Source of the DNA: Leptonemataceae bacterium
GTDB taxonomy: Bacteria > Spirochaetota > Leptospiria > Leptospirales > Leptonemataceae
Length of the DNA: 64,000 nt
Direction of reading: 5' to 3'
NCBI GenBank assembly: GCA_965227295.1
Contig: OZ245742.1
Coordinates: 4,448,001 to 4,512,000 of the forward strand
Numbering within the stretch: the stretch's first letter is position 1; each line of letters starts with the position of its first letter. The notes under the pieces are model-generated. The model had not been told where the DNA came from. It saw only the letters and a program-made list of their open reading frames with translations, and ran no database searches. The translations under genes and the position numbers were made by a program. Shown here in pieces: positions 1-64,000 of this stretch.

Positions 1-655
1 TATCCGACATAAGCAGCGAGACTGGCTGCCCCGAGCTTCTCGCGCGCCGGAATTCTTCTTCCAGACGGGCCTTGAAGTAATCTTTAATATAGAGACCGGT
101 GGTACCGTCGACGGTGGCCATGGTATGCAGGCGCGCGTTCTCGATGGCGATCGCCGCCTGGTTCGCCATGGTCTGAAATATTTGCAGGTCGTCCTCGTTG
201 AAGCGGCGGCCGTCGTTTTTGTTCAGGACCTGGACCGTGCCCAGGCTGCGACGTTTTGCCAGGAGCGGCACGCACATCATCGTTTTAGTAACGAACCCGC
301 TCTCGGAGTCGGCGCGGCTCGAAAAACGCGGATCGGACGCGGCGTCGGTCACGAGGACCGGCTCGCCCTGCTTCGCCACCCACCCGGCAATGCCCTCGCC
401 CAGCTTCAGACGGATGTTGCGGATGGCCTCGCTCTTCTCGCCTTTGATGACGTGGAAGTAAAGTTCCTCGGCTTCTTCGTCGACCAGCATGAGACTGGAA
501 GCCTCGGCGTCGCAGAGTTCCTTCGCCTTTTCCATGAGCGAGTCGAGCACGACGTTAAGGTCGAGGCTCGACGACAGCAGCGCGTTGATTTCGAGAACCT
601 TGTACAGGCGCTCGTTTTCGTGACGCAGGCGCTCAATGTCGGTCGAATCCGGCAT
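1..655 (-). CDS. GAF-domain diguanylate cyclase (GAF-GGDEF), 3' end outside window
   Basis: Hand translation (absent from ORF track): MPDSTDIERLRHENERLYKVLEINALLSSSLDL...GEGIAGWVAKQGEP...MCVPL...QAAIAIENARLHTMATVDGTTGLYIKDYFKARLEEEFRRA...SLLMSD. This is a GAF domain followed by the typical start of a GGDEF domain; the GGDEF motif itself lies beyond the window edge. Confidence 0.85.
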   Translation of the reverse strand, partial: MPDSTDIERLRHENERLYKVLEINALLSSSLDLNVVLDSLMEKAKELCDAEASSLMLVDEEAEELYFHVIKGEKSEAIRNIRLKLGEGIAGWVAKQGEPVLVTDAASDPRFSSRADSESGFVTKTMMCVPLLAKRRSLGTVQVLNKNDGRRFNEDDLQIFQTMANQAAIAIENARLHTMATVDGTTGLYIKDYFKARLEEEFRRARSSGQPVSLLMSD

Positions 656-817
656 GGCTTCAGGTATCCGCACCCGGCGCTCGGGGGCAACTGCTTTTCC
701 GAACCATACTCCTGACGCAAACGGAAGAACCTGCACGCCCTGCACCGTAAGCAAAAAAATCGGATAAAACGGAAAACTCCTTTAAATTCCCGCTCCACAA
801 CTCCGTAATTTAAGAAT

Positions 818-1288
818 ATGGGCACGTTTGATAAAATGGATAATTTCACGGCGGACAGCCTGCAGAGCTTTCTGGGCCAGCCGCCAAAGCAGGGCATCCT
901 CGACCGCAATCCCGAGCCGCCGTTTTCCAGCCGCCTCGACTTTGAGGCTTCCAGCAAGCAGAACCCCGACGGACAGATTCCGCGCGCCCGCACCCAGCGC
1001 GCCGAGCGTATCTCCGAGGTCCTCCGCCAGGCCGGCACCCGTCCCGGTCGCCCCGACGCGCAGCCGGACGTCCATGCCCGCGCCGTTCCGCCGACGCCGC
1101 CCGTGCCCGAAGAAATTCCCGAATCAGCCCATCCCCGCGCCCACGACATGATCATCCGCAAGCATTTGTCGGAACTCGTACAACTGCTGATCAGCGAAGG
1201 CCGCTTCGACGATCTGGCACACATTCTGAAGGATCACCGCCGCTTCATCGACGAAATGCTGGCGCTGATTGAAAGAAACAGGCAGTAG
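818..1288 (+). CDS. hypothetical protein (Pro-rich middle, helical C-terminus)
   Basis: 156-aa ORF filling the gap between a divergent and a convergent gene, with an AT-rich upstream region. No recognisable motif. Confidence 0.65.
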   Translation: MGTFDKMDNFTADSLQSFLGQPPKQGILDRNPEPPFSSRLDFEASSKQNPDGQIPRARTQRAERISEVLRQAGTRPGRPDAQPDVHARAVPPTPPVPEEIPESAHPRAHDMIIRKHLSELVQLLISEGRFDDLAHILKDHRRFIDEMLALIERNRQ

Positions 1289-1298
1289 ACGTAGACGC

Positions 1299-3959
1299 CT
1301 ACAAACTCCGCTTTTCGATTTCGCGGTCTTTGAGTTCGAGAATCCTTTTCATGGCCGGGGTGACGGCCAGGCGGGCGAGGTTATCACGGAGTTCTTTCGC
1401 CTTCGTCAGGGATTCCGTGCTACCGGACTCCTCGTACTCCAGGAGATTCGTGGAGATTTGCCGGTCCAGGATGTTGATGCGCGCGAAGTCCTTGCGATAG
1501 TGCTGCCGGGCGATTTCCCAGATGTACTCTTTGGGCTCGACGCGAGCGCGACGTCCGTCGGGTAACTCCAGCTCATCGCCCGGGAAGACCCGATCCGGAT
1601 CACGCTTGCTGGCCGCCGTGCGCGTACCGAGTCGTGCAAAACCGTTGCGCCGCGCGAGAATGTTCGCATACGTGAGGACTTCTTCGTCCGCGGCCTCGAT
1701 GTCGTCCTCGCCGGGAACTCGTTGTTCTTCCTGAAAGTTACCCGGCCCGGCCAGTTCCACGGCCCGACGCTCGGCCGCGCTGTCTCCGCGAAGCGACAGC
1801 TCGTTCGTGAAGTCCGAGCTGGCCGATGACGTGGAGATCCAGAGCACGCCGACAACCAGGAGAACCGCAACGACACCGGCGACCGCCAGGGCCGCGGTCC
1901 GGCCGATGCCGGAGTCCGCCAGACGATCCATGATGCCGCCCCCGCCGCGATTGGCCGCCACGACGCGACCGGGATTGTCCCCCGGTAAAAACGACGGCCG
2001 CCCGGCCTTCGCCTTACGAAAGCCTTCGCCGCCGGATTTCGGTCGCGGTTCCCAGCTGCGGCGTTTGGACCAGTGATTGCCGGCGCTACTGCGATCTTCT
2101 TCTTCTTCGCGAGTGTTTACGATACCTATATCGTTGAGGAAACCCTGGAAACGTTTGCGATCTTCCAGGATACGCAGGCGCTCTTCGTAGATGCGCTCCA
2201 GAAATTCGATGCAGTTCCGGAAGCCGGGCGGATCCCCGGCCTTGTCGATGCCCTTTTCCCAGGTGCGGAGTTGCTTCGCGTACGCTTTGGGGTTCGCTTC
2301 CAGATCGGCGTAGGACGGCGGCATGCGAAGTTCCACCGGTTCGTGGTGGGCCTGGCCGACGAATTGCAGCGTCGTCCGCGGGGTAAACAGAATGTGAAAC
2401 TGAGCGTCCTGGGTCCTGAGTGCCAGCCATTCGCTGTAGCGAATGCTGCGCGGATGATAGCGCTTCTGCAGTTTTTCCAGCAGGCTGCGGTGATGTTCGG
2501 TGTATGCCTGGCGATAGACCGGCAGGTGCCGCACGTATTCAAAGAGCCGGCTGAGATTGTAGAGTTCGCGGATGTTTTCTTTCGGCAACGGACGTTCGAT
2601 AAAATCGTTCAGGGCGCGGCTTAAATTCCCTTCCGTAAGATCTAAGCCGAGGTGTAACATTAGAAAATCCCGCACGGTATCGGCCAGGGGCGTCTCCGCG
2701 AAGATGTTCATGACCGTCTCGGCCAGGGCCGCCGGTTCTTCGGCTTCGTGGAAGCGATACTCCGAACTGCGGACCAGGGGCGTGGCCCGCTCGCTCAGAC
2801 GAGCGTTTTGAAAACGTTTGTCGTCGAGATCGCCCTGCATCTGCAGGCAAAGTCGTCCCTGGGCGCCTTCCAGGTCCTGCTTCGAATGGACCACCTGAAA
2901 CTCCAGGTCGTGGGGCGGACGCAGAAAGTCGAAGCTGCGGTTCTGTTTGCCGCCGCCCAGGGGAAACAGGATCTGCACCATGCGATCGGCCTGGGGACCC
3001 ATGCGATACGTAAACACGCCGTGGGAGCCGGTCTTCGATACAAAGTAGCTGATCTGTTTTGCCAGGGGCAATGCGCTGCCGTCGCCGAACGTAAAGAGCT
3101 TTGCGGCGTTGTAGATTTTTTTGAGAACAGGAACGCGCTCTTCATACGCCGCGGCGATGTAGATGCCGGCGTTGCGTTTCTGATGGTTCATGCGACGCAG
3201 GAACTCGCCCAGCCCCGCGGAGAACGGCGTGTACGATACGGCCATCTCCACGCGTTCGTGATCGACTTCCTGTTCGAACAGCGCGTAGTGCGGGTCGATG
3301 CACGGATTCAGAAAAAGGCCGCGGCCGTCGAAGTTCCAGTAGATGCACGGACGGGTCGGCGTCGGCGAGTACTCCGGGCCGAAGTAGATGAAACCTTTGC
3401 CGTCCTCGCACTTCTTGTGCCGACGGCGCATGGCCCGGGCCATGAGATCGTACTCTTTGTCGATGTCGATGCGGCCGCGCATAGCCGCCTGATGATCGTA
3501 AACCTTCGAAGTGCCGACGTTTACGACGGCATTGCCGGTTTCAAAGAACGTCGTAGTGACGCGGTTCTTTTCGTGGGCCAGGCGTACGGGTTTGTACGGC
3601 ACCGCTTCCACCGGACGGTTGCCCTCCTCCAGTTCCCGCATGCCCGTGAAAGCGTAGATCTGCTGAACGCGATCCTTGCTGCCGACGTAGCGAATGCTTT
3701 CCTCGCCCTCGTCGATCGTCGCCTGGAGCCAGGCCGTTTCGAGGCCGATGTTGATGGGATCGTTTTCTACAAGCAGAACGTTTTCGATATGCCGGAGCAC
3801 GCCGCCGGGAACGGACTTGCCCGCACCGACGCGCATGAACGGCCGCATGTCCTCACTGTGGAGGCCGGTGTAGATCACGCTCGTATCGCGGTCGATCTGA
3901 AAAACGCGGTCACTGCCGCGCAGTTCTGCGATTACCTGTTGCTTTTTATTCGCCGCCAT
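1299..3959 (-). CDS. 886-aa bitopic membrane protein; large N-terminal region, C-terminal LysM-like (apparently permuted) domain
   Basis: Single TM segment ALAVAGVVAVLLVVGVLWI near aa 693-711. C-terminal ANILARRNG...DPDRVFPGDELELP followed by RVEPKEYIWEIARQHY resembles the two LysM halves in swapped order. Confidence 0.8.
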   Translation of the reverse strand: MAANKKQQVIAELRGSDRVFQIDRDTSVIYTGLHSEDMRPFMRVGAGKSVPGGVLRHIENVLLVENDPINIGLETAWLQATIDEGEESIRYVGSKDRVQQIYAFTGMRELEEGNRPVEAVPYKPVRLAHEKNRVTTTFFETGNAVVNVGTSKVYDHQAAMRGRIDIDKEYDLMARAMRRRHKKCEDGKGFIYFGPEYSPTPTRPCIYWNFDGRGLFLNPCIDPHYALFEQEVDHERVEMAVSYTPFSAGLGEFLRRMNHQKRNAGIYIAAAYEERVPVLKKIYNAAKLFTFGDGSALPLAKQISYFVSKTGSHGVFTYRMGPQADRMVQILFPLGGGKQNRSFDFLRPPHDLEFQVVHSKQDLEGAQGRLCLQMQGDLDDKRFQNARLSERATPLVRSSEYRFHEAEEPAALAETVMNIFAETPLADTVRDFLMLHLGLDLTEGNLSRALNDFIERPLPKENIRELYNLSRLFEYVRHLPVYRQAYTEHHRSLLEKLQKRYHPRSIRYSEWLALRTQDAQFHILFTPRTTLQFVGQAHHEPVELRMPPSYADLEANPKAYAKQLRTWEKGIDKAGDPPGFRNCIEFLERIYEERLRILEDRKRFQGFLNDIGIVNTREEEEDRSSAGNHWSKRRSWEPRPKSGGEGFRKAKAGRPSFLPGDNPGRVVAANRGGGGIMDRLADSGIGRTAALAVAGVVAVLLVVGVLWISTSSASSDFTNELSLRGDSAAERRAVELAGPGNFQEEQRVPGEDDIEAADEEVLTYANILARRNGFARLGTRTAASKRDPDRVFPGDELELPDGRRARVEPKEYIWEIARQHYRKDFARINILDRQISTNLLEYEESGSTESLTKAKELRDNLARLAVTPAMKRILELKDREIEKRSL

Positions 3960-5208
3960 CGTTGTACTCGAAGATGTAATTGCCTAACCGGAACGAATCA
4001 CCGCGGGAAATGAGCCCGTCTTCTTTTTGTTTGATGTACTTGAAGTGGGCCTCGTCCCTGCCCGCGGGCTTCAGAATCGACTCACCCTTCACTTTCTTCG
4101 CCTTGAGGTCCACGTTCTTCGGGAGTCCCATCTGACGAATTTTCAAATCCGCACCCAGCTTGCTGCCGATGGACATCTTGCTCTTGTCCAGCTTGTCCAA
4201 ATCGAAGGAAGACTTCACCGGCTGGCCGACGTCGGCTTCATAGTAAGTGAAAGCGCCGGCCACCTTGTGACGATTCATAAACCAGCGGATGAGTATGATC
4301 AGGACACCGAGGATGAACAAGACCAACAGGACGTTCCGAATGATCGGAGCCCAGGCCCCGTAGCGCGTCTTCCACTGGACCTCGTCGACATCCTCGCTGA
4401 CCTCGGTGAGGCCGATTTCGTCGGCGGCCGCGGCTGACTCGTCTTGCGCTTCGCCGTCGTCGGCCGTGGCAGCGGCAGCGGAATCGTCCGCGGTCTCAGC
4501 TTCAGTCGCGGCAGCGTCGCCGCTCTCTGAATCGCTGGCCGGGGCCGCTTGTTTCGGTTCCGCCGATTTCTTTTTGGCCGGCTCCACGGTCTTCACTTCC
4601 GGCGAGAGTTCCTCGAGTTTCGCTTCGAGGGCCGGGTCCTTGAGTTTACCCAGGCTCACGTAGTAGATGTATGCGTTTTGCACCGGTCGGTCCCGGGTTT
4701 CGGACGGGTCTTTCAGGTCTTCGATGTTAAGTTTTTGGTCCTTTAACTCAGCCGGCGGATCGTCGCGACCGTCGGACATGATTACCACAAAGACGTTGCG
4801 GTCCTGGCTTTCCAGGCGCTCCACTTCTTCGCGGACGGACCCGACCATGCCTTTCATGAACGTATGCCGGCCCTTCGCGGCCAGGGTCTCCACGGCGCTT
4901 ACGACCCGGGCTCGATCCTCGTCGCCGTTGATTTTGTAGGAGCCGACCCGGTAGGTCTCCGTATCGAAGTTCATGAGCGTGATGGTGTCGCCGTCGTCCA
5001 CGGAACGCAGGAAGGCATCCATGCTCTGCTTGACCTTGTCGATTTTGCTCGCGTCGCCTCCCGGTCGATAGGCCATGGAACCGGAGGTATCGATCACGAG
5101 AACATAATCTTTACCGCCGCCGAAAAGGCCGCAGCCCGTCGCGAACGAGAGCGCCAGGGCGGCGCTCAGCAGGAGTCGCGAAAAATTCTTAAGTGCAATG
5201 ATTCTCAT
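3946..5208 (-). CDS. VWA-domain lipoprotein with a C-terminal TM helix and FHA-like tail
   Basis: Lipobox-like FATGC after a hydrophobic leader; MIDAS VLVIDTSGSM and IMSDGRD; acidic/Ala linker; TM VLLVLFILGVLIILIRWF; tail ending ISRGDSFRLGNYIFEY. Start re-picked at MRIIALK. Confidence 0.85.
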   Translation of the reverse strand: MRIIALKNFSRLLLSAALALSFATGCGLFGGGKDYVLVIDTSGSMAYRPGGDASKIDKVKQSMDAFLRSVDDGDTITLMNFDTETYRVGSYKINGDEDRARVVSAVETLAAKGRHTFMKGMVGSVREEVERLESQDRNVFVVIMSDGRDDPPAELKDQKLNIEDLKDPSETRDRPVQNAYIYYVSLGKLKDPALEAKLEELSPEVKTVEPAKKKSAEPKQAAPASDSESGDAAATEAETADDSAAAATADDGEAQDESAAAADEIGLTEVSEDVDEVQWKTRYGAWAPIIRNVLLVLFILGVLIILIRWFMNRHKVAGAFTYYEADVGQPVKSSFDLDKLDKSKMSIGSKLGADLKIRQMGLPKNVDLKAKKVKGESILKPAGRDEAHFKYIKQKEDGLISRGDSFRLGNYIFEYNDGGE

Positions 5209-5313
5209 AGGAATGCTCGGTACCGTTTTCGAATTCAGGCCAAACTCACGAGACCACAAAAGAACGATGCGACGTAATGCAGCGAAGGAGACCAGGGCCG
5301 ACGACCGACCTGG

Positions 5314-6033
5314 TCAATACTCGTTGTATTCCTTGTTGTTCTTAATGTAGTCGCGTAAGTTTAAATTCAAAGCGCCGTCGCGGTCAAGATATTCCATGAG
5401 TAAAATGTAGAACCACATCATGGTATCCGGGCCGGTTTCCACGACCTTATACCCGCCGGCGATTTCCCAGTCCTTGATGATCAGGCCCTGGCCGAGAACG
5501 CAAATCAAGTCCGTCTCCATGTTGACCGGGATTTCTTTTTCCTGAGAGATTTCGATCAGGTTCTGCTTGTGAAAGAGGAGCGAATGCTCCGAATCGTAGG
5601 CGAAGAGCAGCGAGTACATCGGAACGACATCCAGTTCGCTGACTTCGCGCTCACCGGAGTGCAGGACCTTAAGCGCCCGGGTGAGGCTCGCGTGGGTGGC
5701 CAGGTTCGCCGCGGTCAGTCCGGCTTCGATCGTAATGAACGCGTTCAACGCGTCCGCGAGGACATAACCGCCTGTAAGGTCCAGGAACTTCGCGCACCAC
5801 TTGCGATAGATCAACACGTCGCAGTCGCGATTCAGCAGGTGCTTTTTGTTTCGCACCTTGCCCGTGGCCAGCGAGATTTCCGGCGGCAGGTGATCCTTCA
5901 GGAAGGTATAGAACTCCTGAAAAAGGTTCAGGTCTTTCTTTTTCTCGGGGAGTTTGACTCCCCGTTTCCCCAGCTTTTTAGCCAGGGCCTTTTCCAGGTC
6001 GGTGCTTTGGTTGGCGAAGTACTCCGAGAACAT
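5314..6033 (-). CDS. DUF6602-like protein (PD-(D/E)XK-like fold, probably inactive)
   Basis: FLKDHLP..SLATGKV...RDCDVLIY...LLFAYDS...DLICVLGQG is the pattern I associate with DUF6602 proteins. Confidence 0.6.
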   Translation of the reverse strand: MFSEYFANQSTDLEKALAKKLGKRGVKLPEKKKDLNLFQEFYTFLKDHLPPEISLATGKVRNKKHLLNRDCDVLIYRKWCAKFLDLTGGYVLADALNAFITIEAGLTAANLATHASLTRALKVLHSGEREVSELDVVPMYSLLFAYDSEHSLLFHKQNLIEISQEKEIPVNMETDLICVLGQGLIIKDWEIAGGYKVVETGPDTMMWFYILLMEYLDRDGALNLNLRDYIKNNKEYNEY

Positions 6034-6068
6034 TCTATTTTATGATCGGCGACTTTTCCCCTCGAACG

Positions 6069-7049
6069 TCAGAAAAGATTCAGGACTTTGTTTACGTCGT
6101 GCTTCAGAAAGCTCTCGAAGCGCGAGGAAGCGCCCTCGTGCAGGTATTTCTGTAGCTTGCTGACGCCCTTGATCTCCACGCCGGCCACCTGGAAGAAGAT
6201 GAGACCGCCGTGTTTCACCTTACCCCACTTAAACAGGGTGTTCAGGTCCTGAATGAGTTCGCCCTCGTGGTAGACGATGACCTGTGAAGTATTGTAGCGG
6301 GTCTCGTAGGACTCAATGATGTTCTTCCAGGCCTCCACGTTGCCGTTGTGGAAGAGTTCGTTGGTCACCTGCACCGAGTACTTCGGCGTCATGCGCTTCT
6401 TGCCGGCCGGCGCGGCCTGCTGGGCCGGACGCGCCGCGGGCTGCGGAGCGGCGGGCTTCGGGGCCGGCGCGGGAGCCGACTGCTGGCGCGGCGGCGGAGG
6501 GGGCGGCGGAGGCGGAGCCGCACGTTCGAACTCCGGATCGCTTTCCGGCGTCTTGCCGTCGAGCATGGCGAAGAAAGCCTCAAGGGCCTTTTCGGCCGTT
6601 TCCCGTTTGTTGTTCTTCGCCCGGGCATAGACGATCATGAGTTCGTTGACCTTCACGCCGTGCAGCGAGTCCCAGTGTTCCTGCTTCGCGGGATTTACCA
6701 GGTTCACGCCGGTGGTCGGGTGATAGTAAACCACGACCAGGTCGATACCGTTCCACTTCTTAAATTGCTCGGCGATCTTGCCGAGCGCCGCGTCGTCGAC
6801 GCTGGCCTTCAGGTTGGTGGAACGATACGGAAGATCGAGTTTGTTGATGAGGATGACGCTGAGGATCGGCGGGATCTGTTCGCGCTGGATGACGTTGTTC
6901 TCCAGCAGGTCGTTCAGCAGATCGGCGAGGTTTCCGCCTTTGCTTGCGGCTTCCACCAGGTTTGTAACGTTCACAATGTGACGCAACGTCTGGTTGAACG
7001 CCTCGCGGGTTCCGAGATTCGAAAGTTCTTTTCCGGTGCTGACTGCCAT
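6069..7049 (-). CDS. spirochaete-type hypothetical protein, two domains joined by a poly-Pro linker
   Basis: 326 aa; RBS GAGGAG upstream; C-terminal block TPKYSVQVTNELFHNGNVEAWKNIIESY...LFKWGKVKHG; directly downstream of cfpA. Confidence 0.85.
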   Translation of the reverse strand: MAVSTGKELSNLGTREAFNQTLRHIVNVTNLVEAASKGGNLADLLNDLLENNVIQREQIPPILSVILINKLDLPYRSTNLKASVDDAALGKIAEQFKKWNGIDLVVVYYHPTTGVNLVNPAKQEHWDSLHGVKVNELMIVYARAKNNKRETAEKALEAFFAMLDGKTPESDPEFERAAPPPPPPPPPRQQSAPAPAPKPAAPQPAARPAQQAAPAGKKRMTPKYSVQVTNELFHNGNVEAWKNIIESYETRYNTSQVIVYHEGELIQDLNTLFKWGKVKHGGLIFFQVAGVEIKGVSKLQKYLHEGASSRFESFLKHDVNKVLNLF

Positions 7050-7115
7050 GACTCCTCGCTTGCTCCCGGGGCCCGGGGCTGACCTATTCAGCCCCGGAGC
7101 ACGGGGAACTCAACG

Positions 7116-7153
7116 AAAAAACAAAAAACCCGCGATCCGAAGACCGCGGGTTT
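7116..7153 (-). terminator. intrinsic terminator after cfpA
   Basis: Minus strand AAACCCGCGGTC-TTCG-GATCGCGGGTTT followed by TTTGTTTTTT; C(UUCG)G tetraloop plus U-tract. Confidence 0.85.
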
Positions 7154-7187
7154 GCGGGGCCGTCGCCGGCCCCTTCGAAAACTCTTC

Positions 7188-9260
7188 TCAGAGTTCTTTC
7201 AAGCCCATCTCTTTGAGTTTGTCCTCGTAAGATTTGGGCGTTACATCGGCCGAGCCTGCGACTCCGCCGGCTCCCGCCGGGGCGTCGCCGCCTCCTCCGC
7301 CACCGGACGGGGGTGCGGGCGGCGGTGGCGGAGGTGCTCCACCACCGTCGTCGTCCGGTCCCTGGTTTTGGTTCGCGGAATCGGCCGTGCTATACGCCAG
7401 AGACGCTGCGGTCTCTTTCATCTCGTCGCTGCCGAAGTTCTGATCGATATCCGCACGCATCGTAGAACGACGGCGCTTGAACGAAGCGAAGGCCGCGTCC
7501 GCGAAGCCCTGAGAGACGCCGTGGAGGAATTCGTTCAGAACGTTCGCCATGGCTTTCATCATGTATTGCTTGCGCTTGGTCGTGGTGAGGTCCACGTCCA
7601 GGAGCAGGCCGGGCTGCAGTTGATGCGGGTTGATTTCGTAGATGAAGGAGTTGAACTCTTTTTCGAGGAGATTCAACCGCTCATCGAGAACGACGCGTTC
7701 TACCGGGTTCTGGTAGCCGAACATTTCCTGGAGCATGCTCTGGAGGTAGTTCAGTTTATCGCCGACGTTCTTGATTTCGACCTGATACGTGCGATTGTTC
7801 TTCTCGACGAAGGTGCTCGCCGGATCGCGGAACTGGAGTTCGTTCCAGTGCAGTTCGTCCGGATCCTGATTGATGGCCTTGCGATCCTTCACCCACTGGC
7901 GCGGCATGAGCTTTTCGGTTAGGTCCTCGAAGTCGCCCATCTTCTTGCTGAGGCCGAGCCACTTGGACTTCCGCTTTTCGTACAGCGTATGCACGACGTC
8001 CCAGACAGCGTCCACTTCCCGGAGGAATGCGGCGATGCGGTTGTCGTAGATGCGCTTGAGTTCGCGGATCTGGTTTTGATCGAAGTAAACCAGGCGGATG
8101 GCGTAGCGCTCGTCCGGAAGCTGCGTCTCGTCCAGATCTTCGTACTCACGGATGATACACTCGCGGGCGTTCTTGTTGTTATCGCAAAACTGATAACCGA
8201 GGCGCGAGGTATCAAGGATCGAGGTCAGCGTGTTCACGGCGGTGTTGAAGCCGCGGTTCCGAATGTTCTCGTTGTCGATGATCTTCTTGATCTGCTCCCG
8301 CATGTTCAGCGGGTCGTAGTCTTCTTGATCGATCTCTGCGCGCAGGCCGTCGATTTTATCGAGGAACTTCTTGCCGAGGATGGTGTAACGACGGGAGTTC
8401 GGGTCCGAGACGTTGTCGTCGGTGAACTTCTCGACGAGCTTGATCTTCTCGAACATGATCTCGGAGTCGCTGAGCTCGGCACGACCGGAGTCCACCATCT
8501 CTTCTTTGAGCTTTTCGATCTCGCGATCGATGAGTTCGGAAATGTGCTGGGAGAGCTGCTCTTTCAGCAGGTGCTCCACGGTTACCTGATAGTGGAAGAT
8601 CCGGGAAATGAGCTCGGAGTCCAGGATGTTGATGGAGAGTTTGATGTCCGAAACGGTCTTCGGTTTGAAGGCGTTGTCCTTGAACGCGCACTTTACGATG
8701 GAGTAAGCATTCTCACCGCGAACGAAGGCGCCGATGTCCGTTTTTTGACGGAGGATGGCGTTCGTTTCGTTCTCCAGGTCGTTCATACCCCGCTGGATAT
8801 GGCCCTGAAGGTGACCGTACATGTTCACGACGGACTTCTCTAATTCACCCGTGTTGAACTTGTCGGAGCCGCCGATTTTATCCAGCAGTTCGACGATTTC
8901 TTTCGGAGTGTACCGGGCGAGGCTTTTGACTTCTTCTTTGTCGACGAAGTCGCGGACCTTTTTGACCATCTCATCTTCCACCGTTATCGCGTAACGGTTG
9001 AACATGTTCACGTATGCCTGGTTGACGTAGTTGTAGAGCTTGTCTTCGATGCTCGCCATTACGTCGACGTCTTTGACGACTTCCGGCGGCAACTTCGTCT
9101 GCGTGTACTCGGAAATGTAGCGCGCGGTCTCGTCGATGATGCGCTTCGCTTCCGCGGGTTTGTCTCGACCCTCCCACACCAATGAGGTACGCGATGCGAC
9201 CGCACTGGGAAGAACAGGATCGATTTTATTCGGGCTTTTCGGGAATTGCCCCACTGCCAT
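7188..9260 (-). CDS. cfpA: cytoplasmic filament protein A
   Basis: Motifs match Treponema CfpA as I recall it: PKSPN, DKFNTGELEKS, VNMYGHLQGHIQRG, GAFVRGENAY, ENIRNRGFNTA, LQPGLLLD, MANVLNEFLHG..GFADAAFASF. RBS GGAGG. Confidence 0.95.
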   Translation of the reverse strand: MAVGQFPKSPNKIDPVLPSAVASRTSLVWEGRDKPAEAKRIIDETARYISEYTQTKLPPEVVKDVDVMASIEDKLYNYVNQAYVNMFNRYAITVEDEMVKKVRDFVDKEEVKSLARYTPKEIVELLDKIGGSDKFNTGELEKSVVNMYGHLQGHIQRGMNDLENETNAILRQKTDIGAFVRGENAYSIVKCAFKDNAFKPKTVSDIKLSINILDSELISRIFHYQVTVEHLLKEQLSQHISELIDREIEKLKEEMVDSGRAELSDSEIMFEKIKLVEKFTDDNVSDPNSRRYTILGKKFLDKIDGLRAEIDQEDYDPLNMREQIKKIIDNENIRNRGFNTAVNTLTSILDTSRLGYQFCDNNKNARECIIREYEDLDETQLPDERYAIRLVYFDQNQIRELKRIYDNRIAAFLREVDAVWDVVHTLYEKRKSKWLGLSKKMGDFEDLTEKLMPRQWVKDRKAINQDPDELHWNELQFRDPASTFVEKNNRTYQVEIKNVGDKLNYLQSMLQEMFGYQNPVERVVLDERLNLLEKEFNSFIYEINPHQLQPGLLLDVDLTTTKRKQYMMKAMANVLNEFLHGVSQGFADAAFASFKRRRSTMRADIDQNFGSDEMKETAASLAYSTADSANQNQGPDDDGGGAPPPPPPAPPSGGGGGGDAPAGAGGVAGSADVTPKSYEDKLKEMGLKEL

Positions 9261-9542
9261 AGGATGCCTCCGACTCTAACTTAAAGGGAATTGTATTTCG
9301 TTTTCTTTTCTCTGAAACCAGGGGAACGCGTCTGTCAGGAAACGCGCAATGCGAGAGCGTGCGATGTGAGCCATAAACGACGCGGACGCATGTTTTATGA
9401 TCCTCAGACCGGCCCCTTATTTTTACAACTAAAAAAATTGCCGGTCATTTCAGCGTGCGCTTTAAAAAAATTCGACCGTTCGTTCAAGGGAACATAATCC
9501 CCGCAGGTGTGCCCTGACGTAAATCCGACATTCGGCCGGCGC

Positions 9543-10724
9543 TTACAAGAGGCGCCGTAGCAGTTCCGTAAATGAATTGGCAACCATCGCATGGCCCTGA
9601 CGGTTTAGATGGCGGTCTTTTTCATAAAAGAGCGCGACCGGCGCGGCCTGCAACGGGGGCAAAAGGTCGACGAACACAAGACTTTCGCGTTCCAGTAAAG
9701 CCGTAAAGTCACGGCGTACGCGCTCCTCCATCAATGGGGCCGCATCATCCAGCGCGAAGAAGGCTTCCATGCGCGCGAACTCCGGTTTTTTCCGACTGCG
9801 CTCCGCCTGTACTCCGGTCGGCAGGAGCAAAAAAACGGGACGTACGTTCCGACTGCGAGTTTCACGTACGACTTCTTTCAATAAGAAAGCAGCTCCGGCC
9901 GATGCCGCGGCGAAGGCGTCGTCCGCACGGAGGATGTGCGCCTGCAAATAGCCCTGGGCGAGGGCACCGGAGGATGTACGAAAGATCCGTCGCCGGACTT
10001 CTTCGCGTGTTTCGATGGGATCCAGTAACCCGAAGGCTCTGCGAAATCCGTGCACGACGTGCAGACCACGCACCGGGCGCGGCCCTTCGACCAGCGCAAA
10101 GGGCTGCACCACCCGCATGGCATCCAGGGCCGCGCGATTCCCGGCGGGATCTTCGGAAAAACCGGCGCCGTAGATTTCGGCGTAGTCGTTCCCGGTATAA
10201 AAGACAAAGACCGCGATATCCGGACGGAGTTCGGCGTGCTTCATAAACAAACGCAGTTGATGATGGAGGGCCGTTACGCCGACGCCGGCGTTGATCAGCT
10301 CCACGTCCAGGCCGGAGTCCGTTAACATTCGCTCCGCAACATTTACAAACGAATCCCGGTTGCGAACGTAACCGTCCGTATGCGAATCTCCGAAGACCAT
10401 CACCCGGTGGCGGTGAGTCGAAGCGAGCGGGGTCGGCTCATCCTCCCGAAAACCGCGGTTGTTCGTGCGGAACGTAAGCACGCCCTCCTCCGCTTCGGGC
10501 CAGGGCAGCACACGCTCGAAGTTCGGTGTATGGACGTGCCCGGCGAAGGCATCCGGCTGAAAGTAATCCCGGGTGAACCGGGCGTTTTCTTCGAGGCCGG
10601 GGTTGTAGTTTGCGAGAAATCGGAGCGTGAGTTCCGCGACTGCGAGGCCGACGAGCGCCATGAGGACGAACGCGATCGCGTAGAAGGCGATGAGTTTGCG
10701 GGGGCTGAGGGTTGGTTTGTTCAC
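9543..10724 (-). CDS. SGNH/GDSL hydrolase family protein (AlgX/AlgJ-like), membrane anchored
   Basis: N-terminal TM; TNNRGFR, FGDSHTDG, NAGVG, GNDY, DRHLN. Start re-picked at GTG 10724 because the ORF-track start lies inside a repeat. Confidence 0.85.
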   Translation of the reverse strand: MNKPTLSPRKLIAFYAIAFVLMALVGLAVAELTLRFLANYNPGLEENARFTRDYFQPDAFAGHVHTPNFERVLPWPEAEEGVLTFRTNNRGFREDEPTPLASTHRHRVMVFGDSHTDGYVRNRDSFVNVAERMLTDSGLDVELINAGVGVTALHHQLRLFMKHAELRPDIAVFVFYTGNDYAEIYGAGFSEDPAGNRAALDAMRVVQPFALVEGPRPVRGLHVVHGFRRAFGLLDPIETREEVRRRIFRTSSGALAQGYLQAHILRADDAFAAASAGAAFLLKEVVRETRSRNVRPVFLLLPTGVQAERSRKKPEFARMEAFFALDDAAPLMEERVRRDFTALLERESLVFVDLLPPLQAAPVALFYEKDRHLNRQGHAMVANSFTELLRRLL

Positions 10725-10738
10725 GGGAAGCAGATTGG

Positions 10739-10848
10739 ACTCCGAGGATCGAGGTACCGAGAACAAAGGATTGAGGGCGATCTCATCCGAACGCCATACG
10801 GGGACGACACGCCGTCCCCAAAACCCTCGGTACCTCGGCCCTCGGAGT
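10739..10848. repeat. 110-bp MITE/REPIN-like element, family A copy 1
   Basis: Terminal inverted repeats ACTCCGAGGATCGAGGTACCGAG and CTCGGTACCTCGGCCCTCGGAGT; same length and near-identical arms as 24387-24496. Confidence 0.85.
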
Positions 10849-10857
10849 CAATCCATC

Positions 10858-13398
10858 TTACAAATCATCCTCGGAGAAGATATCCCCGGGGCGTTTGATG
10901 ACTTCTTCCTCGCCCGAGATTCCTCCCGGACCGAAGAGTTCTTCCAGGTTTTCGCCGGCATCCTTTGGTTGCGTGCCTGGATGAAAGAGTTCCACCCGGC
11001 GGCCGCTGCAACCGGGGCCGGGCAACATGCCCGTATTTTCGCAGATCTCCACGCGCACCAGGTTCGCTTCGGGGAATTCGAAGCGCGTGCCCTCCTCCGT
11101 GCGATGGGCCTTTTGCATGTAGCGACCCCAGACCGGCGCGGCCAGACCGCCGCCCGTCGCGCCGGCGCCGAGAGACATGGGCCGGTCGTGGCCGATGTAA
11201 ACCGCGGTCACCAGGCGCGGCGTGTAGCCGACGAACCAGGCGTTGGAATTTCGGTTGGTGGTTCCGGTCTTGCCGGCGACCGGCCATCCGCCCAGGCGCG
11301 CGGCCTTGCCCGTGCCCCGCTCAACGACGTCACGCAAAAGCGAAGTCATGATCTCGGCGGTGCCGGCCTTGAGGATACGGCGGCGCTCCACTTCGGGGCC
11401 GTTCCGGTCGCGCACGTCATAGAGGATGTTGCCCTCGGTGTCGGTGATGTGCGTGATGACGTACGGTTCCACGGCATAGCCGCCGGAAGCGAACGTGGCA
11501 TAGGCCCGCGCCATTTCGAACGGACTCACCGCGTGACTGCCCAGGGCCACCGCCGCTTCACGCGGCAGCGATCCTGCTTTCATGCGCAGGAGTTTTTCCA
11601 CGGTGGGATTGATCATGTCCGGGCCCACGCGTTCGTAGACGCGCACGGCGACGGCGTTCTTCGAAAGGGCGAGTCCGCGGCGCAGGCGGATCAAACCTTC
11701 GTAGCTGCGTGAGTAGTTCTCCGGCGAGTACTCGGAAAGATCGGCGCTCACGAAGGTCACCGGCGAATCGTCGACCAGCGTCGCCGCGGTGAGGGTGCGT
11801 TCGCCGGCCGGTTGATCCGCGGTGGAATCGATGGCCGAGGCATAGACGAGCGGCTTAAACGCGCTGCCGGGCTGACGACTGGCCTGCACGAAGCGCAACT
11901 GCTGGTTCGAAGATTTGAAACCGGATCCGCCGATGACCGCGGTAATGGCCCCGTTCTCCGGACGCAGGGTGATCAGCGCTCCTTCCACGGCCTGGGATTC
12001 TTCAATCACACGAAAGCCCTCGGCCGTGTGATGTTCCAGCGCGTTCGGCGTGTTCCAGCTTCCGGCCAGATGACCGAGCAAAAACAGTTCCGGCACCATG
12101 TCTTCTTCGAAGGCGCGCAGAAACTTCCGTTCTTCCCGGCTGATCTTGATCTTGAAGTCCGGCTGCTCGAACAAAAGGAAGCTCATGCGCTGGAGTTCGC
12201 TGTACTCGTCATCGAAGGCGTCGAAGAACCGAAACGGCGCGCGCCGACGGCGGGCGGTTTGTTCGAGGAGATACGGCGGCAGGGTTTCTTCGGCCGCGGT
12301 CTGGTGGGCGTGGTTGATCGTCGTGTAGATGCGATAGCCGCCGCTGTAGAGTCCGCGGCGAATCGCGGACGGCAGGTCCCCGCGGTCCGTAAGTTCGTCG
12401 ATCTGGCGGAGGATGTACGCCGTGGCGTAGGGATGCAGATTCAGGCGCTGGTGAAAGGCGTTGTCGTGGGGCGAACGATCCAGGACGGCGTAGAAATCCT
12501 GCTCGAGCTTGCGAAACTCCCGCTCCGCCTCGCTTACGGTGAGGTCGCCGTTTTCGACGAGTTTCTGAAAGGTAACACGAACCTTGCGCCGCGATTCCGA
12601 GGGATTCTTGAACGGCGACAGAGACTCGGGCCGCGTGGTGAGCGAAGAGATGACCGCCGCTTCGCCCCACTCCAGTTCATGGAACGGCTTCTCAAAGTAG
12701 AACTGTGACGCCGCTTCGACACCGTGGGCGCCGTGGCCCAGGTAGACCATGTTCAGATAGATTTCCATGATCTGGCGTTTGCTGTAGCGCATTTCGATGA
12801 GCAGCGACAAAAAGGCCTCACGCAGCTTGCGCACGATGTTGCGTTCGTTCGTAAGAAAACGCAGTCGCGCCACCTGCTGCGTGATTGTGGATGCGCCTTC
12901 CCGCACCGAACCCGCGAGCACATTGACCAGGGCCGCACGCAAAATGCCCTCGAAGTCGATGCCGGGATGCGAGAGGAACTTGTTGTCCTCGGTGGCAATG
13001 AAACAGCGGACGATCTTTGAGTTCATGCCCCGCGGTCCGTCGCCCTCTTCCAGTTCAATGACCCGCCGGCTCTTGCGCAGCAGCTCCGAGATCTCCATGG
13101 CCTCGCCGTCTTCGCCGACACCGTAGATGATCGACGGCTGATTGTAGCCGGAGTCGGTGTAAACCCGGTAAAAATCCGCGGGCGTGCCGCCGATCAACGC
13201 CAGGCACAAACCGCCGAGTCCCAGAGCCACCAGCGTCGCGCGCCGCAGGGCCCTGCCGTCGCTCTCGCCCCACCAGCGCGCGAATCTCAGGTTCAGCCCG
13301 TAGTAGAACGTGCGCGCGAACAACCCGGTCCGTCCCGGCGGCGTAAAGATGCTCTGCCGGTATGGATTCTCGCCTTCGGTTAACTTGTCGCTGCTCAT
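10858..13398 (-). CDS. class A penicillin-binding protein (PBP1A family)
   Basis: Transglycosylase motifs EDNKF and GASTITQQ; transpeptidase motifs GSAFKP (SxxK), SKN and KTGT. Confidence 0.95.
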   Translation of the reverse strand: MSSDKLTEGENPYRQSIFTPPGRTGLFARTFYYGLNLRFARWWGESDGRALRRATLVALGLGGLCLALIGGTPADFYRVYTDSGYNQPSIIYGVGEDGEAMEISELLRKSRRVIELEEGDGPRGMNSKIVRCFIATEDNKFLSHPGIDFEGILRAALVNVLAGSVREGASTITQQVARLRFLTNERNIVRKLREAFLSLLIEMRYSKRQIMEIYLNMVYLGHGAHGVEAASQFYFEKPFHELEWGEAAVISSLTTRPESLSPFKNPSESRRKVRVTFQKLVENGDLTVSEAEREFRKLEQDFYAVLDRSPHDNAFHQRLNLHPYATAYILRQIDELTDRGDLPSAIRRGLYSGGYRIYTTINHAHQTAAEETLPPYLLEQTARRRRAPFRFFDAFDDEYSELQRMSFLLFEQPDFKIKISREERKFLRAFEEDMVPELFLLGHLAGSWNTPNALEHHTAEGFRVIEESQAVEGALITLRPENGAITAVIGGSGFKSSNQQLRFVQASRQPGSAFKPLVYASAIDSTADQPAGERTLTAATLVDDSPVTFVSADLSEYSPENYSRSYEGLIRLRRGLALSKNAVAVRVYERVGPDMINPTVEKLLRMKAGSLPREAAVALGSHAVSPFEMARAYATFASGGYAVEPYVITHITDTEGNILYDVRDRNGPEVERRRILKAGTAEIMTSLLRDVVERGTGKAARLGGWPVAGKTGTTNRNSNAWFVGYTPRLVTAVYIGHDRPMSLGAGATGGGLAAPVWGRYMQKAHRTEEGTRFEFPEANLVRVEICENTGMLPGPGCSGRRVELFHPGTQPKDAGENLEELFGPGGISGEEEVIKRPGDIFSEDDL

Positions 13399-13426
13399 GG
13401 TTAGTACTTAGATGCCCTTGTTTCGT

Positions 13427-13654
13427 GATTCGTGTACGCCCGGAATCTAAAGGTATGTGCGCTTAAAGTTTGGGACATATTTATTTGGGTACGGCTGGTT
13501 CCAGGCGACCACGGTTCCCGGGCCGGGGAACTGTGGGGAGCGCACCGGAACGGCGTCTTCTTCGTCGGTTCCAGCGACTCCGATTCGTTCCAGGCCGAAT
13601 TCAACATTCGTAACAAAACGAAACTCCGCAACTCTCCAGGTGCCGTACCCAAAT
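13427..13654 (-). ncRNA. candidate structured non-coding element, copy 1 (rod-like; 6S-like size)
   Basis: Perfect 13-bp inverted repeat 13483-13495/13642-13654 closing a 172-nt region with further internal stems; homologous to 29654-29910. Strand inferred from G-U pairing. Confidence 0.45.
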
Positions 13655-13721
13655 GCTTCTTTTCTTAACTCCTGCCCACTTCTCTTCCTGTTCAAGACTT
13701 GTGCGAACCACAACACCGTGA

Positions 13722-15077
13722 TTACTCCGGCCTGTCGCGGTGAAACGGGAACTTACCCTGCATAAAAAACGTGCGGTAGCAATACAACAAAAACGCCCAG
13801 CCCACGGCCTGGGCCATCAGACTCGCCCACGCCGCGCCGATGATGCCCTCGGTCGGATATAGAATCATGTTCAGTACGAAGCCCGCCATCATGCGCAGCC
13901 CCGCTTCGATGGCAATCAGCCGCGGCTGGTCCAGGGCGACCAGGGCCACACCCAGCGGGGCGAAGTAGATTCGCAAGATAAAGTTGGGATACAATATATA
14001 GAAGACTTTGATTGAGATCAAGAAGTCGGGCCCGAACCACTCCCGGATGAACCAGGGAAATAGCCAGAAGCCCGGCAGAAAAATCACAAAGCCCGGAATG
14101 AGCAGTTGGTAGATGCGCCGAAAAAAATCGCGGAACTGCTCCGGCGTTTCCAGCTGCGAGAAGCGCGGCAACAGAAGCGAGTTCATCGTGGCGAGCAGGA
14201 TCAAAAAGCCCTGCATGGGCAGACGGGCCGCGTTGAAGTGGCCGTTGTCGTCCGGCTCGGAGATGATCAGAACCTCCATCCAGTCCGAGACGATCGCCAT
14301 GAACGCGGCGATCATCATATACGAATTGAACTTTAAGAGCCGGCCGACCCAGGGCTTCCAGTCTTCTTTCGCGGGCCGATGCAGAAACGTGGAGGCCGGA
14401 TACAGAAAAAAGAAGAGCACAATCGAAAGATACGGCCCCAGGGCGAAGGCAAAGAGTACGTGATCGGCGCGCAGCTTGCCCCCGTGATTCACGAGAAAGA
14501 GGGCGAGCAGCAAAAAGCGAATGACGCCGACGCTCGGCAACCAGAACGAGAGCCGCGTAAATTCCTCGTGAGCAACCAGCACGGCATCCAGATACGTCAA
14601 GATCGAAAGACCGAAGCCGCCGAGGAGGATGAACCACACCAACGGCATCATGTCCGGATGCGTGGAACCGAAGAAGGCCGCCACCGTACCGAATCCGGTG
14701 ACCTCCCCGGCCAGAGCGAGAAGCGTAAGATAAGCGCCGACGAGCAGAACGGCGACGGCAAAGGCGTAGAACTTCAACTGGAGCGACGCCCGCAGAATCG
14801 AATGAAAGTTTCCCGTTTCCCCGCGACTCAACGCCGGCGCGAGAAAGCGCACGAGGGATTGTTGCAGGCCGACCTCGGCGAAGGCCTGCACGACGAAGAT
14901 GCGCGCGAGGGCCCAGGAATAAACGCCGAAGTCTTCGACGGTGAGAATGCGCGGTACGATCAGCGAATAGAGCAGCGACACCATGGGGTTCACGGCCCGC
15001 GCCGAGAACAGCAGCGCCGCGCGTCGCACATTGGGAGAAGCGAGGAACGGATAAACTTTTTCCTCTAAGAATGCCAT
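13722..15077 (-). CDS. polysaccharide flippase (Wzx/MATE-like)
   Basis: About 12 TM segments; RILTVEDFGVY, EVGLQQSLVRF, LLPRFSQ, GIIGAAWA. Confidence 0.85.
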   Translation of the reverse strand: MAFLEEKVYPFLASPNVRRAALLFSARAVNPMVSLLYSLIVPRILTVEDFGVYSWALARIFVVQAFAEVGLQQSLVRFLAPALSRGETGNFHSILRASLQLKFYAFAVAVLLVGAYLTLLALAGEVTGFGTVAAFFGSTHPDMMPLVWFILLGGFGLSILTYLDAVLVAHEEFTRLSFWLPSVGVIRFLLLALFLVNHGGKLRADHVLFAFALGPYLSIVLFFFLYPASTFLHRPAKEDWKPWVGRLLKFNSYMMIAAFMAIVSDWMEVLIISEPDDNGHFNAARLPMQGFLILLATMNSLLLPRFSQLETPEQFRDFFRRIYQLLIPGFVIFLPGFWLFPWFIREWFGPDFLISIKVFYILYPNFILRIYFAPLGVALVALDQPRLIAIEAGLRMMAGFVLNMILYPTEGIIGAAWASLMAQAVGWAFLLYCYRTFFMQGKFPFHRDRPE

Positions 15078-15102
15078 AGGATGACGTTAGTGCCGAAGGC
15101 CT

Positions 15103-16104
15103 TCAGACAAACGGCTCACTGCGCTTGAGCACGCCGCCCTCGTGCACCAGGAGCTGCGCCCCGGTCTTCGTCCATACGATCGTGTAGACCCGGTGCCGAC
15201 GCTCCCCGTTTTCACGAATGAGTTCCACGCCGCGGAGCAGCGAACTCGAGTGAATGCCCGAGAGTACGATCACCCCTCCGGCCTGCACGAAATCCTTTTC
15301 GTTCAACGTACGCCCCGCGAGGCCCAGAGACTTTGTCTCCGCCCGGCTCTCATCGTTGTGCGGTTGAATGCGCCCCAGAAAACCACCACCGACTTCCCGG
15401 GCCATGAACGCGATGACCACGCCTTCCGGCGCGCCGAAGGTCCCCCATAACATATGTGTGCGACGGCTGCGACCGAGGATGACCCGAAAGGCCGAGGAGA
15501 TGCTGCCGGAATCGATCAACGAGATGCCCGCTCCCGCTTCGCGAATCTCCGCGATGAGTTTTTCGTGCCGCGGCCGATCCTGTACGACGACGCACAGTTC
15601 TTCGACGTCGTGGTCCATGGCCACGGCTACTTTTTTTAAGACGTCCGGCACCGGTGTGTCCAGATCGATCTCGCCGTTATGGATGAGATGCGCGGCGGCG
15701 GGCGGCAGCAGCATCTGCTCCATGTAAGTACCGGGAACGGCGCGCACAGTACCCGCGGGCGCGGCGAGCAGGACGACCATGGAATCCGGCAGGCCTTTCG
15801 CGAAATTGGTAGTGCACTCCAGGGGATCGACGATGAGGTCCACCGCGTTCAGGGATGCGTCGTCGGCTTTGCGGCCGAGGACCTCGCCGGAGTAGAGCAT
15901 GGGCGCCTCGTCCTTGCCGCCCTCGCCCAGGACAATGTGGAACTTAAGGTCCAGGCGGTTCAGCGCATCACGCATGCTTTCCACCGCGGCCTGATCCGCG
16001 CGATGTTTGTCGCCCTTGCCGGAATAGAACATGACCTGGCGCGCCGTGTACTCCGTGACACCGGCCAGTACATCTCCGAGTTGTTCGACTTCTTTGAGGT
16101 TCAT
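15103..16104 (-). CDS. glpX: class II fructose-1,6-bisphosphatase
   Basis: GKGDKHRADQAAVESMR, LGEGGKDEAPML, VDPLECT, DRPRH, GAPEGV. Start re-picked at MNLKEV. Confidence 0.92.
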   Translation of the reverse strand: MNLKEVEQLGDVLAGVTEYTARQVMFYSGKGDKHRADQAAVESMRDALNRLDLKFHIVLGEGGKDEAPMLYSGEVLGRKADDASLNAVDLIVDPLECTTNFAKGLPDSMVVLLAAPAGTVRAVPGTYMEQMLLPPAAAHLIHNGEIDLDTPVPDVLKKVAVAMDHDVEELCVVVQDRPRHEKLIAEIREAGAGISLIDSGSISSAFRVILGRSRRTHMLWGTFGAPEGVVIAFMAREVGGGFLGRIQPHNDESRAETKSLGLAGRTLNEKDFVQAGGVIVLSGIHSSSLLRGVELIRENGERRHRVYTIVWTKTGAQLLVHEGGVLKRSEPFV

Positions 16105-16115
16105 AACGCTTCGAC

Positions 16116-16760
16116 TTACAGGTTGCCGTCCAGCCACAGGATTTGCACCCGGCCGAGATCCACCAGGCCGAAGAACGCCGAGTACTCCATGGTCTGGACG
16201 ACGGGATTGTTCGGACCGTGTTGAGCCGACATCCACAGACGCACCCCGGCATGTTCGTCGCTGCCCGGAATGCGAAACGTGCCCTGCAATGCAACCAGGG
16301 TTCCCCGCGTGAATCCCCGGAAGCTACCGGGGCTTTCGTCCACGCCCAGTTCCTGCGGCGGGGCCCCCGGATTCGCCGGATCTCGCTGTTGGTAGCGGCA
16401 TTGAGCATAGTCCAGCCTGGCCTCGGCATGGCCGTCCTCCGGATAATGGACGCGGTACTCGAAGGAGCAGATGTCCACGCGGTTGCTGTACTGGTACTCG
16501 ATGATTTCATCGCAACCGCCGGAGAGGGAATCGTCATCGGCAGGATAGCAGGACCGTCGGACGATGCCGGCTTCGCGGACGTTTCCATTGCGATCGATGG
16601 CGGTCAGATAGCCCGTCTTCGGGCCATCCAGGTACTCGTGGAGCAACAGAAAGGGACCGCGACTCATGGGCAGATCCGGGTCCAGGCCGCCGCACGCGGC
16701 CGATAGCAGGGCAAGCAGGAGGATCGACAGGAGTCGGGTCGCGGAGAACAGACGGTGCAT
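16116..16760 (-). CDS. hypothetical lipoprotein
   Basis: MHRLFSATRLLSILLLALLSAAC signal/lipobox; four more Cys in the mature part. Confidence 0.75.
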   Translation of the reverse strand: MHRLFSATRLLSILLLALLSAACGGLDPDLPMSRGPFLLLHEYLDGPKTGYLTAIDRNGNVREAGIVRRSCYPADDDSLSGGCDEIIEYQYSNRVDICSFEYRVHYPEDGHAEARLDYAQCRYQQRDPANPGAPPQELGVDESPGSFRGFTRGTLVALQGTFRIPGSDEHAGVRLWMSAQHGPNNPVVQTMEYSAFFGLVDLGRVQILWLDGNL

Positions 16761-16870
16761 CTCGGTAAGATCCTTATCTCCTCCCGGCCTGGGGCGGCAA
16801 GGATTTCGTCGCATTTCGGGCCGGAAAATTCTGTTGCGGATCAGAGCGACGTGGGAAGAATCGAGGTTCC

Positions 16871-17737
16871 ATGAGTGAATCCGGCGCCACGGAAAACGAA
16901 GAAATGAACGATCCGAATCTGGAGCAGGTAGCACGCCTGTTCACGATTCCCATCGAGCCAGCAAAGGCCCTTGTAAAGCTTCTAATGGATACTTTCTTCC
17001 ATATAGAAGTAACGGGAGCAGAGCACATCCCCCTCGAAGGCGGCGGGATCATCATCAGCAATCATACCGACTACATCGATGTGCCGATTCAGGGCGTCCA
17101 CTGTCCGCGGAAGTGCATCTATCTGGGCAAGCAGGAGCTGTTCGAGCCGGACGCGGACATCAAGAACTTCCTGTTTCAGGACGGTTCGTTTCTGAATCTG
17201 CCGCTGTTCTTGCCGGGCAAGGTGGTCGTCGAACGCCTGCTCGAACTCTACGGCGCGCTGACCCGGGTCCAGTTAATGGAATGGGGCGGCCAGCCCATCA
17301 AGCGAGCCTTCCGGGGGGACGGGGCCCGGGACGCCGTACAGTACTACAAAGAGCTGGAAGATTATATGGTCGAGCTGTTGAAGCAGGGGAACTTCCTTTC
17401 GATCTACCCGGAAGGCACGCGGACCGAGACGGGCCTGGTCGGGCCGTTTAAGGCCCTGGCGGCGAAGCTCGCCATTCGCGCCGGTGTCCCCATCGTGCCG
17501 TCGGGCATTTCCGGTTCGTGGCGTTTCCTGAAACTCGACAGTGTCCTGTCCGGCCGCATCTTCAATACGCGCATCGTCTACAACATCGGGCAGCCCATTC
17601 TGCCGAAGGACTTTCCCGAGGGAGACCAAAAGAAGGCCGCCAAAGAACTCACGCAGATTCTCGAAAAACAGGTCTACGCCCTGATCTCGCATCCGGAACG
17701 TCGCGGCCATCCCCGCGGGCGGACGCGAGTCCTCTGA
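16871..17737 (+). CDS. plsC: lysophospholipid acyltransferase (PlsC family)
   Basis: SNHTDYID (HX4D) and IYPEGTR motifs. Confidence 0.88.
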   Translation: MSESGATENEEMNDPNLEQVARLFTIPIEPAKALVKLLMDTFFHIEVTGAEHIPLEGGGIIISNHTDYIDVPIQGVHCPRKCIYLGKQELFEPDADIKNFLFQDGSFLNLPLFLPGKVVVERLLELYGALTRVQLMEWGGQPIKRAFRGDGARDAVQYYKELEDYMVELLKQGNFLSIYPEGTRTETGLVGPFKALAAKLAIRAGVPIVPSGISGSWRFLKLDSVLSGRIFNTRIVYNIGQPILPKDFPEGDQKKAAKELTQILEKQVYALISHPERRGHPRGRTRVL

Positions 17738-17808
17738 GCCACGGCGGCCGCTTTTATTTTTGCTATCGTGGTGCAGAGTTTCTTCCCGTCAGGTGTCGAT
17801 ATTAAACC

Positions 17809-18090
17809 ATGCGCCGCGTCGTCTTGTTGATTCTGCTCCTCGCCTCCCTGGCATATGCCGGTACGTGCGCTTCAACGGAAACACCGCCCGAAGAAAAACC
17901 GGCGCCCGTCGCGGTAACGCCGGACTCGTGTCGGGCCAGCGGCGGCAAATGGCAAATGTTCAACAACGGCTGTCTGGATCACTGCGAGTACCGCCGCGGC
18001 GAAGTGACGATCTGCACCATGGAACGTAAGATGGGCTGCTACTGCCCGGGTTCGCGTTGCTGGAACGGCCGCGGCTGCGAAGACACCTGA
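17809..18090 (+). CDS. small exported cysteine-rich protein or lipoprotein
   Basis: Signal peptide ending YAGTC, Pro-rich linker, then 8 Cys in the last ~53 aa. Confidence 0.75.
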   Translation: MRRVVLLILLLASLAYAGTCASTETPPEEKPAPVAVTPDSCRASGGKWQMFNNGCLDHCEYRRGEVTICTMERKMGCYCPGSRCWNGRGCEDT

Positions 18091-18094
18091 ACGT

Positions 18095-20929
18095 TCAGAA
18101 CTTGTACGTCAACGTCGCCCAATACGTGGGCTCTTCCAATGCAGGAGTGCCGTCGGAGTTATCCTGCCCGCCCGCGTTGGAGTTCATGGGCCAGAGTTCT
18201 CCGGAATTGAGCAGGTTCTTTCCGGTGAGCGTCACTTCCAGAAACTCATCGAAGCTGTAGCCGATGCCGGCGTTCAGAACGTGTTGGCCTCGCACCTCGT
18301 TGCCGAACGGCGAGTACCACACACGGTAGTATAAATAATTCACCGAGACGTCGAGCTGCTCGACGGGGTGAAAGATTACGTTCAGTCGACTCACGTTCTC
18401 CGGATACGAGCGAACATGCAGGTCGCTGTCATCGGCCAGGTACATGCCGCCCTCGAATTCGTCGTAGAGCTCCCGGGAGGCGTCCAGGACGCGCACCAGG
18501 GCATGGGACAGGCTGCCGCTTAAGTATTTTCCACTGTAACTTAACGAAAACTCCGCGCCGCCGGTACGGATCTCCCCCGGTAGATTGCGAAAGAAGAAGT
18601 AGCCGTTCCAGTCGCCGGGTTCGTCGGAGCCGATGCGCGGCATGGTGAATTCGTCCGGCTCCGCGAAGATCACGCCGACGTCCACGATGTTGCGGACCAC
18701 GTTGTAGAAAGCGACGCCGTCCACGGACCACTCGCGATTGATGATGTAACCCGCCGCCAGCTCGTAGGTGTCGATGGTCTCCGGTTTGGCCTCCGGGATG
18801 TTCCGGTAAACGTCCGCATTGCCGAAACGATCCGTCCGCGGAATTTGTGCAAACAATACCTGATCGTAGTTCTCCGTACGCAGGAGGCCGTCCTTCTGAA
18901 AACCGCCGGCGAAGGCCACACCGGGCGCGCCGCGAAAGCCCTGTTGGTACGAGGCGCGCAACCGCAGCTCCGGCAGGGCCCGCGGATTGTACAGCGCGCC
19001 GAGACGCGGCGAAACGTTGTCGCCCCAGAACGAATGCCGGTCGAATCGAAAGGCGGCGAATAGATCCAGGCTCGTCGTCAGCGAATAAAAATCTTCGAGG
19101 AACACGCTGCCCACGGTGATGCTGTCCGAGAACACGTACCGATTCTCGGAATTCACGTCCGTGTCGAGCAGGGCGTCCGAACGATTGAGGATGAAGTTGT
19201 TTCCGTTGCGATCACTCTGCCCCACGTCGTACCGGCGAAACTCCGCGCCCAGGGCGAAGCGATTCTCGGCCGGAAGTTCCTGCACGTTCAGAACCAGCGC
19301 ACCGCCGTAGCGATTCTCCCGCGTACCGCCCAAAACCAGGCCGCTGTGCGAATGCAGGATCACATCGTCCTGGGCGTAATTCGAGGACAGGCCGAGGCTC
19401 AGGTTCTCGCCGAAGTCGTGGGTATACTTCGTGGCGCCGGAGCGGACCACGTTCTGCACTTCGTTGCGATCCCGGTAAAAATTGTAGAGGTCCCGCTGCT
19501 GGTCCGCGTAGAAGCCGGTGAACGAGAAGCCGCGATAATCAATGCGTCCGGTTCCGGTGACGTTGTCGGTTTTCTTGAGTCGGGCTCCGGAGGTGGCGAC
19601 GTTCTTCGTGTTCACGAGTACGTCTCCGCCCGGAACTTCCCACAGCGGCAACTGCGCATCACCGTAGGAATCACTGCGTTCCTCGGTCGTGTTTCGCCCG
19701 CGCCGTAAATCAAGGGAGCCCTCCGCGCCCTCGTAGTCCTTGTCCTTCGCCCAGCCGCGATCGTCCAGTTTCTGGCCGGCGTAATTCGTCGTACCGAGAT
19801 ACGCGTAGGCCCGCAGCTCGGGCACCAGTTCGCCCTCGCGCCCGCCCTGAAACGAAGCATGGGAATAGCCGTCTCCGCCGACGCCGCCGGTAAGCGCAGC
19901 ACCGGAAAGCGAAGAACCGTCCCGGGTGACGACGTTGATCACACCGAGCAGGGCTCCCTGTCCCAGCGTCACCGAGCCCGGCCCGCGTATGACTTCAATG
20001 CGTTCAATGAAATTCAGATCAATGCTCTGTAAGATCGAATCCGGCGGGCCCCAGAACCACTCGGTGTTCATGTTGAATCCGTTGAGCAGCATCAAGATCT
20101 TGCTGTTGCTGTCCGGCGCGAAGCCGCGCACCGCCGCGACGACGTCGTCCTGATCTTCCACCAGAAAGAAACCGGGTACAAAGATCATCAGAGCTTCATT
20201 TAGTGTACGGGCCCCGCTCAGTCGAATCTGCCGGCGACTGATGATCGAAACGGAGGCCGGCTGCTTCTCGGCCCGGCCTTCGACTTTCGAAGCGATCGTA
20301 AGATCTGCCGCGAGAACCTTAAAGACATCCTCGGACGCCTGGTCGGCGCTTTCGGCAGGGATCGGAAATTCCGTGCCACCGACCGGAGTGTTGAGCACGT
20401 GTTCATCGATGTTCGCCCGGCGGGGGCGACGTTCCGGGTTCGCGCGCAGAGCGAGCGCGATGCGCCGCACGAAACGATCGATGCGTTCCGGATCCGGCGT
20501 GCGCAACTCTTCCCGGTCCAGTTCAATGTCGCCGAGGCTCAGATCCTCATCGGTGATATGGTAGGCGTCGATGAGATGGCCGGTGTCCGGATCGTAGATC
20601 TGGGCGTACAGGCTGAGGTTTGCCCGCGCTGAAGAACGAGAATAAGAACCGCCAACGAGAAAACGTGCGCCCTTTGCGCGGGCCTGTGCCAGTGCTTCTT
20701 CACGATTCCTGACTTCCAGGCGCAGCACGCGAAAGCCGTCCTGTTCCAGGCGTTGCTGTAGATCATTCCGAATGATTGCTCCCAGGGACGGCGGAGCAAC
20801 GGAACCGCTCAGGCCCTCGAACTCCAGCACGGCCACCGACCCTGGAGTCGTTTGCGCCGTGACTTCCGTGACGGCCGCGCCGAATATAGACCACACGCTG
20901 ATCGTACACACCGCCGCCCATCTGCGCAT
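18095..20929 (-). CDS. TonB-dependent receptor with an extra N-terminal CsgG/TolB-N-like domain
   Basis: Plug motifs PASVSII, VRGF, IERIEVIRGPGS and GVINVVT; C-terminal LTYKF. Start re-picked at MRRWAA. Confidence 0.9.
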   Translation of the reverse strand: MRRWAAVCTISVWSIFGAAVTEVTAQTTPGSVAVLEFEGLSGSVAPPSLGAIIRNDLQQRLEQDGFRVLRLEVRNREEALAQARAKGARFLVGGSYSRSSARANLSLYAQIYDPDTGHLIDAYHITDEDLSLGDIELDREELRTPDPERIDRFVRRIALALRANPERRPRRANIDEHVLNTPVGGTEFPIPAESADQASEDVFKVLAADLTIASKVEGRAEKQPASVSIISRRQIRLSGARTLNEALMIFVPGFFLVEDQDDVVAAVRGFAPDSNSKILMLLNGFNMNTEWFWGPPDSILQSIDLNFIERIEVIRGPGSVTLGQGALLGVINVVTRDGSSLSGAALTGGVGGDGYSHASFQGGREGELVPELRAYAYLGTTNYAGQKLDDRGWAKDKDYEGAEGSLDLRRGRNTTEERSDSYGDAQLPLWEVPGGDVLVNTKNVATSGARLKKTDNVTGTGRIDYRGFSFTGFYADQQRDLYNFYRDRNEVQNVVRSGATKYTHDFGENLSLGLSSNYAQDDVILHSHSGLVLGGTRENRYGGALVLNVQELPAENRFALGAEFRRYDVGQSDRNGNNFILNRSDALLDTDVNSENRYVFSDSITVGSVFLEDFYSLTTSLDLFAAFRFDRHSFWGDNVSPRLGALYNPRALPELRLRASYQQGFRGAPGVAFAGGFQKDGLLRTENYDQVLFAQIPRTDRFGNADVYRNIPEAKPETIDTYELAAGYIINREWSVDGVAFYNVVRNIVDVGVIFAEPDEFTMPRIGSDEPGDWNGYFFFRNLPGEIRTGGAEFSLSYSGKYLSGSLSHALVRVLDASRELYDEFEGGMYLADDSDLHVRSYPENVSRLNVIFHPVEQLDVSVNYLYYRVWYSPFGNEVRGQHVLNAGIGYSFDEFLEVTLTGKNLLNSGELWPMNSNAGGQDNSDGTPALEEPTYWATLTYKF

Positions 20930-21009
20930 CGCGGAACTGTAAACGTTCGCAAAGATCCAGCAAGAAAAATATACTTTACGCAGGGTTTTACAGCGTCTCA
21001 ATACATGAC

Positions 21010-22584
21010 ATGCAGGTACAACGACGGATGCAGCTTGCCTTTGTAGTTCTTGCAGTATTGGCAGTGTCCGTACCTGCGAGGCCCGCCGATGAAAGCCGAA
21101 TTCCGATTCTCCTGTCCACGGATTCGGATATTTATCTCGAAGGGCTTGCCGGTATACGCCTGGCCCTGGACAACGCACGACTCGAAACCGTGGAAGAATC
21201 GTACCTGAATGTTTTGCAGGCAAACGGGACCGCGGCGTTGGAACAGTACTTTCGCGCGCGCGAGGATTCCAGGCTGATCATTGCCCTGGGGCCGGCGGCG
21301 GCCCGGGCGGCATATCGTTATGCCCGGCGACCCACAGTTGTTTTCAGCATGGTCACCAGCCCGCGCCTGTTGCGTAAGGTCGCCGGCAACCGCCCGCTCT
21401 GCGGGTTGTCCATGCACGTTCCGGTGGAAGAATACTTTCGTACTCTGCGCGAGCTACAGCCCGGTGCCCGGCGGGTGCTCGCTTTTCACTCCAGTCCCGA
21501 GGGCGAGTACCTGGCCGGTGAAGGCCGCTACTTCGATCAACAGCACGGACTCATTTACGAAAGCCGTCGCATCGATGACCCGGCGGACTTCGCCGAAGCC
21601 CTGGAAACAAGCGCCACCCCGGCCGGAATCGACGCGATCTACATGACCGCCGACCCGCTCTACAACCGCACTAACTTTCGCTTACTGCAAGCTTACGCGA
21701 AACGCGAGGGCGTTGTATTGATGACCGGCTTTCGCCGCCTCGTCGATCTGGGCGCGACCTTCGGCTACAGCCCGGACTACGCCCGCCTGGGCCTGCTCAC
21801 CGGCGATCTCGCCGGGCGCATCCTCTCCGGATCCGCCGATTGCGCGACCGAAGGCGTCATTTTTCCGGAACGTTCCGATTACTTCTTTTTTCTCAACGCC
21901 GACTTTTCCCGGGAGTCCGGCATCGAACCGCCGCCGGCGCTGGTTCAGCGCGATCGATTGACCGGTCTCAGCCGGACGGGCATTCGCCTCTTCCGGCACC
22001 AAAAGTACAACTCCGCCCGCCGGGTCTTCGAGGCCATCCTGGAACAGGACGAGGGCCATCGCACGGCAGCCTACTATCTCGAACAGACCCTGGCCCGGCA
22101 GAGCGGCGGTCAACTGGCCGAACTCATGGCCCGGGCGAAGGCCGCCGAACAGCGTGGCGACCCCGGACATGCCGTGACGATCTACCGCAACGTACTGGAA
22201 CTACATCCCGGTCACGACACGGCGCAACGCGGCCTCGTGCGTTCGCGCGCGGCCCACGCCGAACAGTTCCGCCGTCAGGCGCAGGCCCTGGCGAACCGCG
22301 CACCCTACGAGGCCCTGCGCCGACTGCAAACCGCGCTGCGCATCGACCCGAATGCCGCGCAAATCCACCGCGATCTTTCGCGCCTGCGCCGGAAACTGTC
22401 GGTGTCACTGCCGACTCTTATGCAACGCGGCATCTCCGATTACGAGGCCCGGCGCTACGAGGCGGCTATCACGAACTTTGAAAACGTGCTGCTGGTGGAA
22501 CCGAACCGGCGGGCCGCCGGGGAATATCTAAGATTGTCCCGCCGAAAGTTAGATGCCATTCGACGATTGCAGAGTCAAAAGTAA
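21010..22584 (+). CDS. ABC-type substrate-binding domain fused to TPR repeats
   Basis: Signal peptide; LIIALGPAAA, PTVVFSMV, GATFGYSPDY..LG; C-terminal TPR-like helical repeats. Start may be 21028. Confidence 0.8.
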   Translation: MQVQRRMQLAFVVLAVLAVSVPARPADESRIPILLSTDSDIYLEGLAGIRLALDNARLETVEESYLNVLQANGTAALEQYFRAREDSRLIIALGPAAARAAYRYARRPTVVFSMVTSPRLLRKVAGNRPLCGLSMHVPVEEYFRTLRELQPGARRVLAFHSSPEGEYLAGEGRYFDQQHGLIYESRRIDDPADFAEALETSATPAGIDAIYMTADPLYNRTNFRLLQAYAKREGVVLMTGFRRLVDLGATFGYSPDYARLGLLTGDLAGRILSGSADCATEGVIFPERSDYFFFLNADFSRESGIEPPPALVQRDRLTGLSRTGIRLFRHQKYNSARRVFEAILEQDEGHRTAAYYLEQTLARQSGGQLAELMARAKAAEQRGDPGHAVTIYRNVLELHPGHDTAQRGLVRSRAAHAEQFRRQAQALANRAPYEALRRLQTALRIDPNAAQIHRDLSRLRRKLSVSLPTLMQRGISDYEARRYEAAITNFENVLLVEPNRRAAGEYLRLSRRKLDAIRRLQSQK

Positions 22585-22614
22585 AATCGCCGTCGCCGCC
22601 GGGCCACGGCTACC

Positions 22615-24333
22615 TCAGAAACGCAATTGCAATCCCGCCTCGTAGAACTGTTCGTCGGTACGTGTGCCGTTACGTTTCGTATCCGGATTCCCGCTTTCGA
22701 TGATGACCGGTGAACCCGCGGCGTACATCACACTGCGACGATCTTCCCGGGGGGCGTCGCGAAAGAACCAGGAAATTTCGCCGACCTCTTTGCGTTCGTC
22801 GAGGACCAGGCCGCGAATGACGAAAAAGCTCGCGGCCAGCAAAGATGCAATGCCCAGGCCCGCGCTGATGTTGGCCTTACGGAACTCGGCGTTGGCTCTG
22901 GATTCGTTTTGTTCGATGACGCTCTGCTGGTAGAGCAACAGCGGGACGCCCTGCGCGCTGAAGAGATTCGTGATCGAGAAGATCGACAGAAACGGCAGTT
23001 CCGTACGAATGCGATCGCGGATGCGGTCCGCGCGAATTTGAAAGTGGATCCAGCCGCCGTAAAAAACCAGGGAACCGATGGCCGAATAAAAACCCAGGTC
23101 GTAATAGTTCCAGTCGAGGACGGCGTAGTTCGGATCTTTATAGAACGTTTCCGTATGGCCTTCCTGCATTTCCACGTCTACGTCCCGGGACTCGCCGTTC
23201 TTTAAGATGACGCCGACGAAACGATCCACGTAACCTTCTTTCACAATGCGCAACCGATGGACGCCGGGCGGAAGATCGTCACGTTGCAGCGGCGTCTCAC
23301 CGATCAGTTCATAATTCAGGAAAACGCTCGCGCCCTCGACATCGGTCGTGACGTTCAACGCGGCCCGGTGATCTTCTCGCGGCGCGCGCACCGTGAACAC
23401 ATTGCGTTCGCCGCTGCTGATCACCGCCGTTTCACGCACGGTCTGGTAGCCGTCCTGTTCGACGCGCAGTTCGTACTCCCCCGGCAGGGCCCGCGCATCC
23501 ACCGGCGTGCGACCGAGATAGAGATCGTCCAGGTAGACCATGGCGCCGGGTTCCGGCGTGCTCACCTGCACGGGGGCCGTTTCGCCGCCGCTCACGAAGT
23601 TCCGAATGCGATTCGACGGATCATCCAGATTGCGATACGCGAACTGAATGTCGGTTTGAAACTCGAAGTTCGCGCTCTTGCCGGTGACGGCGTTGTACAT
23701 CTCAATGCGGACGATGATGGGGCCGCGCCGGGTAATGCCGCCGTCGCGGCTGACTCCGCCGCCCGCTGCATAACGATACGATCCGCTCACCAGGTAGTCG
23801 GCCTTCAGGTCCGCGGCACGTTGGTCCGGGCGGGAGCGCAGGGAGGCGGCATTGGTTTCGTCGTCCAGTTGCCGGACTTCGACATCCAGCAAAACACGTT
23901 GCCATTCGCCGGGCGGCAGGGCGCTGTTGTTTTCCCGCGTGAAACGCAGGTTCTCCCGCGGTCGCTCCGCCTCGCCGCCCTTGAGCGGCGTCACCACAAA
24001 GAGCCGGCCGGGATCTTCCGGGCGCACGTAACCGACTCCCTCGACCTTGCCGCCCAGAATCTTGATGATGCCTTCCGAAAGATAGTCGATGGTCTCGTCG
24101 CGGGTGTCATTGAGCAGCGGCAGGAAGATGAGCCGCCGCTCCTGCTCGTAGAGGGTGAAGGCCGGATCCGCCGGGTCTTCGATGGTGCGGCCGGAACCGG
24201 GGCGCGGAATATCCTGAAAGACGTTCGTGGCGCCGGAGTCGTCGGGCACATTCTGGGCCGCCGGCATCCCGGGCAACGTGACGAACATCGCGATCGTCAG
24301 AAGCAGCGCCGTAAACCGGCGAATCCTCCGCAT
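22615..24333 (-). CDS. PEGA-domain exported protein
   Basis: Two PEGA repeats (PGAMVYLDDLYLGRTP; EGASVFLNYELIGETP...PGVHRLRIVKEGY); signal peptide; ends QLRF. Start re-picked at MRRIRR. Confidence 0.88.
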   Translation of the reverse strand: MRRIRRFTALLLTIAMFVTLPGMPAAQNVPDDSGATNVFQDIPRPGSGRTIEDPADPAFTLYEQERRLIFLPLLNDTRDETIDYLSEGIIKILGGKVEGVGYVRPEDPGRLFVVTPLKGGEAERPRENLRFTRENNSALPPGEWQRVLLDVEVRQLDDETNAASLRSRPDQRAADLKADYLVSGSYRYAAGGGVSRDGGITRRGPIIVRIEMYNAVTGKSANFEFQTDIQFAYRNLDDPSNRIRNFVSGGETAPVQVSTPEPGAMVYLDDLYLGRTPVDARALPGEYELRVEQDGYQTVRETAVISSGERNVFTVRAPREDHRAALNVTTDVEGASVFLNYELIGETPLQRDDLPPGVHRLRIVKEGYVDRFVGVILKNGESRDVDVEMQEGHTETFYKDPNYAVLDWNYYDLGFYSAIGSLVFYGGWIHFQIRADRIRDRIRTELPFLSIFSITNLFSAQGVPLLLYQQSVIEQNESRANAEFRKANISAGLGIASLLAASFFVIRGLVLDERKEVGEISWFFRDAPREDRRSVMYAAGSPVIIESGNPDTKRNGTRTDEQFYEAGLQLRF

Positions 24334-24386
24334 GGCGTGCAGTTTTTTCGGCGCGTGTCCGTGAGAAACCAAAAAACCGGGATAAA

Positions 24387-24496
24387 ACTCCGAGGACCGA
24401 GGTACCGAGGGTAGAAATCGGAGAGCTCTCATAGCCAGAACGCGTTCCGGCAAAGACAACTCTCCCAAAATTTCTCGGTACCTCGGTCCTCGGAGT
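24387..24496. repeat. 110-bp MITE/REPIN-like element, family A copy 2
   Basis: Perfect 23-bp terminal inverted repeats ACTCCGAGGACCGAGGTACCGAG and CTCGGTACCTCGGTCCTCGGAGT. Confidence 0.88.
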
Positions 24497-24503
24497 CTAT
24501 CTT

Positions 24504-27257
24504 TTATGTCGCCAGTTTTTCGGCTTCGCGCAGGCGGACCGAGAGGATCTTCGAAATCCCCGCCTCTTCCTGGGTGACACCGAAGATCGCGCCGCCTTTG
24601 GCCATGGTGAGCTTGTTGTGCGTGATGACCAGGAACTGCGTGCGCGGCGCGAAGCGTTCCAGCATGCGCAAGAAGCGACTCACGTTCGTGTCGTCCAGCG
24701 GTGCGTCGATCTCGTCGAGGAAACAGAACGGTGACGGCCGCACCAGATAGATGGCGAACATCAGCGCGATGGCGGTCATGCTCTGCTCGCCGCCGGACAG
24801 CAACGCAATGCTCGAGTTCTTTTTGCCGGGCGGTTGCACCATGATGTCCACCCCGCTGTTCATGGGGTCCTCCGGTTCCAGGAGCGACAGCGCCGCGGTG
24901 CCGCCGCCGAAGAGCGTCGTGAAGATTTCGGAGAAATTCACCTGGATGCGTTCGAAGGTGTCCCGGAACATGGCCTGGGACTGGTCGTCGATTTCTTTGA
25001 GGATGGCCAGGATGTCGCCCTTCGCGCTTTCGATATCCCCGCGCTGTTTTTCCAGCTCGTCGTGGGCCTCGGTGGCGCGTTCCAGTTCTTCGATGGCGAG
25101 GGCATTGAAGGCACCCAGGTCCTTGATCTCCTGCTGCACCCGGCGAAACTCACCGTCCTCGCGCTGACGATTGAGGTTGCGTTTCGTGGCCTCGGCCTTG
25201 AGTTCTCCCAGGGACATCTGGAAGTCGTTGTAGAGATCCTCTTCGATGCTGCTGATGGCCAGGCGGTACTGCTCGGCGTTGCGTTCCTGTTTGGAGATTT
25301 CCGGCAGGGTTTTTTCGAAGGTTTCCATTTCCCGTTTCGTTCGTTCGCGGAGCGACTGAACTTCGCTGCGGGATTTTTCGATGACCTTTTTGATTTTGTC
25401 GATGGCGGCGGACTGCTCGCGCGTGCGTTTTTGCGCGGCTTCGATTTCGCGCTTCACGTCGCGTTCCTCTTCGCCCAGGGCCGTGATGCGTTTCTCCAGA
25501 CCGCCGAATTCCTCGGTTAAGTACGTTACGCGCTCGCTGACCTCGGCAAGCTGGGACTCCAGGCTTTCACGGGCCTCAAGCGAGTTCTCTTTGCGTACCT
25601 CGGCGTCGCGGATTTGCAGTTCCAGTTCAACCTTGCGGTTCTTTTCTTTGTCGAGATCGCCGAGATGGATTTTGCGAACTTCCTGCAATCGGACAATGTC
25701 TTTCTGCAAAAACTCCCGCCGCCGGGCGAGTTCGTCCATTTCCTGGTCGAGCTGTTCCTTGCGGGCGAGTAAACCGCTGCGGTCGAAGAGCAGCGAGCGA
25801 AACTCCTGCTCAATGCTTTCGTAACGTCGAAAACTTTCTATGACGCCGTCGAGCCCCAGGGACTGGAGTTGCTGCAGGGCTTCCGGCGCTTTGTTTTCCG
25901 TAAGCAAGGCCTCGATCTCGCGGACTGTATCGGCACCGGCCTTGAGTTTGTCGACGATCTCGTCTTTGAGTCCGGCGCGGTACTCCTCGCGGCTTTCCAG
26001 CTCGCGCTTCTTGCGTTCGAGTTCCAGGATGAGGTCGTGGGTTACGGCCTTGAGTGCTTCGAGGAGCTCGGTTTGCCGCTCCTCACCGCTTAAGATTTCT
26101 TTCTGTGACGCTTCTTCCTGCTGGATCGTGGCGTCGATCTCGGTGCGCAATTGTTTGAGGCGGGCTTCGATGGCCGTGCCGGTTTCCTGCAGGCTTTCCA
26201 GGTCCGACTGCAGGTTCAGTTCGAGTTGCTTCGAACGTTCGTGTTTTTTACGCAGCTCCGCCTCGCGCTTGCGTTCTTCTTCCAGGCGGCCCTTCAACAT
26301 GCCCAGGCGTTTGCCGCGTTCCTGGCGCTCGGTATCCAGGCGTTCGAGACCGGTCTTCATGCTTTCGAGGCCGGAGAGATCCTGGTGAAAGGCGCGGTCC
26401 AGACGTTGCAGTTCTTCGAGCTGCGATTCGTTTTCGCCCTCGATCTCTTCGATGCGGCGTTCGCATTCGCGCTGACGTTCCAGGGCCTCGTCGCGTTTTT
26501 TCAACAACGCCGCGAGCTTCTCTTCGACCTTGCCGGACTTCTCTTCGAGGTCGATGTAGTTCAGGTATCTTAAGTTGCGATCGTGGACATCTAAGATTTC
26601 TTTGAGTTTGATGTAGCGCCGGGTTTTACGGGCCTGGCGCTCCAGGTTTTCCATCTCGTCCTTTTTGCCCTTGAGGATGTCCCCCAGGCGCAGGAGGTTC
26701 TGCTCGGTGTCATGCAGGCGGTCCAGGGTCTCTCTGCGCTCGGCCTTGAAACGCGAAACGCCGGCGGCCTCGTCGAGCAGGTTGCGGCGGTTCTCGGGAG
26801 AAGACTTCAGGATTTCCGAAATGCGGCCCTGCTCCATGATCGAATACGCGGACTTGCCGATGCCGGTATCCATGAAGACCCGCTCGATTTCCCGGCGGGT
26901 GGTGCGTTTGCCGTTGAGATAGTACTCGCTGCCCTGGGCGAGATAGATGCGCCGGCCGATGATGACCTCATCGGCGTCCAGCTTCAGCGTGCGGTCTTTG
27001 TTCTCGAAGTAGATTTCCACCTCGGCCATACCGCCCTGCTTGCGGTGCTCCGAGCCGAGGAAGATCACGTCCTCCATGCTTTTGCCGCGCAGGCCCTTGG
27101 CGGACTTTTCGCCGAGAACCCAGCGCACGGCGTCCAGGATGTTGGACTTGCCGCAGCCGTTCGGCCCCACGATGCACGTGATGCCTTCCTGCATGTCGAT
27201 GATCGTTTCGTCGGCGAACGACTTAAAGCCGACCATGCGTATCTTTTTGACTTTCAA
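24504..27257 (-). CDS. smc: chromosome segregation protein SMC (short form, ~917 aa)
   Basis: GFKSF, Walker A GPNGCGKS, signature LSGGEQ, Walker B FLDEIDAPLD, ITHN. TTG start re-picked at LKVKKI. Confidence 0.93.
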   Translation of the reverse strand: MKVKKIRMVGFKSFADETIIDMQEGITCIVGPNGCGKSNILDAVRWVLGEKSAKGLRGKSMEDVIFLGSEHRKQGGMAEVEIYFENKDRTLKLDADEVIIGRRIYLAQGSEYYLNGKRTTRREIERVFMDTGIGKSAYSIMEQGRISEILKSSPENRRNLLDEAAGVSRFKAERRETLDRLHDTEQNLLRLGDILKGKKDEMENLERQARKTRRYIKLKEILDVHDRNLRYLNYIDLEEKSGKVEEKLAALLKKRDEALERQRECERRIEEIEGENESQLEELQRLDRAFHQDLSGLESMKTGLERLDTERQERGKRLGMLKGRLEEERKREAELRKKHERSKQLELNLQSDLESLQETGTAIEARLKQLRTEIDATIQQEEASQKEILSGEERQTELLEALKAVTHDLILELERKKRELESREEYRAGLKDEIVDKLKAGADTVREIEALLTENKAPEALQQLQSLGLDGVIESFRRYESIEQEFRSLLFDRSGLLARKEQLDQEMDELARRREFLQKDIVRLQEVRKIHLGDLDKEKNRKVELELQIRDAEVRKENSLEARESLESQLAEVSERVTYLTEEFGGLEKRITALGEEERDVKREIEAAQKRTREQSAAIDKIKKVIEKSRSEVQSLRERTKREMETFEKTLPEISKQERNAEQYRLAISSIEEDLYNDFQMSLGELKAEATKRNLNRQREDGEFRRVQQEIKDLGAFNALAIEELERATEAHDELEKQRGDIESAKGDILAILKEIDDQSQAMFRDTFERIQVNFSEIFTTLFGGGTAALSLLEPEDPMNSGVDIMVQPPGKKNSSIALLSGGEQSMTAIALMFAIYLVRPSPFCFLDEIDAPLDDTNVSRFLRMLERFAPRTQFLVITHNKLTMAKGGAIFGVTQEEAGISKILSVRLREAEKLAT

Positions 27258-27463
27258 TGCCCTATCCCTGTGTATATGCCGTATGGGTGGCGGATGTATG
27301 TTTGATTTGACGCCGCTTTCGATGTCTCGCGAGATGTCCCGCGCTTTGCGGATTATGTCGCGTAAGCCCTGTTCCGAGATTATGTCCCGACGCACGCCGG
27401 TCAGCCGTTTTTTGGAATCGGAGCCGCGGAAAGAATTCACGGCTTTTCCACGGACACAGAACC

Positions 27464-27686
27464 TCTTCGCGTCAGCGATTGGAGGGGTTGCGAAGCAATT
27501 CCGGAGCGCGCAGCGCGGAGGAACGGAGGCGAAGCCGGAGCCCCGGAAAGCGCGGTCCCGGCCGCCTGGGCCTGGCGGCCGGGAGACGCCCAAAGGAAAG
27601 TAAATTCGCACCTCGCCGCTACGCGGTGACTCGCGCTACGCGGTGACTCGCGCTACGCGCGACCCTTCCAATCCCTGGCGCGAAGA
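27464..27686. repeat. REP-like palindromic element, family B (full copy 27464-27594 plus inverted partial copy with 17-bp tandem repeat)
   Basis: Shares an identical 31-nt core GCAATTCCGGAGCGCGCAGCGCGGAGGAACG with 51843-51873. Ends TCTTCGCG and CGCGAAGA are inverted. Tandem CGCTACGCGGTGACTCG at 27617-27659. Confidence 0.85.
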
Positions 27687-27700
27687 ACCGACTATTTCAC

Positions 27701-29545
27701 ATGACGGACCTCCTACAACGCAAACCGTACCTCGGGCGCCTCTTTCAAGACGGCGACGCCGGCCCCTTTTCCCTCGCCGTTGCGAAGAACGATGCTCCGG
27801 TCGTTCTGCATCGTGGTGGGGACCGCGAGCAGGCCCTGGCGTCGCGCCACGATCCTGGGCGGGAGATCGAGCGCCTCGTCGACACAGCACGCCTGGATAC
27901 ACTACGCGATTCGGAGATCGTGCTGATCCTGGGCCTCGGCAATCCGCTCGTCCTCGACGCGGTCAGCGCTCGCCTGGCGGACGGGCAGATCTGTCTGGCC
28001 GTGGACGCCTCGTTCGAACTCGGTCGACTGCTCTGCCGCAAACTTCCGCTCGTACAATCTTACCTGGAGCGGCCCGGCTGCCATCTGTTCCCCGGCAAGG
28101 ACTATCTGGTATCGCTGCAACACTATATCGAAGGGCTGCCCGCCGAACGACTGTCGGGCCTGCGCGTGCTCCGCCATCCGGCCTCACTGCGCCTGGCTCC
28201 GGATTTTTACGAGGGCGTCGAGGCCGACATCCGCGAAATTCTCAAGAGCAAGATGTCGGATCTCCTCACGCGCTTCGAGTTCGAGCGCACCTGGCTCAAG
28301 AACATTGTCATCAACTCCCGTCGGCTCCCGCCCCTTTCCGGAGATGATGCAGGAACTCTTACAAACGAGGAAGACCCTGCCCGCGCCACCGTGGGGCCGT
28401 TCCAGAATGCCCTGGCGAATCTGCCCGGCGTGTTGATTGCGGCCGGGCCGTCGCTGCGGGACAGCTTTGAACGCATCGCCCGGTTAAAGGAGCGGGCCTT
28501 CCTGCTCGCCTGCGATACGGCACTGAAACCGCTCATTCGCGCCGGCATCGTACCCCACGCCGTGTTGACCCTGGACGCCCAGCAACATACTCTCTTTCAC
28601 TTTCTCGGCGCCGACGGTCTCGCCGCGGCCCCCGGCGAGATTCTGTTCTTTGCCGATCTGGTCTGTCATCCGGCGGTGCTGCGGCGCGTCGAGGAGCACG
28701 CCCGCGCTATGATCTTTTCCACCACGGCCCGGGTGCAGCACCGCGCCGACGGTTCGCAGGTGCGTGAGGCGACTCCCGGTACCGAACACGCCGAAGAGAT
28801 CCACGGCCAGGTAGGTTCGGTGCAATCCGGTGGCTCGGTGGCGACGACGGGCTTCGACCTGCTGCGCAATCTCGGCTGCGATCCGATCTTGCTCATCGGC
28901 CAGGACCTGGCCTATACCGGACGGCGCATCCATTCGCCGGGCACGCATCATCAGGAACGCTGGCTTGCGGCGCTGCAACGCGATCGTTCCCTCCCGCACA
29001 TCATTGAAAGCGTGGTGCGCAAACGGCGCACGTTTCCCGTGGACGGTCTCGACGGCAGCGCGGTGCTCGGCGACTACGTGTTGAATCTGTACCGCGCCTG
29101 GTTCGAGCAATCCATCCCGGATGTTAACATTCGCGTGGTAAATCTTACGCGCGAGGGCGCGCGCATCGCCGGCGCCGATCGCCCGGCGGACATCGACGCC
29201 TTCATCGACGCCTTGCCCCCGCTCGCCGACCCGCGCGATCGTTTCGCCGGCGCGCCCCGGCCCCACGTGTTCGACCACGCCCTGAACCGGGAGTTGTACC
29301 GCGACCTGAACGCCGCCGTCCGCGCCGGGGATGCTGACGCACGCCGGGCCTTGTTCGAAAAGTACGAGTATCTGCGTCCGTTGAATCGCCGCGCCGAGGT
29401 CTACTTAAAGCGCAATCGCGAGAAGTTAGGCGAGGAGCGCGCACGAGAGCTCGCCGAGAACAACGTTCGCGACGCGCTGGAAAGTCTGGAACGCTCGCTC
29501 CGGCCGTTCTTCGCGGAATCCGCCCCCGCTCCGCCCCGCGAGTAG
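27701..29545 (+). CDS. motility-associated factor (Maf/DUF115) glycosyltransferase family protein
   Basis: IAAGPSL, LACDTALKPL, GGSVAT, GCDPILLIGQDLAY, NLTREGARI. Confidence 0.88.
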   Translation: MTDLLQRKPYLGRLFQDGDAGPFSLAVAKNDAPVVLHRGGDREQALASRHDPGREIERLVDTARLDTLRDSEIVLILGLGNPLVLDAVSARLADGQICLAVDASFELGRLLCRKLPLVQSYLERPGCHLFPGKDYLVSLQHYIEGLPAERLSGLRVLRHPASLRLAPDFYEGVEADIREILKSKMSDLLTRFEFERTWLKNIVINSRRLPPLSGDDAGTLTNEEDPARATVGPFQNALANLPGVLIAAGPSLRDSFERIARLKERAFLLACDTALKPLIRAGIVPHAVLTLDAQQHTLFHFLGADGLAAAPGEILFFADLVCHPAVLRRVEEHARAMIFSTTARVQHRADGSQVREATPGTEHAEEIHGQVGSVQSGGSVATTGFDLLRNLGCDPILLIGQDLAYTGRRIHSPGTHHQERWLAALQRDRSLPHIIESVVRKRRTFPVDGLDGSAVLGDYVLNLYRAWFEQSIPDVNIRVVNLTREGARIAGADRPADIDAFIDALPPLADPRDRFAGAPRPHVFDHALNRELYRDLNAAVRAGDADARRALFEKYEYLRPLNRRAEVYLKRNREKLGEERARELAENNVRDALESLERSLRPFFAESAPAPPRE

Positions 29546-29653
29546 AGCGGGGGTGTATAGCGAGCACCCCGAAGGTTTTCGGTAGCTCAAGAACTGCAGT
29601 TCGTCGCGTCGGCCGTGAAAAACCGAAAGTAAGTCGCGAAACGCGCAGGGGAT

Positions 29654-29910
29654 ATTTTGGCTACGGTCCGCAGGAGTTGTGGATTTTCGTTTTGTAAGCC
29701 GCGAACCCGCACCCGCTCCGCCCCGCGGATAGAGCGGGGCTCCGGGGTGCGGGTTCGCTGGATGGATCTCTACGATGAAGACGCCGGTCCGGTGCGCCTT
29801 ACCATACTCCCCGACACAACCTCCGTTCATCTGCTGGAACCAGCTGTACCCATAAAAGCCTTAACATACACTGGCCGCAACTTACCCCACGATTCGGGAC
29901 GTGTGCGAAT
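29654..29910 (+). ncRNA. candidate structured non-coding element, copy 2
   Basis: Five collinear blocks shared with the reverse complement of 13427-13654; contains an extra 58-nt hairpin at 29701-29758. Confidence 0.45.
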
Positions 29911-29963
29911 ACCATAAACGTTTCCGGTAGTTCAAGAGCCGAGGTTCGTTGCGTCGGTCGTGT

Positions 29964-31556
29964 TTAGTCCATCCCGAGGAGCGAGCGCAGTTCTTTGGTG
30001 CGGTGATCGTGGGGACGCAGTTGTTCCAGCTCGCGGAAGGCCTCGCGGGCTTCGTCCATGCGATCCTCGTCGTGATAGATGCGCGCCGCGAGATACAGGG
30101 CGCCGGGGTTTTCGGGGCGCAGACTCAACGAACGTTTGAAGTGTTCCACGGCCAGGCCGGGGTTGCCCAGACGCCAGGCGCACTCCGACAGGATCGTATA
30201 CGAATCCGCGTTGTAGGGTTTCAGGGCGTTGTACTGGTGTAGATAGTCGATCGCCGTAGTGAAAAGTTCCGCCTGGAAGTGATACTTGCCGAGCAGAAAG
30301 AGCGTTTGCGTGTGTCGGGGAAAGATGGCCGCGGCTTCCTTTAAGATTTCGCAGGCGGCGATCAGGTCGCCCTCGTTGTGCCGACGACGGGCCGTGCGCA
30401 CAAGTTCGTTGAACTCCGCTTCCCGCTCCGAAAGCATGATCGTAATCAGCGTCAGATCGTCGGCGGCGTCGCGGCCCAGCGTAAACTTTTCGTAAAACTC
30501 CATGACGTGTTCGCAGGCAGCCTGCACGTCCATGCCGCGACTGCCTTTGATGACTTCGACGAGTTCTTCTTCGGATAGAAACTCGTCACGATCGTTGCGG
30601 GCCTCGGTGAGGCCGTCCGTGAAAACAAAGAGTTTGTCCCCGGGTTCGAGCTGCGTCTCATGATCTTCAAAGTGTTTGCCGGCGTCCGGAAACATGCCGA
30701 GCAGCGTGCCGCCGCCGGCAAGTTTCTCCACCTCGTGCGTGCGCGCCCGGTACAACAACGGCGCCGGGGCCGCCCCGTTGCTGTAGACCACCTGATTGTT
30801 CGCGTCGATGATCATGTAAAAGCCGGTGAGGTAGCCCTCTTTCTTTACGTAATGCAACAGGTCCAGGTTGACCTTCGTGAAGACTTCTTTCGGTGAATCG
30901 AGCAAATGTGCGTTGAATGAAAGTTTAGCGATGGCCGAGATCAGCGCCGCGGGAACGCCGTGGCCGGAGACGTCGCAGACCAGAAACCCCAGCTTGAGGC
31001 TGCCCAGCGTGAAGTAGTCGTAAAAATCGCCGGAGACCTCGGCCATGGGATAGAACTTCACCCAGAACCGCAGGCCCTTCCAGTCCGGAATGCGCCGGGG
31101 CACGAAACCCTTCTGGATGTTCCGGGCCATCTCCAGTTCCCGGCGGTTCATGCGGATCTGCCGCTCCAGTTCGTCGTTGGCCAGGTTGAGATAATCGACG
31201 GCGGTCAACAGATCGCGCTTTTCCTGGAGCAGGCCGGCCGAGCGTTGCAGGATTTCCTCCGTGCGCGCCTCCGGCCCGGAGTGCCCCGCCCCGCCGCTGA
31301 ACTCGCCGTCGGCAAAACTGCGTTCCAGAAAGCGCAGCATGAGATCGGCGGCGTCCAGTTCGTCGCAGAGCGCCCGTACGATGTCCCGCTCGGCCTCGAC
31401 GGTAACGCTGGTGAGTTCTTTAAGATTCAGGCAGACAGCCTTAAGGTCTTCCGGAAGTTTTTCAATGACCGCCGAAACGGCCAGACGGCCGAAACGTTCG
31501 CCCGCCGCATCCAGGACGGCCAGCAGGCGACGGGAAGGAATCTCGGGCACAGACAT
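29964..31556 (-). CDS. SpoIIE/RsbU-type PP2C phosphatase with C-terminal TPRs
   Basis: VSGDFYD, CDVSGHGVPAAL, FTDGLTEA, DDLT; TPR-like tail. Confidence 0.92.
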   Translation of the reverse strand: MSVPEIPSRRLLAVLDAAGERFGRLAVSAVIEKLPEDLKAVCLNLKELTSVTVEAERDIVRALCDELDAADLMLRFLERSFADGEFSGGAGHSGPEARTEEILQRSAGLLQEKRDLLTAVDYLNLANDELERQIRMNRRELEMARNIQKGFVPRRIPDWKGLRFWVKFYPMAEVSGDFYDYFTLGSLKLGFLVCDVSGHGVPAALISAIAKLSFNAHLLDSPKEVFTKVNLDLLHYVKKEGYLTGFYMIIDANNQVVYSNGAAPAPLLYRARTHEVEKLAGGGTLLGMFPDAGKHFEDHETQLEPGDKLFVFTDGLTEARNDRDEFLSEEELVEVIKGSRGMDVQAACEHVMEFYEKFTLGRDAADDLTLITIMLSEREAEFNELVRTARRRHNEGDLIAACEILKEAAAIFPRHTQTLFLLGKYHFQAELFTTAIDYLHQYNALKPYNADSYTILSECAWRLGNPGLAVEHFKRSLSLRPENPGALYLAARIYHDEDRMDEAREAFRELEQLRPHDHRTKELRSLLGMD

Positions 31557-31621
31557 GGACGACCGTAACTTAAGATCCGCCGGTGATCCGGCAATATCTT
31601 TCTAACGGAAATACGAAACAC

Positions 31622-33046
31622 TTACAGCGGAAAACGCTCTCCCGATTCCGGAATGTACACCTGCGCCGCGAGCCCGCGTTCGGCGTAGGCCTCGCGCAGG
31701 GCGTGCATGGCATCCGACTCGCCGTGGACCAGGAAGATCCGCTTCAGTGCATGGCGGCCGGCCAGGCCCGCGGCGAATTCCAGAAGATCGTTTCGATCGG
31801 CGTGAGCACTGAAGCCCTCGAGCGAACGCACCCGGGCATTGACCATGATCTGCTCACCGAAGATGCGGACCTTGCGCTCCCCGTCCCGCAACCGGCGCCC
31901 CAGGGTATACGGGGCCTGGAAACCCACGAGCAGGACCGAGTTCCGCACGTCCCCCAGGCCGTGAAAAAGATGATGGCGGATGCGACCGTTTTCACACATG
32001 CCCGAACCGGCAATGATCACGGCGGATTCCTCCAGCTCCATGATCTCCTTCGACTCACGTGCCGTATGTACTTTCGAAAGACGTTCTGTAAAAAACGGCA
32101 TCTCGCGCTTCGCGATCATGGCGGAAAGTTCGGTATCAAAACATTCCGGATGCAGGCGAAAGACCTCGGTCACGGCAATGGCCAACGGCGAATCCAGGTA
32201 GACCGGCAGGATCGGAATGCGCTTCTCCCGTTCCAGAACGTGCAGCGACAGTAAGATCTCCTGAGCGCGTTCTAACGAAAACGACGGAATGAACAGCTTG
32301 CCGCCGCCGTCCACCACCCGGCGAATCTCTTCGGCCAGGTGACTGTCCATGGCGGAGCGCGCCTCGTGCAGACGATCGCCGTAGGTGGACTCGGTGATGA
32401 GAAAGTCCACGCCGTCGACGAACTCCGGATCGTGTAAGATGGGCATGTCCCGACGGCCCAGGTCCCCGGTGAACAAAAGACGTTTGGTGGAACCGTCGCT
32501 CTGTTTTTCCTCGATGATTACCGTGGCCGAGCCCAGAATGTGACCGGCGTCGAAGAACGTAAAGGTGACGTCGGCATTCAGCGGAAAGCGCCGGCGATAC
32601 GGCACACTCACGAAATGGTCCAGACTGCGCACGGCATCCGCCACGGTATAGAGCGGCGCGTGTTCCTCGGGGGGCGGCCGACCTTCTTCTCGAGCCGCCT
32701 TCGCCGCGCGTTTATTCAGAAACTTCGCGTCCTGTTCCTGGATGTAGGCCGAGTCACGCAGCATTACACTGGCGAGATCCCTGGTGGCGGGGGTGGCGTA
32801 GACGTTGCCGGCAAAACCGGACTTGATCAAATTCGGAATATTGCCCGAGTGGTCGATGTGAGCGTGGCTTAAGATCAGACAATCCGCAGTTACGGCGAAG
32901 TCCGGCAGATCGCTATTGCGCCGGAAAGACTCCGCCCGTTTGCCCTGAAACAATCCGCAGTCCAGCAGGATCGTGAGGCCGCCCGCGCGTACGCAGTGCA
33001 ACGATCCGGTCACGGTTCCCGTGGCCCCGTAAAATTCCAGTTCCAT
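31622..33046 (-). CDS. MBL-fold beta-CASP ribonuclease
   Basis: LSHAHIDHSG, AGHILGS, FTGDLG, ESTYGDRLH, FSAHAD, LVHGE. Start re-picked at MELEFYG. Confidence 0.93.
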   Translation of the reverse strand: MELEFYGATGTVTGSLHCVRAGGLTILLDCGLFQGKRAESFRRNSDLPDFAVTADCLILSHAHIDHSGNIPNLIKSGFAGNVYATPATRDLASVMLRDSAYIQEQDAKFLNKRAAKAAREEGRPPPEEHAPLYTVADAVRSLDHFVSVPYRRRFPLNADVTFTFFDAGHILGSATVIIEEKQSDGSTKRLLFTGDLGRRDMPILHDPEFVDGVDFLITESTYGDRLHEARSAMDSHLAEEIRRVVDGGGKLFIPSFSLERAQEILLSLHVLEREKRIPILPVYLDSPLAIAVTEVFRLHPECFDTELSAMIAKREMPFFTERLSKVHTARESKEIMELEESAVIIAGSGMCENGRIRHHLFHGLGDVRNSVLLVGFQAPYTLGRRLRDGERKVRIFGEQIMVNARVRSLEGFSAHADRNDLLEFAAGLAGRHALKRIFLVHGESDAMHALREAYAERGLAAQVYIPESGERFPL

Positions 33047-33056
33047 CAAATCATCC

Positions 33057-33818
33057 TCACAAAAAAACACTCATCGCCAGTCCCAGGCCGAGCGCAATCA
33101 GCAGCACGAAGACCAGCCGGCGAAAGCGATCCGCCGGAATACGATCGTGCAGGAAACTCCCGAACCACAGGCCGAGAACCACCGCCGGCGAACACAGCGC
33201 TGCATAGCCGAGGACCACCGGCGTCCATAGTCCGCTCAGGGCGTGACCGATCAAGATCATTAAGCCCGTCGGCAGAAAGTACCCCTGCAGCGTCGCGCGA
33301 AACACCGACGGCGTCCAGTTGCGCAGGACACCGAACACAACGATGGGCGGGCCGCTGGTATTGTAGGCGCCGCCCAGGACTCCGGAGAGCCATCCGAACA
33401 GGTACGCGAAACGCTCGGATTGTACGACCGGCGCCTGGTTCGTTGCGGGCGTACGGAAACGCAGCAGTTGAAAGACGGCAAAGAAAATCAAAAACAACGC
33501 GAGGCCCAGTTTGACCGGGCCGGAGTCCACGTACGTCAGCACGAAGAGGCCCACGGGAATGCCGCAGGCCGAAGCCAGGATCAACCGGCCGGCGTCGGCA
33601 AAGTGCACCTCACGATAGCCGCGCAGAAAGATGTAAACCGAAACCAATACGCCCAGGATCGCAAAGAACGGCACGGCCACGCTGAGCTCCGTCAACAGGG
33701 CCAGCAGCGGCATAGCAATGACGGCGTCACCGAATCCGAAGACGGCGCGGATCGTCATGGCGAAGAAAACCACGCCGAAAATCGCCAGGGCGACGGCGTC
33801 CAGGTCCGGCCCCGGCAT
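33057..33818 (-). CDS. TauE/SafE (TSUP) family exporter
   Basis: GFGDAVIAMP, SGVLGGAYNTSGPP, multi-TM. ATG overlaps the upstream stop (TAATG). Confidence 0.88.
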   Translation of the reverse strand: MPGPDLDAVALAIFGVVFFAMTIRAVFGFGDAVIAMPLLALLTELSVAVPFFAILGVLVSVYIFLRGYREVHFADAGRLILASACGIPVGLFVLTYVDSGPVKLGLALFLIFFAVFQLLRFRTPATNQAPVVQSERFAYLFGWLSGVLGGAYNTSGPPIVVFGVLRNWTPSVFRATLQGYFLPTGLMILIGHALSGLWTPVVLGYAALCSPAVVLGLWFGSFLHDRIPADRFRRLVFVLLIALGLGLAMSVFL

Positions 33819-36800
33819 TACAAAATCTCGATGCCGATCAACGTGATGTCGTCCTGCACGGAGCCGGTGCCCTGGAAACTCAGGACTTCTTCGACGATAC
33901 CCTCGAGTTGTCCTTTCAACGGACGTTTGCGATGTTTGAGGCTGCATTCGGCAAAGCGATCCTCGCCGAACATCTCTTCTTCCACGTTCATGGCCTCGAT
34001 GATGCCGTCGGTATACAGGATGATGCGATCGCCGGCCTGCACGGAAATCTCCGCTTCTTCGAAAGAGACCTCGGGCGTAATGCCCAGCCACGTTCCCTGG
34101 GCCTCGTGCCAGCGGACTTCACCGTCGCGGATCAACAGCGCCGGCGGATGACCGCCCATGCTGTAGATCAGACGATCGCGCTTCGCCGTCACGAAACCGC
34201 AGGAACACGACAGGAAGTTGTCCGCCGTCCGTCCGTAGAGGGATTGATTCATGTAGCGCAGCAGTTCCGCCGGTGAACTCGTGCGCGTGCCGAAGGCCTG
34301 CAACGTCATCTTCACCGCGGACGCGAGCAACGCCGCCGGAATGCCGTGGCCGGAGACGTCACCGACGAAGAAGCCCATGCTGCCGTCCGGCAACGTAATA
34401 AAATCGTAGAGGTCCCCGCCCACCTTGTCCATGGGCCGATACAGGGCCGCGAGCACCAGACCCTCGGCATTCGGCAGCGTGGTGGGCAGCAGGTTTTCCT
34501 GGATGCGTCGAGCCTGGGCCAGGTCCAGCTCTAATTCTTTCTCCCTGGCTTTTAACGAAAGCAGGTTACGCATGATGGCCAGGATCTCAGCCTCGTCGAA
34601 AGGTTTCGCCAGATAGGCGTCGGCCCCGGCCTCGTGGGCCTCCTGCTTCGTCTGGTCGTCGGCGCGCGCCGTCAGCAGCAGAATGGGCGTGGTGCGATAG
34701 TCGCTGCGGCTGCGGATCTGAGTGATCATATCCAGACCGGAGATGCGCGGTAACATCAGGTCCGTAATGATTAAGTCCGGGCGAAAGGACTCGAGGCCGT
34801 CCAGGGCCTCCTGGCCGTCTCCGGCCTCCCCGACACGATAGCCCTGGCGATCGAAGATGTCCGCCATGTAGTGGCGCAGATCGACATTATCCTCCACGAC
34901 CAGAATGCGGCGGCCGCGACCGCGGTTCGTGCGCGGCGACGAACTCACCGCCGGCACCTGGGGCTCGATGTCGGCGTTGGTGAGCGCGATGTCGTGGCCG
35001 AAGGACTCGCGTTCAATGTGATCGGGCACGGAGCCCTCGGGGGCGGCCGGCAACCAGAAGCGGAACCGGGAACCCTCGCCCACCACCGAAGTCACACCGA
35101 CCCGCCCCTCGTGCAGTTCCACGAGTTCTTTGACCAGGCTGAGGCCGAGACCGGTACCGCCCTGGTCCTTCGCGAGCGGCTGCGCGGAATAACCGTAGCG
35201 TTTGAACAATCCATCCAACCGCTCCGGCGGAATGCCCATGCCGGTATCCTCGACCTCGACGACCGCGCCGCCGTCGTCGGGGAAAACCCGCAATACGATG
35301 CGCCCGTCCCGTTTGGTAAACTTAAGTGCGTTTGAAAGATAGTTAAAGATGCACTTATCGAGCATCTCCGGGTCCACCGAAACCACCGGCAGTTCTCCGG
35401 AGACCACCGTCTCGAGCTCAATGCCGCGAATGCGCGCGTAAGGTTCGAAAGAGGACGTAACCAGGGTGGCGAACTCGGCCAGGGAGATGGGACGGCGCCT
35501 CGGCTGCATTTTGCCGGCGACGATCTTTTGAAGATCGAGAAGCTGATCCACCAAACGCTGGAGACGGCGGGCGTTCGAGAGCACCACCTGTTGAGTGTCG
35601 CGAGTGATCAGCTCGCCCCGCCGTTCAGCGGCTTCCACCGGACTCTTGATCAACGTCAGCGGAGTGCGAAACTCGTGGGAGATGTTCTGAAAGAACGCGG
35701 TGCGCTGGCCGTCCAGTTCGCGCAGCTTATCGTTGGCGCCGCGCAGTTCGCTGATCTTCTCGCTCACCTCGATTTGCAGATTGCGCGAAAGATCATCCGC
35801 CGTACGGTAGGCCTCGGTGAAAAAACCGGCCAGGACCGCGGACTGAATCAGTATAAACAAAAAGAAACCGTGGGGTATGAGCGACGGGGCGATGTAGAAT
35901 CCCAGATAAACCAGGATGTCGTTGCCGATCCCCGTGGAAGCGACGACGCAACTCAGGAACATGGCCGGGGCACCCTGCTTCATGCGGGCGGCGGCCACGG
36001 CGGTCGCCCCCATGCAAAAGAGCAACACCACGACGATGAGAGCGAAGTAGTACGGCAGCAGCGTCGTGACCTCGTAGGCCGGACGCAGCAGATTGTGCAG
36101 ACCAAAGAACGCCGCGATGACCAGCATCACCGGGATGGGCTTCGGCGGAAATTCCTGGACGTAACACGATTGCAGAAACGCGTAGATCGCCGGCGGCAAA
36201 AAGAAAAGTGCCAGCAATTGTAACTTAAGCACACTCAGGTACAGATCGTCGGCGCCCAGCAGGCGCTGGGGAATGCTCGAATCGCAAACGGTCCATAGCA
36301 GAACCACAATGGCCAGCAGGCCGAAGCGCAGATGTTTGCGATCATGGCGCCGATAGGTCCAGAGTATGATGTGATACACTGTGATGATCAGCGACACGCC
36401 GATGAGCACGTAGGCGGCGAGGTCCTGGCGAAAGATCAGGGCGTCCATCTTCGCGGCCGGTGCCACCAGGATCGGGAAGCGCGGGCCGCCGCGTTGCACG
36501 TGAAAGTTCGAGACCTGCCAGATCAACTCCGGATGCTCGTAACACTCCACCCCGGCCCGGCGACTGACAGGCACCCGACCGGGATGACTGGTCTCCACGC
36601 TCGTACCGATCCGGCCGTTGCTGAACAACAGTTCGGAGCCGCAATAGAAACGAAACGCCAGGCCGCGCTGGTGTGTATAAAACTTCAGATCCCGTCGCAG
36701 ATCGTCGACGGAAGCGAAACGCAACCGTAACGTCGCAAAACCCGTCGAAGGCCGATCCTCCGCCGTGCCGGGTTCATCCGCCTCGAGCGGATCATCGAGG

Positions 36801-37102
36801 GACGCCGGCAGTCGCAGATAACGGCGCTCCGCCTGGATCAATTTTTGCTTTGCGGGATCACGAAAATCTGCGAAGGTATAGAGCCGGTCGCGGTAGATCT
36901 CCCATTCTCCTTCGAGGGCCAACGGGTCGCGGTTGTGAAAGTCGAAGCTCGCGATGTCGATCAAACCCTGCCGGGCCTCGCGGCTCTCATCGAAGCGCAA
37001 ACCGCAGTGGATGCAGAGGAACAGGGAAACGAAAACGAGAAAACATCTCCCGAACCGTCGGCGGATCCGGGCCAGGAGACGTTCTGACGGGAGATAGGTC
37101 AT
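33818..37102 (-). CDS. hybrid sensor: 7TM-DISM, HisKA/HATPase, REC, SpoIIE phosphatase
   Basis: LEGEWEIY sugar-binding-like N-domain, 7 TM segments, ISHEFRTPL, LSNALKFT, GTGLGL, REC (VVEDN, ITDLMLP), PP2C (VGGDLYD, DVSGHG, YTDGIIE, DDIT). Confidence 0.92.
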   Translation of the reverse strand: MTYLPSERLLARIRRRFGRCFLVFVSLFLCIHCGLRFDESREARQGLIDIASFDFHNRDPLALEGEWEIYRDRLYTFADFRDPAKQKLIQAERRYLRLPASLDDPLEADEPGTAEDRPSTGFATLRLRFASVDDLRRDLKFYTHQRGLAFRFYCGSELLFSNGRIGTSVETSHPGRVPVSRRAGVECYEHPELIWQVSNFHVQRGGPRFPILVAPAAKMDALIFRQDLAAYVLIGVSLIITVYHIILWTYRRHDRKHLRFGLLAIVVLLWTVCDSSIPQRLLGADDLYLSVLKLQLLALFFLPPAIYAFLQSCYVQEFPPKPIPVMLVIAAFFGLHNLLRPAYEVTTLLPYYFALIVVVLLFCMGATAVAAARMKQGAPAMFLSCVVASTGIGNDILVYLGFYIAPSLIPHGFFLFILIQSAVLAGFFTEAYRTADDLSRNLQIEVSEKISELRGANDKLRELDGQRTAFFQNISHEFRTPLTLIKSPVEAAERRGELITRDTQQVVLSNARRLQRLVDQLLDLQKIVAGKMQPRRRPISLAEFATLVTSSFEPYARIRGIELETVVSGELPVVSVDPEMLDKCIFNYLSNALKFTKRDGRIVLRVFPDDGGAVVEVEDTGMGIPPERLDGLFKRYGYSAQPLAKDQGGTGLGLSLVKELVELHEGRVGVTSVVGEGSRFRFWLPAAPEGSVPDHIERESFGHDIALTNADIEPQVPAVSSSPRTNRGRGRRILVVEDNVDLRHYMADIFDRQGYRVGEAGDGQEALDGLESFRPDLIITDLMLPRISGLDMITQIRSRSDYRTTPILLLTARADDQTKQEAHEAGADAYLAKPFDEAEILAIMRNLLSLKAREKELELDLAQARRIQENLLPTTLPNAEGLVLAALYRPMDKVGGDLYDFITLPDGSMGFFVGDVSGHGIPAALLASAVKMTLQAFGTRTSSPAELLRYMNQSLYGRTADNFLSCSCGFVTAKRDRLIYSMGGHPPALLIRDGEVRWHEAQGTWLGITPEVSFEEAEISVQAGDRIILYTDGIIEAMNVEEEMFGEDRFAECSLKHRKRPLKGQLEGIVEEVLSFQGTGSVQDDITLIGIEIL

Positions 37103-37149
37103 CGAAACGGGAGTCGGCGCGAGCCGTTACCTGTACGAGGCTCTCCCGT

Positions 37150-37176
37150 ATATCGGCATTCTGTCCACATTCTTTT
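37150..37176 (-). promoter_or_regulatory. putative sigma28 (FliA) promoter
   Basis: Minus strand AAAA-N15-GCCGATAT versus consensus TAAA-N15-GCCGATAA, ~48 bp upstream of the hybrid sensor gene. Confidence 0.5.
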
Positions 37177-37195
37177 CAAAAGTCGGCCGATGTGG

Positions 37196-37408
37196 CTAAG
37201 CGAGCAGGTTGATGCGAAAGTTATCGAGGGGACCGGGGCCCGCGGAGTCCACCCCGGCTTTGCGCATGTCGGTATCGGCCTGGCGGGCGCGGTCGGCCTC
37301 GGTCAATAGTCGCGTTGGCTCGGGCATATTGTTCACGGTCAGCGCGCTCTGACTGAATTGCCGCGCACCGACATTGTTCTGAGCCGAAATGTTGATTTCA
37401 CGTAACAT
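37196..37408 (-). CDS. small hypothetical protein (70 aa)
   Basis: GGAG RBS 6 nt before ATG; ends FRINLLA, reminiscent of YjfB-like small motility-regulon proteins. Confidence 0.55.
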   Translation of the reverse strand: MLREINISAQNNVGARQFSQSALTVNNMPEPTRLLTEADRARQADTDMRKAGVDSAGPGPLDNFRINLLA

Positions 37409-37711
37409 GGGTTGCTCCGAACAGGCGAGGACTCACCAACTCCTCGAATCCCTGTATAGGAGGATGCCCCCCCTCCCCGGAAAAACAAGGATTTTTCGGC
37501 CCGGGTTGACCGAACGCTTTGTTTCCTGTGCAACGCACAATGTTTTGACACCCAGCAGGGTGCCTACAAAACGAGTACCCAAATTGTATTAGACGTAGAA
37601 AGCGTTCAGAGGGTCGTCCTCACCGGTGAAATTTTACGCAGCACCGGCAGGGTTCGAGCCGATTTATGAAACGTGGGAGCAGTGCACCAGAAAAGCCCGC
37701 TCCGAGCTGAT

Positions 37712-39037
37712 ATGTCCCAGTCTAAATCTTTCTCATCGCTCCGAATCCCCGGTTTCGCGAGCCATCCCATCTTCCGCGCTGCGGTCCTGGTTGTTACGAC
37801 CCTGCTCTGTGCGCCCATGATCCTCACGGTTCCGTCCGTTACGGTGGCCGGCGAACACATCTCCGGCACCGCGACGCCGGACTCCGTATGGGAGACCCTG
37901 TCCCGGGAGTACATCAAAAACCGTACGGTGCCCGAAGGAACGGCGAATCTCGCTGCCTGGCTCAGCACCATCTTCGGCTCCAGCGGAAGCAACGGCATCA
38001 TCGAAACTCTGCATCCGAATGCGGCGGACGTCCAGCGCTTAAGAAAGGCCGAGAACAACTTAAGCCATCATGTTCGTCGGAGCGCGGGTTCCAGGGCGCT
38101 GCCGCAGTTGGCCCTGGGCATCTACCGCGACGCCACTCCGATCTTCACCGAGAATCAGGGCTTTGACAGTCGAACCGTTCGTCCCCTGGCTTCGGTCACG
38201 AAGACCTTCACCGCCGTAGCCGTTCTGCAATTAATGGAGCGCGGTAAGCTGCGCCTGGACGATCCGATAAGCAAGTACATCCCCGAACTTCCGTATGCAA
38301 AGCAACCCCTGGGCGATGTACCGGTAACGGTCCGCCATCTGCTCCGACACACCTCCGGCGTCCCTTACGGCACTTCCCGGCCCGGTGTCTCCATCGAGAG
38401 CCGGCATCGCAAGTTTTCGTACTACATCCCCGGCCAATACCGTCCGGCGGGCGTGGGCTTCGCTTATTCGAACTACAACTACTACGCCCTGGCTCTGTTG
38501 ATTGAACGACTCTCCGGCCTGGCCTACAACGAGTACATCGAACAAAACATCTTCGAGCGCGCGGGCATGAGCGACGCACGCGTATCCGCGGCGGCCAACG
38601 GCGCGTCCGGTGTCAGCAGTTCCGTGCGCGATCTTTCGTTGTTCGGCGCGGCGGTCTTCGTGCGCAATAATCCGGTGCGTCTGCTTTCCCGCCGGGCCGT
38701 CGAAGAGATGCTGTCCGCGCCGGTGCACATGCAGGGCAATAACGATCCGTACCGCATGTACTACGGCCTGGGCGTTCGGGTCCAGTATGCCGACGGCAAT
38801 ATCAGCGAGGTCTATCACACGGGCATCTGGATGGGCATCTTCGCGGAACTGCGCTACTTCCCGACCGAAGACTCCCTGCTGTTGCACGTCGGCAACCCGC
38901 CGAACTATCGCGCCGCCCGCCTGGGCGATTACCGGGCCGGCTCCGTTAAGTTAGCCGGCGACTATGTAAAGTTACTGGATCGCCTCATTGCGAACACGTC
39001 CGTGGACCTACCGGCCAACGAACAGGCGTTGCGCTGA
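37712..39037 (+). CDS. serine hydrolase, beta-lactamase (AmpC-like) family
   Basis: ASVTK (SxxK), LLRHTSG, YSNYNY, YHTG. Start uncertain. Confidence 0.9.
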   Translation: MSQSKSFSSLRIPGFASHPIFRAAVLVVTTLLCAPMILTVPSVTVAGEHISGTATPDSVWETLSREYIKNRTVPEGTANLAAWLSTIFGSSGSNGIIETLHPNAADVQRLRKAENNLSHHVRRSAGSRALPQLALGIYRDATPIFTENQGFDSRTVRPLASVTKTFTAVAVLQLMERGKLRLDDPISKYIPELPYAKQPLGDVPVTVRHLLRHTSGVPYGTSRPGVSIESRHRKFSYYIPGQYRPAGVGFAYSNYNYYALALLIERLSGLAYNEYIEQNIFERAGMSDARVSAAANGASGVSSSVRDLSLFGAAVFVRNNPVRLLSRRAVEEMLSAPVHMQGNNDPYRMYYGLGVRVQYADGNISEVYHTGIWMGIFAELRYFPTEDSLLLHVGNPPNYRAARLGDYRAGSVKLAGDYVKLLDRLIANTSVDLPANEQALR

Positions 39038-39072
39038 GTTCGTAGACGCCCGGAACTTTAGGGCTCACCGAA

Positions 39073-40416
39073 TCACTTCTTCTTTTTTCCGTGCAGGTTC
39101 GGGCGTTCGAAGCGGCTTTCGCGCTGTTCGGCCGGCGTCAGGGCCACCTCTTCGTCGGTGAAGCGGCGCTCGATCGTACGGGTATTGTTCGCCCAGGCAG
39201 TGGACTCACCGATCGACGTGCTGCGATCGAAGACCGGACGGAACTTCGGATGATCGTCACGGCGCGACGCGAAAATCAAATGCGAAAGCCCCGGGCCGTA
39301 GTTGTAACCGTACGAAAACGGCAGCTCTTCGATCGTCCGGCGCTCGTCGCGCATGGCGGAGTACAACTCGGGCTGGAAACGATCGCGAAACAGCGGAACC
39401 GGACGGCGATAAACGCCGAAGAGGCGCAGGTTCCAGCGACCGTTATCGAGATAATGAAAGGGCACGCCGGAAGAATCCGTTAAGATACACTCACTGCGAC
39501 CTAAGATTCCGGACCGAATGCCGTCGAAGGAGGCGCGGTACATGAGATACGAAGCGGCCTTGAGCATGGTCGTCGTATCGCTGCGGCGGCGAAGATACTC
39601 CTCGAACTCCGGGCCCATGAACGAATCCGCCAGATTGTACTTTAAGTAGACGACCGTCTGCATGGGACCACTAGCGCGGCGTACGAAGTAGGCCACGCCG
39701 ATGGACTCCGCTGCTTCGTCCTCGCGAACCAGACGCCCGTCCTCGGTCAGACGCACGGTGTAGCCGTCGACGATCTCGTACCCGAGGTTACTCAAAAAGA
39801 ACAAGAGCAGACCGGACACGCCGCTGAAGCGGTTCGCCCCGACCTCTACAGCCATATCGATGGTCTTAAAGAAGTTCCGGCCGAGGACCTCGCCCACGGC
39901 CTGGTAGACGGCGCCCAGCTCTTCGCCTTCCCGATAACCGCCGCCTTTCATGGCCTGCACCGGGTCGATCTCCGGAACCGAGCCCGGATGTTCGAGGCCG
40001 ATCATTACGTACGAGGGGGCGTTCGGAAACAACGTAACGGCGTGAGCGATGTCCGGCCCGGAAAAGGGATAGAACACGTGACGACCGCAGGCCTGGTCGC
40101 TCAGATTCGCGTTCCACTCACGCATCTTCGCGAGATGATTCGCATCGTAGCGCTCCCACGCCGCGCGCACACGACGCTCGTAGCCGGGGTAACGTTTGTT
40201 TTCCGCGAGCGGCCGCAGTTCCTCGGACAGCAAACGCCCGCCGTCGCTCTTGCCGGCGATCCACAGGGCCGTATCGTTCAGGCCGTCACGCCGATCGTAG
40301 GGCAAGGTCGCCATGGGTTCTTCGTCGCCCGGGTTGGAACTGTGCGGCTTTTCCGACGGACGGCAAGCGCTCAGCAGAACTCCGGTCATCACAATCAACA
40401 GCAGGCTTCGGTACAT
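39073..40416 (-). CDS. hypothetical lipoprotein
   Basis: Lipobox LSAC; conserved-looking blocks VFYPFSGPD, IGLEHPG, NFFKTIDM, KAASYLM, DSSGVP, LPFSYGY. Confidence 0.8.
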   Translation of the reverse strand: MYRSLLLIVMTGVLLSACRPSEKPHSSNPGDEEPMATLPYDRRDGLNDTALWIAGKSDGGRLLSEELRPLAENKRYPGYERRVRAAWERYDANHLAKMREWNANLSDQACGRHVFYPFSGPDIAHAVTLFPNAPSYVMIGLEHPGSVPEIDPVQAMKGGGYREGEELGAVYQAVGEVLGRNFFKTIDMAVEVGANRFSGVSGLLLFFLSNLGYEIVDGYTVRLTEDGRLVREDEAAESIGVAYFVRRASGPMQTVVYLKYNLADSFMGPEFEEYLRRRSDTTTMLKAASYLMYRASFDGIRSGILGRSECILTDSSGVPFHYLDNGRWNLRLFGVYRRPVPLFRDRFQPELYSAMRDERRTIEELPFSYGYNYGPGLSHLIFASRRDDHPKFRPVFDRSTSIGESTAWANNTRTIERRFTDEEVALTPAEQRESRFERPNLHGKKKK

Positions 40417-40430
40417 GGTTCTACTCGTGT

Positions 40431-41336
40431 TTAGAGATGGCGTTCAAAGAAGTCAAAGACATTGTTCGTATGCGCGTCCCAGTAGCCGTAGTCGTGGGCC
40501 TTACCGGCTTCCGGCCGCGCCTCCCGATCGAAGACGAGGTTCAGGCGATCGCCGTGGGCATTGCGCAGCGCGTCGAACAACGCCCGGCTCTGAAAAAACG
40601 GCACAATGCGATCTTCCGGGGAATGCGCAAGATACAGCGGCAACTTCCACTCAGCGGATCTTTGTACGATGTTATCGGTGTGTTTCCAGCGATCGGGAAA
40701 ATCGTCGTGGGCCCCGTAGACCGCTGTCATGAGACGATCCTTCGGTTGCAGGCTTTGATCGTAATCCCCGGACAGCGCGGCCACGGCGCGAAACCATTGC
40801 GGGCGTTCGAGGGCCATCAACGCGGCGCCCCGGGCCCCGGTGGAAAGCCCCAGGACGAACGAGGACTCCGGCGTCATATAGCCCTGCCTGCGAAGTTCAG
40901 GCACGAGGACATCACGCATGTAGACCAGGCCCGGCCGATCGTCGTTGCCGTCCCAGCGACGCGTTGTCTCGGGAAAGTATTGCGAGGCGTAGATCGACAC
41001 GCCCATCTCCGGGCAAATCAAACGAAAGCCGCGGCGAGCGGCAGTTTCGTCGAGAGAGGTTTCGTCCAACCAGCGGGTGCGCCGATGTTTCCAGCCAGGC
41101 AAGACCAGAACGTCGGCCCGGGGATTCGCGCCGGCGACCACCGTAACTTCAACTCCGCCAATGTTAAGCTCCGAACGTTGCGGAGCCGCCGGTGCCGACG
41201 CGTCCGGGGAAACCGAGGACGCCTCCTGCGGTGCGCTGTCCGGGCCGCCGCAGGCCGACACAAACACGATGACGCAGGCCGCCGCAAATCCGACGCCGAC
41301 GACAAAACGCGCTGCCCGGCTATGAGGCGCGCTCAT
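40431..41336 (-). CDS. alpha/beta hydrolase (esterase-like) lipoprotein
   Basis: VSAC lipobox; GLSTG nucleophile elbow; EDRIV; HDYGYW. Confidence 0.85.
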   Translation of the reverse strand: MSAPHSRAARFVVGVGFAAACVIVFVSACGGPDSAPQEASSVSPDASAPAAPQRSELNIGGVEVTVVAGANPRADVLVLPGWKHRRTRWLDETSLDETAARRGFRLICPEMGVSIYASQYFPETTRRWDGNDDRPGLVYMRDVLVPELRRQGYMTPESSFVLGLSTGARGAALMALERPQWFRAVAALSGDYDQSLQPKDRLMTAVYGAHDDFPDRWKHTDNIVQRSAEWKLPLYLAHSPEDRIVPFFQSRALFDALRNAHGDRLNLVFDREARPEAGKAHDYGYWDAHTNNVFDFFERHL

Positions 41337-42958
41337 CAGTGCCGATCCCGGGAATCTTCTTCCATCATGGTTTCGTACTCGACCGGGCGCGCGTCATCGC
41401 TGCCGTTTCCGTTCCCCGGCGCACCACCGTTACTGGCGAAGACCGACCGCCAGAGATAGTACATGGCGAAGCCGATCAGCGCGACCACCACGCCGAGCAG
41501 GGCTTCCAGGCGCGCGCCGGAGTCGAAAAAGATGTTCACCACTAAGATGAGCACAACAGAAGCTACGTAGAATGCCGGAAGATACGGATAGCCCAGGGCC
41601 CGCACGCGCCCGCCCTCTTGCTTCGCGACGGCGACCGGGTCGCGCCGGTGCCGGCGGCGCAGAATAAACACGGAGCTGATGGTCATGATCGACAGGAACA
41701 TCATCATGATCGTGGTAAGATCGACGATGGTGCCGAAGTCCAGGAAGATCAGAATCAACAAACACGCGCCCAGGCACTGCAGCCACAACGACCAGGTCGG
41801 CGTTTCGTAGCGCGGATGCAACTCCCGCGCCCTGCGAAAGAAGATGCCGTCCCGGGCCATGGCCAGATAGACCCGACTGCCGGAGAGGACCGTGGTGTTG
41901 AGCGTGCCGAGAACTAAAAAGGCGATGACGAAAGTCATGATCGTGCCGGCCAGGCCGCCGAAGACCACGCTCAGGGCCCGGGACGCCAGATCCCCTTCCC
42001 CCGCGACGATCTCACCGAAGGGAATCGTGGCGAGCAGTACCATGCAAAAGAGCATGTAGACCACGCCCACAAAACCGATGCCGATCAGCATGGACTTCGG
42101 AATGACCTTCTCCGGATTCTTGATGTCCTCGGCGAGGTACAGCGTTACGTTCCAGCCGGTATACGTAAAAAAGACGGGGATCATGGCCATGCCGATCTGC
42201 GCGATCATGGGCTTTTCGGCGATGCGCTGCGCGATGTCCGCGGGAATGCTGTATTCGCCGCCAAGATTCGCGGAGAAGGTCTTCCATACACTTTCGTCAA
42301 TGAACAATCCATCGATAATGATGGCCACGCCCGCGAGAAAGAGAAAGATGACCGGCGCAATGGTGACAGCCTTCTGTAGCAACAAACTGCGCGTAATGCC
42401 GATGTGATTCAGATACGTGAGCAACAGGACAATGCCGATGGCGACGACATGCATCACCTCGAAGCTGTAGGTCATGCCGGAGAAGTGCAACCAGGTGCCC
42501 GCGCCGATCTCCGGAACATCGAAGCTGAGCAGTGAGTTCTGCAAACAGGTCTTGCCCGCCGCATCCATCGCGTGGCCGCAGCCGAGCCAGTTGGCGATGG
42601 TGCTGCCCTGGTATTGAGCGACGCCCACGGCCATGGCGGCGATGGAGCCGGTGTAAGTGATCGTGAGGCTGAGGTATCCATACAAAAAACCCCAGGGCAG
42701 GCCGTAGGTTTCACGCAGGAAAACATAGTCTCCGCCGGCGCGCGGCATCATGATGCCCAGCTCCGCGGAACTGAGGCCGCCGGCGAGGGCAATGAGGGCG
42801 CCGACCAGCCAGAGGCCGAGAAAGAGGTACGGATCACCGGCGCCCTGGGCTACGACGGCCGGCATGAGAAAGATGCCGATGCCGATGATGTTGCCGAGGA
42901 TGATGAAGACGGCATCGGTGACACCGACCCGCCTGCGCAAAACATGTTGATCACTCAC
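41336..42958 (-). CDS. amino-acid permease (APC family)
   Basis: GNIIGIGIF, AELG..PRAGGDY, YTGWN, EDIKNPEK, SRVYLAMARDG. Confidence 0.93.
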   Translation of the reverse strand: MSDQHVLRRRVGVTDAVFIILGNIIGIGIFLMPAVVAQGAGDPYLFLGLWLVGALIALAGGLSSAELGIMMPRAGGDYVFLRETYGLPWGFLYGYLSLTITYTGSIAAMAVGVAQYQGSTIANWLGCGHAMDAAGKTCLQNSLLSFDVPEIGAGTWLHFSGMTYSFEVMHVVAIGIVLLLTYLNHIGITRSLLLQKAVTIAPVIFLFLAGVAIIIDGLFIDESVWKTFSANLGGEYSIPADIAQRIAEKPMIAQIGMAMIPVFFTYTGWNVTLYLAEDIKNPEKVIPKSMLIGIGFVGVVYMLFCMVLLATIPFGEIVAGEGDLASRALSVVFGGLAGTIMTFVIAFLVLGTLNTTVLSGSRVYLAMARDGIFFRRARELHPRYETPTWSLWLQCLGACLLILIFLDFGTIVDLTTIMMMFLSIMTISSVFILRRRHRRDPVAVAKQEGGRVRALGYPYLPAFYVASVVLILVVNIFFDSGARLEALLGVVVALIGFAMYYLWRSVFASNGGAPGNGNGSDDARPVEYETMMEEDSRDRH

Positions 42959-43007
42959 GAATACGTCAATCTCGTCGCGGCGTTACAGAACGCAAAAACA
43001 AAACGGC

Positions 43008-43661
43008 TCATAGAACCCGCAGCGCGGCGGCGATCCATTCCGCCGCACCCCAGCCGGTAGTGTCCTGTTTTTCCGCGATCTTCGCAATGGCCTTGCGCGC
43101 CTCGGATTCTTTGTAGCCGAGTTGCAGCAGCGCCTGCACGGCCAGGTCCTGTTGTTCGTCGAGGTCTGACACAACCTGAGCACCGTCCGGAGCTGCCGCC
43201 AGTTGCAGGGCCTTCTCCCATTTTTCGCGCCGCCGGTTGATTTCAAAGATGAGCGTCTCCGCCGTGGTCTTACCGATGCGCGGGATCTTCGAGAGGCCCT
43301 TTGCGTCTTTGCGGGAGCAGAGATCCAGGAGCGCCGCGGGATCCAGGTGGCTGAGGATACTGAGCGCGAGCGCCGTACCCAGGCCCTTGATGTTCTGAAG
43401 CGCGATAAAGAATTCCCGTTCCTGTAAGTCCAGGAAGCCGAACAGGCGCTGGTCGCTCTCGGTGATGTGATGATAGATAAAGAGTTCCGTGCTCGCCCCG
43501 ACCCCGGCGGCCTGCAACCGCGCCTGGACCGAGAGCGGGATCTGCACCTCGTAGATAACGCCGCCGGAACTCGACTTACCGGAGGCACTCCCCGCCCCGG
43601 TATCGAGGTACACCCGGGCGGCGCCGAAGCGTACGATGGTTCCCCGCAGTCCGGCGATCAT
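43008..43661 (-). CDS. ruvA: Holliday junction branch migration protein RuvA
   Basis: MIAGLRG, LFGF, HhH motifs IKGLG and IPRIGKTTAE, ALLQLGY. Confidence 0.95.
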   Translation of the reverse strand: MIAGLRGTIVRFGAARVYLDTGAGSASGKSSSGGVIYEVQIPLSVQARLQAAGVGASTELFIYHHITESDQRLFGFLDLQEREFFIALQNIKGLGTALALSILSHLDPAALLDLCSRKDAKGLSKIPRIGKTTAETLIFEINRRREKWEKALQLAAAPDGAQVVSDLDEQQDLAVQALLQLGYKESEARKAIAKIAEKQDTTGWGAAEWIAAALRVL

Positions 43662-43665
43662 GCGT

Positions 43666-44181
43666 TCACCGCCCCTGCTTCTTCCCGGCCGCCGCGATCA
43701 GCGCTTCGGAACGGGCCCTGTACACGCCGGCCACGGCCCCGGCCAGGGCGTCCGCCGCATCGTCCGGGCGAATGGGTTCGGAGAATCCCAGCAGCCGTTC
43801 CACCATGCGGGTGATGTCGGCCTTTTTTGCCCGCCCCGATCCGGCGACGACCTGTTTGATGGTCCCGGGTCCGATCTCGAGCAACTGCAGTCCGCTCCGC
43901 CCGACGACGGTCAGCAGCACGCCCTGGGCCTGATACACCCCGGCCGCGGTGGTGGTATTTTTTGAATAAAAGAGCGATTCCATGATCACACAATCCGGGT
44001 TGTGTTCGGCCAGGACGGCCCCGGCCTGATCAAAGAGCGAGACCATACGTTCGCTCATGGGCATGCCGGGTGGCGTTTCGAGCACGCCGTAAGCCACGCC
44101 GCGCAGATCGGAGCCCGCCGATTCCACGACGCCCCATCCGGTACGGCCGTAGCCGGGATCGAAGGCCAGCACACGCATCAC
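43666..44181 (-). CDS. ruvC: crossover junction endodeoxyribonuclease RuvC
   Basis: LAFDPGYGRTGWG, MESLFY, GSGRAKK, DDAADALA. Confidence 0.95.
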   Translation of the reverse strand: MMRVLAFDPGYGRTGWGVVESAGSDLRGVAYGVLETPPGMPMSERMVSLFDQAGAVLAEHNPDCVIMESLFYSKNTTTAAGVYQAQGVLLTVVGRSGLQLLEIGPGTIKQVVAGSGRAKKADITRMVERLLGFSEPIRPDDAADALAGAVAGVYRARSEALIAAAGKKQGR

Positions 44182-44291
44182 TCAGTGTCCCGCTTCCACC
44201 GGAGCGGTCAACCGGATTATGTCACATTAATCCGGCCGGAGCTTCGCGGCAGCCCCGAATCAGAAGGTAGTATGTCAGGTAATTGCTTTCC

Positions 44292-44490
44292 GGGCGTGCC
44301 CCTCCGCGCTACGCGCTCCGGGTCGGGCTTTCCAGGGCTCCGCTTCGCTGCGGTCCTCCGCGCTACGCACTCCGGACTGGCGCTGCGCGCCACCCTTCCA
44401 ATCCCTCACGCGAAGACTCTCATTCGCAAGCGACCCATCAAACCAGACAACTCTCCCAAACTCTTCCCTCGGAGCCTCGGCGCCTCGGTG
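44292..44490. repeat. composite repeat: family B module plus one family A-type arm
   Basis: GGGCGTGCCC...CCCTTCCAATCCCTCACGCGAAGA, then CTCTCATTCGCAAG...AGACAACTCTCCCAAA...CCTCGGAGCCTCGGCGCCTCGG; inverted counterpart at 51717-51944. Confidence 0.8.
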
Positions 44491-44504
44491 TAGATTCTTC
44501 CGCT

Positions 44505-45263
44505 TCAGCTATTCAAAGCCGCCATGACATCGTCCGAGAGATCCAGGTTCGTGTACACCGCCTGGACGTCGTCGTGTTCGTCCAGAAGGTCGATCAACTT
44601 CAAGATCTTCTGCGCCTGGTCCGCGTCGTTTACGGGGATCTCCGTACCCTCGATGGGCATAAAACGAATGCCCGATTCGTTCGTGGGAATCTCTTTGTCG
44701 GAGAGAACGTCGGAGACCGTGGAGTAGTCCTCCGGCGCGGTGATGATTTCGAAGGAGTCGCCGTCGTTGCGGATGTCATCCGCGCCGGCCTCCACGGCGA
44801 CCTCCATGAGATCGTCCTCGGACATGGCGTCACCGGGAATCGAAATGTAACCGCTGATGTTGAACAGCCGCGTCACCGCGTTGGGCTCCGCCAGGTTCGC
44901 TTCGTTTTTCTTGATGATGTTTTTGATTTCCGGCGTGGTGCGGTTTTTGTTATCGGTGAGCGCTTCGACGACGATACCGACACCGCCCGGGGCGTAGACC
45001 TCGTACAGGACTTCTTCGAAGGTTTCGCCTTCCAGTTCCCCGGCGCCTTTCTTGACGGCGCGTTCGATGTTGTCTTTCGGCATGTTCGCCGCGCGCGCCT
45101 TCGAGATGGCAATGCGCAGCCGCGAGTTGGAGTTGGGATCGGAACCACCCAGGCGCGCGGAGACCATGAGTTCCTTCGCGAGTTTCGTAAACATGCGCCC
45201 GCGACGCCGGTCCGCGCCCTCTTTGCGATGTTTGATGTTCGCCCACTTCGAATGCCCTGCCAT
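44505..45263 (-). CDS. yebC: YebC/PmpR family protein
   Basis: MAGHSKWANIKHRK, NMPKDNIERA, TDNKNRT, DDVQAVY. Confidence 0.97.
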   Translation of the reverse strand: MAGHSKWANIKHRKEGADRRRGRMFTKLAKELMVSARLGGSDPNSNSRLRIAISKARAANMPKDNIERAVKKGAGELEGETFEEVLYEVYAPGGVGIVVEALTDNKNRTTPEIKNIIKKNEANLAEPNAVTRLFNISGYISIPGDAMSEDDLMEVAVEAGADDIRNDGDSFEIITAPEDYSTVSDVLSDKEIPTNESGIRFMPIEGTEIPVNDADQAQKILKLIDLLDEHDDVQAVYTNLDLSDDVMAALNS

Positions 45264-45301
45264 ACGTTCGTCCTTCAGCCTTGCTGCGTTTCTAAATTGC
45301 T

Positions 45302-45937
45302 TCAGCCCTCGTCGTCGACCAGAAGGTCCTCGAGTTCGGCGACATCACCGACGCCGCGCCGCAGGAGGTGCAGCGGTTCCTGGCGACAGTCGATGATCGT
45401 GGAGTACTCTTTCGCGCGAATGCCGCCGTCGACGACGCCCGCGACCTGGTTGCCGTAGAGTTGATCCAGATCCTCCGGGTCCGTAAGGCCGTCGTCATCG
45501 TCTATGGTCAGGCTCGAAGCGATCAGAGGGATGTCAAGCCGTTCCATGAGCGCCCGGTGCAACGGATGATCGACGATGCGCACGCCGACTTCTTTCTTTT
45601 TGCCGACACCGCGCCGATCCACCGTCCGGTTGGATTTAAGAATAAACGTGTACGGCCCGGGCGTGTGGGACTTCATGAATCGAAAGACGGGATTCGGAAT
45701 CTGCTGCGCATACAGGCTGGCCATGGCCACGTCGCGGCACAAAAGCGAGAGCGGGCGGTTTTCCGGGAGCTGTTTCAGCCGGTAGATCTCATTGATCGCC
45801 CGGGGCGCGTCGAGGGTCGCCACAAAGGCATAGACCGTGTCCGTCGGCAGGATATACAGTTTCCCGTTCTGGAGATCGGCGGCGATACGATCGACCTGGC
45901 GCTTCTCGGGGGTCTCGGGATGAACGCGTAGCAGCAT
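45302..45937 (-). CDS. Sua5/YciO/YrdC family protein
   Basis: LPTDTVY, PGPYTFIL, VGVR, STIID. Start re-picked at MLLRVHP. Confidence 0.9.
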   Translation of the reverse strand: MLLRVHPETPEKRQVDRIAADLQNGKLYILPTDTVYAFVATLDAPRAINEIYRLKQLPENRPLSLLCRDVAMASLYAQQIPNPVFRFMKSHTPGPYTFILKSNRTVDRRGVGKKKEVGVRIVDHPLHRALMERLDIPLIASSLTIDDDDGLTDPEDLDQLYGNQVAGVVDGGIRAKEYSTIIDCRQEPLHLLRRGVGDVAELEDLLVDDEG

Positions 45938-45945
45938 GCCGTGGC

Positions 45946-46785
45946 TTACCGTGACAACACCGCTGCGAGGCAAGCGGAAAATGCCGCCTCGATTTCTTCT
46001 ATACTAAAGCGGTTGGGACGATCCGCCTGCGCCCCGTCGTCCGGAGCGCAGAGATCGCGCAACCCGGCACGCAGGCTGTCTTCGACTTCGCTGCGATCGG
46101 CTGCTGCGGAGCGATACGATCGCTCGGGAAGCTCAAACGAGGTGATGCGTGCCGAAATCGCTGCGTCGAGGCGCGCGCGGCAGAGACGCTCGAATGGCGC
46201 GCGGGGTAAGGAGTCCACGGTGCGCACGCCACCGCCGAACTCGCAGAGCCGCTCCAGGAAAGCATAGAACGGCAGATCCGCCATGAGCCGGGCGTAGGCC
46301 TCCGTCATTCCGCCCGGAGCGTCGCCGGGTTCGCCGGCCGATGGGCCGAAGAGTTCCGCAAGCAAGCGCGAGTACGGCGAGCCCTGAAGTTCGTCGCGTT
46401 CTTTGTTCCGGCAGTCGTAGGCCTGGCAAATGGACGTACCGTAAAACGAAAAGTCCTGGGATTTTTCCCGCCCGGTGATCGTCGGATGCACCATGCAGCC
46501 GGTGCGGCGAAAGCCGTTGCCGTCCATTTCGTCATCGAGATATCCGAAGAACGGGCAGACGTAGACTTCCGGATTCGAACGGGGGATCTTACGCTCCAGG
46601 GATTCGCGTTCCGTGCGATACGCAACGTAGCTTTCATTGAGGGAGAAATCCGCGCGCACGCTGCGAAAGGCCCGCTCACGATCCGCGAGCAGTTGGGTGC
46701 GCTCGGCCGGATTCAACTGCAAATTAAAAATACCGCAGCAGGCTCCGCACGAAACCCCGCGACGCTGGCAGGCGGATTCGGTCAC
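45946..46785 (-). CDS. Cys-cluster protein (YkgJ/CxxCxxCC-like, metal binding)
   Basis: CQ..SCGACCG, CPFFG, GCMVHP, ICQAYDC; GTG start immediately after the CHAT gene stop. Confidence 0.75.
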   Translation of the reverse strand: MTESACQRRGVSCGACCGIFNLQLNPAERTQLLADRERAFRSVRADFSLNESYVAYRTERESLERKIPRSNPEVYVCPFFGYLDDEMDGNGFRRTGCMVHPTITGREKSQDFSFYGTSICQAYDCRNKERDELQGSPYSRLLAELFGPSAGEPGDAPGGMTEAYARLMADLPFYAFLERLCEFGGGVRTVDSLPRAPFERLCRARLDAAISARITSFELPERSYRSAAADRSEVEDSLRAGLRDLCAPDDGAQADRPNRFSIEEIEAAFSACLAAVLSR

Positions 46786-46786
46786 G

Positions 46787-48664
46787 TTACGTTGCTGCCG
46801 GTCCTGACGTTGCATTGCGACGACCGGCAAGAGAATCGCGCAGTCGCGGATACAACACGCAGCCGGTCTCGGTCTCGTAGCTCATAAAATCGGTCAGGGG
46901 AATGAGAATGCGGCGCGAGCTGTTGTAAAAACAAACCTCGCCGCGATTCTCTTCCATGAGATTCTTCAGTTCCTCGTCCTCGAACTCCGCCGGCAAAAGA
47001 TGAATGGGGCGCGGGTTCATGCCGTTGAGCATGAGCGCGCCGAAGCCGCGATGTTCGAGGTACAATAACTGGTAGCGACCCAGGGGCGCCAGATCGAACA
47101 ACAGGTTGTCGATGAAGTAATGGTACGTAACGAAGTACGAACCGGCGATGTCCTCGTCCAGTTCCGTGCGATCGTACTCGTCCCGCGCATCCAGGAACTT
47201 TTCGATGGTATCCCGGTGGAGGTACAGGCTCTCCACCATGCGACCCGGCGAGAGTTCCATGTGCAACGAACGCAACCGCGCCGTGGCCTTGTAGACGGCG
47301 TCGACGTACTCCCGGAACTTCAGCGGGATGTCCGGATCCGGGAACTCGGCCTTAATGTTCAAGTAGCGACAGTTACCGAAAATGAGCGCTCCGGTGAGCT
47401 GCATGGTCACTTCGAAAAGACGCCACAGGGCATCCATGCGCAGCGTAATGTCCAGTTCCTCTTTATCGCTGAGGTTCTGTAGCGCCGAGTAGGCCTCGGC
47501 GATGGGCTGCGGATACGACTCCACCACGCTCCGGGCATGCAGCACGTTGCGCGACGCATCGAAGGACCGGCGGTTCCCGGAGCGATAGATGCGCGCCATG
47601 GGATTGCCGTGCAACGCGTAGCGGGCCCAGGTGAGATCGTAGGGTTCGTAGACGCGCCGGGCGTGACGCCGCGCTTCGAACAACGCCTCGCCCACGGAAC
47701 GCTCTTCGAAGATGGTCCGATAAAATTGCAGCGCGAATTCGAACGTGCGCCGGGAGTCGGCAATCTCCCAGTTCGTGCCGAGGTAATTGCAGATGCCCGC
47801 GCGCAAGAACGCGCCGGCGAGATCGTTGAAGACACCGCCGGTGGTCCCGCTGTGTTCGATCTCCTCGTCCAGTTCCGGATCCGTGGCGAAGCTGAGGCAA
47901 CTATTCGCGAAGACCAGGTCCGGCACGACGCCGGCCTTTTCGATTTCCCGGGCGCGCAGGACCTTGCCGTCGGCGAGCAGCCAGCCGCTCTCCTGTTGGT
48001 CGCGGCTGTAGTGCATGTGCCCGGCGTAGTGAATGATGTCGCGATCCTTGATGGCGTTCAGCAGATTGAGCTTCGAGATGCGCCGGCCGGACATGAACTG
48101 CACGTCCAGGCGATCCGGGCTGACCTCGGCCGTCAGCGATTCGAACAGTCCCTCGCCTTCCTGGCGGGCCCACTCCAGGTCCTCGGTGGGATCGGCAATG
48201 ATCAACATGCGCAGTCGATCCCGTTCGGTGCGACTGGTCTCGCGCCAGTAACCGTCAATGTTCTTGCCGAGATAAAAGGCATCCGCGAGGAAGCAGCGGC
48301 CGGTGTGCAGTACTTCCCAGGGGATGTTCCGCAGGCGATGGTCCACATGCAAAAACAGAAAGGCGTTTTGTGCGCTGCGCAACCGATCCTGGATCTGTTC
48401 GGGAAAGAACTGCAAAAAGAAGGTCTCGCCGATGCGCCGCAGTTCCCGGGAAACCTCCACGGCACCGGCCGCATCCCCGCCCTGGCCGGCCTGCATGCTG
48501 TTCGAGATGTGGCTGAGCCGCTCCGTTTCCTGGAGGAATTCGAGGATCAGGTCGTCATCCACGCGCGTCTGGAGATGCGTATCCCGGGAAGGCAGACGCC
48601 CCTGCACGATGTTGAACACGTTCGTCGAGTTCACGCGGTCGATGATGATGCTGAAGAAATCCAT
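46787..48664 (-). CDS. CHAT-domain (caspase/HetF-like) protein
   Basis: IPWEVLH, IADPTEDL, IIHYAGH, VFANSC (His-Cys dyad), LAGAFLRAG, WARYALHG. Start re-picked at MDFFSII. Confidence 0.9.
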   Translation of the reverse strand: MDFFSIIIDRVNSTNVFNIVQGRLPSRDTHLQTRVDDDLILEFLQETERLSHISNSMQAGQGGDAAGAVEVSRELRRIGETFFLQFFPEQIQDRLRSAQNAFLFLHVDHRLRNIPWEVLHTGRCFLADAFYLGKNIDGYWRETSRTERDRLRMLIIADPTEDLEWARQEGEGLFESLTAEVSPDRLDVQFMSGRRISKLNLLNAIKDRDIIHYAGHMHYSRDQQESGWLLADGKVLRAREIEKAGVVPDLVFANSCLSFATDPELDEEIEHSGTTGGVFNDLAGAFLRAGICNYLGTNWEIADSRRTFEFALQFYRTIFEERSVGEALFEARRHARRVYEPYDLTWARYALHGNPMARIYRSGNRRSFDASRNVLHARSVVESYPQPIAEAYSALQNLSDKEELDITLRMDALWRLFEVTMQLTGALIFGNCRYLNIKAEFPDPDIPLKFREYVDAVYKATARLRSLHMELSPGRMVESLYLHRDTIEKFLDARDEYDRTELDEDIAGSYFVTYHYFIDNLLFDLAPLGRYQLLYLEHRGFGALMLNGMNPRPIHLLPAEFEDEELKNLMEENRGEVCFYNSSRRILIPLTDFMSYETETGCVLYPRLRDSLAGRRNATSGPAAT

Positions 48665-48770
48665 ACGACGGTTCCGGTCTGATTCCCGGAAAATGATTGC
48701 ACGATGACTACCGGCCGGTAGTATTACTGGCCGCTTTTGGCGGTGCACGTCCATCAATTTTCTCAAGTAA

Positions 48771-49049
48771 ATGATGCAGCGCAAATACAGGATCCACGGG
48801 CGAGTACAGGGTGTCGGCTTCCGTCATTTTGTGATGACCCGGGCTCGCTCCCTGCGCCTGCGCGGATTTGTCCGCAATCTGGCCGACGGCAGCGTCGAAT
48901 GTCTGGCCGCCGGAACCACCGAACAACTGAGCGAGCTGGAACGCCATTTGCGCCAGGGCCCGCCGCACAGTCGCGTGGACGGCGTGGATTCCGAAGAAAG
49001 CGCCTGGCCGGAGTCACAGCTCGCCGCCGAATTCGAGGTCGAGCCGTGA
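48771..49049 (+). CDS. acyP: acylphosphatase
   Basis: GRVQGVGFR, GFVRNLADGSVE, GPPHSRV. Confidence 0.95.
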   Translation: MMQRKYRIHGRVQGVGFRHFVMTRARSLRLRGFVRNLADGSVECLAAGTTEQLSELERHLRQGPPHSRVDGVDSEESAWPESQLAAEFEVEP

Positions 49050-49089
49050 TCGGCGTTCTCCGCGGCTGCCCGGGAGGCGGACGGCAATC

Positions 49090-51702
49090 ATGAGCGCGTC
49101 CCCGCTGACGATCTATCTGGAATTGGGCATCGGCCTGCTTCTGTTGTGGCCGGGTCTGCACTCCTTCTTTACGGAATCTTCAAATCGCATTCGGCGAAAC
49201 TTCCTGCTGGCGACGATTCTTTTGAGCGCCGGCTTTACCGTGGACGCGGCCGGCCGCCTCGTGCTGTATCAGAAGTTCTTTCTCAGCGACCTGCCCTTTC
49301 GCGCCGCCGAGTTGCTCTTCCTGGCAGCCGCGCTGATGCTCGTGTATCTCGGCGGCATCTTTCCACGCCGCTCGGGTCCCTGGGAAAACATCGGGCGCCG
49401 GGCACGTCTGTTCGTACTATTGGTAGTACTGGGATTGCTCGGCTTCGCCCTGGGGGCCCTGGCGCTCCTGGACATTCATTACGTCTACGATCGCATTTAC
49501 GATCCGCTGCCCGGCACGTACTACGGCGCCTACGGTCCGGTGTATTATCTCATACGATTGTACATGCCGCTCTGTCTCGGCCTGGCCGCTTATGAACAAC
49601 GCCGCTTCCTGACCTATCACCGCCGGGACCCGCGGCGCGTCCACGCGCGGTACTTTATTACCGCCCTGGGGGCCCTGGGCTCCGCTTCGCTGCTGTCCAC
49701 GCTGCTTCTGCTGTACGGTTACGAGAACGAATTCATGGCGTTGCAGGCCGGCATGGTCCTCGCGTTCGCCCTCTTTCTGCGAAACATGCTGGAGAACCTG
49801 AGCATCAGCTACCGGGCGAACCTCATTCGCAACGGCGCCCTCTTCACCGTCTATGCACTGTCGCTGTTGCCCCTGCTCTACGTCATCGACGGCTTGCTGG
49901 ACTGGATGGAACCGAACCAGTCCTTCCTCCCGGCCTTCGTCCTCTGCGCGCTGTTCGTCGGTTTCTACGCCGCGGCGCGATTCCTGGGCCCGCGCATCTC
50001 GCGTTTGATCTTTAAGGAGCAGGCGCGCATGGACGAGAGCCTCGCGGACTTCAACAATCGCGTCCTGCACCTGGGAGATTCCGGCGAAAGTGACATTCCG
50101 CGACAGTTAACACAATTCGTGGACGATCTCTACGGACCGCGCCTGTTTGCACTGTACTTCCGCGACATCGAAGACGGCGCGGGCGAAGATGAGGGCATCC
50201 CCGGGGAACGCCTGCCGGAATCCGGCGGAGGCCTGATTCAAAACAAATCCTGCACACGCGCCACGGATCTGCAGTCGATCCCTCCCACCGTTTTTCCGGA
50301 CGAACTCGTGGCCTTTCTCAAACGCCGGCGTCAGGCGGCGACCGCCGTGGCGGACGGCCAGGCGGGTGTGGACACGGACGGCGGCCTGATCGCCGACCTG
50401 CTCGTCCGCGCCGAGACCGAGGGCGATGCGGCTTCCGGCGAGGCCCTGACCGCGCTCGCGGCCCGGGGGGCCGAATTGATCCTGCCCTTCTTCGACGACT
50501 CCCGCTCCGGCCACACCGCGGGACCGGAAGCCATCCTGATTATGGGCATCCTGGCGAACGGGCGTCCCTTAGATTACTCTGATTATCACTTACTGTGGTT
50601 GCTGCGAGCGCCGACGCTCCTCGCCTTGAAGAACCAGGCGCTGCTTCAGGATACCACCCGACTCAAAGAAAAACTCGAAGAAGAGAACCGCCGCATCACC
50701 CGGCGCCTGAACCAGAGCCTGGCGTCCCTGTCCGGGGGCGCCAACGGTCGCGGCGAAAGACCGGAGCCGGCCTTCGTCTTCCAACCGGGCGGCAACCTGG
50801 CACAGATCCTGAGCCAGGCCGAGATGTTCGCCGGCCAGGATTCTCCGGTACTCATCACCGGTGAGACCGGTACGGGCAAAGGCGAAATCGCGCGCATGAT
50901 TCACGGTCTGTCGAAACGCGGCGGACGTTTTGTAACGGTCAACTGCTCGGCCATCCCGGCGGACCTCATTGAAAACGAACTGTTCGGCCACGTGAAGGGG
51001 GCGTACACCGGCGCCGGCGAGGCCCAGGACGGCCTGGTCGCCCGGGCGGCGGACGGCACGCTCTTCCTCGACGAGATCGGCGAGCTGTCGCCGGAGGGCC
51101 AGACGAAACTGCTGCGCCTGGTCCAGGAAGGCGCCTACGAACCCATCGGTTCGAGCGAGACACTTCATTCCACCGCGCGTTTCGTCTTCGCCACGAACCG
51201 CGACCTGGAAGAGGACGTGCAGGCCGGCCGCTTTCGCTCGGATCTGTATTTTCGGATCAGCACGTTCGAACTACGCGTACCGCCGCTCCGGGAACGGCGC
51301 GAGGACATTCCGTTGTTGATCGATCACTTTTTAGGCCTGGCGGCCCGTAACTTTCATCGCGAGCAACTTACCATGACCGACCGGGCGCGGGAGTTGCTCA
51401 CGAAATACGCCTGGCCGGGCAACGTACGGGAACTGGAAAATCTGCTGCTGCGTACGGCGGTGCTGAGCGACCGCAGCGAACTGGACGAGGATCAGTTGCC
51501 GGTCATGTTTCGGGACGAGCTGGATTTTAATCGGAAGAAGCAGCAGCTGGAACGCATGGCCGAAGAGCAGAGCCGCCTGGAGAAGGAGTTATTGATGGAA
51601 GCGTTGCAGAAATCCGGCGGCAATCAACGCGCCGCGGCGAAGATCTTGAATATTTCGAGGGGGTCGTTGCAGTATCGGTTGAAGCAACACGGGTTGAGCT
51701 GA
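49090..51702 (+). CDS. membrane-anchored sigma54 enhancer-binding protein
   Basis: About 9 TM segments at the N-terminus; GETGTGKG, ENELFGHVKGAYTGA, FLDEIG, WPGNVREL; Fis-type HTH. Confidence 0.92.
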   Translation: MSASPLTIYLELGIGLLLLWPGLHSFFTESSNRIRRNFLLATILLSAGFTVDAAGRLVLYQKFFLSDLPFRAAELLFLAAALMLVYLGGIFPRRSGPWENIGRRARLFVLLVVLGLLGFALGALALLDIHYVYDRIYDPLPGTYYGAYGPVYYLIRLYMPLCLGLAAYEQRRFLTYHRRDPRRVHARYFITALGALGSASLLSTLLLLYGYENEFMALQAGMVLAFALFLRNMLENLSISYRANLIRNGALFTVYALSLLPLLYVIDGLLDWMEPNQSFLPAFVLCALFVGFYAAARFLGPRISRLIFKEQARMDESLADFNNRVLHLGDSGESDIPRQLTQFVDDLYGPRLFALYFRDIEDGAGEDEGIPGERLPESGGGLIQNKSCTRATDLQSIPPTVFPDELVAFLKRRRQAATAVADGQAGVDTDGGLIADLLVRAETEGDAASGEALTALAARGAELILPFFDDSRSGHTAGPEAILIMGILANGRPLDYSDYHLLWLLRAPTLLALKNQALLQDTTRLKEKLEEENRRITRRLNQSLASLSGGANGRGERPEPAFVFQPGGNLAQILSQAEMFAGQDSPVLITGETGTGKGEIARMIHGLSKRGGRFVTVNCSAIPADLIENELFGHVKGAYTGAGEAQDGLVARAADGTLFLDEIGELSPEGQTKLLRLVQEGAYEPIGSSETLHSTARFVFATNRDLEEDVQAGRFRSDLYFRISTFELRVPPLRERREDIPLLIDHFLGLAARNFHREQLTMTDRARELLTKYAWPGNVRELENLLLRTAVLSDRSELDEDQLPVMFRDELDFNRKKQQLERMAEEQSRLEKELLMEALQKSGGNQRAAAKILNISRGSLQYRLKQHGLS

Positions 51703-51716
51703 AGGAAGAGGATTTT

Positions 51717-51944
51717 ACTCCGAGATACCGAGATACCGAGATACCGAGATACCGAGGGAAGAAATGGAGATTGTTCGTAGTGTGAAGTTTACTTGCGAAT
51801 GAACGGTCTTCGCGTTAGGGATGCGCAGGGTTGCGCGAGAGCGCAATTCCGGAGCGCGCAGCGCGGAGGAACGAGCGCGAATGCGCGAGCCCGGAGCAGC
51901 CCGACGGACGGCGCCTGGGCCTGGCGCCGTCCGGAACGCCCAAA
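51717..51944. repeat. composite repeat with (CCGAGATA)x4 tandem arm and family B module
   Basis: CCGAGATA x4 plus CCGAG at 51720-51756; family B module at 51807-51944. Confidence 0.85.
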
Positions 51945-52003
51945 AGGATTAACTTTTATTCACTGCATTTTAGTCTTCTCGGGGCGTCACAGATAAACAA
52001 ACG

Positions 52004-53251
52004 ATGGAAAGTGAACTGCGAATATTACTGAAGCACGCCTTCATTTCCCGGCGACAGTTTCGGGATTTGCTGGCGCGCAACTTCGAATCCGTGGAGGGCC
52101 TGCGCGAAGCGGTACTCACCGACGGCATGATGGATCCGCCGGACTGGCGGGAAGCCATGCGCCACCTGAAAACCACCGGCACCGGCGAACGGCAGCCGCC
52201 GGAATCGCTGAACGCGGAGATGCTGCAAATCCAGCAGACGGCGCTGAAGGTCGCCGGCAGCGATACGACGATCCTGCTGCTCGGTGAATCCGGGGTGGGC
52301 AAGTCGCGCCTCGCCGCGCGCATTCATCGTGAGAGCCCGCGGCGCAACGGCCCGCTGGTTACGGTATCGTGCGGAAGCATTCCGGAAACGTTGCTTGAGT
52401 CCGAGCTGTTCGGCGTGGAGAAAGGCGCGTTCACCGGCGCGAACAAATCGCGCGAAGGCCGCTTCGCCCGCGCTGATACCGGTACCATCTTCCTGGATGA
52501 GATCGGGGAACTCACGGCCCCGCTCCAGGTAAAATTGCTGAGGGTACTTCAAGAGAAGAAGATCGAACCGCTGGGCGGCTCCGGGGAGATGGACGTGGAC
52601 GTGCGGCTCATCGCCGCGACGAACCGGAACCTGGAAGATGACGTGCGCGACGGGCGCTTACGGGAAGACCTTTACTTTCGTTTGAACGTCGTGCCGCTCA
52701 CCCTGTTACCCCTGCGCGAACGTCGCGAGGACGTCGCCCCGCTGACGGGTTACTTCATCGAACGCTTCGCGGCAAAGGTCGGCGTGCGCATCAACGAAGT
52801 GGACCCGCGCATCAGTGACATCATGATGAAGTACTCCTGGCCGGGAAACATCCGCGAGCTCGAAAACTGCGTGGAGCGATTGATCGTGTTATCCCGGAAC
52901 GGCAAACTCTCTCCGGAAGACTTTCCCCCGCGGGTCCTGAAAGAGATCGGCGGAGTGCCGGCCCTCAAACCGGCGAAAGGTCCCGGCGGAGACCGGCGAC
53001 CGGCCTTCGCCGACGGCGAGGACGAAGATCCGGCGTCTCGCTTTCCGGATCTGCGCGAGATGGAAGCCCGGCACATCGAACGTGCGCTGAAACGCAGCCG
53101 GGCCAGCATCCATCGGGCGGCCAGTCTGCTGGGCATCCACCGCAACACCCTCTCGCGGAAGCTCGAAGAGTACGAGATCGATCCGTCGCGCTTCAAAAAC
53201 GGCCCCGCCGACGAGGAACCCGGCACGGCCGGCGGGCCCGACGCGGCCTGA
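52004..53251 (+). CDS. sigma54 enhancer-binding protein lacking an obvious N-terminal sensor domain
   Basis: GESGVGKS, ESELFGVEKGAFTGA, FLDEIG, WPGNIREL, HTH AASLLGIHRNTL. Confidence 0.93.
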   Translation: MESELRILLKHAFISRRQFRDLLARNFESVEGLREAVLTDGMMDPPDWREAMRHLKTTGTGERQPPESLNAEMLQIQQTALKVAGSDTTILLLGESGVGKSRLAARIHRESPRRNGPLVTVSCGSIPETLLESELFGVEKGAFTGANKSREGRFARADTGTIFLDEIGELTAPLQVKLLRVLQEKKIEPLGGSGEMDVDVRLIAATNRNLEDDVRDGRLREDLYFRLNVVPLTLLPLRERREDVAPLTGYFIERFAAKVGVRINEVDPRISDIMMKYSWPGNIRELENCVERLIVLSRNGKLSPEDFPPRVLKEIGGVPALKPAKGPGGDRRPAFADGEDEDPASRFPDLREMEARHIERALKRSRASIHRAASLLGIHRNTLSRKLEEYEIDPSRFKNGPADEEPGTAGGPDAA

Positions 53252-53259
53252 AATGTTCT

Positions 53260-53286
53260 TAAATTTTCCCGCGATTCGGCCGACCG
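53260..53286 (+). promoter_or_regulatory. putative sigma28 promoter
   Basis: TAAA-N15-GCCGACCG just upstream of the TPR gene. Confidence 0.4.
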
Positions 53287-53304
53287 GTATTTCAGGTAGG
53301 TCGC

Positions 53305-54117
53305 ATGAAAACGCAAGTAGCCGGCAAGTCCGTATCCTCTTCCGTACCCGAGATCGTTGAAGCGTGGGAACTCTACGCCGACGGCTCATACGCGGAGCTC
53401 ACTGAACGCTTCACGAATTCCGAACTCGGAGCCGTGCGGGATCTCTGTTCCCTCGCCGTTCTGGCGGACGGCGGCACGCCGGCAAAGCGCGGCAAAAGCA
53501 AGGATGTGAGCATCTTCACCGATTTGCTGCGCGGCATGGAACTCTACTCCGTGGCGGAGTACGATCAGGCGGCACTAAGTCTCGGTGAGTGGCTGTTAAA
53601 GCGGGACTACTACTGCGAAACCGTGCTCACCGCATTCATCGACGCCGCACGCTGCGCCGGCGAATACGGCCTGCTGGGGCGCGTCTGCAAACGTTTCGTC
53701 GATCGTCCGGCGTATCAGAAGTTCACCGCGGAGCCGTTGTTCTTGAGCGTCTTTCACGCGGATCGTCCGAAAGAAGCCGTCCTCATCTTTGAAAAATTCC
53801 GCGAGCACTTCGACGATCAGGTGGTTTTGCAGAAGGTCGCCCTGGCCCTGCTGCGCCTGGAACGTTACAGCGACGCCGAGCGCCTGTTGATGCCGCTCTA
53901 CGCGAAATTGACCGGCGCGAAGTACGATCCGTCCCGTCGCTACGAAGACGCCGTCTCCGACTACGCTCCCGCCATTCGCAACAAGGCGAAACTCGCCGGA
54001 AAAAAAGATCGCTCCTTCGAAGAGAGCATGGAACTGGGCATGGCCTATCTCTTCAGCGGCGAGTACGATCAAGCGCTCTCCGTATTACAGACTTTACAAA
54101 AATCTCGCGCGGCCTGA
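53305..54117 (+). CDS. TPR-like helical repeat protein
   Basis: ALALLRLERYSDAE and LGMAYLFSGEYDQAL TPR-like motifs. Confidence 0.75.
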   Translation: MKTQVAGKSVSSSVPEIVEAWELYADGSYAELTERFTNSELGAVRDLCSLAVLADGGTPAKRGKSKDVSIFTDLLRGMELYSVAEYDQAALSLGEWLLKRDYYCETVLTAFIDAARCAGEYGLLGRVCKRFVDRPAYQKFTAEPLFLSVFHADRPKEAVLIFEKFREHFDDQVVLQKVALALLRLERYSDAERLLMPLYAKLTGAKYDPSRRYEDAVSDYAPAIRNKAKLAGKKDRSFEESMELGMAYLFSGEYDQALSVLQTLQKSRAA

Positions 54118-54126
54118 TAACGGGTC

Positions 54127-54909
54127 GTGCCTGCGTATCGATTCCTCTCCCTCGAAATACAAGATCACATCGCCTGGCTGCGGCTGAATCGACCGCCGCT
54201 GAACGACCTCGATCCCGAGGTCCTGGACGAACTCATCGCCGCGCATCACGAGCTGGCCGCGAACGACGACGTCTGGATGGTGGCCCTCGGCGCCGCCGGC
54301 GATAAGTTCTTCTGCAACGGCGTGTCGCCGGACTTTGTGCTGGAACGCGACGTGGACGGCCGCGCCCTGGTCTTCGAACGTTTGTTTGATTTGATGCGCG
54401 TGATGTACGCGTTTCCGAAGATCGAGCTGTGTGCTCTTCGCGGGCACGCCATGGCCGGCGGCGCGGTGCTCGCGATTCTCTGCGACTTTCGATTCATGGC
54501 CGCCGGCAAGAACCGCATCGGTTTTTCGGAAGTTCCCGTGGGCCTGACCGTGCCCGAGTTTCTGATTCGGCTGATCGAAGGGGTCGTCGGTCCGCAGCAC
54601 CTGGTAAAGATCGCCATGCTCGGCACGGCCTTCCGTCCCGAGGAAGCCCTGGAGATCGGCCTGGTGGATCGTGTGGTACCGGCCGACGAGCTCGATCAGG
54701 TCGCGCAGGATTATCTGCAAGGACTGTGCGAATTGCCGTTAGAGAGTGTGCAGGATGTGAAGGCGTCCATCCGGGCGCCGCGCATGGAGCTGGTGCGCAC
54801 GGCCTCCGGCGAAAGCCTGGCACATCTGCGGCACTTTTTGTCCGGCAACTTCGACGAGGGCCTTCAGGCCGTCAAAGAACGCCGTAAGCCGAAGTTTGTG
54901 AATCCGTGA
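54127..54909 (+). CDS. enoyl-CoA hydratase/isomerase family protein
   Basis: LNRPPLN, FCNG, GHAMAGG, GFSEVPVGL, EALEIGLVD. Confidence 0.92.
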   Translation: MPAYRFLSLEIQDHIAWLRLNRPPLNDLDPEVLDELIAAHHELAANDDVWMVALGAAGDKFFCNGVSPDFVLERDVDGRALVFERLFDLMRVMYAFPKIELCALRGHAMAGGAVLAILCDFRFMAAGKNRIGFSEVPVGLTVPEFLIRLIEGVVGPQHLVKIAMLGTAFRPEEALEIGLVDRVVPADELDQVAQDYLQGLCELPLESVQDVKASIRAPRMELVRTASGESLAHLRHFLSGNFDEGLQAVKERRKPKFVNP

Positions 54910-54977
54910 CGGATGATATTCTCCCGGCGTCCTCGGAGCCTCGGTGGTTTAACTTCTTTCGACGACGCCACATCCGA

Positions 54978-55991
54978 CTAACTGAATATCAATAGATCTT
55001 TGCAAAGAAAGATCAGCGGCAGGACCAGAAACAAAAACACCGCCGTGGTGCCGACGAAAAGTTCCGAGGCGTAGGCGCTCTCCAGATCGAAAAGCACGGC
55101 CGTCATCACCGAATACACCGCGGCCGGCATGAAGGCCATAACGGCGATGACACCGGCGATTTCGTTCGACAGTACGGGCAGGCCCCAGGGCTGCGTGAAT
55201 ACGAGCAGGACCGCGAACGTGAGCGCCGGCGTGAGCAGGAACTTGAGCACGCTCAGCACGGCGACGTCGCGCAGGTTCGCGCCGAAGCTCCGGGCGTCGA
55301 AGCTGAGTCCTAACGTACAATAGTACAAACCTACCGACGGCAGGAGGATGTACTCGAGCTGGATGTCGTAGGCCGGACGTTCGATGCCCGCGAACAACAG
55401 GGCCAACGCCGCGACGGCCGCATACAGCGGCAGATGATTCCAGCTCCGGAGAAAACTGAGCAGATTCAGGCGATCCTCCCCCGGCGTGCTGCGTGCCGCC
55501 CTTCGCGCGTAAGGAAACATCACCAGAAACAGATACGGCGTGAAATAAAACACGAACAGTGCCGAGTAACCGAGCCCCACTTCACCGTAGAGCAGATAAC
55601 AAACGAAACCGCCCATGGTAAAGCCGTGATTCGACAGGCTGGCGCTGATGTTGTACGCGGCGCGGCGCCGGTCGGCACGTTCCGCGCGTAACGCTGGCGA
55701 TGTGCCTTCGTGTTGTGCCGCTGCCTGGTTCTCCGCGGATCGCGCCGTGGTCCAGCGGCCGAGAACAAATCCGGTGCCGACCATGAGGAAACCGGCCACG
55801 GGCAACGCGGCACGATCGGCGGCGAGTTGCAGGCCCCAGGTCGACCAGAACACCACCCAGGGTTCGAGAAAGATCAGATTAAAGCGCACGAGATGACTCG
55901 CGCGGTGCCGCAACTGTCCGCGAAAGATCTGCCCGAAGACAAACGGAAGCAGGACAAAGGCCTGAAACAGGGCGAACTTTGCGACGGGCAC
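54978..55991 (-). CDS. AEC (auxin efflux carrier) family transporter
   Basis: SNHGFTMG, KFLLTP, MPAAVYS, multi-TM. Confidence 0.8.
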   Translation of the reverse strand: MPVAKFALFQAFVLLPFVFGQIFRGQLRHRASHLVRFNLIFLEPWVVFWSTWGLQLAADRAALPVAGFLMVGTGFVLGRWTTARSAENQAAAQHEGTSPALRAERADRRRAAYNISASLSNHGFTMGGFVCYLLYGEVGLGYSALFVFYFTPYLFLVMFPYARRAARSTPGEDRLNLLSFLRSWNHLPLYAAVAALALLFAGIERPAYDIQLEYILLPSVGLYYCTLGLSFDARSFGANLRDVAVLSVLKFLLTPALTFAVLLVFTQPWGLPVLSNEIAGVIAVMAFMPAAVYSVMTAVLFDLESAYASELFVGTTAVFLFLVLPLIFLCKDLLIFS

Positions 55992-56073
55992 GGGACCGTA
56001 TGGGGCCGGCCGGAGTTGCTGTAAATCAGAAAGACCTTGCGGGATTCGGCTGAACGACAGTTGTATCGTATCG

Positions 56074-57249
56074 GTGGAACGCTTCCTCTACGAAGGCGAC
56101 GAATTCTACGCGCATGCTCTCGCGTCCATTCGCGCGGCGCGCTTCAGCATCATGCTGGAGATGTACATATTCCGTGACGATGCGTCCGGTCGGATGTTTG
56201 CGGAAGCCCTGATGGAGCGGGCCCGGAGCGGCGTCGAGGTTACGGTGATTTACGATCGCATCGGCTGCATCGGGACGCCGGATCGTTTCTGGCGCGAGTT
56301 GCGCGATGCCGGTGTGCGCGTGCTTGCCTTCCATCCCTGGCGCGGGCTGCACGATTTTTTGCGCTTCCTACCGCAACGATTGTTGCTGGCCTTCTTTCGC
56401 CGCAATCATCGCAAGACCCTCGTCGTCGATGAACGCATCGGTTTTACCGGCGGCTTTAACATCATGGACGAGTGCAGTCTGGAACGTTACGGACCCGGAC
56501 GCTGGCTGGACGCGGCCTATCAGAGCGACGTGCCCGCGGTGGTCCTGGGATTGCAGGCGTACTTTCGCGATTCCCTGCGGCGCATTGAAGGCCCGGGCAA
56601 GCTTCCGCGCTCATTGCACAAGCGCACCCGCGAAGCGATCTTTCATCCGCCCGGCGACGCACGACCGCTGCTCGGTGTACCGGAACGCTGGCGACGCAAA
56701 CATTCGGAACTGCGCCGACGCTTGCCGCCGCGTATGACCATCGTCAGCGCTCTCAAGAAACTCATGAATCACAGTCGGCGCCGCATCTGGTTGACGTACC
56801 CGTACTTCGTTCCGTACGGCGGTGTGATGCGCTGGATCCTGCGCAAAGCGAGGCGGGATTCCGGCGTGGACCTGCGCATCTACCTGTCCTCCGTTTCAGA
56901 TCTGCCCTGGATGCGTGACATGGCCGTGTTCATGGCCCGGCGCCTGCATCGCCAGGGCGTGCGCATCTTCATGTTTCACGGCGGACGAATTCCGGAAGAG
57001 GCGCCACGCTTCAGCCACGCGAAGGTGGCCTTATTCGATGACTGGGTCGGCGTGGGCACGAGCAACCTCGATCGCCGAAGTTTTTTGTTTCACCTGGAAT
57101 CCATGGTGATTCGTAAAGATCCGCCGTTCATGCAGGAAACCGAGGAGTTCTTTCACTATCTTCACGAGTACAGCCGGCCCTTCGACGAACGCGAGTACCG
57201 GGCCGGTTTCCGGGCATATTTGCTTTATCCGTTCCGGCACTGGCTGTAA
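56074..57249 (+). CDS. cardiolipin synthase / phospholipase D family protein
   Basis: Two HKD motifs (RNHRKTLVVD, SHAKVALFD), PYFVP, SNLDRRS; no N-terminal TM segments. Confidence 0.9.
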   Translation: MERFLYEGDEFYAHALASIRAARFSIMLEMYIFRDDASGRMFAEALMERARSGVEVTVIYDRIGCIGTPDRFWRELRDAGVRVLAFHPWRGLHDFLRFLPQRLLLAFFRRNHRKTLVVDERIGFTGGFNIMDECSLERYGPGRWLDAAYQSDVPAVVLGLQAYFRDSLRRIEGPGKLPRSLHKRTREAIFHPPGDARPLLGVPERWRRKHSELRRRLPPRMTIVSALKKLMNHSRRRIWLTYPYFVPYGGVMRWILRKARRDSGVDLRIYLSSVSDLPWMRDMAVFMARRLHRQGVRIFMFHGGRIPEEAPRFSHAKVALFDDWVGVGTSNLDRRSFLFHLESMVIRKDPPFMQETEEFFHYLHEYSRPFDEREYRAGFRAYLLYPFRHWL

Positions 57250-57343
57250 GATCGGGCGCAGGCGAAAGTGCTTGCGATGCCGGACGTTCACCGTAAAGTG
57301 CCGTCCGTTCTTGCGCGGGCACATCCGCGCGGTTTTATCTGTC

Positions 57344-57706
57344 ATGGCGAAATCTATCTTAATCGTAGACGATGACCCCGAGATCGTCGCCTACCTGAAA
57401 CAGGTCCTGAGCAACGAAGGCTTCGAAGTTACCGCGGGCGACCGCGCCGTCGATGCGGTAAACCTTTACGAACGCCTGAAGCCCGACGCCCTTCTACTCG
57501 ACATCAACATGCCCGGCTCCGACGGTTTCTTCGCGTTGAAGCGCATCCGCATGCGCAGCCAGGCCGGTGTCATCATCATGATCTCCGCACGCGAAGGCGT
57601 CGACGATATCCAGGAAGCCCTGGACCACGGTGCGGACGATTACATCGTAAAGCCTATCGACCGCGGCACCCTCGTCCGTAAGATTCAAAAGCATTTAAAG
57701 ATGTAG
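57344..57706 (+). CDS. single-domain response regulator (CheY-like)
   Basis: ILIVDDD, LLDINMP, GADDYIVKP. Confidence 0.93.
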   Translation: MAKSILIVDDDPEIVAYLKQVLSNEGFEVTAGDRAVDAVNLYERLKPDALLLDINMPGSDGFFALKRIRMRSQAGVIIMISAREGVDDIQEALDHGADDYIVKPIDRGTLVRKIQKHLKM

Positions 57707-57722
57707 GCGGGACGGCCCGGGC

Positions 57723-58343
57723 TTACTGCCACCCGCGCCGGAGTCGTGGTAGGCGGTAGTATCTCAGCCAGAGCCTATACGGTAGCCTGTCTTCCGGCGC
57801 CGACTCCAGGCGTATCCTTCTTTCGTAGTGATTTCGCGCTATGTAAACGCGGTTTGAGAACTCAATGTAGAAGGGGAACTGGCTGTCATAGTTGTGAAGC
57901 TCGTTTGTAGGAACTCTTACGCTTAGCCTCCCTGGATCAACGCGCAAATCTTCTTCAAGCAACCAGGCGAATAAAAAACACCGCGATACACCAAGATAAG
58001 CCGCCCACTGACCGAGTTCCATCCAGGCCTCGTTCGGCACGCGCAAGCAAAAGCGCCGGAGTTCGAGGCCGGACCGCTGATAATGACACTTCAATGTCGC
58101 GGATTGCAAAAACTCCCGTTCGAAAAAGCGCGTGCGAAAGCGCGCCAGTAATACTCCTACATAAAGTCCACGCCGACGCCTGTAGCGTTCCAGTTTTGCA
58201 ACCAGCAAGTCACAGAGATACTCGGGCACGAGCAAAGTCACAGGCAACGATTCCGGAAACGTAACCAGCGGACGTCGAAATTCCATCTGTGGTTCAAATC
58301 TCAGCGGCAGATCAGCCGGGCTGTCCGTAGAATGAATTTGCAT
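57723..58343 (-). CDS. DUF1564-family protein (Leptospira-type)
   Basis: VTLLVPE, HYQ, W.ELGQWAAYLGVSRCFLF..LL, VPT; RBS GGAGG; more AT-rich than the flanking genes. Confidence 0.75.
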   Translation of the reverse strand: MQIHSTDSPADLPLRFEPQMEFRRPLVTFPESLPVTLLVPEYLCDLLVAKLERYRRRRGLYVGVLLARFRTRFFEREFLQSATLKCHYQRSGLELRRFCLRVPNEAWMELGQWAAYLGVSRCFLFAWLLEEDLRVDPGRLSVRVPTNELHNYDSQFPFYIEFSNRVYIARNHYERRIRLESAPEDRLPYRLWLRYYRLPRLRRGWQ

Positions 58344-58407
58344 GATCCCTCCCCGCCGCCGATGGCGGCGCCACGCAGGAGGGAAAGAAACACGTCGATC
58401 GTTGCGC

Positions 58408-58436
58408 AAAAAAAGGGCGGCCGGGCGGCCTCACCC
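58408..58436 (-). terminator. intrinsic terminator after the alpha-E gene
   Basis: GC-rich imperfect hairpin followed by T7 on the minus strand. Confidence 0.65.
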
Positions 58437-58438
58437 GC

Positions 58439-59467
58439 TCATTCTTCAATCCGAAAGTAGAACTCGCCCAGACCCTGGCCGATTTCGTTCAGACGCAATT
58501 GCATCACGTCCAGGTACTCGTGGAGGCCCTGGTGAAAGATGTCTTCGACCTCGGTGTAATCCAACTGCGAACGCAGCCGGCCCAGGAGTTTCTCGGACCG
58601 GTTCGTGAATGAACTCATCTCCGAACCGGTGATTTCCCGGAGCGAGGTCTCGGCAAGTTTCAGGCAAAAACGAATTGCACGCGGGAAATATCGGTCGAGC
58701 ACAAGAAAACGAATGATGCTGCGCGGATCCACGCGATCAAATTCGCGATTGTACATTTCGTAAGCGCTGGCGGACTTCAGGACCGAGGACCACTGCAACA
58801 GATCAAACGAGCGGCCGACGTCTTCTACACGCGGTAGTAAGATGAAATACTTCACGTCCAACAGGCGCGTCGTCTGGTCCGCGCGTTCCAGTTGACGCCC
58901 CAGCATGCCGAAGTGCCAGCCTTCGCTGTGAGAGAGCGTGGTATCGTACAGCCCGTGATACAGTTGCGTCTGCTGGCGGATCAGCGTGCACAGCGGCAAC
59001 GGATCGCGCAGAACGTCGCCCATGTCGCGGCGGATCGCATCGCGGACCTGCATGTGAAAATCGTTCAGGTGCTCCCAGATTTCGAGGCTGATCATTTCAC
59101 GGATCGAGCGCGCGTTTTCCCGCGCACGACTCAAACACGAACCGATGGACGACAGATTCCGTTCGTCCGCCAGGAGAAAGCGAATCACGTCGTCCCGGGC
59201 TGCCGGTGCCGACGCGGTGGATGCAGTGGGCGCGGAAACGCCGTCGGCGGCCCCGCTCGCAGTTTCACCGCCCGCGGCCTCGCCGTACAATTTATGAAAG
59301 AGATCGTTATCTCCGGTCGTGGAGATCAGCGGGCCCCACTGCTCCTGCATACCCGGAGGAAGATCCAGCGTTAAGTTGAGATTGGCGTCGATGAAGCGCG
59401 CATAGTTATCCGCCCGCTCAATGTAGCGGTTCATCCAATAGATTGAATCTGCGACCCGGCTCAGCAT
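58439..59467 (-). CDS. alpha-E domain protein
   Basis: MLSRVADSIYWMNRYIERA, ARENARSIRE, GRQLERADQTTRLLDVK, FPRAI. Confidence 0.95.
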   Translation of the reverse strand: MLSRVADSIYWMNRYIERADNYARFIDANLNLTLDLPPGMQEQWGPLISTTGDNDLFHKLYGEAAGGETASGAADGVSAPTASTASAPAARDDVIRFLLADERNLSSIGSCLSRARENARSIREMISLEIWEHLNDFHMQVRDAIRRDMGDVLRDPLPLCTLIRQQTQLYHGLYDTTLSHSEGWHFGMLGRQLERADQTTRLLDVKYFILLPRVEDVGRSFDLLQWSSVLKSASAYEMYNREFDRVDPRSIIRFLVLDRYFPRAIRFCLKLAETSLREITGSEMSSFTNRSEKLLGRLRSQLDYTEVEDIFHQGLHEYLDVMQLRLNEIGQGLGEFYFRIEE

Positions 59468-60913
59468 TCACGATCTCAACACCCAGGTGTCTTTGCTCCC
59501 GCCGCCCTGTGAGGAGTTAACCACCAGCGAGCCCTTCTTCAACGCCACCCGGGTAAGCCCACCGGGCATCACGAAGATATCGTCGCCGTACAGAATAAAC
59601 GGCCGCAGGTCCACGTGTCGTCCTTCGAGAGAATTCTCGACGAGCGTCGGCACACGCGACAGCGAGAGCGTCGGCTGCGCAATGTAGTTCCGCGGATTAT
59701 CGCGTACGAGATCCCGGAAGCGATCACACTCCCCGCTGCTCGCATGCGGCCCGATCAGCATACCGTAACCGCCCGCCTCGTTTGCCGCCTTCACCACCAG
59801 TTGATCGATGTGATCCAGGACATACTTGCGGTCGTCGTCATCTTCACAGACGTACGTCGGAACGTTCGGAATGATTGCATCTTCGTCCAGGTAATACTTG
59901 ATCATACGCGGCACGTAGGCGTAGACGACCTTGTCGTCGGCGATCCCCGTCCCCGGGGCATTGGCCAGGGCCACCTGACCGCGGCGATACGCTTCAAAAA
60001 TGCCGGGCACACCCAGCAAAGAATCCTCGCGAAACGCCTTCGGATCGAGAAAGGTATCGTCGATGCGGCGATAGATTACGTCGACGCGCTCCAGGCCGCG
60101 CGTGGTTTTCATCATGACACCGCTGTCCGTGACAACCAGGTCCTTCCCTTCAACGAGTTGCACGCCCATCTGCCGCGCCAGAAACGAATGCTCGAAGTAC
60201 GCGGAGTTGAAGACACCCGGCGTGAGCACCACCACCGTCGGCGACTCGCGTTCGGACATGGCCTGCAACGTTGCCAGCAACCGCAACGGATAGTCGTTGA
60301 TCGGCTGCACGCCCATGCTGTGAAACAGGTCCGCGAACGTGCGTTTCATGCTCTCGCGGTTTTCCAGAACGTAGGCCACCCCGGACGGACAACGCAGGTT
60401 ATCTTCGAGAACGTAGAATTCACCGTCGTCGTTTCGGACCAGGTCGGTGCCGGTGATGTGCGTCCACACACCCTTCGGCGGTTGCAGACCGATGCATTGT
60501 TTCAAGAACGCGCGGGAGGATTCCAGGATGTGCCGCGGAATCACACCGTCCTTTAAGATCTTCTGCTCGCCGTAGACGTCCTGAATAAACAAATTCAGCG
60601 CCGTGGTTCGCTGGCGCAGCCCGCCTTCGATGCGTTCCCACTCCGAGCCCTCAATCACGCGGGGAATAATGTCAAACGGAAGCACCCGTTCCACGCCCTC
60701 GTCGTCCTCATAGACGTTGAACGTAATCCCCATACGATACAACGCGCGTTCGATGGCGTGTTTGCGGCGGGTCAGATCATCCGGCGACAGGCGACCGATG
60801 TTGTCGCGCAACGTCCGGTAACCGGGGCGCACATTGCGATCCGCCGAAAACATTTCGTCGTAGTAACGACCGACATCGTACGATTCTAAGAGTGTGGCGG
60901 TTCGTTGGGGCAT
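59468..60913 (-). CDS. circularly permuted type 2 ATP-grasp protein
   Basis: [55 protein letters not shown]. Start re-picked at MPQRT. Confidence 0.95.
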
Positions 60914-60952
60914 GAAAAGGTGCGCTCCTGTGCCTGTCCGGCGCAAACGAGT

Positions 60953-60968
60953 AGCAATATTCATACCA
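60953..60968 (-). promoter_or_regulatory. sigma54 (-24/-12) promoter
   Basis: Minus strand TGGTATGAATATTGCT with exact GG-N10-GC spacing, ~40 bp upstream of the ATP-grasp start. Confidence 0.7.
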
Positions 60969-61064
60969 TGGCAAAACACTCTCTCGCGAAGGGTTTTCGC
61001 GCGTAAGGCCTGTACACTCGCCTCAAAAAAAGGCAGATCAGGCAGGATTTAGACATCGCCGAAT

Positions 61065-61082
61065 TTGTAGGAGTTCCTACAA
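61065..61082. promoter_or_regulatory. palindrome TTGTAGGA-GT-TCCTACAA (candidate enhancer/operator or Leptospira-type short repeat)
   Basis: Perfect 8-bp arms between two divergent sigma54 promoters. Confidence 0.6.
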
Positions 61083-61135
61083 TGGGCCGGATCGAGGCGG
61101 TGCGCGGTTTTGCCCGGGTTTTTCCACCGGAGTTC

Positions 61136-61151
61136 TGGCACGTTCCTTGCT
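61136..61151 (+). promoter_or_regulatory. sigma54 (-24/-12) promoter
   Basis: TGGCACGTTCCTTGCT matches the TGGCAC-N5-TTGC consensus, 21 bp upstream of the ATG. Confidence 0.85.
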
Positions 61152-61172
61152 CCACCCTTACGTTAACAACAT

Positions 61173-64000
61173 ATGTCTGTACGGATCGCCCTGCACCACA
61201 AAACCAGCTACGAATACGAGCGCGCCATCAACCTCGGCCCCCAGCTCATTCGCCTGCGCCCGGCCGCTCACACCCGCACCCGCATTCTCTCGTACAGCCT
61301 GAAGATCGAGCCGGAAGAACACTTCATCAACTGGCAACAGGATCCCTCCGGCAACTTCGTAGCGCGGATCGTCGTCCCGGAACGCACCCGCCGCTTCGGA
61401 TTCCAGGTGGACCTGGTGGCGGAGATGGCAATCTTCAATCCGTTTGATTTTTTCATCGAGCCGTACGCCGAGGAGTTCCCGTTCACGTACGATCAGAAAC
61501 TCCAGAAAGAACTCTATCCGTACATGCAAAAACACGAGCGCGGTCCCCTGCAGAAAGCGTGGGAAGAAGGGATCGATCAAACACCGCGGCGCACCGTGGA
61601 CTATCTCGTACAACTCAACCAGCGCCTGGCGGGCGACATCCAGTATCTCATCCGCATGGAACCCGGCGTGCAGGCGCCCGAGGAAACACTCAAGAACAAG
61701 AGCGGTTCGTGCCGGGACTCGACGCATCTACTTGTGCAGATCTTACGTGAACAGGGCCTGGCCGCGCGCTTTGTTTCCGGTTACCTCATTCAACTCCGCG
61801 CCGACGAGAAACCCCTGGACCCGGGCGCGCCCGTCGGCCCCATCGAGGACTTCACCGATCTTCACGCCTGGGCCGAGGTCTACGTCCCCGGCGCCGGCTG
61901 GATCGGCCTCGATCCGACGTCAGGCCTCCTGGCCGGCGAGGGCCACATCCCCCTGGCCGCCACGCCGGAGCCCGAGTCCGCGGCTCCGGTGAGCGGTGCC
62001 CTGGAACCCGCGCAGTCCACCTTCGAATACGCCATGACCGTACAGCGCCTCGAAGAAGGCCACAGCCACGCCCGGCCCTACAGCGAAACCGTCTGGGAAA
62101 ATATCGATCGGCTGGGAACCCGGGTCGACGAAGACCTGGAAAAACAGGGCGTGCGGCTTACCATGGGCGGCGAGCCCACGTTCGTGTTCAGCGACGACCC
62201 GGACGGCTTCGAATGGAACTTCGGCGCGCTCGGCAAGACCAAGCGTCGCCTGGCCGGGCAGTTGCTTTATCGTCTGCACGATCGCTTCGGCAACGGCGGC
62301 GTATTGTATCATGGCCAGGGCAAGTGGTATCCCGGCGAAGAGCTGCCACGCTGGGCCCTCGGCACGTTCTTCCGCGACGACGGCCGGGCGATCTGGAAGG
62401 ATCAGAGCCTGCTGGCCCGAGAAAGCGTCGGCGGCGAACCGGCCTCCGGCAAAAAAGCCGAAGCAACACCGGGCCACGCAAAGACCGAAGACGCGCACAG
62501 GTTCTTAACTTCTATTTGCAAGATCTTACACATCGACGACGCGGGCATCAGTCGCGCCCGGGAGGACGTCTACTATCGCATGTGGGAGCGCGGCTCGATG
62601 TACGCGGACGAGGCCCTCGGCGAAGACGAGCGCCTGAAGAAAATCGCCGCGGCCCTCGCCGAGAGCGAAGACGTGCGCGGTTATGTCGTGCCCCTGGCCC
62701 GGCATCCCGGTGAAGACCGCTGGCTAACATCCAACTGGCGCTTCTTACGCGGCGATCTTTTCTTAATCCCCGGCGATTCCGCCATGGGCTACCGCCTGCC
62801 GTTGCATCGCATTCCCGACGAAAAAGTACCGGGCTACGACTTCGCTCCGCAGAGCGATCCCCTGGATACACCGGCCGAACTTCCGGATGTCGACGAGCTT
62901 CACCAGGGCCTGGCGTCGACTCCGGCAGCGCCACCGCCGACGGATCCGGTGATGTTGCGCACGGCTCTCTGCGCCGAGGTTCGCAACGGTCATTTGCACA
63001 TCTTTCTGCCGCCCATGAACAGTCTCGAAGACTGGCTGTTGTTGATCGCCGCCGTGGAACGCGCCGCGGGCGAAGTCCGGCAACCGGTCTTTCTGGAAGG
63101 TTACGAACCGCCCGGCGACGTACGTTTGCAGAAGCTCATGGTCACGCCGGACCCGGGCGTCATCGAAGTGAACGTGCACCCCTCGCGTTCCTGGCAGGAA
63201 CTCAAACATACAACGGAAGTACTCTACGAAGAAGCGCGCGCGCTCAAGTTGATCGCCGAAAAGTTTCAGATCGACGGACGGCCCATGGGAACCGGCGGCG
63301 GCAATCACATTACCCTCGGCGGTCGCACGCCGGCCGAATCGCCGTTCCTGCGCCGGCCGGATCTCCTGCGTTCGTTGATCACCTACTGGCAGCACCATCC
63401 CTCGCTGTCGTACCTGTTCGCCGGACTCTTCGTCGGTCCCACGTCCCAGGCCCCGCGCATCGACGAGGCCCGCCACGAGAGCCTCTACGAACTGGAAATC
63501 GCCTTTTCCAAACTGCCCACCGCCGAAGAGAAGAACCCCTGGCTCGTGGACCGTTTGCTGCGCAACATCCTGGTGGACATCACCGGCAACACGCACCGCG
63601 CCGAATTCTGCATCGATAAACTCTATCCGCCGGATAATCTCAAGTTACGCCTGGGGTTGGTGGAATTCCGCGCCTTCGAAATGCCGCCGCATCCGCAAAT
63701 GTACCTCGCGCAGATGTTACTGCTGCGCGCGATCACGGCCCGCTTCTGGAACGACAGCTATCATCATCGACTGGTACGATGGGGCACGGAACTCAACGAT
63801 CGCTTCATGTTGCCGTACTTTTTGATTCAGGACTTTTACGAGATCCTGCACGATCTGCGCGAAAGCGGCTACGACCTGGATGCGGAGTTATTCGAGCCGT
63901 TCTTCGAGTTTCGCTTTCCCACGTACGGGAGCGTGCAGATCGGCGACACGCGCCTGGAACTGCGCATGGGCCTGGAACCCTGGCCGGTCCTCGGCGAAAC
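61173..64000 (+). CDS. transglutaminase-like protein fused to a DUF2126 (putative amidoligase) domain, runs off window
   Basis: Hand translation (absent from ORF track): MSVRIALHHKTSYEY...NWQQDPSGNF...GSCRDS...ARFVSGY...DLHAWAEVYVPGAGWIGLDPT...LTMGGEPTFV...GKWYPGEELPRW...TPDPGVIEVN...GTGGGNH...GNTHRAEFCIDKL. Confidence 0.93.
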   Translation, partial: MSVRIALHHKTSYEYERAINLGPQLIRLRPAAHTRTRILSYSLKIEPEEHFINWQQDPSGNFVARIVVPERTRRFGFQVDLVAEMAIFNPFDFFIEPYAEEFPFTYDQKLQKELYPYMQKHERGPLQKAWEEGIDQTPRRTVDYLVQLNQRLAGDIQYLIRMEPGVQAPEETLKNKSGSCRDSTHLLVQILREQGLAARFVSGYLIQLRADEKPLDPGAPVGPIEDFTDLHAWAEVYVPGAGWIGLDPTSGLLAGEGHIPLAATPEPESAAPVSGALEPAQSTFEYAMTVQRLEEGHSHARPYSETVWENIDRLGTRVDEDLEKQGVRLTMGGEPTFVFSDDPDGFEWNFGALGKTKRRLAGQLLYRLHDRFGNGGVLYHGQGKWYPGEELPRWALGTFFRDDGRAIWKDQSLLARESVGGEPASGKKAEATPGHAKTEDAHRFLTSICKILHIDDAGISRAREDVYYRMWERGSMYADEALGEDERLKKIAAALAESEDVRGYVVPLARHPGEDRWLTSNWRFLRGDLFLIPGDSAMGYRLPLHRIPDEKVPGYDFAPQSDPLDTPAELPDVDELHQGLASTPAAPPPTDPVMLRTALCAEVRNGHLHIFLPPMNSLEDWLLLIAAVERAAGEVRQPVFLEGYEPPGDVRLQKLMVTPDPGVIEVNVHPSRSWQELKHTTEVLYEEARALKLIAEKFQIDGRPMGTGGGNHITLGGRTPAESPFLRRPDLLRSLITYWQHHPSLSYLFAGLFVGPTSQAPRIDEARHESLYELEIAFSKLPTAEEKNPWLVDRLLRNILVDITGNTHRAEFCIDKLYPPDNLKLRLGLVEFRAFEMPPHPQMYLAQMLLLRAITARFWNDSYHHRLVRWGTELNDRFMLPYFLIQDFYEILHDLRESGYDLDAELFEPFFEFRFPTYGSVQIGDTRLELRMGLEPWPVLGE

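What the first reader, a model, noticed from the sequence alone, without database searches (positions are those of the whole stretch)
1299..9260. cfpA gene cluster may encode a trans-envelope anchoring system for the spirochaete cytoplasmic filament
Seen: cfpA is followed on the same strand by four genes. These are a 326-aa poly-Pro-linked protein, a DUF6602-like protein, a VWA lipoprotein with a second TM anchor, and an 886-aa bitopic protein with a ~690-aa N-terminal region and a LysM-like C-terminus. The last two overlap by 14 bp. Known: CfpA forms filament ribbons under the inner membrane in Treponema; bridging and anchor densities were seen by tomography but, to my knowledge, are not assigned to genes. 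Inference: this cluster could link filament, inner membrane, peptidoglycan and a lipid anchor. The terminator after cfpA would give a high filament-to-accessory ratio.
Basis: partly seen in the sequence, partly recalled or inferred. Interest (0 to 1): 0.75.

Follow-up and report, generated by a model that had tools for sequence, protein, structure and literature searches.

The report
Conserved gene set around spirochaete cfpA
The gene for the spirochaete cytoplasmic filament protein CfpA sits in a gene cluster, conserved across the phylum, that encodes uncharacterised cytoplasmic and membrane proteins; these are good but unproven candidates for the parts that tie the filament ribbon to the membrane and cell wall.

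Summary
On the minus strand, cfpA (7188-9260; NCBIfam cfpA, 876 bits) is followed by a strong terminator and four genes of 326, 239, 437 and 886 aa. The last two overlap by 14 bp.

- **Synteny:** in 80 CfpA loci from other Spirochaetota, the 326-aa gene follows cfpA in 66 of 71 loci with enough sequence. In 41 of 42 loci with long flanks, at least one of the other three genes lies beside cfpA. The gene orders are rotations of one circular order and match the clades of the CfpA tree.
- **326-aa protein:** two alpha/beta domains joined by a proline-rich linker.
- **239-aa protein:** a NucC-like (DUF6602) nuclease fold that lacks the catalytic lysine.
- **437-aa protein:** signal or lipobox, a periplasmic VWA domain with an invariant MIDAS motif, a TM helix, and a cytoplasmic domain that may be FHA-like.
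- **886-aa protein:** a conserved N-terminal domain, a metallo-beta-lactamase fold without HxHxDH, a TM helix, and a periplasmic LysM-like domain.

The topology fits a link from filament to membrane to wall, but no binding is shown. Three results argue for caution:

- Ten close homologues of the 886-aa protein lack the TM helix and LysM-like part.
- No lineage outside the window's clade keeps all four genes.
- A pyruvate-phosphate-dikinase-like gene is conserved in the neighbourhood just as well.

It remains a testable lead.

The parts
7188..9260 (-). cfpA, cytoplasmic filament protein, 690 aa
   Evidence: NCBIfam NF040882 at 876 bits, cut-off 500. 2744 relatives at E <= 1e-10.
7191..7265 (-). 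CfpA C-terminal tail (residues about 666-690, ...GVAGSADVTPKSYEDKLKEMGLKEL) after a low-complexity Pro/Gly linker
   Evidence: The tail motif (V/I)KG(S/K)xD(V/L)(T/S)P ... (G/D)L(K/Q)E(L/M) is kept at the end of the CfpA ORFs in all four gene orders, while the linker varies. A role as a partner-binding peptide is inference.
7116..7153 (-). Intrinsic terminator-like hairpin plus T-run between cfpA and the 326-aa gene
   Evidence: A comparable site is found in 42 of 49 related intergenic regions, against 0 of 147 control segments.
6069..7049 (-). 326-aa cytoplasmic protein (p326): helical N-terminus and alpha/beta domain (residues 1-172), Pro-rich linker (173-215), nearly invariant C-terminal alpha/beta domain (216-326)
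   Evidence: AF2 mean pLDDT 87.5. The gene lies directly after cfpA in 66 of 71 loci. C-domain mean column identity is 77%. The family has 2686 proteins, with precomputed Pfam PF27497. No TM helix.
5314..6033 (-). 239-aa cytoplasmic NucC-like / DUF6602 protein (p239), probably not a working nuclease
   Evidence: The family profile matches solved NucC: 7zgv at E 6e-11, 6uxf at 2.8e-9, 6p7o at 5.8e-5. PADLOC PD_DExK at 3.1e-7. DUF6602 matches 27 of 33 members. D72 is invariant, but the lysine of the E-x-K motif is replaced.
3946..5259 (-). 437-aa VWA membrane protein (ORF from TTG at 5259; an ATG at 5208 is the more likely start). Signal or lipobox ending at Cys43 (5131-5133), periplasmic VWA (4735-5103), TM helix (4288-4344), cytoplasmic C-terminal domain (3949-4287)
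   Evidence: VWA_2 at 8.7e-10. MIDAS residues D57, S59, S61, T133 and D163 are kept in 46 of 46 sequences. The cysteine after the hydrophobic stretch is conserved in the window's clade. Hydrophobic helices. The C-domain matches Yop-YscD_cpl (FHA clan) in 6 of 28 members, best E 0.0017.
1299..3959 (-). 886-aa bitopic protein (p886). Conserved N-terminal domain (residues 18-110; 3630-3908), metallo-beta-lactamase-fold core (about 130-405; 2745-3572), helical domain (409-611; 2127-2735), disordered basic linker (1893-2108), TM helix (1812-1892), periplasmic part (1302-1811) with LysM-like motif (about 1500-1682)
   Evidence: AF2 mean pLDDT 85.6. Foldseek finds CPSF-73, RNase Z and PhnP-type MBL folds at E about 1e-4, prob 1.00. 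No HxHxDH motif. LysM profile hits. The family has 782 representatives at E <= 1e-3 and no Pfam family.
3946..3959 (-). 14-bp overlap of the VWA stop and the p886 start
   Evidence: The sequence at the junction is shown.

Best explanation
The four genes after cfpA are a conserved, CfpA-linked accessory set, not chance neighbours. The most likely working model has four parts.

1. CfpA polymerises into the sub-membrane ribbon.
2. The soluble two-domain p326, the near-universal neighbour, binds or organises the filaments.
3. Two inner-membrane proteins each offer a cytoplasmic domain to the ribbon and a periplasmic binding domain to the wall. One is p886: N-terminal domain plus a degenerate MBL-fold scaffold, then a TM helix, then LysM-like. 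The other is the VWA protein: MIDAS VWA, then a TM helix, then a cytoplasmic domain that may be FHA-like. In the window's clade the VWA protein may also be lipid-anchored.
4. The NucC-like p239, always encoded directly before the VWA gene, is its cytoplasmic partner.

The conserved tail at the end of CfpA's disordered linker is a candidate docking peptide.

**Shown:** gene order and its conservation, domain content, fold predictions, motif conservation and motif loss.

**Inferred:** all contacts, the compartments (from hydrophobic helices and flanking charges), wall binding, lipidation, and the effect of the terminator on protein ratios.
For: **Conserved neighbourhood**

- Of 80 CfpA loci, 70 have a p326 ORF. 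Five of the ten without one simply end at cfpA.
- p326 follows cfpA in 66 of 71 loci with at least 1.3 kb downstream.
- In 42 loci with at least 3.5 kb upstream and 6.5 kb downstream, the counts are p326 41, p886 31, p239 28, VWA 28, and at least one of the last three 41.
- Unbiased clustering of all ORFs shows that only these families and a PPDK-like gene are shared by more than 45 loci. The other neighbours (PBP1a, GAF-GGDEF) are shared by about 20.

**Gene orders**

- cfpA-p326-p239-VWA-p886: 18 loci.
- p886-cfpA-p326: 13 loci.
- p239-VWA-cfpA-p326: 9 loci with p326 and 1 without.
- All are rotations of one circular order. Each order belongs to one clade of the CfpA tree.

**Tight coupling**

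- VWA and p886 overlap by 14 bp.
- p239 and VWA abut or overlap in relatives.
- cfpA and p326 are -11 to +9 bp apart in 20 Spirochaetia loci.

**Topology and binding domains**

- TM helices.
- MIDAS motif kept in 46 of 46 sequences.
- LysM-like profile hits at E 1.1e-7.
- Basic residues precede the p886 TM helix and acidic residues follow it (sequence).

**Degenerate enzyme folds, as expected of structural parts**

- The MBL fold has no HxHxDH, and no His or Asp in that region is conserved across the family.
- The NucC-like fold has no E-x-K lysine.

**Constraint.** The p326 C-domain (77% mean column identity) is constrained about as strongly as CfpA (64%).

**Context from papers**

- Filaments lie just under the cytoplasmic membrane, parallel to the flagella (PMC13398306, passage).
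- A 2004 tomography paper is titled as reporting bridging and anchoring components. Only its title was seen, in reference lists.
Against: - No physical link to CfpA was shown by any tool.
- Only about three independent gene arrangements underlie the synteny. Each is fixed in one clade, and local rotations keep neighbours adjacent by construction.
- The PPDK-like gene (TIGR01828 over its full length, 665-718 bits, below the cut-off of 843) is as conserved as the cluster, in 37 of 42 loci. It overlaps p326 by 4 bp in L055 and follows it within about 50 bp in L033. Conserved order in this region therefore need not mean shared function.
- 10 homologues of p886 in the window's clade (L006, L008, L009, L010, L019, L021, L022, L024, L025, L027; 649-675 aa) have no TM helix or LysM-like part.
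- Five loci of one sub-clade (L030, L032, L034, L035, L036) lack p326 after cfpA although the contig continues.
- The strong terminator means that p326 and the later genes may be transcribed separately from cfpA.
- The FHA-like call is weak: 6 of 28 members, best E 0.0017, and PDB 6hc1 only at E 1.4.
- The lipobox was judged by eye, without a predictor.
- Pairwise distances of every accessory family follow the PPDK-like protein about as well as they follow CfpA (r 0.87-0.92 against 0.89-0.90; p886 was not computable).
Confidence: 0.45

Rival explanations
1. The order is inherited and the functions are separate. The VWA, p239 and p886 genes form an envelope or periplasmic module of their own, for example a wall- or lipoprotein-binding complex. 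p326 has some other cytoplasmic role. They stay near cfpA only because this chromosomal region is rarely broken, as with the PPDK-like gene.
For: - The PPDK-like gene is kept in 37 of 42 loci and is packed against p326 in Spirochaetia.
- Each gene order is fixed within one clade.
- A terminator separates cfpA from the rest in 42 of 49 loci with a gap.
- Distances track the PPDK-like protein as well as they track CfpA.
Against: - The other flanking genes (PBP1a, GDSL, GAF-GGDEF, polysaccharide synthesis) are lost outside the closest clade, at 15-21 loci.
- The accessory genes stay next to cfpA through at least two reorderings and down to about 14-16% identity for p886.
- cfpA and p326 abut or overlap in 20 loci.
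Confidence: 0.25
2. The cluster acts on the nucleoid or on cell division. The two nuclease-derived proteins, NucC-like p239 and the MBL/beta-CASP-like core of p886, bind or process nucleic acid. They couple the chromosome to the CfpA ribbon and the envelope.
For: - p239 is a NucC homologue.
- The best structural matches of p886 are nucleic-acid MBL nucleases: CPSF-73, RNase Z and RNase J.
- cfpA mutants of T. denticola show chromosome condensation and filamentation (PMC3398590, passage).
- Some His, Asp and Glu residues are conserved within the window's clade in the p886 core: H224, H313 and D351 in 22-24 of 24 sequences.
Against: - The canonical catalytic motifs are missing. The E-x-K lysine is replaced in p239, and p886 has no HxHxDH.
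- No DNA-binding domain was detected.
- The module is absent from the cfpA neighbourhood in the Spirochaetia clade.
Confidence: 0.12
3. p326 is a phosphocarrier-like regulator. One or both of its alpha/beta domains is HPr-like, and the neighbouring PPDK-like enzyme, which has a phosphohistidine swivel domain, phosphorylates the invariant His234 to control filament assembly.
For: - Foldseek matches about 90 residues of the p326 model to HPr structures (prob 0.89-0.99, target TM 0.5-0.74).
- His234 is invariant and sits just before a helix.
- cfpA, p326 and the PPDK-like gene occur together in most loci.
Against: - The Foldseek E-values are 0.04 or worse.
- The p326 domain profiles find no HPr among solved structures.
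- hhalign of the C-domain profile against E. coli HPr gives probability 0.15. The N-domain gives 0.30.
- This beta-alpha-beta-beta-alpha-beta order is a common fold.
Confidence: 0.05
4. The p239, VWA and p886 genes are an anti-phage defence island that happens to lie beside cfpA.
For: - NucC is a defence effector (this role is recalled, not read here), and p239 matches it.
- DUF6602 occurs in a candidate defence gene (bioRxiv 10.1101/2024.07.02.601686, one passage).
Against: - PADLOC matches only p239, to a generic PD_DExK model and weakly to NucC. The other four proteins match nothing.
- The catalytic lysine is lost.
- No cyclase or CRISPR partner is present in the cluster.
- The genes are inherited vertically with cfpA across clades, unlike mobile defence islands.
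Confidence: 0.03

Closest known systems
Csd5-CcmA of Helicobacter pylori, and RodZ-MreB (both recalled, not checked here)
   Same: A bitopic inner-membrane protein whose cytoplasmic part meets a cytoskeletal polymer and whose periplasmic part meets the wall. p886 has this layout: cytoplasmic domains, one TM helix, periplasmic LysM-like domain.
   Different: No sequence or fold relation was found. The p886 cytoplasmic part is a new N-terminal domain plus a degenerate MBL fold. Its wall-binding module is LysM-like rather than SH3 or the RodZ C-domain. Binding to CfpA is not shown.
FtsZ C-terminal linker and peptide with the tethers FtsA and ZipA (recalled)
   Same: CfpA has a conserved core, then a variable low-complexity linker, then a short conserved C-terminal tail. 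This is the layout that FtsZ uses to dock membrane tethers.
   Different: CfpA is unrelated to FtsZ: its profile finds no solved structure at E < 0.2. No partner for the tail has been identified.
NucC, the cA3-activated endonuclease of CBASS and type III CRISPR systems (PDB 7zgv, 6uxf, 6p7o)
   Same: p239 is of similar length (239 aa against 241-256). Its N-terminal half aligns with NucC and keeps the Asp that aligns with the conserved Asp of NucC's ...QID... motif.
   Different: The lysine of E-x-K is replaced, and the glutamate is lost in one clade. The C-terminal half is not matched. There is no cyclase partner. The gene sits in a vertically inherited cytoskeletal gene cluster.
Metallo-beta-lactamase / beta-CASP nucleases (CPSF-73, RNase Z, RNase J)
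   Same: The fold of p886 residues about 130-405 matches (Foldseek E about 1e-4, prob 1.00).
   Different: No HxHxDH motif, and no His or Asp in that region reaches 70% conservation across the family. No Pfam MBL hit. The core is fused to a TM helix and a LysM-like domain.
T. pallidum TP0750 (VWA protein) and the tp0746-tp0748 region
   Same: TP0748 (CfpA) and TP0746 (PPDK) lie on the same strand two genes apart (PMC3373638, table rows). This matches the cfpA-p326-PPDK order found here. TP0750 is a periplasmic VWA protein encoded two genes from cfpA (PMC7521688, passages). VWA genes also lie beside cfpA in L077, a bin labelled Treponematales, and in L079.
   Different: TP0750 has 224 aa and no TM helix or cytoplasmic domain according to that paper. 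Its sequence could not be fetched, so family membership is untested. It has been studied as a host-interaction factor, not as a cytoskeletal part. That TP0747 is the p326 homologue is inferred from position only.
YscD-type FHA-like cytoplasmic domain of type III secretion inner-membrane rings (Pfam PF16697)
   Same: A small cytoplasmic domain next to a single TM helix. 6 of 28 VWA C-domains match the model.
   Different: The matches are weak (best E 0.0017) and the window's own protein does not match. The domain lies C-terminal to the helix here. The fold was not predicted.

Membership tests
CfpA (NCBIfam NF040882) | Full-length match above the curated cut-off | tested here: met
   876 bits against a cut-off of 500, covering residues 6-611.
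VWA domain with MIDAS | Pfam VWA match and the D-x-S-x-S ... T ... D metal-site residues | tested here: met
   VWA_2 at 39.6 bits (cut-off 27) and VWA at 33.3 bits (cut-off 23.8). D57, S59, S61, T133 and D163 are kept in 46 of 46 family members.
Bacterial lipoprotein | Signal peptide ending in a lipobox with an invariant cysteine | tested here: inconclusive
   The hydrophobic stretch ends in ...FATGC. A cysteine at this place is kept throughout the window's clade but is missing in many members of the sister clade. No lipoprotein predictor was available.
LysM | Sequence match to the LysM beta-alpha-alpha-beta module | tested here: inconclusive
   The single protein has no Pfam hit at E <= 0.01. 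The family profile matches solved LysM domains (E 1.1e-7, 2e-6, 8.7e-5), but in two pieces in swapped order: the C-terminal half first, then the N-terminal half. This suggests a permuted or one-and-a-half LysM. Peptidoglycan binding is not testable here.
DUF6602 / NucC-like PD-(D/E)xK nuclease | Sequence match to the family | tested here: met
   DUF6602 in 27 of 33 members, best E 1.6e-8; the window's protein is below the cut-off. NucC 7zgv at E 6e-11. PADLOC PD_DExK at 3.1e-7. Atlas score 0.94 to DUF6602 clusters.
DUF6602 / NucC-like PD-(D/E)xK nuclease | Catalytic D ... (D/E)-x-K motif | tested here: not met
   D72 is invariant. At the position of NucC's E-V/A-K the window has E-A-G. The lysine is absent in all rows and the glutamate varies in the sister clade.
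Metallo-beta-lactamase superfamily | The alpha-beta/beta-alpha fold | tested here: met
   Foldseek finds 16 PDB matches at E <= 0.001, all listed ones being MBL-fold proteins. Target TM is about 0.5 for the small MBL proteins. The model has pLDDT > 90 in this region.
Metallo-beta-lactamase superfamily | HxHxDH and the further metal-binding His/Asp motifs | tested here: not met
   No HxHxD(H) pattern in the protein, and no His in the region reaches 70% conservation across 43 sequences. No Pfam Lactamase_B hit.
FHA clan (Yop-YscD_cpl) | Profile match, and the FHA beta-sandwich fold | tested here: inconclusive
   6 of 28 C-domains match PF16697, best E 0.0017, but not the window's own. Profile against PDB: 6hc1 at E 1.4 only.
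HPr (PTS phosphocarrier) | Sequence homology to HPr, with the active-site histidine | tested here: not met
   Fold-level resemblance only (Foldseek prob up to 0.99 but E >= 0.04). No HPr among the profile hits. hhalign probability 0.15 and 0.30 against E. coli HPr.
Pyruvate, phosphate dikinase (TIGR01828) - the neighbour gene in related loci, outside the window | Score above the equivalog cut-off | tested here: not met
   Full-length alignment, but 665-718 bits against a cut-off of 843 in 3 of 3 proteins tested, out of 58 in the cluster. It is a divergent member of the PPDK family.

The most novel reading that the evidence does not exclude
Spirochaetes have their own cytoskeleton-to-wall tether system, built from retired enzyme folds. 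The conserved C-terminal tail of CfpA docks, much as the FtsZ tail does, onto p326 and onto the cytoplasmic domains of two inner-membrane proteins. One is a dead-MBL protein with a LysM-like domain; the other is a MIDAS VWA protein with its dead-NucC partner. Together these would be the bridging and anchoring densities seen by tomography in 2004. They would fix the ribbon under the membrane in register with the wall and the periplasmic flagella. In that case T. pallidum TP0747, and possibly TP0750, would be cytoskeletal parts rather than host-interaction factors only.
Probability: 0.25. Interest if true: 0.8.

Novelty: new variant of a known kind. Interest (0 to 1): 0.62.

Why it matters
CfpA ribbons have been known for decades, and their loss disturbs division, chromosome state and infectivity in T. 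denticola (PMC3398590, passages).

In the library I could search, no paper links any gene to the filament's attachment:

- The searches found nothing on TP0747.
- They found nothing on a cfpA gene cluster.
- The key Izard papers were not held.

This analysis turns one window's gene order into a phylum-wide, ranked candidate list: p326 first, then p886 and the VWA/p239 pair. It gives domain boundaries and predicted compartments, so binding, localisation and deletion tests can be designed directly.

It also defines two protein families with no curated description, the p886 family and the p326 family. It shows two cases of enzyme folds that have lost their catalytic motifs.

If the model is wrong, the equally conserved PPDK-like neighbour is a useful warning about reading function from synteny in this phylum.

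Tried and rejected
- **Complex prediction, CfpA (residues 9-690) with p326 (9-326), both as alignments:** no verdict. The score was 0.00 in both runs and the controls were not run. This is evidence neither for nor against binding.
- **HPr homology of p326:** profile searches of PDB sequences found no HPr for the C-domain (best hit E 0.0012, to an unrelated protein) and nothing for the N-domain. hhalign against E. coli HPr gave probabilities 0.15 and 0.30. Only a fold-level likeness remains.
- **Mirror-tree test:** distances of p326, p239 and VWA correlate with CfpA (r 0.89-0.90) about as well as with the PPDK-like protein (0.87-0.92). Partial correlations are 0.14-0.34. p886 failed because its distances are saturated. 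I do not count this as evidence, since all the families are inherited together.
- **Shared domain in the two membrane proteins:** hhalign of the p886 N-domain against the VWA C-domain gave probability 0.12. The p886 N-domain profile finds no solved structure.
- **Atlas search of p886 residues 1-680:** no usable hit.
- **Word-based homologue search for p886:** only 12 proteins were found, because the family is too divergent for this method. The exhaustive search found 782.
- **CfpA profile against PDB sequences:** nothing below E 0.2.
- **Defence-system reading:** PADLOC matched only p239.
- **First tree run:** it timed out and was repeated with FastTree.
- **Literature:** five papers by PMC id were not held. 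A whole-word search for CfpA returned almost only unrelated acronyms.
- **Not possible:** fetching T. pallidum or T. denticola proteins to test whether TP0747 and TP0750 belong to these families, because the single genome scan kept only the best 80 of 536 loci. For the same reason I could not look elsewhere in the genomes for accessory genes missing from the flanks.

Full report
**What is in the window**

All five genes lie on the minus strand.

| Gene | Coordinates | Length |
|---|---|---|
| cfpA | 7188-9260 | 690 aa |
| p326 | 6069-7049 | 326 aa |
| p239 | 5314-6033 | 239 aa |
| VWA protein | 3946-5259 | 437 aa |
| p886 | 1299-3959 | 886 aa |

- The last two ORFs overlap by 14 bp (3946-3959).
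- The first protein is CfpA by the curated NCBIfam model: 876 bits against a cut-off of 500.
- Between cfpA and p326 lies a 12-bp G+C-rich hairpin with a UUCG loop and a T-run, at 7153..7126.
- Upstream of cfpA are a GDSL-like hydrolase and a class A PBP. Downstream of p886 is a GAF-GGDEF protein.
- The window has about 58% G+C.
- It carries the Pfam family DUF1564, which I recall as typical of Leptospira.
- Its CfpA is closest to proteins of uncultured Leptospirales/Leptonemataceae bins, with 87% identity to the best public locus.

**Is the gene order conserved?**

One scan of the species-representative genomes found 536 stretches encoding a CfpA relative. The best 80 were kept, at 87% to 53% identity, each with up to 10 kb of flank on either side. 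I called ORFs in all loci and built iterated profiles for the four downstream proteins.

*p326*

- A p326 ORF is present in 70 of 80 loci.
- Five of the ten without one end at cfpA.
- The other five are one sub-clade (L030, L032, L034, L035, L036). They carry other genes there.
- p326 is present in 66 of 71 loci with at least 1.3 kb downstream.

*The 42 loci with at least 3.5 kb upstream and 6.5 kb downstream*

| Gene family | Loci with it |
|---|---|
| p326 | 41 |
| PPDK-like | 37 |
| p886 | 31 |
| p239 | 28 |
| VWA | 28 |
| At least one of p886, p239, VWA | 41 |

*The gene orders among those 42 loci*

| Order | Loci |
|---|---|
| cfpA-p326-p239-VWA-p886 | 18 |
| p886-cfpA-p326 | 13 |
| p239-VWA-cfpA-p326 | 9, plus 1 without p326 |
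| cfpA-p326 with none of p886, p239 or VWA (L065) | 1 |

- A fourth order was seen in two loci with shorter downstream flanks, L077 and L079 (L077 is labelled Treponematales). A shorter VWA protein with a C-terminal TM helix is encoded divergently upstream of cfpA.
- All orders are rotations of the circular order p886-cfpA-p326-p239-VWA.
- On a CfpA tree each order belongs to one well-supported clade. The number of independent rearrangements is therefore small, about three.
- An all-against-all clustering of every ORF in the loci gives the background. Only cfpA, p326 (68 loci), a PPDK-like gene (58), p239 (46), VWA (46) and p886 (46) are widely shared. The window's other neighbours are shared by 15-21 loci, that is, only by close relatives.

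**Coupling signals**

- In the Spirochaetia clade the estimated distance from the cfpA stop to the p326 start is -11 to +9 bp in 20 loci. The starts were extrapolated from tblastn alignments, so these distances are approximate.
- In the other clades the gap is 42-552 bp.
- A strong hairpin plus T-run is present in 42 of 49 gaps of at least 40 bp. It is present in 0 of 147 same-length control segments taken from inside cfpA.
- p239 and VWA abut or overlap in many loci.

**What the proteins are**

*p326*

- It has no TM helix.
- It folds with high confidence, mean pLDDT 87.5.
- The layout is a helical N-terminus, a beta-alpha-beta-beta-alpha-beta-alpha domain (75-163), a Pro-rich linker, and a second domain of the same order (224-314).
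- The C-domain is nearly invariant: 77% mean column identity, with a block NELFHNGNVE-W.
- Foldseek finds only an HPr-like resemblance, at E >= 0.04. Sequence-profile tests for HPr failed.
- The family has 2686 members at E <= 1e-5 in the word-indexed collection, close to the 2744 found for CfpA (at E <= 1e-10). Both searches were capped at 8000 candidates.
- All names given by sources are 'hypothetical protein'.

*p239*

- It is a NucC homologue. The family profile matches solved NucC structures at E 6e-11, 2.8e-9 and 5.8e-5.
- It matches DUF6602 in 27 of 33 members, and PADLOC PD_DExK.
- In the printed alignments the invariant D72 aligns with the conserved Asp of NucC's ...QID... motif.
- At NucC's E-V/A-K the window has E-A-G. 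The lysine is missing in every row of the alignment, and the glutamate varies in the sister clade.
- I read it as a nuclease fold that no longer cuts. This is inference.

*VWA protein*

- It has an N-terminal hydrophobic stretch ending in ...FATGC. The cysteine is conserved through the window's clade but is often absent in the sister clade.
- All five MIDAS residues of its VWA domain are kept in 46 of 46 sequences.
- It has a TM helix at 306-324, followed by basic residues.
Its pattern (IG...G..L.IRD ... GD.F..GNY.FEY) recalls FHA-type domains.
- Support for that is weak: Yop-YscD_cpl in 6 of 28 members, best E 0.0017, and an FHA-bearing PDB entry only at E 1.4.

*p886*

It folds with mean pLDDT 85.6.

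| Residues | Feature |
|---|---|
| 18-110 | The most conserved part of the family (R18, G32, P40, G45 and E74 invariant). No detectable relative. |
| About 130-405 | Metallo-beta-lactamase fold: CPSF-73, RNase Z and PhnP-type matches at E about 1e-4, prob 1.00. |
| 409-611 | Helical domain. |
| 618-691 | Disordered, basic stretch. |
| 690-716 | TM helix. |
| 717-886 | Acidic linker, LysM-like module and long helices. |

- There is no HxHxDH motif, and no His in the MBL region reaches 70% conservation across the family.
- The LysM likeness is significant at the profile level (E 1.1e-7), but the two halves match in swapped order.
- The family has 782 cluster representatives at E <= 1e-3, mostly 750-950 aa, and no Pfam family.
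- Ten homologues in the window's own clade are 649-675 aa with no TM helix and no LysM-like part. No separate ORF supplies the missing part.

**How it most likely works**

The compartments fit a tether. p326, p239, the N-terminal 690 residues of p886 and the C-domain of the VWA protein would be cytoplasmic. The VWA and LysM-like modules would be periplasmic. Filaments lie directly under the cytoplasmic membrane (PMC13398306, passage).

CfpA itself ends in a variable low-complexity linker and a conserved tail (...VKGSADVTP...GLKEL). The tail is present in all four gene orders and looks like a docking peptide.

My best model is that p326 is a general filament partner. The two membrane proteins would be alternative or additive tethers to the membrane and wall, with p239 as the partner of the VWA protein. 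None of these contacts is shown.

**Why caution is needed**

- The PPDK-like gene is as conserved as the cluster. It is packed against p326 in Spirochaetia.
- In T. pallidum the same cfpA ... PPDK arrangement exists: TP0748 and TP0746 are on the same strand (PMC3373638, table rows).
- Order can therefore persist here without an obvious shared function.
- The synteny rests on few independent events.
- The TM and LysM part of p886 is dispensable in some lineages.
- Lipidation is unverified.

**Comparison with what is known**

- By layout, the nearest analogues are bitopic cytoskeleton-to-wall linkers such as Csd5 and RodZ, and the FtsZ linker-plus-tail arrangement. These are recalled, not tested, and there is no homology.
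- By descent, p239 belongs with NucC/DUF6602 and the p886 core with the MBL fold. Both fail the catalytic-motif test.
- TP0750 of T. pallidum is a 224-aa periplasmic VWA protein encoded near cfpA. It has been studied for host interaction (PMC7521688, passages). Whether it belongs to this VWA family could not be tested.
- TP0749 is a miniprotein studied as an antimicrobial-peptide candidate (PMC9200625, passages).
- No paper in the searchable library mentions TP0747.
- The 2004 tomography paper on 'bridging and anchoring components' was seen only as a title in reference lists. Its text and the other Izard papers were not held.

**Verdict**

I put functional linkage to cfpA at about 0.7, and the specific trans-envelope tether model at about 0.45.

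The finding is a new variant of a known kind of system, a cytoskeleton-to-envelope tether, made of families without curated description. It gives a long-open question concrete, testable candidates.

Noticed in passing
Related loci, e.g. L055:12917-15550, L033:13054-15660, L002:19369-21972 (beyond the left end of the window): A PPDK-like gene of about 867 aa lies in the cfpA neighbourhood in 58 loci. It follows p326 closely in L055 and L033 and lies about 6 kb further downstream in L002. It aligns over the full length of TIGR01828 but scores 665-718 bits, below the cut-off of 843. T. pallidum has the same arrangement, TP0746 and TP0748.
   Followed up: partly
window 7191-7400 (CfpA residues about 612-690): CfpA ends in a variable Pro/Gly/Ser-rich low-complexity linker followed by a conserved tail. 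The window's clade has ...SADVTPKSYEDKLKEMGLKEL. Other clades have a basic stretch before ...GLKEL or ...DELxEL. The layout recalls the FtsZ linker and C-terminal peptide (recalled).
   Followed up: partly
window 2-754 (-), and 21 related loci: A GAF-GGDEF (diguanylate cyclase-like) gene follows p886 on the same strand after about 0.5 kb, in close relatives only. It lies next to a NucC-like protein, whose relatives bind cyclic oligonucleotides (recalled). No link was tested.
   Followed up: no
L006, L008, L009, L010, L019, L021, L022, L024, L025, L027 (p886 homologues); L004, L023, L059: Ten p886 homologues end before the TM helix, at 649-675 aa. In three further loci the gene is split into two ORFs, which could be a frameshift or a true split.
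   Followed up: partly
L030, L032, L034, L035, L036, downstream of cfpA: One sub-clade has no p326 or PPDK-like gene after cfpA. Judging by the first residues of its ORFs, it has instead a membrane protein of about 408 aa and a 171-aa protein that looks like a cyclic-nucleotide-binding protein. This was read by eye only.
   Followed up: no
L077:8893-9894 (-), L079:2767-3621 (-): In L077 (labelled Treponematales) and L079, a shorter VWA protein (333 and 284 aa; DRSLSM MIDAS start; C-terminal TM helix; no cytoplasmic domain) is encoded divergently just upstream of cfpA. It may correspond to the TP0750 region of T. pallidum. This is untested.
   Followed up: partly
window 58442-64000: A run of genes: circularly permuted ATP-grasp (59471-60979, -), Alpha-E (58442-59467, -), and a transglutaminase-like plus DUF2126 protein (61173-64000, +, running off the window end).
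   Followed up: no
window 31625-33070 (-): A canonical beta-CASP metallo-beta-lactamase protein (Beta-Casp at E 1.6e-35, RMMBL at E 3.2e-16) is encoded elsewhere in the window. It is a useful contrast to the motif-less MBL fold of p886.
   Followed up: no
window 406-1224 (-): A 272-aa ORF rich in Arg, Ser and Cys overlaps the GAF-GGDEF gene in another frame and fills the gap to p886. It looks like a chance ORF of G+C-rich DNA and was not scanned further.
   Followed up: no
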